A stretch of DNA of 60,000 nt. It comes from Botryllus schlosseri. Its lineage: Eukaryota. Below are positions 1 through 60,000 of the stretch, piece after piece; the stretch's first letter is position 1, and each line of letters starts with the position of its first letter. A program made the translations under genes and the position numbers. The stretch covers positions 21,950,001 through 22,010,000 of the forward strand of contig CM119371.1 of assembly GCA_051294905.1 (NCBI GenBank), read 5' to 3'. The notes under the pieces are model-generated. The model made no database searches. It saw nothing but the letters and a program-made list of their open reading frames with translations, and was not told where the DNA came from.

Positions 1-2115
1 ACGTGTTCCATACTTTTTTAAAGGGTTTACCACTCTAATGGGGTGTGACAATAAGGGTGTTCTTCCTTTGGTTCAAAAACGCTTGAAACATCTCAGACGC
101 AATGACGGAATCTCAAAATGTTCAATTATAGATAACTAGCCGCCGCCCAGCAAACACAGTACAGACCAAAGATGTAGAAAAGCCGAGCCGATATAGTAGA
201 TATTAGATCTCGGCAGGTCGTAGAAAGGGGGATTTTGTGTCGACTCAATTCAACGTCTTTTCCATGTCCTTCAATAATGTAAATATTATGCAGATGCTAC
301 AGCCTTTAAACATGGTGAGTAGAATGTAGATCCTACGTTAGAAGAAGAAGATCCTGATATAATAACCTGTTTTCTACCACTATGGGCTTAACCTGATCAC
401 GGCTGCGTACACACACCACATTATTTACTACATATTAATCACATTTGTGATAATTTTATTTCAAACGAATTGGCAATAATGCCGTTGTAAAAAATAAAAC
501 GAACAAACGAACGAATGTCTTTAGAAAGAAAGTGAAAACAGTCCTTATCATCAGGTTTCATCTTCTGATGAGCCAGTTAAATAACCAGCATGCGGCCTTT
601 TTTTTTCAACACCCTGCAGAAATAAAATGAAAATGATGATTAATAGCTAAGACATTCGTACTGCGAAAATGGCAGAGGTAGCGACTAACGAATGACTCCT
701 ACATTTTTTTCGCCCATACTTACTAAAATGGATTCGATTCTGAACTATTTCCACTCAAGTTTTCAAGTTTTATTATTATATTTTTTAATATTATATGACT
801 AGAGAACTGACTTCAATCGTCACTTCTACTTGATTATCAAGATCAACGATGACTACTTCAGCACTCTTTGAAAACAGCCACTAACACAAAAAGAATTCTT
901 GACTAAAATTTCTTCACATTCTGTCCAAAATGATCAATTCAACAATCCAAATGAATCAGTTATTTGGCAGCTAGTTGGAGAGATATATACTCAAGTCTAG
1001 AAAGTGGAATGATATTCTGCCTGGAAAGCTGAAGACCTAACAATATTGTGTACAGAGAACAAAACATTTGAGTGGCGGCACTGGTATAGACATTAATAAA
1101 TTATTAGAATTGACAGCAAGATAACCAGCAAGACATTAAAATGAGAATTAGTGCAGTTTCTTAGGCTGTAGTGATACTCAGCCAGTAATTGACCTAGCAG
1201 AGAGCAAAACGTTGTAAATAAAGCGAGCGAAACCTCCGACAAATGATACGATAAAACATTAGAATCGACAGTCTTACTAGAAGCAGAATAACAATCATGA
1301 GGGGTTAGAGAACAGAAGCCCGGGAAGTGACCATCAGAAATTACTGCATACTGGCCGAACAAATCCATGACCACTAACAAATGGTCTTTCAATAGTCAAT
1401 ATTGATACCAAATGACACCACACCTATTTCATAGCAACATTTAGCAAATACAGCGCTGGAGTCAACCTTATATAAGCCCTAACCAAACGCCCATTAGTTT
1501 TCCCACCTACTACTTCGCGGATGGAAATACGCATTAAAGCGAACGGACGCGACTTGTCACACTCTTGCTATTTCTGCTCCTTTTTTCTCTTCGTTCCTCT
1601 TCTCTGTCGCTTCCGCTTGAGGAGAGAAACAGTCGGCCGCGTTTACGGATCGTGAATTCCCGGTGGGTGATTCTTCCTCGAATGGTCAGCACCTTGAAAA
1701 TTGAGAACAATGTTGTTGCAAAATGCATGACAATTTGAAAGTTACATCATTCTAATTATTCCAGTTATGGCCGTGAATCGTTACAAGTGCGGTAACCATA
1801 AGAATTATTACTATACTTCAACTACAAATAGAATAGCCTATATTGTATAAAATGATTACCAATTCTTTTACGTTGATCGAGTCCCAAATAGATGAAATAT
1901 GTCAAAGAATTTGCTAAATTTTTGTATAATTTGACAGATTCCGAAATCTTCTCAAAGTGCACCTTTCAAAAATTTGATATCAAGACTCCCAACATTTTAC
2001 AATTCGAAGTTGGATGGCTTTACCAATACAAGCAAACAGTTTGTATCGCAATTGACAATTATGTAGAGAACGCTGCGAGACATATGAGTAGGCCTACCCT
2101 AAAACGTTTCTCTGA

Positions 2116-2801
2116 CATGGACATTAGGGCTCTTAAAATATGACTTTTTTTCACAAATCGTTCTGGCTACTTGATAAAATTGTTAGGTTACCTAATTTAA
2201 GCCTAAACACAAAATTTGGTTCAATTCCAGCCAGTAACCGCTTTGCTACAGGAGAAGAAAGTTTCTATTTATTATATAAAAATAAATAGGTAATAAAAAT
2301 TTGAGAATTTTCTGTTCACCCCATGAAAGTGTTAGGCTGTCTATAGAAACGATGCTCACCAAATTTGGTTCAATTCCAACCAGTGGAAGCGGAGATATTG
2401 CCGTCGAAAAATTTGGATTTGAATAAAATAGTATTTACGGTGACCGATTCTTTGTTTACTTATTAAAGTTGTGCTCACCGTAAGTACTATTTTATTAAAA
2501 TCCAAATTTTTCGACAGCAATAAAACTCCGCTTCCACTGGTTGGAATTGAACCAAATTTGGTGAGCATCGTTTCTATAGACAGCCTAACACTTTCATGGG
2601 GTTAACAGAAAATCTTCAAATTTTTTATTATTCATTTTTATATAATAAATAGGAACTTTCTTCTCTTGTAGCAAAGCGGATACTGGCTGGATTTGAACCA
2701 TATTTTGTTTGTAGGCTTAAATTAGGTAACCTAACAATTTTATCAAGTAGCCAGTACGATTTGAGAAAAAAAGTCATTTTTGAAGAGCCCTACTGTTCAT
2801 G
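2116..2801. mobile_element. Foldback (near-palindromic) non-autonomous DNA transposon/MITE
   Basis: Arms ~2116-2443 and ~2476-2801 are close reverse complements (tagggctcttaaaatatgac... / ...gtcatttttgaagagcccta) around a ~30 bp spacer. Related sequence at 16735-16910 and 34440-34662. Confidence 0.85.
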
Positions 2802-3235
2802 ACCGTCCACGTTTAGAGTTGCATCTCAAAGATGCTAAAATAAGCCTAAATATAATCCAAGCAATACGATCGTCCACTTTGACTGACTGAATTTCTAAAA
2901 ACACCTTGATAGCTTCCACATCTTACGTTTATATATACTGTCTGCTATCGGCACAACAAAGTAGGCCTATTTAAAAATACCAAAACAGATTCAACATACC
3001 ACATCTCTTGCAAAGGCTTTTGCTTTCATTCAATTTTCCATCAAACTTCTTTAAATCCTCCTTTGTGGTGAGTTGCTTTGGAATTCTTCTAGGATCAATT
3101 CCGATATTGTTTTATCATATACAATCTATGGCGGAATAAAATTTTCGGATAAGTTCTAAAACGAACACAATTTTCCACACAAAAGTCAATTGCCACACGA
3201 AATGCCAAATGCTACGGTCTCATTTTACAAGGTAT

Positions 3236-4340
3236 GGCGAGGAAACGTAGTGGTACGTTCCATTATAGCTAAACACCAATGAATTGCGGGTTCGAGCGTG
3301 ACACGTCGACTCCATAATTCCTACCGAAGTGTTGGCCGTTTATCTAGGCTCCTCCTCGCCATCTGATTCGCATAGCCATGTCTTAAAAAGCCTAGGAGTG
3401 GGCCGTGCTGTAAGTGGGCAGATGGTTGCCGATGCACCCGGCACTTGGTGAATTCGGCCGCACAAACTCGGCACTTGGTGAATTCGGCCCTCGGGAAATT
3501 TTGAAATGAAGTGTATTTACAGCTATTAATATGAGTTATCAAACTAATAATAGTATTATCAAGTGATTCGTCAATCTTGTAAGGAGGTCAGGGCATCCGT
3601 AGATCGCGCAGTCACGGCGTGATTAGATCACGGATTGCGTAGCGACGGGAAATAACACAGCGCTCATATACCGACCACGCTCGGTCTGCTTGGAATCGAT
3701 GGCGTGAGTCACGGGCCTGTGTCGTGTAAGTTTTGAGAAGATGGATCTTGGCGTTGTATGTGAGATCAACACTGTGGAACATCAAGCGGCGCTTCTTCGT
3801 TTATCGATCACGACAAGCCAGTGTTCCTCATCAACAAATGTTTCGCATGATCACGTCAAAATAAATTATTTTTCGCCTTTGGAGAGACGATTCCACTCTG
3901 GGATTAGGATGTCTCGATAACACGGTTGAAGGATCCCAAGATTACGAGATCTACCACGAGCCACGACACGTTTAAATTTCCTTTTTGGTACTGTTCATTC
4001 ATACTTAATGCATTTCTAATGCGAAGGTGTTCTAGTGCCAATTCCTCCAAGGGCCGAGTTCACCAAGTGAAGAGCGTCGCGTTATTTCCCGCAATTACGC
4101 AATCTGTGATCTAATCACGCCGTGACTGTGTGATCTACGCATGCCCTGACCGCCGTACAACATTGACAACCACTCAAAGTGCCAAGTTCACCGGCAAACA
4201 TTCCAGTAACCAATCATGGTGACCGGTACCGCTACGAGATCTACCACGGCCGAATTCACCAAGTGCCGAGTTTGTGCGGCCGAATTCACTAAGTGCCGAG
4301 TTCACTGGTAATCGGGCAGATACGGAATAATAATAATAAG
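3236..4340 (+). mobile_element. tRNA-derived SINE, interrupted by the 3424-4313 insertion
   Basis: B-box-like GGGTTCGAG near 3290. The body gtcgactccataattcc...tatctaggctcctcc...aaaagcctaggagtgggccgtgct matches the split minus-strand copy at 51005-54135. An (AAT)n tail resumes after 4321. Confidence 0.65.
3424..4313. mobile_element. Non-autonomous TIR DNA transposon with sub-repeated TIRs and 8-bp TSD (superfamily uncertain; MULE/Merlin-like)
   Basis: TSD GGGCAGAT at 3416-3423 and 4314-4321. TIRs are built from cggcacttggtgaattcggcc repeats. A second internal inverted pair lies at 3590-3658 / 4076-4149. Confidence 0.8.
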
Positions 4341-5504
4341 AACCGGCCTGGTGTAAAATGACTAGTGTAGTCGAACCACCACCATGAACACCACAAACAA
4401 ACAAATAAACATCTAACAAGGAAAAGAAATTACCTTTGCAGCCTTTGACAAACACAGTTACCATTGAAACCAGCAATTAAGGTCTTATTCGAAAGCAGAA
4501 TAACAACTGTTTTAGTGGACATATCAAATCAAATGTTGGAAAGTTCATGTAAAATAGCCCAAAATATTATCTTACTGTGACCATATTCCATCAATATGGT
4601 CTGGCTAGCCAAATTCTCTGGGCCAACATAATCAAGCTGCGTTTGGTTTCAACGATTAATAATCTTGTTACTGGATTCGAGGTATAATTGCACTTAAATA
4701 TCAAATTTTGCTCCATTAATCAACATCAAGTTGAAAATGTCCATTCTTGCACCAACTTTTATAAAATCATGAATCAGTGTTCTACAGGAATGTATCTATA
4801 TGACTTATATACCTAGAAAATTCAAGCATAAATATTATGATATACCGTAGGTATAGGTACCGGTAATTCAGATGTTTGAAGCGAATTATAGTGGTCTAAT
4901 TTCACTAAATTAGAGCGAAATGCTAGCAATATAATTGTAATCTAATTCGGAAAAACGGTTTAGCTCTAATTCTAACCTGGAAAAGCTGAAACTTTTCTAT
5001 AGTTGTCTACACCTGTTTTGCAGAAAGTCAAACAGCTCTAGGCGTCATATACTACAGGCAATTCGAAATACCCCATAAGCTATATGCTACTGCATATATA
5101 CCTTTAACCCGCTACCTCAGTCAGTCACAATTCCTATATATTTACGGCATTTGCCATACAGAAAGAGCGAACTATACCTGGCTGCGACCTGTTGCGCTTC
5201 AAATCTTTGTATGGCGCGATGACGTAAAATTTGAATCGCCGAAATATTCTAGAAGTCACGCATCGATAATCATATTCCTAAACGTACAACATATCACTTA
5301 TTTAGTTATTCTCTGAATAAAACTATTAACCATACTCGTTGAACATGCGAGATTACCGAAAGAGCGAATATATATATAATGAAGATCATATATATCAGAG
5401 GAAAACAAAACTATTCGACCTTAGAGCAACAACACGAATATACAACACCGGTGACATCCTCACGCAATAAAACGAAGGGAGAACATTGTTTTCTAATGGA
5501 TAGA

Positions 5505-5740
5505 ACGAAGCTACCGCATGAGATCGAACAAAACCGGATAGAATTCATCGTTATTGAATGTACCGAAAAAGTCATCCTTTCTACGTATTTTAGTCGTACC
5601 CGCGAGAGATAGAAAATTTGCATTATTAGGTTAACTACCAGATATAACGAAGCCTAATGCATGAGATGGAACAACACCGAGTATGAATTTATTCTGATTG
5701 AATATAACCACAAGACCATCCTACTACGTATTTTAGACAT
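5505..5740. repeat. Diverged ~140-bp tandem repeat (2 copies)
   Basis: gaagc..gcatgagat.gaacaa.accg...catcct..ctacgtattttag occurs at ~5508-5593 and ~5650-5737. Confidence 0.6.
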
Positions 5741-5844
5741 TCCCTCGACACTTAGAAAATCAGAACCTAATCGAGATGATCCCGGATGATCCTTTTACGG
5801 TTTTGTGTTTGCTGGGCGTATATGTTAGTTTGCCTATCTATAGT

Positions 5845-6977
5845 TTAATTTTCCAGAAGGCATTGTGTGCCAAGACAAAAAACATGAATAGTATTTTGGC
5901 CACTATGGTGAAACTGTTAATATGATTTTTGCCTCATTAACTGAATCAGTTACGCCAGATCTTACTAGAAGCAGAGAATCAATATGGCGATTTCATGTAG
6001 GCCTATATATCTGTCATGTTCGCGCATTAAGTCGAGCAGCTATGCTTACACGAGTGTATGAACTGAGAAATGAAATAGCAACTTTCCTCGAAAACACACA
6101 TATCGCTGACACATAATCTTGTAATCGAAAATGGGTATCTCATCTTGCTTTCCCGGTACATTTAACGTCACATCTGAACAAATTGAATTTGCAACTTCAG
6201 GGGGGAAACAACTAAATACATGAGATTATGATGCGCATTCAAAACAAATCTGTGACTCTGGAAATGTCAACAGTACAATGAAAATTATGCTCACTTTCCT
6301 ATACTGGAGGAGAGAAACCCTAGTACCAACACTACATTTGTAACTGCGATACGAAATTTAACTACTGAATATTCACCCACTTTTCCGACATTCCTTCTCT
6401 ACAAAATGAATTCTGACTATTCAGTACTCTGTTTAATGTGGACGCCAATAGCCTACTATTGCCTGAAAATTTCAAATGGGCCTTTCTGAAATGCGATGCA
6501 GTTGAATTGAATGACGAATTTCATACAAAGAGCATATCGCTGCATGACTTTGACAAAGAGTACGTTCTTGAAATTGGTCTTTATCCCAGCTTGACCAACA
6601 ATGCAAGAGAAATTGCATCGATTTTTGGAAGCACGTACGCATGTAAACAATAGTTTTAAACAATGGAATTCACGAAGAGCAAGCTAAGATCACGTATTTC
6701 GGAGGTCCATTTTGAATAGGGTCTGATTCTGGTTTCATCTGACTTGTTACCAGAAGTTTAAATCCTTTCACAAAGCAAGCTGCGTCAATTGTCACATTTA
6801 TTCTGTGTTGTTGAAGTGTAAATACATGTGTCTTCTGATTGGTATGATTGAGATTGCAGCAATGTATGATAATATCCCGAAGTGAACGTAAAATATAGTA
6901 CTAAGAAAAATTCCGGCCCGCCAAAAAGTTGTACACCCGAAATTGGCCCGCGACTAGCCAAAGGTTGCCGACCCCTG
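5845..6977 (+). pseudogene. Degraded hAT (Charlie/Buster, GTF2IRD2-like) transposase with 3' TIR
   Basis: Frameshifted motifs QKALCAK, HVRALSRAAMLTRVYELRNEIATFL, HLNKLNLQLQG, SIFGSTYACKQ, KSKLRSRIS. Ends in ggttgccgacccctg at 6977. Confidence 0.85.
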
Positions 6978-7083
6978 GGTTAAACAGTAGTAAAGCTATA
7001 AATCACTGATAAATTTATCTAAATTATATTGCACTTGTGCATATAGTTTTGGCTACTAATAAGGCCAAATCTGATTAGTTAAA

Positions 7084-7600
7084 ATGAGCAGGCGTAAAAC
7101 TGTTTTTCGTGACGAATATGAGAGAGGATTCAAAGGTATCTAACAAAGCTTGAAGGGCGAGTGTTTCGCACATTGCAGTATCTGCAATTGTGACATTAGC
7201 CTGGAGACCATAGGAAAGACACCCTATTTCAACTCACATTGATACCAGAAAAAACAAGAAGTGTGTCATAATGATTGATTCGAGCCAGTCGATGAATAAT
7301 TTTTTCACAAGTCGATCAGCACCAACGACCACATACTACAAGGCAGCTGCTGCAGAGGGTACCTGGGCATTCCATACTGTCGAACATCAGCAATCATTCC
7401 TCGCCAATGATGGTACATCGCAATCGTTCAAAGCAATATTCCCCGATTCCAACATCCCAAATAAGCTTTTTTTCGGCCAGTACAAAGACTATAAGCATTG
7501 TTACTGGAGTTCTTGCTCCATACGCTCAAAAATGATTTTGTCCAGACTTGGTGTGCGGCCTTTCCCATCTTGGTTGACGCCTCTAATCACAATAAGGTGA
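7084..7600 (+). pseudogene. 5' fragment of a second hAT-type transposase (BED-like zinc finger plus N-terminal region)
   Basis: MSRRKTVF...AHCSICNCDIS, AAAEGTWAFHTVEHQQSF...IFPDS, and FS(A)STKT-like motifs, with stops and frameshifts. Confidence 0.7.
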
Positions 7601-7690
7601 ATAAGTTTGGTTTATAACTATATGGGGGGCACAAGACTAACGTTCTTTTTCGACTGTCCTTATTGTTGGGTCCATGTCGATGGCAGCCCT

Positions 7691-9484
7691 ATAGGCGATA
7701 AGCGCCACTGTGTATGTGTGAATAAAACAAACGAACAACGAAGTTTGTTTAAAAGTCGCTTCAGCTTTCGCATATAACTTGTCCGAAATATGTACCAGGA
7801 AACTTTCAGACAATTTCTTATAGCACTTCGCCTACACCAGGGGTTCTCAAAGGGTGGGCAACAGGAGTAATTTGGGTGGGCCACAGAGCTATTTGGAAAA
7901 TTGTAGAATTCGTGAAAGTTTAGTTGCATTTTCCTTTTGTTCATATATTTAAAAAATATATAGAATTATCGAATTATACGTATGCTACATAAAGATTTTC
8001 ATCCGACTCTGATGAGACTTAGTGGTACATATGGAGTCACGAATGTACAAGTCGAGATGGGTGGGGATACGGCGGCTTTTGTACCTTCAGCTATGACAAC
8101 CGCCGGCCAACAGCAACGAAAATAATTTCGATTATATAATAACTGAAAGGTAATGCTATGATAAATATCCAAGTATTCCGACTGGGTCATAATGGATTGA
8201 GGAGTTGGCAAAGGACATTAATCTTCGGCGTCGGTCTAAAAAGGTCCGGGCTTGAAATCATTGTACACAATGTAAGAGTCACATGAATTGGTGGTATCAT
8301 TGGATTTAATGTTATTACTTATTACATCGTCACTTCAAAAGGTACAAGACATATATTAGGTAGGACTACATTGTATTACTAGCATATTTAAAAAAAATCT
8401 TTTCCGTTTAGTATCCCATTCATCAAAGAATTGTCTGAAGCGGGCCCAGAATGGGTATAGTATTCCCCACCAGAGTGGAATCAAACCCCCAATCGACATT
8501 TAAATATGAACACTGAACAGTAATAATAAAAACATGCGTATGTTATAAAGAAATAGCCATATCGGCGGCGATAAGCCTACCACACATTGAAATGCACTAT
8601 AACTTGAAAAGAGGTGGTCCACAGAACATTTTCAAACCGGAAAATGAACCACAGCCAAAAAATGGCTGAGAACCCCTGGCCTACACCATTGTGACACACG
8701 CCCTACGTAGACTATGAACTCTCAAGTGCCACGCCATAAAAAAATAACGGATGCACGTCCCGCGGTGGCTATAACTATAACGATGCTGAAGTAGTCTGTG
8801 TGTTGTTTGTGGATTCTGCGAGTGACACTTTAGAGCAGTGGTTCCCAACCTGGGGGGCGTGAAAGCTCGGAAGCGGGGGCGCCAAGAAGCGGTCAACTGA
8901 GAAAAAATTCGCGCTTTGCGCGACTTACCTCCAATTCACGCGTGTTTCTATATATATACAACGAATTTCATATTTTTTAATTCTCTCATGAACAGTTATA
9001 GGCCAAGTTTTTGTTGCAGTTAAATCCGTGGAAAGTTGCATTTATTTTTTAAAAAAGTTGCAGAAGTTGCGTTTTGACCTCATTTTGCTCGGTTGACTAA
9101 AAAAAGGTCAATTTCCGGCTCAGCTCTCGAAATACCCGAAAAAGCGTTAGTTCGGTGCTGATTTACGGTGTTTCAGTCGAATTTGGCCGTGTATTTCACC
9201 AAAATCGAAAATACTTTCATGAAAAATCGAGAAAGTTGCAAAAATTTGCATGAAAAAAATGGACAAAAGTTGCAAAAAGTTGCACTATAAGATTACTTCA
9301 AGCAGCTTAAAACAACAACAATCTACATATCTTACGAGTATTTTGGAAGCTGTCGGAAGCTGTCAAAAAAGTTGCAAAAGTTGCAAAAACTTGCCTTAGT
9401 TATAACCTTCCATGCCATCAAAAAATCTGTTGGAGTTGCTAGCATCCTGGTTGGATTTTGTGACTTGACGATAAGGGGGCGCGA
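7691..9484 (+). repeat. High-identity block duplicated in inverted orientation at 55234-57770
   Basis: 7691-7837 plus 8687-9484 is the reverse complement of 57606-57770 plus 55234-56020. Each copy carries a different insertion. Confidence 0.9.
7838..8678. mobile_element. Non-autonomous hAT (Buster-type) element
   Basis: TIRs CAGGGGTTCTCA / TGAGAACCCCTG. TSD GCCTACAC at 7830-7837 and 8679-8686. Empty site visible in the paralogous block near 57620. Confidence 0.92.
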
Positions 9485-9823
9485 TATTTTTCACTATCAT
9501 AAAGGGGGGCGTGTCTCAATCTTTTTGTCTTCGCGGACCGTCACGGACCAGGCGGACTCCCACGAAGTTTTAGTTCAAATTTAGCTCAATTATCATGCAA
9601 CCGTCATCTGTCTTGTGCAAATGATAACTGTGGGCTTAGTAATAAACAGCAACAAAATGACTTTTCTTGATAATAACATCATATACTATTCATCTATAGA
9701 AATTGGGTTGACTACTATTTCCAGGCGAATTCTGCAACTGCATTTGGATATGATCGCAACAAATATGGCACCAAAATTGACAAACAAATTTCTTTAATGA
9801 ACAATTGAGCATATAACGTCAAG

Positions 9824-11658
9824 CACTGGCGTAGCCAGAGAGGGGCGAAAGGGGCGATCGCCCCCCCCCCAGTTTTTGGAAAATTTTCGTGAAATCAATA
9901 GATATATTAGAGTATTTTGGGCAGATGAATGCAACCTAAAATTTTTCTTCGCGCCTCGCGCGATTTAGTGTCCGTATATGTCTTGATTTCGTTATCGTTA
10001 TCCCGAAAGAAGTTTCTTCTGCAAATACCAAATACCTATAATTATATTTAGCTGCATCTTCAATTATGAGAATGTAACAGTACAAGCAGATACACTAGAG
10101 TAGCCAGAGGTCGTTGGGTTGATTGAGTCCAGGGTTGTCAGTTCAGTATGGGAGTTGGGGAATGTTAGTTCCGGCAATTTCCGTTCCGGGACACACGAAG
10201 ACATATAAAGTAGGCCACACGCGCTTCCGCAAAGTGACGGTCATGAAACCGACGCATGTATTCAGAAGCCCAAGGTATATATTTTCGGGTGCTTAAATGG
10301 CTGGCGCCTAATCATCCTGTCCCTGCAATTAGACCCCTCCGACATTAATGCGACTGGCACAGGAAAATATCACCACCCCGTTAAAAAGTGCTAATTTGAA
10401 ATCGCACGAGTCTGATCAAAGGAGTTTTTTTAATTGGTCTGGTATGTATCAGCGATTCCAATTTTGAAAAGTAGCGCCAATCTATTCCAGGGGTTACTAA
10501 ATAACCGTGCTTCAACGAAGTAAAGTAATAACAATGGACGCCACTTGCTGCTCATATACACGCTCCAATATCATTGATCAAATTCTTCCATTTATTGAAA
10601 TAAATTTCCGCTCCGCGCGACTAGGCCCGAAATTCACACTGATTGTTCGTCACCTAGTGTCAGCGATTTGGGCTCGTCCGTGAAACGATCGCCCAATAAG
10701 CTATAGTTGGCAACAGGGAGCTTCCATAGGGTGTGTGTGTGTGTGTGTGTGTGTGCGTCTAAGAATCGTATGTATAAAGGGTAGTGATGAAATTGCCCAT
10801 GGAAGGATATACAGTTCTGCGAGGTGTTCCCACAGGAGAGCGTCGCTAAACTGCCCCCTCCAAAAAAAAAGTTTTTTCTGGCCACAACCTTGCATGTGAG
10901 CGATCTTTTCATCTTTTGAGTGATGACTGCTTTCTCCGTAAGTCATGAAGTAACAGCAATAAATGAAAATAAAATGAATGAAGGGGGACACGAAGCTTCG
11001 GTCAACTGAAAAAAAATTTCGCGCTCTGCGCGATTTATCTCCGTTTCGTGGTTATTGCTATGTGTATAGTCCGAATTTCAAATTTGTGAATTCTCTCATC
11101 AACAGTCAGATAACCTTCGATGCCATCAAACAATCCGTTGGGATTGCTCGCATTCTTGTTGCATTTTGTGATATGACGATAAGGGGGACGCGAAATTTTC
11201 CACTGTCATAAAGGGGGGCGTGTCGAAAAAAGAAACTCATAAATAGTCTTGCCGTGTGGTATGAACATAGTTCAAGATGTATATAATTAAGTGTCCCCTG
11301 AATGTTCGATGACACCACTTCTATTAGCCATACCGGTAAATATGAAAAGGAAAACGTATTTGCAATATGCAAGTAACAATATAATGAACCAATTTCATTC
11401 ATTAACCAAGCAAAATTTTCGCGCTTCGCGCGAAGTGTTGACGCCTGAGTTTTCCACAATCATTATATTATTACTAGCACTTTATGTCTGTGAGTGGAAT
11501 ATATGTGTAACGATCGCCCCAGATGTTGTGTTAATCATCCAATAAGGGCCCTAAGACCATCGTCTTTTACGTATTTTCTCCTTACCTTTAGGGGAGGGGT
11601 TCATTTACGTCATCGAATTTTTCGCCCCCCCCAAATATTTTTTCTGGCTACGCCCTTG
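9824..11658. mobile_element. Non-autonomous hAT element (CAGTGGCGTAGC-type TIR)
   Basis: Ends cactggcgtagccaga / tctggctacgcccttg. TSD ACGTCAAG at 9816-9823 and 11659-11666. Confidence 0.85.
10731..10755. repeat. (GT)n microsatellite
   Basis: About 12 GT units. Confidence 0.95.
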
Positions 11659-11896
11659 ACGTCAAGCCGGGTCATTCTATCTAGCTGCTTATCTTAAAGT
11701 TATTATGGAATTGGAAAAGTGGTTGTGTACATAACAGGAAAAAATGGATTTTTGTAAACATTTCGGAGTCACCGTGATTGACTTTAGTCATCCAACTTTT
11801 TTACGCAATCCCCAACAAAACATTTCTGATCAGCAAAATGTTTGTGTCGGTATAGGCTATTAGCAATTTAGCAGTTAAAATGTGTCTGGACAATAG

Positions 11897-12338
11897 TAGG
11901 CTTACCATATTTTGGAAATCTAAAAAGAGGACACTTTTTCAGGAATTTGCAACTTGCAAAACCGGAGTAGAATTCTCAAAAACCGGTGAATTTTTCCCAC
12001 TTTGTGATCGGTTGACTAGATAAAAAAAGGTCATCTTTTCCGCTCAGAGCTCAAAATATCGTTTTTCTCTCCACATGGCCAGGTGGATGACTAAAAAAAA
12101 GGTCATCTTTTCGCTCAGAGCTAAAATCACCGTTTTTCACTCCGAAATACCCGCCGGAGCTTCACTTCTGTGCTAATTTGCGGCATATCACTCGCAATTT
12201 GCTCTAAATCTGACCTGAATTTTCAAAAAAGAAGACAAAATCTCAAATAAGAGGACAAAAGGGCGTCCTCCGAGGACACTTTCAAAAAAGTCAAAAAAGA
12301 GGACAAATCCTCTTAAAAGAGGACGTATGGTAAGCCTA
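11897..12338. mobile_element. hAT MITE (TAGGCTTACCATA TIR, Blackjack-like)
   Basis: TIR taggcttaccata / tatggtaagccta. TSD GACAATAG / CACAATAG (1 mismatch). Subterminal GAGGAC repeats. Partial relative at ~42910-43250. Confidence 0.8.
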
Positions 12339-12645
12339 CACAATAGGATATTTCCTCTCATATAGCCATTGTGTTGATGTGAGCTCTGGAGTTTTACTAG
12401 CAATGAAGCGAAATGGCCTAGTGATTTTTCGAATTTAATAAATACGAATTAGGTTATCAACTATTTTGAGGCTTCGCGGCCCCCTGAAAATGCTTCGCGG
12501 CCCCCCGGTTGCGAATCACTGCTCATAGAGACTGTTCACAGGTTATGGATGTGACTTTACAACGCTTTGTTCATTTGCTCACTTACGGGATTTTATGCAT
12601 TCAATGTGCGAACGCGTTACAAAGCGTCGGCCTACGATATAAAAC

Positions 12646-12718
12646 CGACTCCGAAGGGACTCGGACCCTCAATCTTCTGATCCGGAATCAGACGCCTTCT
12701 CCATTAGGCCACGAAGCC
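12646..12718 (-). tRNA. tRNA-Arg (anticodon CCG), variant or possible pseudogene
   Basis: Minus strand GGCTTCGTGGCCTAATGGAGAAGGCGTCTGATTCCGGATCAGAAGATTGAGGGTCCGAGTCCCTTCGGAGTCG (73 nt) folds as a cloverleaf with anticodon loop TTCCGGA. TTTT follows one base downstream. The T-loop reads TCCGA instead of TTCGA. Confidence 0.9.
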
Positions 12719-13258
12719 CGTTGCTCGAACATTTCGGCACCTCGCGATCAAATTTGACGTGCGACGATAAATAAGGAGCTGGATTAACCTTATCCCAATG
12801 ATAGCCCGTGGCGTTGAACGCCAACAACGACGAAAAGCATTTTCCATTCCCCAAATGATATCATTATTTATCGTTGAGTTCGATATAAGTAGGTCTGCAC
12901 AGAATTACTTTTCAGGTCTCAATAACCATAGATTGAGTGGCCTAATCGACAACCCCATATACATTAGACCTGAGGGTCCCAATCTTTTTCGTCTCGTGGA
13001 CCCCGTGGCCCCCACCCTATGAAACAGTCGCCAGAGACTAAAAAAGGTGCTCTTTAACGCACAACCATTTGTTCACTGAGCAATATATTGCCAAACATAT
13101 TCAGATACGTCCGACGTCCGAACTATGTTGAATGCGGACAGCACTACACTTTGATAAAAGGCCTAGAGCTAAATTTGACCTGTTTTTTACCAGTCGGGTA
13201 GTCACTGACGAAAAATAAATCATGAAGTCCGCTTGCGATGGCCTTGAGTCGAATCGAT

Positions 13259-13476
13259 GAGAGAGAGAGAGAGAGAGAGATGATACTCTTTTTTGACTGT
13301 ACCGTCGAGATGCTTAGACGAGGGAACTGCGATACGGCCGTGAGGCCCCCGTTTTTTTCTCCTCCATGCTATCCGTGATTGCTGGGCGCCTAGCAGGATA
13401 GCCACCCCGGCCGGGGATCGAACCCACGACCTACCGCTCGAAAAGCCGGACGCATCACCATTACACTATCTCGATC
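13259..13476 (-). mobile_element. tRNA-derived SINE with (TC)n tail
   Basis: A-box TAGTGTAATGG, B-box GGTTCGATCC, a ~120-bp body and a (TC)11 tail on the minus strand. No proper cloverleaf. Confidence 0.75.
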
Positions 13477-13856
13477 GCATTGAATCAATGAATTTGGTAT
13501 GTTTTTCACGTTAACTCATATGTTGCTTTAAAAGGTAAACATTTTCACCAGCGGTTTTGTGCTGAATTCGGCTTGAATTTTTTACCGTTTAGTAGTGTAA
13601 CAACTTATAAGGTTATGTCTCTGTAATTAGAACTCAGACGAAGTAGATGTCCCAATGTATAGGCTGTAGCTGTCTGGTACTTAACTGAGAGAATGTCCTG
13701 CGTTGTAGTCGTGAAGTTCTTCGTACAAATATATTGTTCATACACAGTTTATTCAACGTATTCCAGGAGGTTAGCATGAAGTCTCATCTCGAGTCAACTA
13801 AACATGCGCTTATGTAGACTCGTGATCATTGCAATCGGAAGTCTTATTCGTATCCT

Positions 13857-14054
13857 AATATGGCGTGAAATACACAATATTGGATATTATCATATAGTCC
13901 CGCAAGCAGGTGTATCACATCTACAGTCCCTGTCAACATGCAAATATTTTTTAAATCCGTCTCCACACCCTCTCAGATTTTTCTCTAAATTTATATACAA
14001 ATAAAGTATCTAGTTCTGAGTACAACGAAATCTATTTCGGACAATTTCGGTTAA
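13857..14054 (+). repeat. Near-identical direct repeat of 19361-19565
   Basis: aatatggcgtgaaatacac...ggacaatttcggttaa in both copies. They differ by a 7-bp duplication and about one substitution. Confidence 0.92.
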
Positions 14055-14916
14055 AGGGTGATGGACACTAGTTTACATTGAAGGCGAAGGCTCTGTTTGT
14101 TTATTATAATTTGGAGCGCCTCGTAACGCCTCATTACGCTTCATTACGCTTCGCCACGCTGAGCTCTAAAATCGATCTCCGAGCGTTTTTTTCGTGGCGT
14201 AGAGAAGCGCACAGCGGCGGCAACTTGGACTCGCGGCCGTAGTCGAATCAGTATATCACGATGCCGGTATTGATGAGTAGAGACCGAAAGAAAAAGCGAC
14301 TCCTTGGCGTTGACTTTGCTACTTTTGACTGAAACTAAAGAAAAGAAAAGATTGAGGGTTGACCCAATATTGAAGAAAAGAGAAACATTAGGTAAGTAGA
14401 CCACCAATGCTTTATATTACTCTTATGAAATGAAGTATTTCCCAGTACCAATTTTAACCTACTCAGAATCGGTTCGTCTGCCGGAAAAAATTGTCTGACA
14501 GGCCAGATGCGACTCGCGGGTCGTATGTTTGACGACCCTGCTCTAGAACCATCCGTGCCAAAAGCGATATCATTTTGGCGTGATTTCAATTTTTGAAGTT
14601 CCACCGTCCCGCCAAATACCTTATAAAATTTTATCGGTCCACGAGGTGAAAATTTGAGAACCACTGCTCAACAGTCAACACTTATGTGAAGTACCATAAA
14701 TGCTTTTTTTCAACTCATAAATACTATTCAATGGCATAGCCAATTCTCAATTATCTCACTATCCTTTCCACTTGGCTATTTCAATGAGGTGGACCAATTT
14801 CCTGCTAATCCGTGCCGTATCTTTTTTTTTGTTTATTGGCGATGTCTCCATCCAAACACCACCATAGGCCCTTGTCAAGATCAAAACAAATAGGAAAGAC
14901 ATCCCTACCTCTACAG

Positions 14917-16514
14917 CAGTGGTTCCCAACCTTTTTCGGTGTCAGAGTGTCAGGGCCAAATTTAGAATTTCAGAGTCGGTCGGGGTTGCACCAATACCAG
15001 GGCAATGAAACATACCCAAAATAGTCATCAATATATGAAAATCGGCAGTGTTCTGATCAATCGTTATTGTTATGGTCATTGTGCTGCTGCGCTCCCAGTG
15101 CTCAGAACAATTGACCCTTGGTGGCTATTTAGGAGTAGTTTTATTGCGCTGGCGAGATTTCAATTCGTATTTTTGGATTCATTGCAACACTAGCTTTCGA
15201 TAATGACCAGACCTATTAAATTATTCGGACGCTTCGGTCGTGAGCTATAGGACTACCAATTATGCTGCTTTCGGGGCAGTTTTGTGAGTCAGCTTTTATC
15301 GCCTATAAGCGCGAAAATTTTCTATAATTCAGATTGAATCGGTCAATATGATCGGGAATCGAATATATATTGCCATCAATTTTAATCCTCTCTCTGCTCG
15401 CGTAATCAGTTCTACATGTAGAGCCGAGGGAGGTGTGTTTGAAAAGGTGGGACCACTCAAAAATAATTAAACATCTTCTAGCGTATACCTGTTGGCAGGA
15501 ACGAAACAGCACTTCGTCAGCCCCCTCCCCAAAAATAATAATAAATAAAAATAAACTCAACTTGGGTCTTGGGCTCCCATAGGATGATAAACCTACCCCT
15601 GTTACCTTTTCGCTGTTGCCACAAAACTAATGGTAATGTTAAGTGGGCCAGAGTGAAGCGCGAAAATTTTCGATAATTCATGATAAAATCGGTCAATATG
15701 ATCGGGAATTGCATATATATTGCTATCAATTTCTTGTCCTCGCTTCTCACGTAATCAGATTAACCGGTAGAGCCGAGTGATGTGTCTTGGAAACTGTAGG
15801 GCCCGTTAGTATGATTCCGTAATAAGTTATTTCGTGACCTCCTGTCTGCTATATCAAAAATATAGAATTGCCCAAACGTAGGCTTCTGAACTGAAAGACG
15901 CACACGATTTCAAATTGTTATTTCTTCACTGGAATATAATTTTTCCCTGTCTCATGAGGTTCAGATTGCCTAGGCAGTATTTTGTATATATAACGAAGTC
16001 TTCAGTCATCATAAGGGAAGTCCTGTTGGGCCAAGGTTTTCTCGCTGCCGATCGTTCTGACCCACTTCTTGGAGTCGCATGTTACATGGCCTAAAACTTA
16101 ATATGTCTTGGTGCGTCGTGGCGCGGTAATGGCCAACGCCGATATGCCCAATGCCTATTTCTATAAATTTTACGCATTTTTTCTTGGGGATGACTACCCA
16201 AAAATCTCGATATTTGGCAGCATGAAATCACGCCTAGAGTGAAAAATTTTTGAAAAAGATTCATAATTTTGAAAAAACACTCTATAATTCATGCTAACTC
16301 ACGAAATAATTTTTTGCCCCGTTGGGGGTTTCACATGCGGCAGTTATGGTCCTGTCTTTACCTAGTGACGATAGCAGTCTACTAACTTTCCTGCAATCCT
16401 AATTAAAAACTCCAGACTCCAAGCCAAGCAAGTGTATTTTATAAATATAAATTTTATTTGTTGTCATATCTCGATTTCCTAATATTTTCTGGGGGCCGCG
16501 GTTGGGAATCATTG
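14917..16514. mobile_element. Non-autonomous hAT (Buster-type) element inside the Harbinger intron
   Basis: TIR cagtggttcccaac / gttgggaatcattg. TSD CTCTACAG at 14909-14916 and 16515-16522. Homologous (inverted) to 42674-45953. Confidence 0.88.
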
Positions 16515-16537
16515 CTCTACAGGCATACCTGGAAATC

Positions 16538-16731
16538 CAATGTTGCCTCTCAGCTGCGCACGTGCGCAAATGCGCAGTGCTGACATGGTCTCTGCGCACA
16601 CAAAATCTAAGTTGCGCACGGAAAATCCGAAGTGATGACCTTTTTTTTAGTCCTTACGCACTGTCGTCCAAGTGTCTACGCAGTAAGTTGGTGAGTGTGC
16701 GCAGACTCGTCAAAAATTAGAGGTAACATTG
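16538..16731. mobile_element. ~190-bp hAT MITE (CAATGTTCCCTCTAA TIR), copy 1
   Basis: Ends caatgttgcctct / agaggtaacattg. Internal tgcgca repeats. Copies at 18447-18631 and 36457-36640. Confidence 0.8.
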
Positions 16732-17974
16732 CCTGGAACATGATTTTTAGTCATGACCGTGTGATGCAATTGGTCACCGTAAATACTATTATTTGTAAAA
16801 TGAACGAAATTCCAATTTGACTGACCTCGGGTTCTACTGGTTGGAATTGAGTCAAATTTGGTAACGTGACGATTTGACGACTAAGCCGATGAAATTTGAA
16901 AAAAAAATTGTACGCCCCTATTGCTTACATTGAAAAACAGATCATTGATTAGAAACCATTTGATGTATTATTATATTTTTAGGCGAATATCATCGACTTG
17001 TTCAAGAGCTTCGGCACAATCATGAAGAAGAAGAATTTAATAGAATATGGCATTTTCCAAATTGCCTCGGATCAAGAGACGAGAAGCGTATCATGTTGCA
17101 AGCACCAGCCAACTCTGGCTCATTATTCTTCAACTATAAGAAATATTTTAGTATTGTGCTACTAGCAGTTGCTGATGCTTCATACAAGTTCAGAGTGGTT
17201 GACATTGGTGCGTACGGTGCTCAATGCGACAGCTCGATATTTGCGAATTCGGCCTTTGGCAAACTTCTTGCAGACATATATTCACCATGATCAACTTTGA
17301 ATTAATGAGACAGACATACCCATGGTTAAAATATTGCCGAAAATTATTGAAAATTTTCAAAAACTGTATTTCTTCAAGTTTAAAAAAATAGATACTTTGA
17401 TTCCACTGTTACGATATACGAAATTGTTGCTGTATGTGTGGCATTGAGAAAGTTGCCTACATTTATGCAACTCTAGTAGAATGCATGCCGGTCTCCATTT
17501 TCATGTTGTATTTCCTATCAAGTAGGCTACTGCACGACCGTACTAATATGAGTTTATCTGATTGTTATACTGTGAGCTGAGCGAAAACATTCCGTGTTGT
17601 AGAATAAATGTCTCCCTATTAACCTTTGTCGGGTGATGGACCCTGGTTTACACTGAAGCTGAAAGCTCTTCATATTTTACAAAACTTTCGCCGGACACCA
17701 ATACTTGATCAGTCGAAAGGGCCTTTTTGCACAGTAAAGACCTTCTGCAGGTTGACACAAATAACAACAGGTTAGAAACATTTCATGTTATTTACAGGAA
17801 AGAAGGATACTGCATGCCAATATACACAAAGTATATGGGTGCATCACAATTGAAACATAAGTAAACAGTCAAAGAAGGGAACTGCATGTTATTTACAGAC
17901 ATTATATTTGCGCATCACAGTAAAACCATGAAAACTGTCAAAGGATGAGGCTACTACATATTCCATGTCTCCAA

Positions 17975-19041
17975 CTAATCTTCACTTCTATTTTCTGCAA
18001 CTACTTTCATAATTTCAATTTCCACTTTCAGCCTTTTCTCTGGATTCATACTTCTCCAAGAGCGGTGCAAGCATGCGTGCGAATAAGTCAACTTCGTCTT
18101 CTTTCTCATCTACAAAAATTAAACTAGATGCATTCAGGATATTTTTTTCATAAATAAGATTGTAATAATTACCTGCAGTAATGCGTTCAATCGCAGAAAA
18201 AATGATTCGCTCACTATCTGACGACCGTGAGTCTTCTTTGTTTTGCTTTCCTGGAATCTGTTTGCCTAATGGCGTGCTGCAATCACTTGGCAACGATGGT
18301 GCTGGATCTCCAGAATGCAATGGTCCTGTAGAGTGATAGGCACATAATATACACCTATTCTATATAAATAACGAAACACAATTTGACAGGGTGTTCACAA
18401 TTAATATTTGTAACTGAACTGAGCTGCTGGTAACTAAAGTCTTGCCCAATGTTCCCTCTAAGCTGCGCAAACGCGCATCGCTGATACGGTCTCTGCGCAC
18501 AGAAAATCTAAGTTGTGCACAAAAAATCCGAAGTGATGAACTTTTTTTGGTATTTACGTACTGTTGTCCAAGGGTATGCGCAGTGAGTTGGTGAGTGTGC
18601 GCAGACTCGTCAAAAATTAGAGGGAACATTGGTATTGACCGACGTCTTTCATGTTACATGAAATTTGAATGTTGTACTAACCTTGATTCTGCAAACCGCC
18701 ATTCAGAACTTCAGTCAGGGTCAAAGTAACTAGAGGGTCATGTGTATCTAGAGCAGTGGTTCCCAACCTTTTCCCAGCCACTCCCATCGATATTTATCAC
18801 GGAGATAATTCCATTTCTTTTACATTCATCAACTATGAGAAAAAACAAGCAAAGCAATTGGTGAGTAGTTCGAAGTACGGTACTGTACTCGTTTTCTTAA
18901 ATAATTACCTGGAAATTGTACATCCCGGCTCACGCGTTCCCAGCAGTTTTGCATAGCCACTTTGTCGCCATACAATTTGTGAGACTTTAAATACAGCGCT
19001 GGGAATTGCCTTACCAATTCGATCAGTACCTCCGGATCCAT
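17975..19041 (-). pseudogene. MADF(Myb/SANT-like)/BESS-type DNA-binding gene of the same Harbinger element, multi-exon, decayed
   Basis: Exon 19041-18909 MDPEVLIELVRQFPALYLKSHKLYGDKVAMQNCWERVS|gtaatt (MADF). Exon 18325-18173 is bounded by ag/gt. Last exon from 18109 DEKEDEVDLFARMLAPLLEK (BESS-like). Convergent with the transposase, consistent with the two-gene Harbinger layout. Confidence 0.8.
18447..18631. mobile_element. ~190-bp hAT MITE, copy 2
   Basis: caatgttccctctaa / ttagagggaacattg. Degenerate TSD gtcttgcc / gtattgac. Confidence 0.8.
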
Positions 19042-19431
19042 TAATGCAGATTGCAAAATCACAGCCGTAATAGTCTATTATATGGAATCGGTGTCTCGTG
19101 CACACCAAAGATTCTACTGACTGTACACAGGTGTGACGCCGAGTACCGCCTTGGCACACCAAAGATATTGCGCTAAACGTACCGGGATTCCAACCTGATA
19201 GACATTGTGCCGGGAATGTTTGTTGTTAGCGCGCGAACAATCAGCTGATCTCAGTGACGCCTGACTGAGCACAATTTACGCTGCCAGTGTGAACCTCAGG
19301 TTCGCTTCACTTAGTTTAGCTTAGTTTAGCGTAGCTTAGCTTATTCTCAGTGTACACCACAATATGGCGTGAAATACACAATATTGGATATTATCATATA
19401 GTCCCGCAAGCAGGTGTATCACATCTACAGT

Positions 19432-21253
19432 CCCTGTCAAGTGTCAACATGCAAATATTTTTTGAATCCGTCTCCACACCCTCTCAGATTTTTCTCTAAA
19501 TTTATATACAAATAAAGTATCTAGTTCTGAGTACAACGAAATCTATTTCGGACAATTTCGGTTAACGGTTCTCGAGTTATTGCAGTTTGAAAAATGATGA
19601 TTTTGTCATTACTCAACCATGAAATTTGGCAACATAAAACCGGTGTATGATTGTAACTGATATAGCTCAGAGGTTACTTAGAGTAAAGGTTTGAATGTTA
19701 TTTAGCAATAATTGTTGGTACATGTTCTTCACTTGCCACGAATTTCCCTGCTCCACAGTATTGGGTCAAGGTTCGAAACGCGATTTTAAAATTGGCATAT
19801 GTTAAAATCGGTGATGCATAACGATATTTTTCAACTCATCTCGTGCAATTCTATTTAAACCAAAAATCACAAGCAAGGTGTCATTTGAAAATTGTTTCCA
19901 ACTAGAATGCACGAAACTTAGTTTTATTATTGATATTTGACAGCAACATGGTTAAAGATATTATATGGTGCATAATGCAAATTAGGTCATTTTTTAATTA
20001 ATTTAAATTATATTAATTCAGTGATTACCTGATTTTGACATTATTCTTCTCCTTATATGATAATGTGTATCAGTAGATAATTATTGCCATGCTCAGAGAG
20101 TACTTTTATTTATTGCATGTGCATTATGCTTGCAAGGGTGCTTCTGGGTTTACCGACTATCAGTAATTCGAGTCAACATCCAAATAATATTTCAATTCGT
20201 CTTCACACCCTCTCAGATTTCTCTGCAATATCATGTACAGCTAAAGTACCCAATTCTGAGTAGAATAGAATTTAATTAATATAACTTTATTGATCGGTTC
20301 TTGAGCAATTGCAGTATGAAGAATGAGGATTGAGGATTTTGTGCTTACTCAACCATGAAATTTGCGTATAATTGTAACTGCTAAAATCATTACTTATACA
20401 GGCTGCAGGTAATAATGCTGGTAAGCAATGATTGGTGGTACATGTTCTTCGCTCACTAGGAATTCCCCTCCGTATTAAAGAATCAAGGTTAAAATCTTGA
20501 TTTGAAAATTGACATACCAGTATGTTGAAATCAGCGATGCGTGACGATATTTCTGAACTCTCTGGCACGACTCTATCTACCTCAAAATTCATAAGTAAGG
20601 TGTCATATGAAAGCTGTTACCAATTAGAATCCACCAGAATTGGTTATGAATCGGATATAAGACAGGAACAGGTTTAAAAATATACTTTGACACTTTATGC
20701 AGAACAGGTCATGCACTATTTAGAGCGCATCTTCTCAATGAAGTTTTAGACAAGTGGCAGTCAAATATCACATGCAATACCAATTCAGCAACGTTCTACT
20801 CTTTCCAAGCTTCCATTTGACACCTTCCTTGAAAAAATCGGTTTAAATAGAATTACGCTAGGCAGAGTTGCATATTTGTTACGCATGGCTGATTTCGAAA
20901 ACATGATGACTTTGAATTGACATTTGACCCCTAACCCCCATTAGTAAAGTTAAAAATTTAGGTCTATCACAATAAGCATATACCAAAATATCTTACTACA
21001 GAAATTTAAGTCTGCCCGGCAGCAATTTGATCACTATAATGTTAATTACAATTAGACACAGGTTCCAAGCAGTATAACGTCACGGCCGAGTGAGCACAAA
21101 ATGTCATTTTTCAAATTGCAATAACTCTGTAACGAATTGTCCGATTTTCTTGAAACAAAGTTTGTTATGCACCAAATTTAATGCCTGATCGATGTGAAAA
21201 TTCTCAATTTGATCTGAAATGGTGTGGAGACGGGCGTTTGCATGTTGAGAGGG
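19432..21253. mobile_element. Long-TIR non-autonomous DNA transposon with internal ~720-bp-period direct repeat
   Basis: ccctgtcaa..catgcaaa...ccgtctccacacc...ttattgcagtttgaaaaatga is inverted at 21105-21253. 19460-19960 is repeated at ~20180-20690. Confidence 0.7.
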
Positions 21254-21658
21254 AATTACTGGGAGTATAAATTGCAACACTTTGCCACAGCTTGGCAGCG
21301 GTTGCCTCTGATCGAATGAAAGCCAGATCGAATGAGATCTGCTTGCGGTTAGTAGGTTCATGTTGGGTTTAGAGGTTGTCAGTTACCATATACTCCAACA
21401 GGATGTCTCTCGGTTACGAGATATACACATTTCATGGTTGGATGGTAACAGGATTCTCCTATAGATAATATATGCACGTGTTGGATTTGCGTATATAGTA
21501 TATAATTGAAGAAATAATATTATTATCATCGAGGGACGTAGGAATTAGGATGAGGAGTAAAAACAAAACCGTGATTTGTCAGATAAGACGTTATATAATA
21601 TCCAGTGGTATGGTTAGTTAGCCAGACGAAGTAACGATGCAGCATAGTGATCTGAAAT

Positions 21659-22283
21659 CATAGTGTCCTATATGGTGTCGACAAGCAAATCTCACGGCTC
21701 AGTGAAATTGTATCACGTCACAATTTCCATTTGGCTACAGGCAATTTGACGGTCATTTTTGACCGGCTTGCCGAGCATTAAATTTGGTAAAACGGGTATC
21801 AATCGAAGGCTGAGTCTGCACTGATTACGAAAATATAAATTTTATTCCGCTCATCGCCCTGGAACTCCCACAATCAGCCTCGAATTTTTCATTGTTATGG
21901 AGATTGGCATTGGGACGCAACAATGCTGTCTGGCGAAACGAGAGAGAAACTCATGACGCAACAATGCTGTCTGGCGATACGAGAGTGTAGCTCAAGAGAA
22001 AAAGGTCCAAAAAGCATTGTTGCGTCCCAATGCCAACCTCCACAACAATGAAAAATTCGAGGCTGATTGTGGGGGTTCCAGGACCGCAAGCGGAATAAAA
22101 TATATATTTTCGTAATCAGTGCAGCGTCAGCTTTCGATTGATACCCGTTTTACCAAATTTAATGCTCGGCAAGCCGGTCAAAAATGACCGTCAAATTGCC
22201 TGTAGCCAAATGGAAATTGTGACGTGATACAATTTCACTGAGTCGTGAGATTTGCTTGTGTCGACACCATATAGGTCACTATG
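21659..22283. mobile_element. Foldback MITE with CATAG termini and 7-bp TSD (P-element/Galileo-like)
   Basis: ~270-bp near-perfect arms catagtgtcctatatggtgtcgac / gtcgacaccatataggtcactatg. TSD CTGAAAT at 21652-21658 and 22284-22290. Confidence 0.85.
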
Positions 22284-22299
22284 CTGAAATCGTATTGTG

Positions 22300-22851
22300 G
22301 ATTGCCAACCCACGGATAGATTCGCAAGATCTGAGTCACGGATGAATGCACTGACAAACGTACTGAAGAGCCGGCTAAAAGCAGCAAACTTTGTAGTCCT
22401 AGAGCTGGCGATCCAAGCGTCCAAATTTGATGCATCTGGTCTTTATCGTAAGCTATTGATGCACTAATTCCGAAAATACAAATTAAAATCTCGTCAGGGC
22501 AATGTAACTGTTCCACAATTGCCGTTTAAGACCGACTGTTCTGAAAAGTGAGGGCGCCGCAGCAGCATGACCACAACAAGGACCAATTACGCGCAGCGAT
22601 TGTTCAGAACAATACTGATTCCCAGACTTTCACGACTATTTTGGGATGGTACCATTGCCTGGAAATATACTTTTATTGCGGAATCAGTGCGACACTAGCT
22701 TTCGATTAGGACCATACTTATCAAATTCCGACGCTTGGATCGCCAGCTATGGGACTATCAATTCTGCTGCTTTTAGCCGGCTCAACAGTTCGCTTCTTGG
22801 CGTATTCAATCGTGAGTCACGTGTTGCGAATCCATCCGTTGGTTAGCAATC
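22300..22851. mobile_element. Older foldback/long-TIR element
   Basis: gagccggctaaaagcagca...agctggcgatccaagcgtc (22368-22421) is inverted at 22730-22784. Partial copies near 15190-15290 and 43255-43345. Confidence 0.7.
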
Positions 22852-24179
22852 TAATAATTGTACACAATGGCAGCCGAGGCCAGCATAGCGGTAAAAATAA
22901 AAAAATTCGCCCGCAAGGGCGCAGTCAAGGGCTTCTGCGAATGGATCCACCAAATTCCTTGTCGACATTTAAAGAGAATGCATTATAAAGTCAATTATTT
23001 TATGTTGTGCTTGACAGGTCTCAATAGCAATTTAATGTATTGAAATTGTAATCGAGCAAAATTTTTGTCAAATTACAATTACACAAAATAAAAATGCTTC
23101 AATTACAATACAATTACATTGAAAAATGTAATTATTTACATTCAGCCTAATTACAAATTACAATTGATCCAACTCTGGCCACCACCTACATTTGTTTAAA
23201 TGGATTTAGGGCATCTCATTCATATCAAATCCAAGGAGCGGAATTTCATGATATGACAACGAATTTCAAGAAATGCAGTTACAGAATTCGCTTTGAAATA
23301 GTAGTCAACTCAATTTCTATAGATGAATAGTATATGATCTTATTATCAAGAAAAGTCGTTTTCTTGACGTTTATTACTAAGCCCACAATTATCATTTGCA
23401 CAAGACAGATGACGATTGCACGATGATTAAGCTAAGTTTGAACTAAAACTTCGTGGGGGTCCGCCGGGTCCGTGACGGTCCGAAAGGGGTCCGCGAAGAC
23501 AAAAAGGTTGAGAACCACTGCTCTAGAGATCCACATCAAACTGTTCTGAACAACAGACCCAGGCCAAATTACCACAAAGTGTTCATTGAAACTGATTTAT
23601 GCAGTGAGAAACAACTTTTTCAGGAACTCATCGTACACTGTAACTGAAATATGGAAACAGGAAAAACATTTTCATACCGGAACAATTAGGTAAGAAAAAC
23701 AATGTATATGGAATTTTTTGTGGTAGCGATAAATGGATATTTGCAAGAGGCTTAGTGACACGAAGACACATAACTTAACTATTTGTACAATCTCAGCCCA
23801 GGAATCATGCAGGCTGCAAGGTCGATCCAAAAATATATTCACTATTTGCTTGTACAGATTTGATTGCAATTCTTAATTGTATTGATATGGTGGCAGAGTA
23901 AATGCAAGACTCCTTTGAATAACAGAATAACGTTTCTCTATGCCTTTGTTCATTTTGAAGTAGTCCTACATTTTTGTATCAGCAGTAACATTCAGCAACT
24001 AAATACAAAATCGGTTCTTCAGCTGGACAACAAAACAACTCGAACCATTTCAAACAGATGAATGAAATATTTGTCAATCTGACAATTCATCAAATACAAA
24101 AGATTAAAAAATTCTAGGACATGAGATGTTTCCTGTGATCACGAAAATGTGCTTCCAGCAAGAATATTTGTCACCTACT

Positions 24180-24604
24180 GCATGAATATTCACATCTTCA
24201 CACTCACTGATGAGTAAGTGACCAATTTTCCACGCTCTAAAACTTGAAGTTTCTTATTTGTATTCTAATGTGTTTTCGAGTGGCCGATCAAAGCCAAATC
24301 TTTTCCGTAGATCTGACATGCATAGTTTTTGGCTACAGTGTTTTTATTTCCATGTTATTTCAAGTTACCAAGCAGAGTAAATGCTTTTCAACAGATAAGA
24401 CACACATGGTTTTAGACTCAGGTATGTGTATGTCAATATATTTGCAAAGCACAAAGCCGGGTTAACGCTTTTCCGGAAATCTGACACACATAGTATTTGA
24501 CACCGATATGTGTAGTTTCATGTGTTTAACCAAGCCGGTAAACGATTTTCCGCAGATCTGACACTCATAGTTTTTTACTATAGTATGTACATTTCAATGT
24601 GTTT
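24180..24604 (-). pseudogene. Decayed C2H2 finger repeats downstream of the ZF ORF (likely now 3' UTR)
   Basis: The 84-bp periodic finger pattern (ttttccgcagatctgacactcatagtt) continues past the stop, with indels and lost Cys/His. Confidence 0.75.
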
Positions 24605-25741
24605 TCAGGTTGACGAGCCGCACAAGATATGACAATCGTGATTTTTGACTTCGTTATGCACTTTTCCATGTCTTTTCAAGTTACCAAGCTGGGTAAACGC
24701 TTTTCCACAAATCTGACACTCATATTTTTTGCCTCCAGTATGTGTATTACCATGTCTGGTCGAGTTACCAAGCCGAGTAAACGCTTTACCACAAATCCGA
24801 CATTCATACTTTTTGAGCCCGGTATGTCTTGTTAGATGTTCTTTCAAGTGCTGAAGCTTGGTAAAAGCTTTTCCGCAGATCTGACACTCATACTTTTTGA
24901 CTCCGGTATGTGCTGTTAGATGTTCTTTCAAGTGAGCAAGCTGGGTAAACGCTTTTCCACAGATCTGACACTCATAGTTTCTCAATCCAATATGTGTATG
25001 TCCATGTCTAGTCAAGTCACGAAGCCGAGTAAACGCTTTACCACAGATCTGACACACATAGTTTTTGATTCCGGTATGTGTTGTTAGATGTTCTTTCACG
25101 TGACCAGGCTGGGTAAATGCTTTTCCACAGATCGGACACTCATAGTTTCTCACTCCAGTATGTGTATGTCCATGTCTGGTCAAGTCACGAAGCCGAGTAA
25201 ACGCTTTGCCACAGATCTGACACACATAGTTTTTGATTCCAGTATGTTTAGTTCGATGTTCTTTCAAGTGAACAAGCTGGGTAAATGGTTTTCCACAGAT
25301 CTCACATGCATAGTTTTTGATTCCTGTATGTGTATGTTCATGTTTTTTCAAATCATAACGCCGGGTAAATGCTTTTCCGCAGATGTGACATTCATAGTTT
25401 GTGACTGCGGTATGTGTAATCCCATGTGTTTTCAAGTTACCGAGCTGACTAAATGCTTTTCCGCATATCTCACATTCATAATTTTTGACTCCAGTATGTG
25501 TATTTCCATGTTCTTTCAAGCTGCTATCCTGGGTAAACGCTTTTCCACAAAGTTCACATTCATACTTTTTGATTCCAGTATGTATATCTCCATGCCTTTT
25601 CAAGTCACCAAGCCGGGCAAACGCTTTTCCGCAGATCTCACATTCGGTATTCCTATATTCAAGGTGGAATTGAAGGTGAATTTTCAATCCGTCTGGAAAA
25701 TGGAAGCTCTTTCCACAGATCAAACACATTTTCTTTGTCAT
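24605..25741 (-). CDS. Tandem C2H2 zinc-finger protein, 13 intact fingers, no effector domain in ORF
   Basis: 378-aa ORF with 13 CxxCGKxFx8HxxxH units and TG(I/V)KNY-type linkers. In-frame TAA 9 nt upstream of the ATG. Candidate splice acceptor tttattag at 25837-25838. Confidence 0.92.
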   Translation of the reverse strand: MTKKMCLICGKSFHFPDGLKIHLQFHLEYRNTECEICGKAFARLGDLKRHGDIHTGIKKYECELCGKAFTQDSSLKEHGNTHTGVKNYECEICGKAFSQLGNLKTHGITHTAVTNYECHICGKAFTRRYDLKKHEHTHTGIKNYACEICGKPFTQLVHLKEHRTKHTGIKNYVCQICGKAFTRLRDLTRHGHTHTGVRNYECPICGKAFTQPGHVKEHLTTHTGIKNYVCQICGKAFTRLRDLTRHGHTHIGLRNYECQICGKAFTQLAHLKEHLTAHTGVKKYECQICGKAFTKLQHLKEHLTRHTGLKKYECRICGKAFTRLGNSTRHGNTHTGGKKYECQICGKAFTQLGNLKRHGKVHNEVKNHDCHILCGSST

Positions 25742-27189
25742 TCTTCTTGATTATCAGTAAATTACTTCTTCAAGTGCACACATCAAGCGATCGTTCTCTG
25801 ATTGAAGACGAATATATTCCAATAGCTTGAAATGAGCTAATAAATAGTATTAGAATATTTATATTATAGAAAATCTGTCAGAACATACAGATGATAACTT
25901 GCAATAATTATTAAGGTTGACAAATTACAACATTCAACCAATACAAGAATAAAAAACATGGAATATATATCAATAATAGGTATGTTGCATTTTTAGGCAT
26001 TGTAATGATCGGGAATAAGACAATTCAGACGAGTAGTTCCAAAAAGATGTTTTGCCAAATTTTAGAGATCACAAATACATTTTAGATTCCCTTTCGGAAA
26101 TTTCCTGCGGATAGAACATTTGGGACGTTCAGGTTTTAACTTGATCGTCCAATAGAATTCACTTCCAAGACACTGAACCATAAACTTACTCTCCGTTCAC
26201 CAAGTCCATCGGATGACAATTAGATTCCTAAGTGTTCCAGACCGCCTGTGACTCCATCAGCACGGTTCGGCTAGGCAATTAGGGACGGATATCTGATTCG
26301 GAGTAGGCAACTGGCCCTGGTCACGTTAAAAACCAGCACCTACGGCACTAGCCGAATAAGGATTGTGTCTGACAATATTTTGGAGATCAGTGGTTCTTCA
26401 ACGTTTTCCACCACGAGCCAAATTCAAGTGGCATTGCCATCTTGCGACCCAAGACTTGCTCATAGAAATGAATACTTTTCAAATGCTACTATGCTACATT
26501 TTTCACCAGCATGTATGAAATAGCGCAAGTGCAGACAACCAGCTGTACGCAACGGCGTTTTATGAAACATGATTCATCACATTGATTACAATACCAATTT
26601 CAGTAGTTGAAGTCACTTGTCATTCATGGTATTATTTGTGCATAACTCTCCTTTAATTGTATATTTATGGATCGCAAACTTTTTGTACTCACAAACTCCT
26701 TTCAGGGCATTTTCAAGATTAGGGTCATCTGAATCATTGAACGCGATCGATTTTACGGAACCAAGTACCGGAAAACAACATGCACCATTAGCAGGCAGAA
26801 TATTATCATTTTCATAACAAACACTGTGAATTTTTTTTCTGCCACCCCATTTTACCCATTACAACGGAGACTGATCATGCTAGAGTTGGAAGATGTTGAC
26901 GAAATATTGATGATTCAACCTCAGCTAGTAAGACGTGGCTATGTCTCATACCTTCTCCCCCTTCCTCGTCCAACACAGAAACACACATGATTCAAAAATA
27001 TGTGCATTCTCATGATCAGGCCACATTTTCATAACCGCTGTTCTGTGTTTCATTTCTATTGGCTGTTGGCTATTTTATGTGACAATTTAACGAACATAGA
27101 ATGTTGCCGACGCTGGATGATTAAAAAAGATCAGTATATGGGATGCATATTTTGTTAACGAAAACTCGCCTATATCTCTGTTGACTTCC

Positions 27190-27526
27190 CAGAGATATCA
27201 CAGACATGTCATACTTCTTACATCTGGCATGGATATTCCCACATGTTCTAAAAGTAAACGCATTTTCGCGGGTCTAGCATTCATAGTTTCCGACTCTGTT
27301 ATGTGTTTATCCGTGTATATTCAAGTCTCCAGCGTGAGCAACCTGTGTAGGCCTATGTCTATGCCTCTTCAAGTAAGCAAGCTGAATAAAAGTTTTATCG
27401 CGGATCTAACATTCGTAGTTTTTGACTCCAGTATGTGTATTTCCATGTATTTTCAATTGAACAAGTTGGCTTAACGACTTGCCACGGATTTGGCACTCAT
27501 AGTTATTGACTCAGGTGTGTGTATTT
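27190..27526 (-). pseudogene. Remnant of a third C2H2 zinc-finger paralog
   Basis: YECQIRGKSLSQLVQLKIHGNTHTGVKNYEC*IRDKTF..LKRHRH with stops. Cut at 27527 by a hAT terminus (caggggcgggcaa). Confidence 0.85.
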
Positions 27527-30155
27527 CAGGGGCGGGCAAAATACGGCCCGCGACGGGATTTTGTGCGGCCTGCGGACAGTTTTTGGTCTTACGTGATGAT
27601 GAGGACAGTGTCGCCGTCAACAGGCATTTAGGCGCAAACATTTTCAAGCATGAACCTTAGCACGACAAATCGACCTTCCAATACAGCTGATGTTCACTGC
27701 ATTGACGTAGCCCGGGCTATGGGGACCATGTTATTCCCCAATTTTTCGAAAATATTCGTAATATTTATAAATATTTATAAATAGTGGACTATTTACGGGC
27801 AGATGGATTCAAATTAAAAATATTTTGTTCGCTGTGCGCGGTTTAGTGTCTCTCCGTGCTTGTCCTGATTATGAGAATAAAGTATCCTAATCCTAATCGT
27901 GAACTTTGCGCCGAATCTATCACAGAGAGACCTCTAGTGAAAGTATTTATCTTAATTTCCAGTCAACATTTCACAGATGGTGACAAAAATTACAACATTA
28001 TCGATTCAAGTCAAAGAGAGCGTAAATGAACTTGCTTTATTTTTAGAGAACAGTTTCCTGAACGAGAAAACAAATGCTAAACTTCGTAAAACGTTGGCAA
28101 AGCGGAAAGTGACGAACTAATTTATTTTGCTATATTTATTAGCTCGAGGGCAAAAAGGACGATGCTTCGATTTTTGTAATTTTGTTAATGATAAAAAATA
28201 TACTATTTTTAGGCTAATTCATTCACGTGAGCTAGTGTCAATAGGAAACCAAAAATCAAAAAATAGCGCACTAAATACGCTCGATTTACAGAATTGATTC
28301 AAACTGTATCCGCAACTATGAAAGGATAATATTTTTTTTTGGTATGGCTTGAGGCCGTAGAGATGCATCAGTCTAGCTAGAGTTGCGGAGTAGGCTATTG
28401 CGTCATCATTAGCAACCTGCATATTCGCGCAAGGACATATCAAGACATATCAAAATTTTGCTAAACTTGCGACTGTGCGCCAAGACAGATTGACAGTGAT
28501 AACACCTATAATAAAAAATGGTCGATACATGTTTACAGAAACCGTCGACATTAATATGACTGCGCGGCTCCAGAATGACAGCAACGTATAGTCGTGCGGT
28601 ACAAATGCGACTCGAAGAGGAAAACAAGAAATGTCAAGAAATACTAATTTGGAATCCTTCGAGCAGCTTAGCGTCAATCTTGAACGGAGGTCAACCAAGT
28701 TGATGAAAGCAACGTGTACCCATACTAAACTTCATGAATAGTCTTAACATGTGTGGAATGAGTGTCCTAAATTTTTGAAGGCGTAATTTCCATCAGGAAA
28801 TCTGATCACGTGTATCCCATATATGGAAGTACCAATATTATTGACCAAATTCAAATGTAAACTTTACCAGTGTTACCAAGCAAAATATAGAATAAATACG
28901 AATTTGCAGATAGTTGAAACCAATTCATATTATGAAGCAGACATGGGTAATATCAACATTTATTCTAGACACAATAATAAATTTGGTTCAAATCGCAGAA
29001 GACGTACATTAAGGGGAGAAGTGAGCTGTCAGTGCACTACAAACACATCGTTGCTACCTATCGACAGAATACTACTACGGAATTCTACGAATACATACGA
29101 TGGAATCACATCGTTTATGTTCAGTTAATTTGTGACAAAACAGTTCAGGCTGAGTTAAAGCACGCATCACGATCGTCAAATGATTGGTTGGTATCGCAGG
29201 TCACACAAGTTGTTGACAGGGTCAAGCTGGGAAAAAAAGAATTGATTGATCAAGTTACAAACTTGTTCAACTTGTCCAGCACAATTTCGAAAGGCATAGA
29301 AGGGTTATTTTCAGATTTAAAGAATCAAGTTTGGAAAAAAACTGTTTCTAAAAATATCGAGCTGTCTGTATCATCTTTACAAGAGGATAAAACTACCAAC
29401 GGACTCAAAATACCATTTACTGGCTTTCATTCGCTTCAATAACAATGAGACATTGATATCTGAATAATCCCCCTCGTGACAGCAGTCACCAGTCACAGTA
29501 AGGTTGTTCCGGAAATAGCGTTTTTTTTTCAAACTTCACTCACATAGTGATGAAATTGTCAGGTTGCCTAACAACGTTAAACACCAAATTTCAGTCGATT
29601 CCAACCAGCAAAAGCTATGCAATCTGAAATAATCGACAATTCGGCCATTTTTAAAGTAATAGTATGGCCGATTTCGACACTTCGCCAAAACCAACATCAC
29701 GTTCAAAGCATGTCTGAATTTTCGCAATTTTTAACGTATATTGCACAAAATTTCCCCGATGATGATATGATCCCTAGAAAGAAATATCTCTCGATAAAAA
29801 ACTTAAAATTACACCTTTCTTCATGTTTGTTTTAATCAAGCCGATTAGCGTCTGCGCTGTACAACAGCAAGCGATCTCCTGCTTGGTTTGCCGCGGAATT
29901 AGATCTGTGCTGCACGTTAATACATCGGGGTCAACCGCAGGCCTGATCAATCACATATATAACACTCCATGTGCGCAAGATGTGATCCCTAGCCTAAACA
30001 CCACAGTCTCATCTCTAACAGGCCTAGTACGCACGACATAATCGTTGGCCTGAGCAATCGCATCTGTAATAGGCCTCGTGCGCAAGATGTCGCTGGCCTG
30101 AACTATCGCGTCGCCAGCCTCGCAGGCTTTGGCTACTATCTACTATTGTTTAGAG

Positions 30156-31185
30156 CAGGGGTCACCAACCCGGTGCCCGCGGGCACCAGGTAGCCCGCGA
30201 GGACTAAATGAGTAGCCCGCGAGCCCATTCTAAAAATAGGTGGAATAACCAATATTCGTCAGATTATTACCAATGAGATTTTAAATATATAGATCGATCG
30301 ATTCAGCTATTCTTGTTTAAAACACACTAACATGTCACTTACATATATAAACACTTATCTTCTATTACAATTAGTAATAGGCCTATATAGATATGTGATA
30401 GAATCACCATAAATTCATGGTACGGCGCATTGCCTATACAGGTGACATGACTGAATGCCCCACGGTCTTCTTGAAATGGTGGCGGTTCCGATATGATAGC
30501 TCGACGACCAGGACAATGCCACAGTAGTAAACAATATTACTATTCGGACTCAGATAGCTGTGAAGTACTAGCAGATTTTTAATATCTGTATACCCATTAC
30601 GTATTGCATCTTTTGACACAGCTTGTTTCTGTTACAATCAACGCAGTTTAATATACCATGTTTCTAACTTTCCGTAATCGTTGCTGCTGTCCGGTATTGT
30701 CATTTCTGGATGCTGAACCGTAGGAGATTGAAATTGTAACACTGCAAAATGACCCCCACCTCACCGTGCAGCAACGTTTGGTGCATTATTGATACGGAAA
30801 AGTACAGTGGTGTATGCGCAGCAGCTATGAAGGTTGCAAGCGTCTATTGTTCAACTTATCGTTGTGAATCAGCCTTTTCGGACATAAACTTCATCAAAAA
30901 CAAACACAAAACACGCTTAATTATTGCACATCTGGAACACTCACTCAGAATTGCAGTGTCAAGTTAAATACCAGAGTACAGCGCACTAGTTGATATCATA
31001 CAATGCCAGGCTTCCCATGGACTGCTATAGAAACAGATAACATGATGTCCAGTCCTGCCCAGTGCTATGAATATCAAAGCGGAAATTCAGTGTGGTACGG
31101 GTAAACGACGGGAGTAAATAGTAGCCCGCCGCTTCAATCATTACGTAAAAGTAGCCCTCGGTTGCAAAAAGGTTGGTGACCCCTG
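30156..31185 (+). mobile_element. Internally deleted hAT (Charlie/Buster) element carrying a hATC dimerisation-domain remnant
   Basis: TIR caggggtcaccaacc / ggttggtgacccctg. TSD GTTTAGAG. 30749-31020 encodes CSTYRCESAFSDINFIKNKHKTRL...QCQASH. Empty site in the inverted homolog near 32515-32525. Confidence 0.92.
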
Positions 31186-31290
31186 GTTTAGAGACAATGC
31201 CGTTAAGTGTATAATGGTTGGCAATGATTATGTCATCATTGTTCAACAATGACATCGCAAAACAGAATGTTATCGAATACTAAAATATTA

Positions 31291-33182
31291 CCGTAATTTT
31301 ATAAGTATAGTACGCCCCCATGTATAATAGGCACCCTTAAAATGGCATGCAAATTCTGGGAAAAAGCCTGTACCCATGTATAGTACGCACTAGGGATGGT
31401 GTGAACCTCTGAAAGGTTCAGGTTCGTGTGAAAGCGAACCTTTTGGAAAGGTTCTGTGTGAACCAGAACGTGAACCTCATGACGTCACGTGACGTCATAT
31501 TGCTAATTCCAACCCTACATTTCAGTGAAGTGATAGCCTATATTAATGTACACTATATCTAGCGACGACTCGGGCTACATAATGCCACAATGCTGAAGTA
31601 CATATTGACGTTTTAAACGTCACCAGATGTATCAACTGGGCAATTAATTTATATCATCATCCCAGAAAATCAATATCTTCCATCGCTTTGCCAACAATTT
31701 CGACAAGGACTTGCAAGGGAATATATGCTTACGCCTTAACGGTCAAGGCCTGACCGTACAATGTATTCGGCGTTTGAGTATTGCTACGGTGATGGTGAAG
31801 CAGAGGGTTTCTATACTTGCTACCGGTATTAACCCATTAACAAGTTATAGAGCAGTAGCCAACACCCCAATCGCACGGATTTGGATTTTATGATACAATA
31901 AACACATGAAATTAAGATTGACCCCGTACGTCTGCTAGATTATTTACATCAGACAAAGACATCAATTTCGTCAATTGGTTGAATAAGCATCATTCGCTGA
32001 CTATCGATACACGTAGTGTATTTCGCCTTTGATTTTGTGAGATTGCGGGTCAAGCTCACAGCAGAGAGTAACTAAATATTCACAAACGGAAAGCTGGATA
32101 TTTCGATCAAACGTTTGTAACAAAGCAAGTAAAATTTTTGAGATGGTCAAGGTACATGCTTCTTGTTTAGTGTTGATTTTTTATGCTGACAACGCCATGC
32201 ATAGAATTTCCCGCAGTTGAAATGCAATAAATTTCAACCAAAGATGTTATGATGAAGTGAAAATCGTAATATATGAAAAAGGTTCACAGTGCAGAACCTA
32301 CCGAGGTTCGTTTGTGAACGCGAACCTCTAAATATCGGAGGTTCACACACAGAACGCGAACGTGAACCTCACGTTCACACCATCCCTAGTACGCACCCTG
32401 CATTCGCAGTACATGAATAGCTGTGTTTTAGTACACGATGGTGTTCTGTTTTGCGATGTCACTGTCAAACAATCATGACATAACCATCGCTAATCATTAT
32501 GCAATTAACGGCATTGTCTCTAAACGATAGTAGAGAGCAGCCAAAGCCTGCGAGGCTGGCGACGGGATAGTTCGGGCCAGCGACATGACGTCTTGCGCAC
32601 GAGGCCTATTACAGATGCGATTGCTAATCATTATACAAGTAACGGTATTGCCTCTATATGATCGTAGATAGCAGCCAAAGCCTGCGAGGCCGGCGACGCG
32701 ACATCTCGCGCACGAGGTCAGATGCCATTGCTCAGGCCAACGGTTATGTCGTGCAGACCACGGCTGTTGGAGGTGCGACTGATTACGCAAGCGATTGTAT
32801 TCTGCGCACATGGCCTGTCGATGAATTAGCAAGGATTGCCGTGCGCGCGTTCAGCAATCAATGAATGGATGACCTCATTTCGCTCGCGTCTAAACGGCAA
32901 ACCAGCTCAGCAGGATATTGCGTGCTGTGCAGACGATACTCTCGTTAATTGACAACACGCTTTTTGCTAATTGGTAGCGCGTTACACTGATAATACGAAT
33001 TACTGGGCACGATGGCTGAAAGTGATGCGCGATTGGAAACAAACATGAAGAAAGGTGTGATTTCAAGTTTTTTATCGAGGGAGATTTTTTTCAAGCGTGT
33101 TGTTCCCATGTATAATACGCACTCCCCGATTTTAGGGCAAAAAATCGTGAAAATTTTGAGGATTATACATGGAAAATTACGG
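31291..33182. mobile_element. Non-autonomous Tc1/mariner-superfamily (pogo/Tigger-like) element
   Basis: TA|CCGTAATTTT ... AAAATTACGG|TA with subterminal atgtataata.gcac repeats. An inverted partial copy of its interior lies at ~29820-31270. Confidence 0.8.
31391..32388. mobile_element. Non-autonomous hAT (Ac-type) element nested in the pogo-like element
   Basis: TIR TAGGGATGGTGTGAAC / GTTCACACCATCCCTA. TSD GTACGCAC (nTnnnnAn) at 31383-31390 and 32389-32396. Subterminal GAACC/GGTTC repeats. Confidence 0.92.
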
Positions 33183-33228
33183 TACTTTTCATGTACTGCG
33201 AATACACGGTGCGTACTATACATGGGTA

Positions 33229-34662
33229 CAGAGATGTCTTTTCGACATGTTTTGATCTTGACAAGGGCCTATGGTGGGGTTTGGATGAAGTCATTGCCAG
33301 TAAACGAAAAAAAAAAGATTTGTCACGGATTATATGGAAATTGGTCCACTTCATTGAAATAGACATGTTAAAACGATGGCGAGATAATTATCAAATAGAG
33401 TACTTTACACACTGAAATTAACGACCACTAACAGGACAAAAACTGATAATAAGCACGTAAAATACGGGTAAATACATTCCTGAAGTGATAGTCGTTATCT
33501 ATATTCTTTGTTGGTCCGATGTAGATTTCTTCACGATACAATGTGATATTATATGATATTTTATTATTTGCTCTGCAGCACTCCTATAGTACTATCACAG
33601 GCGAATTATAAGACTAATGGGCATCGTGACAGATCCTGTTCATATCAAATGTTATCGTCCTCTTTTCATGTCATCCTCCATATTCGGTTACTGCCATCCA
33701 ATTGTATCCATGTATCGTGGTGAAAGACCAATGCTTTTTATTACTATATGACAAGGAGGTCCAGATGATATCAAGAGACCCGAAAATGACAAATGTGCTC
33801 TGTAAGCTCATTGGGTTACCATTTGGTTTCCCTGTATCTTGCAAAGTTTCGAGCAAATAAAAAGCTTCAGTATCAACGCTTATGTAAAGTTTCAGAAATG
33901 TTGTTTTCAGCTCATAAATACCATTCTGAATTGCAATCAGCAGCATTTTAACGCCCCGGATCAGTCAATGTGAAGTAGCGGAGAAATATTCGAACACTGA
34001 GCTGCTGAGGAATGCAACTGATGTCTCAGTGGATGTGATTTTGGGAATGACGACTTTGCAATCAGTAAACAATTTGAATCAAGGCAGAGATACATCGGTA
34101 TGCCTTGCATAAATGGGAGAGATTTCGTGAAATCTAACCTGGTCAGACAAAAAAATACTCCTAAATATGACTATCACTTGAGGAATATATTTACCTGTAT
34201 TTCAACTTCTTACCAATTCATTTCCTTTTCGTGGTCGTTAATTTCAGTGTGTAAAGTACTCTATTAGAATATTATCTCACCGTCGTTTTAACATGTCTAT
34301 TTCAATGAAGTGGACCAATTTCCAGGTAATCTGTGTCATATCTTTTTTTTTTTCATTTACTGGTGATGTATTCATCCAAACCCCACCATAGGCCCTTGTC
34401 AGGATCAAAACAAGTGGAAAAGACATCCCTGCAACTTCAGGCATACCTGGAACATGATTTTTGTTCATGTATGTACGATGAAATTGGTCACAGTACGGTA
34501 AATAATATTATTTCAAAAATGACTACAATTTTAATTTGAGTGACCTCGGATTCTACTGGTTGGAATTGAGTCAAATTTGGTCTACAACGTTTTTTAGGTA
34601 TCCTGACGATTTGACAACCAAGCCGATGAAATTTGAAAAAAAAGTTTTGTTGAACACCACTA
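33229..34662. mobile_element. Long-TIR foldback element (left arm truncated)
   Basis: 33229-33500 is the reverse complement of ~34165-34431. The right arm continues to ...ttgaacaccacta (34662). Arm copies at 14770-14910 plus 16520-16910, and at 54960-55190. Confidence 0.75.
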
Positions 34663-35951
34663 ATGTTCGTTTTCTAATGCAATACGGCATAAATTTGTTA
34701 AAATTGATCTGGAACAAAGCTACTCTCGCACTGACTACGAAAAGATAAATTATGATCTGACAGGGCACTGCAACTACCCCAAACTGCCCTTGAGGCCAAG
34801 CCACAGAGATAGTTGCAAATACAGTGCCTACACTGCTCTTGCTGCATTATTGGTTGGCCTGCCTTGGGCCTTGTGAACAAAAGTTGAGCATGATGAAGAA
34901 AATTTGCCCTGGGATAAAATCACCTTACCTCTCGCTTCACTATAACTATTATGATGGATTTATCGTCGCCACTGATATCAAGTAAGCTCTTATTCAATAC
35001 CATTATTCAAATACATTACGAAATAGCTTACGATATCACACATCATTACTGGGAAAAACGTTTAATGCTACGAATAGAGTCTGCATGTAATCAGAGACGT
35101 TTTTTTGTTCCACGCTGACATTGCTGTAACAGTAAATTTTTCGCTCATGGCATGCACACTTGTACATATACTGGACTTTGTGCAACGCGGTTCTAGAGCA
35201 AATTGTCTGTAAGTACTGAAAGCTCGTTGGATGTTGCGAGTAGGCTACACAGTTTCAACCAAGATGACGTTGCAGTCTACAGGTGCCAGAAAAATAAAAT
35301 GCTCCACATATGTATCTACCATATGTATATTAGGCCTACTAGACAGCAATGTTGCAAAATCACTTCAGAGAAAATGAATTACTGCTGCCCAAAAGCCTAG
35401 TCAATTCGCAATGGTACCAAAATTACCAGCATACCATAAAACAATTCAAAGAGGCCAAACGTTTTTGACAATGAACATTAACAAGACAGAGTGGCATTGC
35501 AACCTAACTTATGTTCATGTGTAGTCTTTAGGCTACTAAGGGTTCTTACGTCCAACATGAAGTCAGAGTTGACAATTTTGACTGACCATTTACCATAGAT
35601 ATCTTATTGACTTCAACAGCTATTGAAGGACATTACGTTAAAATATTCATTATTGATCTCGATGCTTTATGCCGAGTACTTCATGTCCCCATATCCAGCC
35701 CGCCGACTAGAGAAGTCGCTCGCCCCTAGCCTAGGGCATGATGACTTATTGGCTACAGTTCAAAATTAATTATGAAAGAAATATCCAACCAGCAACAAAA
35801 TGTTCAAGTAATGGAAAGAATCTGACATAATCATGCAAGTGATAATGAAAATGTCAAGTCATTTGCTAAGCCACGGTTTAGCCCTCTATTTCGATAGATT
35901 AGGTAATCTGAAGATTCTTATAGAAAACTTTGACGCACAGATCATCTAGTG

Positions 35952-37208
35952 CAGTGGTTCTTAACCTTTTTCCTTCCAGCGCCCCCTTTCAAAAATTATC
36001 GTGCTCCAGCGCCCCCCCCCTAACTTCATATTGTAAGGAATGTAATAAAGACAATGAGTAAATAAAGGACACGTAATTAACAATTAAACATATTCGGGCG
36101 TGCCCGCAGGTACAATTATTCGTTACCAGGGCCGTAACAGCACTTCGTCAGCCCCCCCCCCCAAAAAAAAAGCGTTGGTCGTGGGCCCCCATCGGGTGAT
36201 AAACCAAACTTCCGGGGGACTTCACTCCCAGACCCCCATTAGGCTGTCTGCTATTTGCTGATAGCCTATTAGGTATGTACATTGGGTGTCCATTTACTGA
36301 GGCAGCTATTCTCGCCTATTCGCGCGAAGTGCGAAAAATTTCACTAATTAATGATTGAATTGGTCAATATCATCGGGAATTGCATGTAATTCGAGATCAA
36401 TTTTTATCCTCTCTCTGCTCACGTAAACACATTTACCGGTAGAGCTGAGTGAGGTGCAATGTTCCCTCTAAGCTGCGCACGTGCGCAGTGCTGACACGGT
36501 CTCTGCGCACAGAAAATCTACGTTGCGCACAACAAATCCGGAGTTATTACATTTTTTAGTCGTTACGCACTGTTGTCCAAGTGTCAGCGCAGTGAGTTGT
36601 TGAGTGTGCGCAGACTCATCAAAATTTTAAGCGAACATTGTGAGGTTTCTTGGAAACTGTAGGGCCCGTTACTAATAATTAAACATATTCGGGCGGGCGA
36701 ACCCGTTGGTATGACTTCGTTGCATGATGTTATTTCGTGACCCCCTGTCTGCGATATCAAAAAATATAGAATCGCTCAACGGGGATATCGCCCAACAGGA
36801 ATATCACTGTCGCCCAATCGTACTAAACTAAAAGACGCACACGATTTCAGATTGGTATTTCTTCAATGACATATAATTTTCCCTGCCAGATGGAATTCGT
36901 CTTCTGGGGTTCAGATTGCCAAGACAGGAACATTCGGTGTCAGTCATTTAGGCGCCCATGGACAATTAAACCTATATGTATTTTGAAGGCTATATGTAAA
37001 GAAGTTTACGGTGTTAATTTGCTCTGAATACTCATTAAGGATATGTCCTATCACCACACCATCTACTGCGAAGCCATTTTTCTTCAGCGCCCCCCATACC
37101 GCCCCCCTGAGCCCAGCGCCCCCCATATTGCCCCCTGAGTGTTTCCGCCCCCCTTCAAGATCGCCAGCGCCCCCTAGGGGGCGCTGGGGGCAAGGTTAAG
37201 AACCACTG
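35952..37208. mobile_element. Non-autonomous hAT (Buster-type) element
   Basis: TIR cagtggttcttaacctt / aaggttaagaaccactg. TSD ATCTAGTG / ATCCAGTG. Subterminal gcgccccc repeats. Confidence 0.85.
36457..36640. mobile_element. ~190-bp hAT MITE, copy 3 (nested)
   Basis: caatgttccctctaagctgcgc... / ...gcgaacattg. Confidence 0.8.
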
Positions 37209-39274
37209 ATCCAGTGCCTAATCCTTGGATTAAAATTAAACGTCGGTGGATCTCCAGGGTCTGTAGCATATTTTCCGTTTATTCATCAATCGTAAGAATC
37301 ACCAATACAAACCATGCTTATATAAATTACTGGCTTTTCGAAATGAGCCAATAGAAGTAGAGCTAACGACCTTTAAATATCCACAGCTAACCAACTAAAA
37401 CACAACTAACAAGATTCCATTTCAAAGCGACTAGCCTACCGTAACTGGTTTTCATTTCATCAGAATTGGATCAGCTTTCCACATGAACCTCAGTACAAGT
37501 ACATAGCCTAATGTGCATTTTAAAATCTTAAGCGCACTTATTCGAACAGATTTACGGCTATTGCTATGCTTGGACAATTTGGACAGGAAATAAACTAGAA
37601 AAACTGCTTCATGGACACTTGTACATGTATTAAATGTCTCAATATCTCTAGTCTAGCAGTAGTTGATTACAGTTCTGACTCCACTAGTCGGCTACTATAT
37701 GCTGTGCCCTGAATCATTGAAGGCGAGCGATTTAACGGAATCAAGCACTAAAAAACAATTTGTGTCACTGAAAGGTAGAATTATATTCTTTATATCACAC
37801 CCTCAGTGCTTTTTTTTGTTCTGCGACCTCATTTTACCCATTACGGGAATGAGTTGAAAGATATTAACAAATGCCGATGATTTTGGCAGAAACTGATCAT
37901 GATAGAGTTGGAAGATGTTAACGTTATATCGTGTTTTAACCTTAAAAAGTCGGACTTCACTCTCTCTCGCAATATCTCTCTTTGGACCGAAACACACATG
38001 TTACAAAAATCTGTACATATTCATGATCCCGGATCAGGCTACATTTTCGCAACCTCTCTTATTGGCTATTGGCCTATTAAATGAAGCAGAGTTGCAATCA
38101 TCAATTGAGTTGCACACTGTGAACAAATTTGTAATGATCTTGAGATTTTTTTATGGAAACCGTAAATATCCACTGGAAAGCTCCAAGTTGAAATTCATTT
38201 AAGTTAATTGAACTGCTTTGATAGGATAGGTCCTAGTATCCATCCACCAAATATGCATATGCATAAGGATACCTTGGCATTATTACCGCCTCTTTCACAA
38301 TTCAAACATGAATCCTCTTCCCTTCAGGTCGTCTTTGTAAGGATGCTGCATAATGCTGCAATTAGGAGATATTAACAGCGAAAAGCTGGAAGAATACAAT
38401 ATTAGAGTATGAGAAGTTTCCAATTGTAGCGCTATGATTAATTACTAAACTGAACGAGACGGGATGTCATGAAGGAGTGAAAATCTCAACAAGCTCTATG
38501 AAATGGATGGCAGAAACGAGCACATATTTACAAGATACCCACAAACAACACTACAACTTTAAACGAAATTGAAACTGATATGCACAGACTGCTAATTACC
38601 AGAGAATGTGGCAATGGATGATGTATTCGCAGTTTAAAAGGTTAGTATAATAAATTATTACATTGGATCATCACACTGTAATACAAAAATTCAAACATCC
38701 ACACCACACGAAACTGCTTCCGAATAACAAACACTGCGCAATTCACCATTCCGTAAGTGTTCTATTGAAGCTGATTGGTGCAATGCAAGCCAAATTTTTC
38801 AGTTAGTAAGCATACATTTCAATTTAAATGTGAAAACAACAGGAGAGATACTCTCATTCACATAATGAAACAAGTGAGTAAAAGATGAGCGAGAAAAGAA
38901 TGAATTGGGAAACCTGTGACAGCAATAAATAGAGACGTGGGAGAGGTTAAGTGACACGATGACAAAGGCATGCAACCATTTCTTAAATACGAGCCCGGAA
39001 ATGACGCACCCCAAAAAGTTGCTACACATACACATGAACGTTTCCAACCATTTAGTACGAATGTATGAAACAGTTCTATGGCTGACAATTTATTCAATAT
39101 AAAATGTTACCGATCCTTTATGATTCAAACAGTCCACTACATGGGGTGCGTCAGGTGGTTAAGCAAACTAGCTGTTCACTATAATGACTTTCCAGAGACA
39201 TCACAGACACACAGTACTTGTTACCTCTGGCATGAATATACTCGCATGTTTTCAAATTAACACTGTTGCATTGT

Positions 39275-39531
39275 AAGTACATGCTTTTCCACAGATTTAG
39301 CACTCGTAGGTTCCGACTCTGCTATGTGTATTCCTATGTCTTTTCAAGTGACTGAGCCAGGTAAACGCTATTCTACGGGCCTGACACTCAGTTTTTCACT
39401 GTATCATGTGTACTTCCATGTGTTTTCAACTGACCAAGCCGGCTAAACGATTATCCACAGATCTGACATGCATATTCTTTGCCTCCAGTATGTATATTTG
39501 CATGTTTTTTCAAGCTTCCGAACAGTGTAAA
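39275..39531 (-). pseudogene. Decayed fingers 14-17 downstream of the second ZF ORF
   Basis: After GK* the frame continues FTLFGSLKKHANIHTGGKEYACQICG*SFSRLGQLKTHGSTH, then frameshifts. Confidence 0.8.
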
Positions 39532-40662
39532 TTATTTTCCGCAGATCTGACACTCATAGTTTTTACGCCCAGTATGTGTATTTCCATGTGCTTTCAAGTC
39601 ACCAAGTTGGCTAAACGCTTTTCCGCAGATTTCACATCGATAGCTTTTGACTCCAGTATGTATATTTGCATGTCTTTTCAAGTTACCAAGTAGGGTAAAC
39701 GCTTTACCGCAGACCTGACACTCATAGTTTTTACCTCCAACATGTGCATTTCCATGTACTTTCAAGACACCAAGTCGGGTAAACGCTTTTCCGCAGATCT
39801 GACATTCATATTGCTTGACTCCGGTATGTGTGGGAACATGTGTTTTCAAGTGGCCTGGCAGCCTGAACGCTTTTCCGCAGATTTGACATAGATAGTTTTT
39901 GACTCCAGTATGTGTATATCCATGTACTTTCAAGACACCAAGTCGGGTAAACGCTTTTCCGCAGATCTGACATTCATATTGCTTGACTCCGGTATGTGTG
40001 GGAACATGTGTTTTCAAGTGGCCTGGCAGCCTGAACGCTTTTCCGCAGATTTGACATAGATAGTTTTTGACTCCAGTATGTGTATTTCCATGTGATTTCA
40101 AGTCACCAAGCCGCGTGAACGCTTTGCCGCAGATCTGACATGCATAGCTTTTAACTTCGGTATGTATATGTCTATGTCTTTTCAGATAATAAAACTGGCT
40201 AAACGCTTTTCCGCAAATCTGACAAGAATAGTTTCTGACTCCGGTATGTGTATTTCCATGTGATTTCAAGTTACCAAGCCGGTTAAACCCTTTTCCACAG
40301 ATCTGACACTCATAGCATTTTACTCCAGTATGTGTATTTTCATGTCTCCTAAAGTCACTAAGCCGGGTAAACGCTTTTCCACAGATCTCACACTCATAGT
40401 TTTTTACTCCTCCAGTATGTGTATTTTCATGTCTTTTAAAGTCACCAAGCAGGGTGAACGCTTTTCCACAGATCTCACACTCGTAGTTTTCTACTCCAGT
40501 ATGTGTATTTTCATGTCTTTTAAAGTCACCAAGCCGGGTAAATGCTTTTCCACAGATCTCACATTCATTATTTCTTTCTTCAAGGTGTAATTGCAGGTGA
40601 CTTTTCAATCTGTCATGATAATGGAAGTTCTTTCCACAGATCCAACACATATCCCTTGTCAT
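39532..40662 (-). CDS. Tandem C2H2 zinc-finger protein paralog, 13 intact fingers, no effector domain in ORF
   Basis: 376-aa ORF with 13 complete fingers and TGVKNY-type linkers. N-terminus and leader are homologous to 24605-25741. In-frame TAA 9 nt upstream. Candidate acceptor at 40754-40755. Confidence 0.92.
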   Translation of the reverse strand: MTRDMCWICGKNFHYHDRLKSHLQLHLEERNNECEICGKAFTRLGDFKRHENTHTGVENYECEICGKAFTLLGDFKRHENTHTGGVKNYECEICGKAFTRLSDFRRHENTHTGVKCYECQICGKGFNRLGNLKSHGNTHTGVRNYSCQICGKAFSQFYYLKRHRHIHTEVKSYACQICGKAFTRLGDLKSHGNTHTGVKNYLCQICGKAFRLPGHLKTHVPTHTGVKQYECQICGKAFTRLGVLKVHGYTHTGVKNYLCQICGKAFRLPGHLKTHVPTHTGVKQYECQICGKAFTRLGVLKVHGNAHVGGKNYECQVCGKAFTLLGNLKRHANIHTGVKSYRCEICGKAFSQLGDLKAHGNTHTGRKNYECQICGK

Positions 40663-41236
40663 TATTCTGGATTATCCTTGAACTACTTCTTCGAGTACAC
40701 ACATCAACCGTTTCGTGATTGAAAATAAATATTCAACAATAGCTTTGAATGAACTATCACAACGTATCAGAATCCTTTTATAGCAATCCAGTCTGAAGCA
40801 CAAAGAAAAAAGCGGTTAAGTTTGAAAAATTACAAAATCCAACACCTCACTTTCACAGAACTTTGTCTTAAAAATGAACAGAAGAAAAGTAAAATGCTCA
40901 ACATATGTACCCTATCTATAATATGTAGGCCTATATATTGACAGACAGCAATATTGCGGAATCACTAAAGACAAAATAAATGACTGCCGACCAATAGTCA
41001 ATATGCTAAGCGATCGAAAATTACCAGCATACAGTAACAACAATTCAACAAGGGTTGTTCATATGTTTGGCTTGTAGTCATCACGACCTAGAATGCAATG
41101 GCCACAATTTTCAATTTATTATGAAAGAAATATCCAACCAATCCACAAGCTCAAGCGTTAATTGGTCTTCACCATCTCCAAACACCAAAAATACTACACT
41201 ATCTTGGCAGACAGTAGATATCATATTGATTTAGAA

Positions 41237-42608
41237 CAGTGGTTCTCAACCTTTTTTGACACGCGCCCCCCTTGGAGATGGTCAAAAAAATCGCGCCCCC
41301 CCTGACACCCCTTGCATTTATCGTCATGTCAAAAAGAGCACATCATCTAATACAGAGGTGGGCAACGTTTTTGATAATCATGGCCGCATTTCGATTACTT
41401 ATGTAGCCTAAGGCCGCATTCCAGGGCATATAGCCGCAATGAACGATCTGGACGCAAAATTCCTATGGTAAACTGTCCATATCCATTCCCGATGAACTCC
41501 AGACTATTTTACTTTTCACAATGGCCTATTGTACGCACCAAAATCGCGAGTGGCAATGTTATGAATAGTTGCCGGGAGGTGCATATTGTCGCGCTGAGCG
41601 CGAAAATTTTTCAGGGCCGCGAACGAATTGTTATTTCTTGCCAATTCCCATTCCGGCTCAGATTAAGAAGGGCGCTACTGCATTAAAATCGAACAATGAA
41701 GTCTTGTTGAATTGCGCGGAGGGCGGAGAAAATTTCCAGATTAATTAAAATCTCTCGAAAATGCGGGAGTGAATTCGTAATTGCAATTTGCATGTCTACG
41801 GCCGCCAACACATACTAATTGAATTAGGCGTCGACGGCCGCTCAAATTCCCTTCTACGGCCGCAGGCTGCCCACCTCTGATCTAATAGTATACATAAGGT
41901 ATATCTTACGCCAATTTTGAACCTGCATTCCGGTTGTTGAGTCTTTTACATTGCTGACAAATTTCTCCAAACTTTGTTTGAAAATAACAAAAAAAAACAT
42001 TGAAAAAGACATCCATTAATTAATTGCAAGGTAGGTCACCCTGAGACTAATCCTGATGCTGGTAGTGAGTACAGAGAGCAAGGCATCGTTCTGTCCTACC
42101 AGGCTAAATTTGATCAGTTTTGGAAATTAATTAAATTGTGTTGATTTATAGCCTAATTGAGGGCGAAACCGGGCAACCTATGTTGCATCTAAGTCTGTTT
42201 TAGGCAGTGCAGTTCCCACCTACTAACAAGAGCTGACCAGCGCGACAAGCTTTAGACTACTGTCAAAGCTATGAAGCAATGAATGACTTACACGTCGGAA
42301 TTGCTCTCTATATCTCCAAAGAATTTCAAAAATTTGCTCAAATGAAGTTGAAATCAGACTATACTCCGTTGAGCGCGGTTGCTAGAGTTTGTATTTTGCA
42401 AGCTTTCTTGAATATGGAATAAATTTCATCTTCATTAATCGTCTTCTCATAATGGATGTGAAACACATGTTCAGACACGTACAATTTATACTGACTTTGT
42501 CAATTTCTCGCGCCCCCCCCTATACTGACTTCGTCAATTTCTCGCGCCCCCCCTGAGAGCCTCCCGCGCCCCCCAAGGGGGGCGCGCCCCCCAGGTTGAG
42601 AACCCCTG
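41237..42608. mobile_element. Non-autonomous hAT (Buster-type) element
   Basis: TIR cagtggttctcaacct / aggttgagaacccctg. TSD ATTTAGAA at 41229-41236 and 42609-42616. Confidence 0.9.
41353..41879. mobile_element. Nested hAT MITE (same family as 56245-56931)
   Basis: TIR cagaggtgggca / tgcccacctctg. TSD ATCTAATA. ggccgca repeats. Confidence 0.9.
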
Positions 42609-42673
42609 ATTTAGAACAAAATTAATCCAGATCATGTGCTTGTGCAAAAACAGGCTGAACAATCGATATAGAC

Positions 42674-45600
42674 TAGTGATTCACAAGCGCGGTATCAAAA
42701 ATATATTAGGAAATCGATTTATGACAAAAAATAAAATTTATATTTATAAAATACTCTTGCTTGGCTTGGCGTCTGTAGTTTTTAATTATAGAATTGCAGG
42801 AAAGTTGTGAGTATAGATTGCTAACGTTACGTCACTGCTGTTTCAATGCAATGTGCCCTAAGTTTCCAGTTGAACGAGTAGTAGCTATAGATATAAATAG
42901 GTATTGATAACTTTCAAAACCGGAGGAAAATCCGAAAAAAATGGTAAATTTTCCTCACTTCGTGGTCGCTTGACGAAAAATGAAAAAGAGGCTCAACTCC
43001 CGGAATATACAGTTTTTCTTTCACATTAACAGGTGGTTGACTGAACAAAAAGGTGGACTTTCCGGTCCAGCTCCCAAAATAGCCGCCGTAGTGTTCCTAC
43101 AGTGCTGAATTAATGTATATCAGTCGAATTTGGCCCTATATGTAACCAAAATCCTCAAAATCTCAATAAAGAAGACATTTGGGCGTCCTCCGAGTACAAA
43201 TCAAAAAAGAGGACAAATCATCTTAAAAGAGGACGTATGGTAACCCTATGGTAACTAGATGTGCAGCACGTGACTCACGGTTGAATACTCCGAGATGCAT
43301 ACTGCATTGCCGGCTAAAAGCAGCATAATTGGTAGTCCTATAGTCAGGGCCGTAACTGCTGCACCCCAAACCCCCTAATTGAGGGGGCCGAGATCGAAGG
43401 GGGCCCAAAATTATTTCGTGAATTAGCATAAGTTATGGAGTATTTTTTGAAAATTTATGCAATGTTTTCAAAAATTTTTCGCGCTAGGCGCGACTTCAAT
43501 TCGCCAGTTCAATTTTATCGAACTGTCCAATCCGCCGGCAAGGTTGCGCTGATAACGAAAATGCAGACATGCCGCAAACCCACAATAATTACAATTACAG
43601 GGTGCGCTAGTCATATCAAAATAACCAGATTCGACAATGGCAACGAGCACAATTAGTTTAGACACGGGCATAAGTTTTAATCAAAAGATACATAAACCCA
43701 AACAATATTACACTCAGAGATTGTTACTGTTCGGCGAACGTGTTTCTGCGGACGGCAGCAGGCCTGCGCCCTGCATGCGGACGCGCTAAACCAAACCACC
43801 GACGATAGTGCACATGAGCTGTCGATGACTTATTCGCATACGAATTATGCTCGCTAATTTGCAGTACGCAGCATCGATAAAACGTAGGCCCCGATCAACC
43901 AGTCGAATTTGATCGTAATATGGTGCGCTATTATTATCCACGTGTTATTGCAGCAAGAGCAATATTGGCGCATGCCGCGATCTTATCAATAGAAATACAA
44001 ATCCCAAAGGTTTGAAATTCGATCCGCGATATGGTTGCGCACCAACTAATCGAATAAATTCAGAATTTGAGCCACCGAAAATCTTGTGTTGCATCAATAT
44101 TTTACAACGTAATTCGACGCCGTGCACTGCACAATGAGCTCAGTATCGATCACAAATAAAACACTGAAGAATGACACCGAGCGAATACGAGTATATAAAG
44201 CAGACAAGAATTAGTAGCCTACATATGATAGCAAACGAGAAAGCGTGCATCTAATCAGTAATTCCTCAACTTGCATACAACACAATGGGGTTCCGAGTCT
44301 GACATCGCGACAAATGTTTACTCATTATATCGACATTTGAGCTGCATTATTGCATTTTCCGATAAAAATTGACAAAGCCTTGTTAGAGTAGTGAATATGC
44401 GCACTTTGCGCAGGATTGATTTTCAGTTTGCAGGCGTACACAAACACGCTGTCCTATTTCGCGCTCCAAGCCTCCAATTAAAGAGACTATCACGGAAATA
44501 ACTCGAGAATTATTTCGTAAACGAATATGGGCGCAAATGCAATTTAACTAAAAGTGAATTTGCCTGTATGGCTGAGAGACAAGATGTTGTTTCTCAGCGC
44601 AAACATGTCGAAAACGACGTCGTAAACGAGGTTACTTCGATTGTATGATTAGTAATCACGGATTACAATCTACAACCGTCGCCGGCGAAGCTGCGTATTA
44701 AATCATTCCCGCGCGTATCGGTAAATGGTAAATAGTTGGCATTTACGTGATATCACGGACTCGCTAATTGACAGACCACGGGCGTTTAAGGATTTTGCAT
44801 GGGGTGGCCGCCATCCCATAAATGTGTCATGGCGCCTATGTTGGGTACTCTTCCCCAAGAAAAAATATGCAAGATTTATAGAAATGGGCATATCAGCGTT
44901 GGCCATGACCGCACCTATACGCACCAAGACATGTGACTCCAAGAAGTGTGCAGAACGATCAGCAGCGAGAAAGCCTTGGCCGTGAAGGACTGCTTTTACA
45001 TACACAGTACATATAGGTTTAATTGTCCATAAAGGCGCCTAAATGACTGGCGCCGAATGTTCTTGTCTTGGCAATCTGAACCTCACAAGACAAATACCAT
45101 CCCGCAGGAAAGAAATTATATGCCAGTGAAGAAATACCAATCTGAAATCGTGTGATCTTTCAGATTAGTAGGTTTCGGCAATTCTACATTTTTAAATATA
45201 GCAGACAGGAGGTCACGAAAAAACATCATGTAAAGAAGTAATACCTAGGGGTCCCCCCGTCCGAGGATGTTTAATTTTACGGGGTCTGCAGTTTAAAAGA
45301 CACCTCTCACTCAGCTATACCGGTAAATCTGATTACGTGGGCAAAGAGGACAACCATGCAATTCCCGATCTTATTCATAGATTTTATCATGAATTATCGA
45401 AATATTCGCGCGTCGCGCTGTCTCACTAAACAGTACAACTTTAATTTCGTGGCAAAAGCGAACAACGTGATGCGGGGTCAGTTCATCACCCTCTGGGAGC
45501 CCGGGGTCCTGACGAAGTGCTGTTACGTTCCTGCCAATGGGTATACTCCCAGAGATGTTTAATTACTATTGAGGGGGCCTACACCTTTTCAAACACATCT

Positions 45601-45953
45601 CACTCAGCGCTTATGCCGGTAAATCAGATTACGTGAACAGAGACAGGATGAAAATTGATAGCAATATATGCAATTCCCGATCATATTGACCGATTCAGTC
45701 ATGAAACTAAAGAAATTTCCCGCTTCGCGCATTTAGGCGAGTACAGCTGATTCACTCAATGCACACCCAATGCAGCAGATAAGTAGCGGTAAACAGTGTA
45801 CAGTTTTGAAATCTCGCCAGGGCAATAAAACTACTCAGAAATAGCCATGATCACTGTTTGGGTCCGTTCCATAGCCATAGTATTTGTGCGGCCCCGACCG
45901 TACTCTGAAATTCTAAATTTGTCCCTCACACCGAAAAAGTTTGGGAACCACTG
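42674..45953. mobile_element. 3.3-kb composite hAT (Buster-type) element, inverted homolog of 14917-16514 with extra cargo
   Basis: Ends tagtgattcacaagcgcgg / tttgggaaccactg. TSD ATATAGAC at 42666-42673 and 45954-45961. Confidence 0.8.
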
Positions 45954-46761
45954 ATATAGACAAAAACAGACTATATTTCATCTGCGTATCTTCACTGTTC
46001 GAGTGTTCGTATTTGAGCGAACCGCTGTGCTGTAATATGATCTGCCCGCACTTTCGTGATAACATCCTCTCTTTTGTAATTAAGGTCAAGATACCTCACT
46101 GTCTCTCTTTCTGCTGTTATCTTCACTTACGGGTTACAATGTTATGTTTAGTTGTACTTAGTTTTGTATATGCGAATGAAGAAGTAACAAACATGAGTAA
46201 GATTATCTGACAGTGGTAATATCTGCATTTGTGCATACATTTAACCTGATCAATGGGTTAGAACTAGGAACACCCTCTTCTTCAAAAAAAACCTCCCTTT
46301 TCTAAAGGTACGGTACCCCCCGTGTTTTTTTCGGCTAAATACGCCCCTGAGCGCGCCTCACGCCATTCAAACTTATCACTTTTAGACGAGACAAACAGTT
46401 TTTCTCCTGGGGTCGTAGGTGCTCGGCAAGAGTATCATTCATTCAATTGATAACTTTTGGGTAGCCGTAAAATGAGCCTTCTTGAGTGGCATTCTACAAA
46501 ATGTATCTTAGTTGAGTATGAGTATTCTCGTAGGAGCCACTTCGATTTAAATTCTTGCTTAGTAAATTCAAAAGACACAATATAAAATAGCATATATCAT
46601 GAACTTGTAAGAAAATATCTTATTTCTTCACAACTTTGTGTCTTTTCGAGCACTCTGCACAGATGCTTTACAGATCGACCATAAAAGCACCGAAACTACA
46701 AGCATTCAACAGCTAATCCTAATTCAGAGACATCTGCTGATTGGTAGGCTATAGGCTATGG

Positions 46762-47793
46762 CAGTGGTCGGGAACCTTTTTTATCCTAAGAGCCATATGG
46801 GCCCTATATTTTTAATCTGAACTCTCAAAGAGCCTTACATGCCAATCAACTGTTACGTCACAATTGAAAATTCGTGACGTCATGGTAGCACTAATTCGAA
46901 CTCACTATATGAGATTCCTCGTGTGCGCCATATATTCTCTGTAAAAACTGGTATTTAATGTTTCGAAAATGAAGCTCGAAACAAGAAGTAAGGCACAGAC
47001 GGGCCAAGCCTCACCATTGATAACGCAATTCATCATAAGTAGCTTGGAATTTATTAAAACCAGGGCAGGGCGATTTTTTACCTAAAAAACGGAAGATTTT
47101 TAATATTGACCTAATTTCGACTTTTTTAGACATGTCAAAAAAATCGCCCAAATTATAACTGATATTAGTCGAATGTGACTGTCACACTAATTCCGAAAAT
47201 ATAAATACATATCGACCTCTCAATTCTAAAAGTATTCTGTAACAACGTTGCGCCACACGCATACATGTTATCGCCGGTGCTACATATATCTATACTCACC
47301 AATCAAGAACGTGGATAGCTATGGCGTTGTTTGTAATTCGAGTTTGTAATTGTGAATGTCATATCCACAATTGTTCATTTAACGCCGTAGATCAGGAAAA
47401 CAACGTGTATCTGAAATCTGCGTTTGGAAATCGTCTTTGCTATGTCTGCTATGCTCTTTGATTAATTTACGTAACACACAATTCAATTTTTCGAGCAGTG
47501 TGCAGAGAATTATCGAGTAGCCTACTACATTGGCTGCCGCCGTGACCGTAACTTAAATTTGATGATTTTGAAAAGAGGGGGTCCGAGCCCCTAAACCTGA
47601 AGACGACATTGTCTTTACCTCTCAAATACATGTTTATACTGCCACGAGAATAATTATTTTGGGCGTGATGAAAATTTACCAACAAGTTGCTGCAATATTA
47701 ATCAATTCAGTACAAAATAAATATTTGGCAAAGAGCCATTTCTCACCCAAAAGAGCCATATATGGCTCGCGAGTCATAGGTTCCCGAACACTG
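46762..47793. mobile_element. Non-autonomous hAT element
   Basis: TIR cagtggtcgggaacct / aggttcccgaacactg with subterminal agagcca repeats. TSD not cleanly preserved. Confidence 0.75.
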
Positions 47794-50700
47794 CTATAGG
47801 GCCACGGGTCAGTATCAGTCACAATATAGCATTTAACAATAATATATGACATTTAAAGTCGCAATATTATCAGGGTTATTGCCATTGTTGGATCCTGTAG
47901 GACGTAGGTACCCAATTAGAATCATTTAAGGTTCATAAACTACGTTTCTGTCAGGCGACTCTATGCCCACCCCCTTCAGATGCTTTCCCGCCCCGAGTTT
48001 GAGAACCACTGACCTAATCCTTGGATTAAATCAACCGTTAGTGTATTTCCAAGGTTTTATACACATTTTTCGTTCATTTATCAATCGCACATATCAACAA
48101 TACCAACTAGCCTTCTATGAACTACTGGCTTTTCAAAATTGAGAAAATGGCAGCAAACTACCGATTTGAAAAACTCGCAACTAGAACAACTAATGACCTT
48201 CGAATATCCACAACTAAACCAAAACTAACTACATTCAATTCCAAAGCAACTATCGTACCACAACTAATTTCATTTTAACTGAATTGGATCAGCTTTAAAC
48301 ATGACTATCGTCAGTGCAAGTAGGCCTACACGTAGCCTAAAATGCATATCCAAAGCCAAAACTTCAGCACATGTATTTGAACACATTTACAGTTATTACA
48401 ATGCCTGGACAATTTGCACATGATCTAAACTAGAAAAGCTGCTTCCTGGATCCATTAATCTGGATGAAACATATCAAATCTCCAGTTTAGCATTTAGCTG
48501 CTTATAGTTCTGACTCACTAGTGGGCTACTGTGTGCTGTGACGATACACTATTTACCAATCTGGATTTTATCGTGTTAATGGGGAGCACTGATCGCCGAT
48601 GGCCATCGAAGTTTCATGGGAATCACAGTGGCTGATAATGTGAAATGTGATAATGTGGTGCTGTTTCGAAGTAATGAAATTAACAAAAAAACTGAACTAA
48701 TCTGCTTCGTTGAAGCTGCTGAGAAGTCATAAATAATGATTAACGGGGTGAACCGAAACCAGCCTACATTAGTGCTGCACTAATAACAACACCGATCAAG
48801 ATACTCATAATAGGCTATCATTAGAAACAAGACATATAGCTAAACTATTCGAAGATACAGCACTCATGAACAGGGTGGTGCGAAAAATCAAACAATTGCA
48901 ATTTGCATCTCAAGAAGTGGTCTTGATACATGGTGGGAAGTATCAAATGAAATACCTCTATCCATGGAGCCCAATAACTCATACCGGTACTTTTGATTTT
49001 ACTTGCTCCAATTAAATCCTACAGAAATATGTTGCTCTCCTCTCGACACGTTGTTTTGAAACAATCGGTGTGTGTGTGAGACATCAATAGTGTATTATTA
49101 TTATATGAACACACTAACAAGGTCAATTGCAATGTTTGAAGAAGAATTTCAAGTGTTTTCAGTGACCCGACCAGAGTGAAAGGTGCTTGCAATTGATTAA
49201 TTCAGAAACAATCAAATAGCTAGGATTGCTGGACAATGAAAGAGGCATGTTTAGTAAGCAGACAAACTAAAATATCATGAAATTCAGGTGATGTTCGAAT
49301 GCACAGTTCAACTAACCCTCTGGCTATATTGCCTGGGTACCCAAACTGTCACTATCAGAGCGGCCATGTCGGAATTAAAATATATTCAGATCCACTCATA
49401 TTGAGACACCACCACATACCAAGGAAAACCGACAAAAATGCTTGGAAACGGAATCAGTAAAATGATCAGACACAGGGTCGCAATTCTTATCGTTAGGTTA
49501 TGATACAATACACAGTATGGTACTTTGTTCGTTTAAACACAAGATGAGTGATTATGGTGACACAAAGTCGATTCATCCATTAACAGTCGACAATGAGCTC
49601 ATTCAAGGCCATGCCAGCATAATAGTCGCTTTTACTTTGGTACAATTGCATCAGTCTTGAACAGAACGATACAGAAAAGTTTTCTGCCAAGCTAAAAGCT
49701 TTTTTCTTCAATTACCTACTGTTTTGTAGAGTAAGCTACTTTTATCAGGTGAAAATAGCCGTTTCTCCCGTGAAAATTTACCGTAGCATTCTATTTCAAC
49801 CATGCTATTAATGTTTTACACAATATTATAGAAAACAGTAAAAATATTTCATAAAATGTTACGGTATTGATATACAATAAAACTAACTTGACTTTAGGTA
49901 GGCTATAACTCTTGCACGTTTCATGCGATCAGTGCCAATTACTGCAGTACTGCGCCGCTGTGATTCAGTAACTATAGAATAAAACAGTATTTTCAATGCG
50001 CTGTCTGTCGCCTGTAATTACACTACAATATATTTGATTCATCTGATCAATACTTGATCTATCCATGTGCATATAAAATACAGTTACCAGTCGGTTACAT
50101 GTGATTGATCGCAACATGAGAAAATTATTGGAATGATACTAGCATTTAAGACAATTCCTAGAATTTTTCTATGAACATGACTCTTGGCAACATGACTATC
50201 AATATTCATCAATAAAGTTCCACAGAATCCTGATAACGCTGACCCCGCTCTCATTTTAGCAGTGAAAGAGTCACTCAATACTCAGCCATTACTGTTACCA
50301 TAGTAATTTCGCCACTGTCGAATAAAAGTAGGTCATTTCCATTTCACACATTCCCAGAAAAATAACTTAACGCAAAATTATCGTTTACTTTCGGCCATAG
50401 CTGGACCATGATCAACTTTTAAACAATGAGACAAACATAAACATGGCCACAAAAATTGAAAATATTACAAACACTTGATTTCCTATCGATTTAAAAAAAA
50501 TGGATCTCAAAATTTGACAAATGGCCATAAGCTACTTTGATTCCACCACGACTTCACACGTTATAAAGTTATATGCTATGGCTATGCATGACTGTGAAAT
50601 ACATCAACAATGGCAAACCGAGGTGCTTGCAGTTGACGATATTATGATATTTAATATTTTAAATTTTGACTAGCTAGATCAGTGGTTCACAACCTTTGCG

Positions 50701-51076
50701 ACCGTCACGGAACCCCGCGGACCCCCTCACCTTTTAGTTCAAATTTAGCTCAATTATCATGCAATCGTTATTTGTCTTCTGTAAATATTACCTGCAGACT
50801 AGCGACAAACACTAACAAAATTACTTATATTGATGATAACATCATAGTATTTATGTAGAAGATGGGTCTACATTTTATATTTCAAAATGAATACCGAAAC
50901 TGCATTTTTTCAAATACGCGGTCATGTTGCTGTTGGTATTGTGTGAGGTATTCATGGTGTTTGTCTACTACTACAATGGTCATATACACTAGGCCAATAT
51001 TCCATATTTTTGATTCTGTAACAGCCGAATTGTAGCACGGCCTACTTCCAGGCTTTTGTATGACACCACGGATGAG

Positions 51077-52444
51077 TAGGGGTTAAACCCGCTCAGAGGC
51101 CAAACGCCAGACGCCGAGCGGCGGCCAAATGTCTGTACGGTGTTTGGCGTCTGTTATGTTCAGACGCCGAGTAGCTATAGGGCGTTTGGCGTCTGATATG
51201 GTGAGACGCCGAGTAGCTATACGGCGTTTGGCGTCTGTCATGTTGAGACGCCGAGTAGCTATACGGCGTTTGGCGTCTGGTATCTCGGTAAACTGAGCAG
51301 AGGCTAAATCCTTTCATGGCGCGACTATATGATATCCAAGATTGCATATTGTTAAATTTTTGTCATAATAAGCGGTGACAGAATCCCAAATTATCTATTG
51401 CATGTTCAGCTGTATCCAATTATTGTATCACCGCCCAGGGTTGCAATGAATCGAGTCATGACTCGACTCACAATTTTTTTGATTGATTGATTGATTGATT
51501 TTCTTGAAAAGGGATTTACTCATTGTATGACTTATTCAAGTATGGTATATCAGGACTGATAAATGAAAAATATGCCCAAACCTGCCTTTTATCTGTTACA
51601 ATAACCATGTTTAGAATGGAAAAAATAAACATAAAAATTATACGAGGCCTTCGATATCGCCCCGGGCCCGCGAGTTCCACAGAAGTGATCTGAAGCTGAA
51701 CTCGATGGGGAACAGTAAACACCATGACTTGGACTCGACCCATTGCTCTCGGACTTGACTCGTTAGGGATTGCTCGGACTTGACTCGCCGGTGAATTGCA
51801 AACGACTCCACTTAATGAAACCTAGTGACTTGGTTACAACCTTGTCACCACCCCATATTTGTACACTCAGACCCAAGTCTGCAGATACAGTATGTAATGA
51901 AACTGCAATACCACAATATGAAATAGCCAACGGAACCACAGCAGAAGGCAATGAAACCACGGTAAAAGTCATTAAGAAATGAGCAGTGGAACCACAGTAA
52001 AAATGACTGAGAAAACAGCATTGGAACAGTTAAAAGTCATCAGGAAATGAGCAATGGAATCTTAGTAAAAGTCACAAAGAAATAAGCAGTGGTACCACAG
52101 TAAAAGTCAGCTGAACATGCAATAGATAATTTGGTATTCTGCCACCGCTTATTATGACAAAAATTTAACAATAGGCTATGCAATCTTAGATATCATATAG
52201 TCGCGCCATGAAAGGATTTAGCCTCTGCTCAGTTTACCGAGATACCAGACGCCAAACGCCGTATAGCTACTCGGCGTCTCAACATGACAGACGCCAAACG
52301 CCGTATACCTACTCGGCGTCTCACCATATCAGACGCCAAACGCCCTATAGCTACTCGGCGTCTGAACATAACAGACGCCAAACGCCGTACAGACATTTGG
52401 CCGCCGCTCGGCGTTTGGCCTCTGAGCGGGTTCAACCCCTGTTG
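51077..52444. mobile_element. Foldback element with ~330-bp arms containing 42-bp hairpin repeats
   Basis: 51078-51411 is the reverse complement of 52108-52440. Flanked by the direct repeat CACGGATGAG (51067-51076, 52445-52454). Unit agacgccaaacgccgtatagctactcggcgtctcaacatgac. Confidence 0.88.
51436..51844. mobile_element. hAT MITE nested in the foldback
   Basis: Ends cagggttgcaa / ttacaaccttg. TSD TCACCGCC / TCACCACC. gactcg/gactt subterminal repeats. Confidence 0.75.
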
Positions 52445-52511
52445 CACGGATGAGATGGTGCGGAGGAGCCTAGATAGACCTCCAGCACTTGGGTTGGAAT
52501 TCTGGAGTCGA

Positions 52512-54062
52512 CACTCCAAAAAAAAATTAGACCAATTTGGTCTCAAATCGATTTTTTACAAAAAAAAAGTCCTAAAGACCAATTAGTCTTACCAAGTACA
52601 TTCTGTCTCAAATCGATATTTTACAAAAAAAATAGTCTTAAAGACGAATTAGTCTTACCAAGTATTTTATGTCTCAAAAGTAAGACACAAATTGATCAAA
52701 AATAGTAGCAGTGCCTTGGGGGCATCCTTTTCAATGTTAGGGTCTGAGCGAAGCGGAAGCATGAGAGAGACCAGAATTTGCAGTGTTGGGACGATACTGT
52801 ACTAAGGATTTACAAGATATTCACTACATATAGTTATCAAGGTGCATGCCACTTACTACTCATATGTAGGCTACTATTCAGATCAATATATATATGGTTG
52901 TCTCAGTCGAAAATAGCATTTATGGTGATTGGGTAAAATGAGACCAAAAATACTGCACAATTCGTCTTAAAAACAAGACCAAAAAAGCTGAAGCATCAAA
53001 AATTATCTCAATAAGCTAGCTGTGTCTGTAGAGTCCTTAGAAAAGTATTGTCCCATGGTCTCTCTCACTCTCCCCCTTCACTCAGAACCTAACATTGAAA
53101 AGGATGCCTCCGAAGCAGTGCTTCTATTATCGATCAAGTTGGGTCTTACTTTTGAGACGGAAAGTACTTGGTAACACTAATTGGTCTTCAAGACTTTTTT
53201 TGCTAAAAATACGATTTGAGACAGAATGTAGGCCTACTTGGTAAGACTAATTGGTTTTGAGACTTCTTTTTCTGAAAAATCAACTTGAGACCAAATTTGT
53301 CTAATTGTATGCTCTTGGCCCATGTCAAATCTCCGGTCTCATTTTTAAGACCACAAACCATGTTGTTTCTTGATTAGCAAAATCCAACTTAAAAACAAGA
53401 CCAAAAATACTTACACATCAAAAACTGTCTCAAAAAGCCAGTTATGTCTTATGCTCTTGGCCCATGTCGACTTTCCGGTCTCATTTTTAAGACCACAAAT
53501 CATGTCATTTCTTGATTTGTGAAATTTGTCTTAGAAACAAGACCATAAATACTGACACATCAAAAACTGTCTCAATAAGCTTATTATGTCTTAGAGCTCC
53601 TGACCCATGTCAACTTTCCGGTCTCATTTTGAAGACCACAAATCATGTTTTCTCTTGATAAGCCAAATTTGTCTTAAAAACAAGACCAAAAATACTGACA
53701 CATCAAAAACTGTCTTAATAAGCACAATATGTCTTAGAAATACTGGCACGTGTTAACTTTCCGGTCTCATTTTTAAGACCACAAATCATGTCGTTTCTTG
53801 ATTAGCGAAATTTGTCTTAAAAACAAGACCAAAAATACTGACACATCAAAAACTGTTTTAATAAGCACAATGAGATGCATTTTATTGGTCTCATTTTTAA
53901 GACCAAATAATTGTGACAATTATATGTGGTCTTAAACAGCTGAATCAGTCTCAATTTTGAGACCTCAATTCATCAGTGAGACTGAAATTGCTGAAAATGA
54001 GACCAAATCATCCTCATTTCTTAAATTTGAGACCAAATTTGTCTAATTTTTTTTTTGTAGTG
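52512..54062. mobile_element. Non-autonomous CACTA/EnSpm-like element with ~120-bp internal tandem repeats
   Basis: Termini cactccaaaaaaaaattagaccaatttggtctcaaat / atttgagaccaaatttgtctaattttttttttgtagtg. About 4-5 tandem units at 53310-53900 rich in GAGACC/AAGACC. Confidence 0.85.
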
Positions 54063-56020
54063 AACCTCGGTTGGACTCGAACCCATAACCCGTTGGCGTT
54101 GTAGCTGTGGATTATAGTACTACGCTATCTCGGCACTGCATTGCCGTGTCTTGAATATCCGCTCCTTGATTTAGTATGATCGAGTTCCTTAAATCCATTT
54201 TCAATCCATTTTTGGTGAATGTGATAACGCGTAGCGCTTGTAACGACACATTTGAGTATGACCGCAACAAATAGGCTATGGCACCAAAATTGAGAAATAT
54301 ATTTTTTAATGAACACATAACGTTATATCTAGAAAACTCATCTTGAATTTAATATGGAATAGTGGTCGACTGGTCGTGTATATCATTAAAGAAAATGGAT
54401 TTCTGCGAACATTTCGAAGTCATCGTGATTGACCTTACTACTTCAACTTCTTCTTTTTCCATAATCCTTAACAAAACATCTCTAAACAGTAACATGTTTG
54501 TATCAGTAGGCTATTGGCAATTCAACAATTAAAATGAGTCTGTTGATGTGAGTCCTGAGTATTACCAGAAAAGAGAAACTGCCTCGTGACTTTCCCATTT
54601 TAAATAATACAAATTACGTTATCAAGCCTGTTGTGAATTTAGAGGTCTCGCGGGCCATCGGTTGAGAACCACTGAGCTAGATGAACATAATGGCGTAAAA
54701 TCAAACTCAAACCCACCAGATGCTCAAAAAGCCGAACCTCTCGTCGATGGGAAAACCCAAAAACGGGATCTCTGCATGTATCGCGATCCTGGGTTCTTGC
54801 GCCCTCTACTGACCGTGTAATTTCATCAAACGAGCCGCAAAGTAGCCATGAACACTGAACAGTAGTGCTGTTCAAATAAAACTATATTTTCCTAATCTTG
54901 CTTGCTAGGTGATTAAATCGTCAAGTTGCCTAAAAAGACTATACACTAGATATGCTTCTAGATATCGACTATCACTTAAGAAATATATTTATGCGTGTTT
55001 TACCTGCTTGTCAGTTTATTCCGTTTTCGTGGTCGTTAATTTTAGGGTGAATGGTACTTCAGTTGCAAGTTATATCACCATCCTTTGAACGTGGTTATTT
55101 CAATGAAATCGACTAATTTCCAGCTAATCCGTGTCATATCTTTTTTTCGGTAACTGGCGATTTCTTTATCCAAACTCTACCATAGGCTAGGGCAATGATA
55201 TATATACAATAGGGCTGTTCAAAAAAACTTTTTTCGCGCCCCCCTTATCGTCATATCACAAAATCCAACCGGGATGGTAGCAACTCCAACAGATTTTTTG
55301 AAGGCATGGAAGGTTATATCTAGGGCAAGTTTGCAACATTTTTTACAGCTTCCGGCAGCTTCCTAAATTCTCGTAAGATATGTAGATGCTGTTTTAAGCT
55401 GCTTGAAGGAATCTTATAGTGCAACTTTTTGCAACTTTTGTCCATTTTTTTCATGCAAATTTTTGCAACATTTTGCAACTTTCTCGATTTTTCATGAAAG
55501 TATTTTCGATTTTGGTGAAATACACGGCCAAATTCGACTGAAACACCGTAAATCTGAACCGAACCGAACTAACGCTTTTTCGGGTATTTCAGGAGCTGAA
55601 CCGGAAAATTTACCTTTTACTTTAGTCAACCGAGCAAAATGAGGTCAAAATGCAACTTCTGCAACTTTTTTCAAAAATAAATGCAACTTTCCACGGATTT
55701 TTCTGCAACAAAAACTTGCCCTATAACTGTTGATGAGAGAATTAAAAAATATGAAATTCGTTGTATATATATAGAGAAACACGCGTGAATTGGAGGTAAA
55801 TCGCGCAAAGCGCACATTTTTTCTAAGTTGACCGCTTCTTGGCGCCCCCCTTCCGAGCTTTCACGCCCCCCAGGTTGGGAACCACTGCTCTAGAGTGTCA
55901 CACGCAGAATCCACAAACAACACACAGACTACTTCAGCATCGTTATAGTTATTGCCACCTCGGGACGTGCATCCGTTTTTTGTATGGCGTGGCACTTGAG
56001 AATTCATAGTCTACTTAGGG

Positions 56021-57597
56021 CAGGGGCGGGCAACTTCTCCAAGTCGGCGGGCCGGATATAGGAAAATTAAGTACGTGGCGGGCCGGATCGCTGAATCGAT
56101 ACATTGTTCGCCCATTTATCCACGTATACAAGGAAGATATCCTATTTAATGAATGTATTTTAACGACAGCAATGCAACTTCAAAGCCATTTCTCGCCAAT
56201 AATGACGAAGACAATGTGGATTTGAGAACAGCACTCTCATACAGCAGGGGTGGCCAATCTTTTTGCCAATCACGGCCGCATTTCGACTACTCATGTAGCC
56301 TACGGCCGCATTCCAGGGAATAGTCGTAATGAACTAGCAGGACGCCAAATACTCATGTTGAAGTGTCTGTGTCCAACTGTCCATTTCCGGCGAACTCCGT
56401 ACTAATCTATTAAATAATGTTGGCTGTTCATAGTCGCGCCAAGCGCGAAAATTTTTTAAGATTCATTCACGAATTTCGTCATGAAAATTACTAGTTCTAC
56501 ATATTATTTCTCATCCCATGTGATCAGATTCACCGGTAGAGTTGGTGGAGGGTTGGTCAGGGCAGGCCAATTATTATTAGTCACTTTGTTGCATGCTGCT
56601 CTTTGCATGTCTTGACCTCCCGTCAGGATTGTCGGTATAGTGAGGAGAACACGATTCCGAGTTGGTATATCTATATGTGCCGCATCTGTTCGCAACTGTA
56701 CTGTGGGGCTCTGATTGCAAAGTGCGCAACTATATTAAAATCGAAAAATAAAGTCGCATTGAATCGCGCGCTGCGCGAAGAAACTTTCAAGAATAATTAA
56801 AATCTTTCAAGAAATCGGGAGTCAATTCGTAAATTCAAATTCCACGTCGACGGCCGCCAACACCTACTAATTGAATTACGTGTCCACGGCCGCACAAATT
56901 TGCTTCTACGGCCGCAGGTTGGCCACCCCTATCATACAGGTACCACCCCTGTCATACAGGTACAACCATGTTTGCTTCTCTCTGATCAATCAACACACGG
57001 TGCAATCCTTCATCAAGATTTCCAGGCGTTCAATAATCCCGGTACCCCAAATTTACCAAGATATCAATGCATTAGGATTAAGTAGGTGACGAGATAGCGT
57101 GGTTGTTAAACTGTGCGGCCTGTCTATCTCGATATTGAATTCATGCGGGCCGCGGCCTCGAAATTTGAAATTGGCCCGCGACTCGTTTTCAGTTGGCGAC
57201 ACCTGGCATAATCGGTGTCTTACAAAAGCCTATAAGTGTGCGCCGTGCTACACGTCGACGGTTACGAAATCAATTATAAGAAATATCGGCCTGGTGTAAA
57301 TGACCATTGTCGTCGACAAACACCATTATTACCACAAATGACATTAGGGTTCAGTACATCGTAAATGCCGATAATGCAAGTCTTCTCGCTTCGACGAACT
57401 TACGCGTAAGCTACACCCTCGCTCGCTGTGCAATGTGCATACATGTGTATAAAAACATACAATCACTAAAATGTATGTCAGCAAGTAGTGGGGAATCTCA
57501 GAAGACCGGGGCCGGTGGGCCACATTATCATGTAAGACGAAAAACTGTCCGCGGGCCGGACAAAATCCCTTCGCGGGCCGTATGTTGCCCACCCCTG
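56021..57597. mobile_element. Non-autonomous hAT (Buster-type) element
   Basis: TIR caggggcgggcaac / gttgcccacccctg. TSD ACTTAGGG at 56013-56020 and 57598-57605. Empty site at ~8700-8712. Confidence 0.92.
56245..56931. mobile_element. Nested hAT MITE
   Basis: TIR caggggtggccaa / ttggccaccccta. TSD TCATACAG. The right junction is tandemly duplicated at 56943-56962. Confidence 0.85.
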
Positions 57598-57986
57598 ACT
57601 TAGGGCGTGTGTCACAATGGTGTAGGCTAAGTGCTATAAGAAATTGTCTGAAAGTTTCCTGGTACATATTTCGGACAAGTTATATGCGAAAGCTGAAGCG
57701 ACTTTTAAACAAACTTCGTTCGTTGTTTGTTTGTTTTATTCACACATACACAGTGGCGCTTATCGCCTATGCCCTAAAACAAACTTCGTTAAATCCCCCG
57801 GCAGTGCAATTAAGCGATACATGGCAATAGAGGGGTCCAGTCCAGTGGTTCTCAACCTTCGATCCGCGACAACATTTCTGCGGGCCGCCTAAAGTCCCGT
57901 CGCGAACCGATTCCGGTCCGTGTGCCGTATGTTGCCCGCCCCTGCTCTACTACCATGCTTGCAGAAAAACGGCTGAACATACTTTA

Positions 57987-59346
57987 GGGGAGACCGGGGA
58001 CAATTGTAACACTTTTTGTATTTTCCAACATTACGTGTTTTTCTCGTGGAAATTTCACTCTCAAAGTTTTATATAAAGAAGCCAACAACTCGATGGTTTA
58101 TATGAAAACGAAATTGGAACTCAATCAACAATAAATCATGGAAATTTTGGGTCGCAAAAATCGCTGCTCAAATGTTACAATAGCCCCGTACCCAGGGGCA
58201 ATTGTACCACCCTTGCGGGGCAATTGTAACAGTGTTATTTGTAACTAAAAACAAACGAAATGAACAACGAAAACGGAAACACAAATTGAAATATTGCATG
58301 AAACCAAAGGAAGAGACGTTTCAACGCTTCCAGGCTACGCCCCATCGCATTTATGGCATCTGAATGCAATATCACTCTTCGTGTCTTTTTCAAGCTTAAA
58401 GCGTACAAGTGACACATTCATTCCATCATCTCCCTAAACATATTCGGCCTCTTCTACCAAGGTTCTGTTGTTCAGCGTGCATAATGGGTTGGTCATTCGG
58501 GCACCTGTGAAGGTGCGAAACCGACCTGGCTAACATATCTTGGTTGGATGGGCCGAGGATAGTATAGCAAAATGAGGACGCAACATTGTCTGGCGTCAAA
58601 GCTATAATGACATTCTTCTGTGCTGTACAAAATTAAAATAAATAGTTCAGATCAAATATCAAAATGTAATTGGGTCATGATCAAAGTCATGGGACGAGGA
58701 TTCAGTCATGACCATTGAAGTTCCACACACCAAAAGTCGATCAACATGAGAAAGGGTGGTTGAATCACGAAAATAACCGAACCGTCAGATTCACATCACC
58801 ACTATTGTATTGCCGTTTCGACAGATGATCATGTTAGAATTGGTATCGCAAGGTAGTATCTGTTCTGGTGAACTTCTGGCTGTTGCAAGATTAATCTGCA
58901 GTAGATGAATGGTAATACCAACATATGAACAAAGACATTCAGAATTGATAACATATTGTAACGGGGCAAAAGTAACAGAGTGTTACGATTGCCCCTGCCA
59001 CGGTCGACCATGATTAGTGTATCAGTATGGTACCTTCCCGGCGATGCAAGTCCTATTTTTTCCATCATCACGGTAGACTATGGTAACATTGTTCCAGCTA
59101 CATATATTACGTTGTAACTACTTGAGGTACTATTCGTCTAAACAAATTATTCCAGACCAGAAAAACTTTACTCGAGGGTCAAAAATTTCGTTTTTTTCAA
59201 ATTATTCCGGGGTTTCGCATCGTAGCTCAACGTAACTCCAGGTATAATAGGAGAGAAAACTACTGCATGCGCACTTAAAATATCAAGCTGATTTCTCCAT
59301 CCTACTAGCGGTGAGGTCGATTGTTACATTTGTCCCCGGTCTCCCC
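57987..59346. mobile_element. Non-autonomous Tc1/mariner-superfamily element with GG...CC termini
   Basis: TA|GGGGAGACCGGGGACAATTGTAAC ... GTTACATTTGTCCCCGGTCTCCCC|TA. Confidence 0.88.
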
Positions 59347-60000
59347 TACATATGGGGCTGCTTTCAAGGTCCACCGGTGCGCCAAATAGCATTTGAAATT
59401 TTACCGATCCTCGAGGTGACAAAGGCTGAGAACCACTGGTATGGTAAATAGCAAACTCGCATTTCTTTCAAGAATGCCGAACAATCACAGGACTTCGCGA
59501 GCTTCTCCTCGCAGAAACTGAAATACAACCACATATAAATATCTAGTAACAAAAAGACGCCATTAAATTAAATATCCAATGAAGCATGCATTTGTCGTCA
59601 ATAATAATAAATTTAGAGTGAATTTTGGTTTATGACTGCAAAGCTTGTTTCGAAGTTTTACGGGTCCACGAGGTCAACAAGGTTTAGAACCACTGTTCTA
59701 AAGCTGACTGTTGGTTTCTGTTTTTCAAGTTCATCTTCGTTTGTTAATCCGTAACAATCTCTTTGGCAGAACAAAACTTAACAATTTCCACCAACGCTAT
59801 ATGTTTCTATTGCTAATAGCTATTCTTATTTACTAGAAGCTGCCTGACATACCGTCATCAGGATCAGCCACAAATAAATAGACAATTGGGAATTCGTGAA
59901 TAGAGAAGAGTTCACGCTTGTCATAACAATGCCTACTTCCACGAGAAAGAGATTTAGGCCCACACCGAATCTGTTGAAAAAAAAAACTTGAAGCGAAGAT

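Follow-up and report, generated by a model that had tools for sequence, protein, structure and literature searches.

C2H2 zinc-finger genes that encode arrays without an effector domain have been described in several animals. In Hemiptera, the ZF271-like (APEZ) genes are described as finger arrays lacking KRAB or any other domain, which lie in tandem clusters of a few genes together with pseudogenes, have expanded at the species level and are mostly expressed; the same paper calls for the partners of finger-only families to be identified (PMC6444547). Among the poly-ZF proteins of Ciona, BTB was present in just 7 of 103, and KRAB or SCAN in none (PMC2604467). An auxiliary domain was absent from 53 of 131 human proteins studied (PMC5131825), cofactor docking on a finger array has been reported (PMC9531945), and dozens of uncharacterised zinc-finger families have been mentioned (PMC10547256). 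We analyzed a window of 60,000 nucleotides from Botryllus schlosseri (contig CM119371.1, positions 21,950,001 to 22,010,000), in which a preliminary description had reported a cluster of effector-less zinc-finger genes. The locus bears on the mode of action of finger-only arrays and on a possible role of zinc fingers in the control of transposons in invertebrate chordates.

Two genes, A and B, were present on the reverse strand. The coding sequence of A, including the stop, lies at 39532..40662 (376 aa, codons 39535-40662), and that of B at 24605..25741 (378 aa, codons 24608-25741). Both encode 13 complete C2H2 fingers in tandem at 28-residue spacing, and both are poly-ZF genes in the sense of at least five such fingers. 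An atypical finger 1 is followed by complete fingers 2-13; A has its stop within finger 14, and finger 14 of B is degenerate. Fingers 8-9 and 10-11 of A arose by a recent two-finger duplication (167 identical bases at a period of 168), and fingers 7-8 of B are similar to 9-10. As had been described, each frame starts five residues ahead of finger 1 (first Cys at residue 6), with an in-frame stop three codons upstream of the ATG. The reported lack of KRAB, ZAD, SCAN and BTB domains was also confirmed: among the best Pfam families listed (25 of 31 for A, 25 of 40 for B) there were solely zinc-finger-type models and weak cross-hits, and none of the four domains matched A's leader or the 121 other frames of at least 72 aa in the window. 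A PRDM9-like array was rejected, with no SET, KRAB or SSXRD Pfam match and fingers just 0.74-0.93 identical to their own consensus. These results suggest that A and B are small clustered genes, probably with finger-only products.

The two paralogs had been called intact. They are indeed 13-finger open reading frames, but both are truncated, and decayed fingers continue past the stops. The rest of A's finger 14 and fingers 15-17 lie at 39270..39531 on the reverse strand (10 lesions in four units), and the decayed, frameshifted fingers of B lie at 24255..24604 on the same strand (21 lesions in five units, finger 14 counted). A contig of run X5, from another sample and another study, showed 0 differences to 38673-39564, A's stops included; X5 was treated as DNA because it follows the DNA run in all 30 bins. 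The last three to four decayed fingers of a third copy, pseudogene C, were found at 27253..27527 (reverse strand, 20 lesions in four units), its 5' side cut by the end of a repeated element. A repeat nest at 27526..35285 takes the place of C's acceptor, leader and first fingers. This dead copy, first described as a remnant, is more than that, as its upstream pieces lie 8-10 kb off. The 3' flank of C (26729..27260, reverse strand) is homologous to that of A (37709-39280), and two orphan pieces of C's upstream intron on the reverse strand within 35288..35808 (35288-35454 and 35750-35808) are homologous to A's 40883-41053 and 41099-41155, with 82% identity for the first. The 5' end of duplication unit C at 37193..37706 is homologous to that of unit A at 47996..48540 (both reverse strand; score 501 versus at most 95 in 60 shuffles); the latter is non-coding, with many frame-breaking gaps relative to the C copy. 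The A/C tandem junction is at about 37707. With C's upstream pieces so distant, the duplication units extend to 48540, beyond the region initially described.

An older duplication gave rise to B and to the ancestor of A and C, and a younger tandem duplication (48540 to 37709) produced A and C themselves. Deletion and the insertion of repeats subsequently removed the 5' part of C. In A and B, stops cut off the last fingers, but 13 were retained under purifying selection, and fingers were gained via two-finger duplications. The original notion of a cluster, two open reading frames plus a dead copy in birth-and-death evolution, is supported. Its setting in transposon debris was likewise borne out by Harbinger transposase and MADF fragments (Pfam), many bins in which the summed contig depth is very high, and a nest of non-autonomous DNA elements with 8-bp direct repeat flanks in A's upstream region (41229..42616), which from this 8-bp flanking repeat we take to be of hAT type. 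In the repeat nest at 27526..35285, a fragment of a hAT dimerisation domain at 30740-30964 was weak (E 0.008, below Pfam's cut-off).

Protein collections yielded best identities of 48%, 58% (short stretches) and 51% across three length classes, and only generic arrays among the 120 matches listed per class from 8000 candidates scored. A metagenome scan gave 112 pattern matches and one locus, an unrelated TGE-linker protein, and an atlas search with B residues 1-90 returned generic C2H2 clusters. These searches agree with the earlier proposal and support a family that would be lineage-restricted, as judged by sequence; the contig depth summed across the arrays may point to tens of relatives.

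The linkers had been given as TG(V/I)KNY rather than TGEKPY. This was correct as a consensus (TGVKNY), with the usual Glu or Pro in 0 of 24 fingers (2-13 of both genes) and canonical TGEKPY not encountered in A or B, but exact TG(V/I)KN occurred in just 6 of the 24. Arg at helix +9 was also found in 0 of 24, whereas 1111 background fingers had linker Glu in 58%, linker Pro in 74% and +9 Arg in 50%. Linker length was retained, as were Thr, Gly and Lys/Arg (21, 21 and 21 of 24 fingers). In protein collections, linkers of the family type numbered 40 of 3385 (360 proteins listed, generic arrays) and, across 386 proteins that have at least four linkers each, at most two of six in a single protein. 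Residues typical of base reading (Arg, Gln, Asp, His, Asn, Glu) occupy helix positions -1, 3 and 6.

Finger 1 had been described as atypical and conserved; the former was confirmed, but special conservation found no support. It falls in the 1st percentile of 4618 background fingers, differs from every array finger and is richer in hydrophobic residues. Between A and B, its 31 codons carry 12.5 non-synonymous versus 2.5 synonymous differences (dN 0.19, dS 0.15; dN/dS ~1.3). Structure prediction for B fingers 1-3 from an alignment of 34 rows gave three ordinary fingers (pLDDT 83) with no extra strand at finger 1, resembling DNA-bound arrays (TM 0.85 to 2i13). An all-beta model from a two-sequence alignment, with low N-terminal confidence, was discarded as an artefact. 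First fingers of other proteins made up 5 of the 84 top matches to finger 1, versus 256 of 4242 overall.

No lesion was found in 24 coding fingers, whereas 13 dead fingers about as close to the consensus carried 51. The core class had a dN/dS of 0.10 (p 2e-12), and a value of 0 was obtained for Gly, Lys and Phe, residues that played no part in the choice of fingers. The A and B frames are under purifying selection, and the 31 lesions in nine tail units versus none in the coding fingers indicate that selection went on long after truncation. The scaffold had been described as constant beside a differing helix; its constancy is confined to seven core positions (Cys, Cys, Gly, Lys, Phe, His, His), and at several positions outside the contacts variation is as rapid as at the contacts themselves. 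As a class, contact residues did change faster than other variable sites (dN/dS 1.27-1.70 versus 0.73-0.83; p <=0.005, 8 of 8 trees), on finger trees that are poorly supported and ignore conversion. The contacts (-1, 2, 3, 6) are not clearly above a dN/dS of 1 (p 0.014-0.28 on eight trees, <0.05 on one and 0.05 on another); helix +6 reached 2.2 (uncorrected p ~0.03). The linker (0.8) and many non-core sites (0.73) lie near 1, so constraint is loose.

Transcription was examined over 20 kb in runs chosen by species label. In single-cell RNA run X22, sense-strand reads fell on both genes and on the unique 3' flank of A, although in-array reads may stem from paralogs (mapping at 90% likeness, duplicates kept). 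The near-single-copy region downstream of A at 37940..39273 on the reverse strand had sense-strand reads (X22 depth 5.09/0 and 2.33/0) and is a probable 3' UTR, or else reflects internal priming at A-runs (38152, 37817). Sense reads were also present upstream of B (25934-26600, 5.82/0), and X22 reads were absent over C's 3' flank (26601-27267). Bulk run X24 had low depth and no consistent strand (A 0.13/0.58, 0.20/0.40).

The predicted 5' leader of A's coding exon (40663..40792, reverse strand) starts at 40792, the first exon base behind the best acceptor, which has a pyrimidine fraction of 0.85, a branch-point motif at -27 and an AG-free stretch of 51 nt. The leader holds a 10-codon upstream open reading frame in frame with A (40672-40704). 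That of B (25742..25874, reverse strand; first exon base 25874) holds an in-frame one of nine codons (25751-25783, two stops). These acceptors lie in matching places, ~130 nt upstream of the ATG, and run into stops, so finger-only proteins are likely. Above B, a candidate 315-nt intron (25875..26189, reverse strand) has a consensus donor at 26189, and the candidate exon above it has stops in all three frames. A's leader was provisionally rejected as a decayed effector or spacer: it is open for 39 codons in A's frame, yet without a Pfam match. Compared with B, it shows 10 synonymous and 17 non-synonymous differences, with mismatches of 7/10/11 by codon position and no clear codon bias, and it explains none of the best 150 hits in 1.84 billion proteins (nine of them inspected). 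Homology between the upstream DNA of B and A did not exceed shuffles, save for one 28-nt patch around the branch-point motif. No splice joint at A or B was among the 15 joints listed for the 20 kb mapped (852 more were not listed), where transposon reads dominated, and so a weak AG that precedes the ATG by 4 nt may still serve as acceptor.

This AG is central to an alternative that we consider unlikely, in which an upstream exon with an unnamed short effector (FiNZ- or KRAB-like) is spliced in frame to it, the leader being an intron, and one distant exon possibly serves all three copies, each of them being an alternative last exon. Both genes retain the AG, and its phase is identical in the two. 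Of the AGs scored, it is the sole in-frame route among 11 in A and one of two such routes among 10 in B. KZNF and FiNZ genes as a rule have two exons arranged in this way (PMC10547256), and no first exon was found for A. Its pyrimidine tract is poor, however (0.35 in A and 0.45 in B, versus the 0.85 of A's upstream acceptor), and it stands behind several nearer AGs. Only ~855 nt separate C's unit from B's exon, where the sole consensus donor would add at most eight residues; the upstream blocks common to A and C are non-coding; and the X22-silent 3' flank of C, on the path of any read-through transcript, argues weakly in the same direction. Loss of C-terminal fingers from both genes, dN/dS near 1 outside the core, low RNA depth and the upstream in-frame reading frame ahead of each ATG would also suit recently relaxed, dying duplicates of little function on C's path. 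Decay concentrated in the tails, with intact coding fingers, and the sense-strand reads in X22 make this very unlikely.

With linker Glu, linker Pro and +9 Arg replaced, the arrays could conceivably bind RNA or proteins instead of double-stranded DNA, and TGEKP, which A and B lack, is said to predict DNA binding (PMC11327367). We regard this as extremely improbable: Thr, Gly and Lys/Arg, named as capping and phosphate-contact residues (PMC11327367), are kept, the spacing is standard, and the base-reading positions belong to the fastest-changing class. The preliminary description suggested a possible transposon-recognition family with partners recruited through finger 1; in its fuller form this is an arms race in which finger 1 recruits a repressor. 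Contact dN/dS point estimates above 1 on all eight trees, the value at +6 and the hydrophobic finger 1 are in its favor; across animals, the number of ZNFs is correlated with that of retroelements irrespective of the accessory domain (PMC10547256), and lone N-terminal fingers can serve as interaction modules (PMC12774644). Only one tree, however, separates the contact dN/dS from 1 at p < 0.05, and finger-only expansions in Hemiptera do not follow repeat content (PMC6444547). Recruitment of partners through finger 1 finds no backing in its divergence, its ordinary fold or its lack of likeness to first fingers elsewhere. Transposon recognition drew none from the motifs predicted for A and B, which were not enriched in window repeats: out of 34 sub-arrays, none scored above more than 27 of the 30 shuffles, in a crude, low-power test based on a recognition code and on repeats defined within the window only. 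Position among transposons tells location only, and we judge the arms-race account quite unlikely. Read with this code, B's contact residues predict CpG-rich sites. A bolder version is similarly doubtful: a sizeable, probably ascidian-restricted finger-only family with a rebuilt finger joint (linker Glu, Pro and +9 Arg lost together), whose contacts would be under positive selection against CpG-rich ends of DNA transposons, silencing or stabilising them by a cofactor docked on the fingers, and so providing KRAB-free transposon control in an invertebrate chordate.

We consider it reasonably probable that A and B are live genes from a tandem C2H2 family that is lineage-restricted, encodes fingers only and is shaped by birth and death of genes and fingers, with a single coding exon and a DNA-wrapping array that acts without a finger-1 module. 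Each gene would have one coding exon, spliced in cis or by leader trans-splicing ~130 nt upstream of the ATG, and the weak upstream reading frame may damp translation. Sub-arrays of fingers would wrap long DNA sites in the usual major-groove mode, with weaker finger-to-finger locking given a linker without Glu and Pro, and specificity would drift with the changing contact residues. The proteins may act by occupancy or by cofactors docking on the whole array; by analogy, repeats are plausible targets. The linker signature eases genome-wide collection and the proteins are small (376-378 aa), which makes the family a usable test case.

The A/B/C cluster is a new local instance of a kind known from many animals, zinc-finger clusters with fast turnover, and brings a further undescribed family to a familiar pattern. 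The lack of an effector is less surprising than first implied, as the finger-only clusters of Hemiptera (PMC6444547) and the Ciona poly-ZFs (PMC2604467) precede it. As far as the predicted 5' structure allows, A, B and C share with ZF271-like (APEZ) genes an array as sole domain and tandem clusters with pseudogenes, but they belong to another lineage without sign of orthology and have a TGVKNY-type linker, a distinct finger 1 and a predicted single coding exon. Insect matches were at generic identity and without the linker type, so the likeness is an analogy and not membership. With poly-ZF genes, including those of Ciona, they share 28-residue tandem fingers, lineage-specific duplication and fast contact positions (PMC2604467, PMC10547256), but differ in lacking linker Glu/Pro and +9 Arg throughout and in a contact dN/dS not clearly above 1. 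The FiNZ-ZNF genes of cyprinid fish are likewise lineage-specific and clustered in transposon-rich DNA, with the array on one exon. Those genes have a 28-residue acidic domain on an upstream exon and knock-down evidence of transposon repression (PMC10547256), whereas no such exon was found for A or B: at both genes the best acceptors run into stops, and the exon proposed for B is closed, although a weak in-frame AG is present. Clusters, finger gain and loss, and pseudogenes recall the KRAB-ZFPs, in which loss of the effector domain is recurrent (PMC2443715), but A and B have no TGEKPY linker and no KRAB in the frames searched, and their generic identity does not mark them as tetrapod-type genes by sequence. 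The N-terminal ZAD of ZAD-ZNF proteins, a four-Cys dimerisation domain, was not encountered among the Pfam families listed for A and B or in the 121 other frames. Dipteran CGx-Phi dimerising C2H2 proteins also combine an atypical first finger with the lack of a named effector, but their domains need an extra strand with the CGx-Phi motif before an isolated finger (PMC12774644). In A and B, by contrast, five residues precede the first Cys of finger 1, the motif is missing, the model shows no extra strand and the spacing to the array is normal.

A six-frame scan revealed C2H2 motifs on the minus strand of the window only, in two arrays. Gene A (40662 to 39535, stop at 39532-39534) encodes 376 aa and gene B (25741 to 24608, stop at 24605-24607) encodes 378 aa; each contains 13 complete fingers, and the two proteins are 65% identical. 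A third set of decayed fingers at ~27253-27527 belongs to C, a pseudogene and broken, younger duplicate of A. The two intact paralogs and one remnant of the preliminary description were thus recovered, but decayed fingers (tails) were also present downstream of the stop in both A and B. A contig from X5, a run treated as DNA whose sample and study are distinct from those of the DNA run X1, matched 38673-39564 without differences, indicating that the stops of A are not assembly errors. Both ORFs begin 5 residues ahead of finger 1, the first finger, as previously described: residue 6 is the first Cys in each, and three codons upstream of each ATG there is an in-frame stop. The 25 best Pfam families listed per gene were all of finger type, in agreement with the earlier statement that no KRAB, ZAD, SCAN, or BTB domain is encoded in the ORFs, and the same four domains were absent from the 121 other open frames of the window.

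The finger consensus was tiled over the DNA, and stops, frameshifts, and missing core residues (Cys, Gly, Lys, Phe, or His) were scored as lesions. The 24 coding fingers carried 0 lesions, whereas 13 dead units carried 51 (A tail, 10; B tail, 21; C, 20). A codon model was fitted to 23 distinct fingers, excluding both fingers 1 as well as A10, an exact duplicate. The core class had a dN/dS of 0.10 (p = 2e-12); linkers had 0.81, other sites 0.73, and the contacts at helix -1, 2, 3, and 6 had 1.52 (p = 0.058 against 1; 1.27-1.70 across 8 trees). These contacts, the helix positions named for dN/dS analysis in the preliminary description, lay above other variable sites on 8/8 trees (p <= 0.005), but above 1 at p < 0.05 on only 1/8. 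Because the trees are weak and finger-to-finger conversion lies outside the model, positive selection at the contacts is at most suggested.

Four pieces flanking A matched segments near C in conserved order (47996-48540 with 37193-37706, 41099-41155 with 35750-35808, 40883-41053 with 35288-35454, and 37709-39280 with 26729-27260). At ~37707, the 3' end of the unit carrying A adjoins the 5' end of the unit carrying C, indicating a tandem duplication. After the duplication, C lost its 5' part (acceptor, leader, and first fingers), and ~7.7 kb of repeats now occupy that place. The 3' flank of B was 69% identical to that of A, A and C shared 71-76% identity downstream and 82% in an intron piece, and the upstream DNA of B did not align with that of A above shuffles. 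Judged from this flank identity and the unalignable upstream DNA, B is older than the A/C split. Within the arrays, fingers 8-9 and 10-11 of A shared 167 identical bases, and fingers 7-8 of B resembled 9-10 (95% and 90%). Recognition-helix residues do differ between the paralogs, as reported earlier, but fingers 1 are the only clear A-B counterparts, so the differences partly reflect independent finger shuffling.

The linker consensus is TGVKNY, and the described departure from TGEKPY was evident throughout: linker Glu, linker Pro, and helix +9 Arg each occurred in 0/24 fingers, compared with 58%, 74%, and 50% of 1111 background fingers. Linker Thr, Gly, and Lys/Arg were each found in 21/24. 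Linker Glu pairs with helix +9 Arg, and since both are absent, the pair has been lost on both sides. Among 386 retrieved proteins containing at least four linkers, none had such linkers in the majority. With a linker dN/dS of ~0.8, the most suitable reading of the signature is descent from a single founder finger with propagation through internal duplication, rather than tight selection on the motif. According to PMC11327367, Thr/Gly provide capping, Lys makes a backbone contact, and TGEKP is predictive of DNA binding. We infer that the A and B arrays may bind DNA with looser finger joints.

Upstream of the ATG of A, the best of 11 AGs scored was 40792, with a pyrimidine fraction of 0.85, a branch-point motif at -27, and a 51-nt AG-free stretch; B has a fair acceptor at the matching place, 25874. 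A-B similarity stops at these acceptors, save for a 28-nt patch around the branch-point motif. If the transcripts are spliced there, in-frame fusion to an upstream exon is therefore impossible for both genes. An upstream exon encodes the FiNZ domain, according to a passage of PMC10547256. A less probable route here would join a distant exon in frame through an AG located 4 nt ahead of the ATG, which A and B both retain in identical phase and whose pyrimidine tract is poor. B has a single consensus donor, 26189, behind an exon closed in all frames; joining this donor to the same AG would add <= 8 residues. None of the 15 joints displayed of 867 was a splice joint at A or B. Under the preferred splicing at 40792 and 25874, the unpaired acceptor could take a spliced leader if the host is an ascidian; a passage of PMC1488885 reports trans-splicing in ~half of Ciona genes.

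The predicted leader of A, between acceptor and ATG, is open for 39 codons in the gene's frame, but it was provisionally rejected as coding sequence because Pfam and protein searches found no homolog and no clear codon bias was seen. In both genes, the first ATG of the predicted exon starts a short ORF of 9-10 codons that shares the gene's reading frame; the context of this ATG is weaker than that of the main ATG. These minus-strand ORFs (40672-40704 in A, 25751-25783 in B) share a purine-rich GAAGAAGTA stretch of a splicing-enhancer motif type, which could be such an enhancer and not a conserved peptide. The segment at 43500-44700, upstream of A, is CpG-rich (observed/expected 1.35-1.48); it resembled a promoter, but by X1 depth it is mostly repeated DNA.

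Finger 1 ranked at the 1st percentile when scored against 4618 background fingers and is therefore atypical, as claimed earlier, but its special conservation was not borne out. Across its 31 codons, A and B were separated by 12.5 non-synonymous and 2.5 synonymous differences (dN 0.19, dS 0.15); with two sequences, the likeness is explained by shared descent. The finger retains the zinc ligands and Phe/Leu core and was modeled as an ordinary finger lacking an extra strand (pLDDT 83), and a three-finger model resembled DNA-bound arrays. In dipteran N-terminal fingers, a strand drives dimerisation (passages of PMC12774644), whereas finger 1 was modeled without such a strand. First fingers of other proteins were not enriched among its best matches in two comparisons (5/84 vs 256/4242 overall; 2/34 vs 135/1725). 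Finger arrays as such can serve as docking sites for cofactors: Rhino docks on the first finger array of Kipferl (PMC9531945), and the title of PDB entry 9hjt and a citation in PMC13538652 indicate a zinc-finger coregulator complex. Partner recruitment through finger 1, as proposed in the preliminary description, is an idea against which sequence and models provide some evidence.

In the single-cell RNA run X22, of which about 3 in 100 was read, depths (minus-strand-RNA orientation/opposite) were 1.35/0.23 and 1.63/0.10 over B, 5.82/0 directly upstream of B, 0.68/0 and 0.86/0 over A, 5.09/0 and 2.33/0 over the near-unique 3' flank of A, and 0/0 over the 3' flank of C. In the bulk run X24, of which about 6 in 100 was read, depths were low, at 0.68/0.07 and 0.33/0.28 over B, 0.13/0.58 and 0.20/0.40 over A, and 0.09/0 and 0/0 over the flank of A, with inconsistent strand over A and B. 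Expression of A and B is thus supported by one run, X22. Summed X1 contig depth over the arrays was 2279-10888 vs 55-157 for single contigs in unique DNA; this is not a copy number and at most hints at further relatives.

The cluster is indeed embedded in transposon debris, as first described: 31% of the window matches elsewhere within it, many bins had very high depth, and Harbinger transposase and MADF fragments were present. A DDE_Tnp_4 transposase fragment (16964-17287, plus strand, E 1e-9) and a MADF/Myb-SANT fragment (18832-19074, minus strand, E 2e-8) are oriented towards each other, which we take to be a decayed Harbinger two-gene layout. Two overlapping plus-strand open frames of 113 and 153 aa (28787-29439), inside the insertion splitting C, had no Pfam or Atlas matches; the bin 28602-29268 was low-copy repeated in X1, and its X22 reads were oriented as for a minus-strand RNA (3.33/0.15). 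The plus-strand open frame at 7214-7597 may, by resemblance, be a hAT-type transposase fragment, for which Pfam gave no support. Long inverted repeats with 69-95% arms (2116-2801, 21659-22283, 22300-22851, 33229-34431, and 51078-52440, the last with 42-bp sub-repeats in both arms) are typical of fold-back or MITE elements. An 800-bp element occurs in two opposite copies with 91% identity (8700-9484 and 55234-56021), and a 143-bp unit is repeated in ~4 tandem copies (53311-53871, 87%). A tRNA-Arg(CCG) call (12646-12718, minus strand; Rfam 58.7 bits, ARAGORN) may represent a genuine tRNA gene or the head of a SINE.

This repeat-rich setting indicates location, not targets. The zinc-finger recognition code predicted CpG-rich sites for the B fingers; top matches of the predicted motifs in repeats showed no excess over shuffled motifs in 34 sub-array tests, a crude test that refutes nothing. 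Transposon targeting by A and B would be an idea drawn from analogy.

Our literature search, which covered main texts and mostly openly accessible papers, found no published description of the A/B family; gene lists in supplements of genome papers could name A or B. ZNF and retroelement numbers are linked across animals (passages of PMC10547256), and across tunicates no count varies more than that of zf-C2H2 (PMC8122590). Table 1 of PMC2604467 lists BTB in 7/103 Ciona poly-ZF proteins and KRAB and SCAN in 0. Two further papers report recurrent effector loss in mammals (PMC2443715) and 53/131 proteins without an auxiliary domain in a human survey (PMC5131825). The cluster works like other lineage-specific poly-ZF clusters. 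By analogy, its design is closest to the finger-only ZF271-like families of milkweed bug and aphid, without membership by descent. Passages of PMC6444547 describe those families as consisting of the array and no other domain, as forming clusters in which 4-8 genes stand alongside pseudogenes, and as independent of repeat content. What is distinctive to the A/B cluster is its rebuilt linker together with a minimal product that is probably finger-only.
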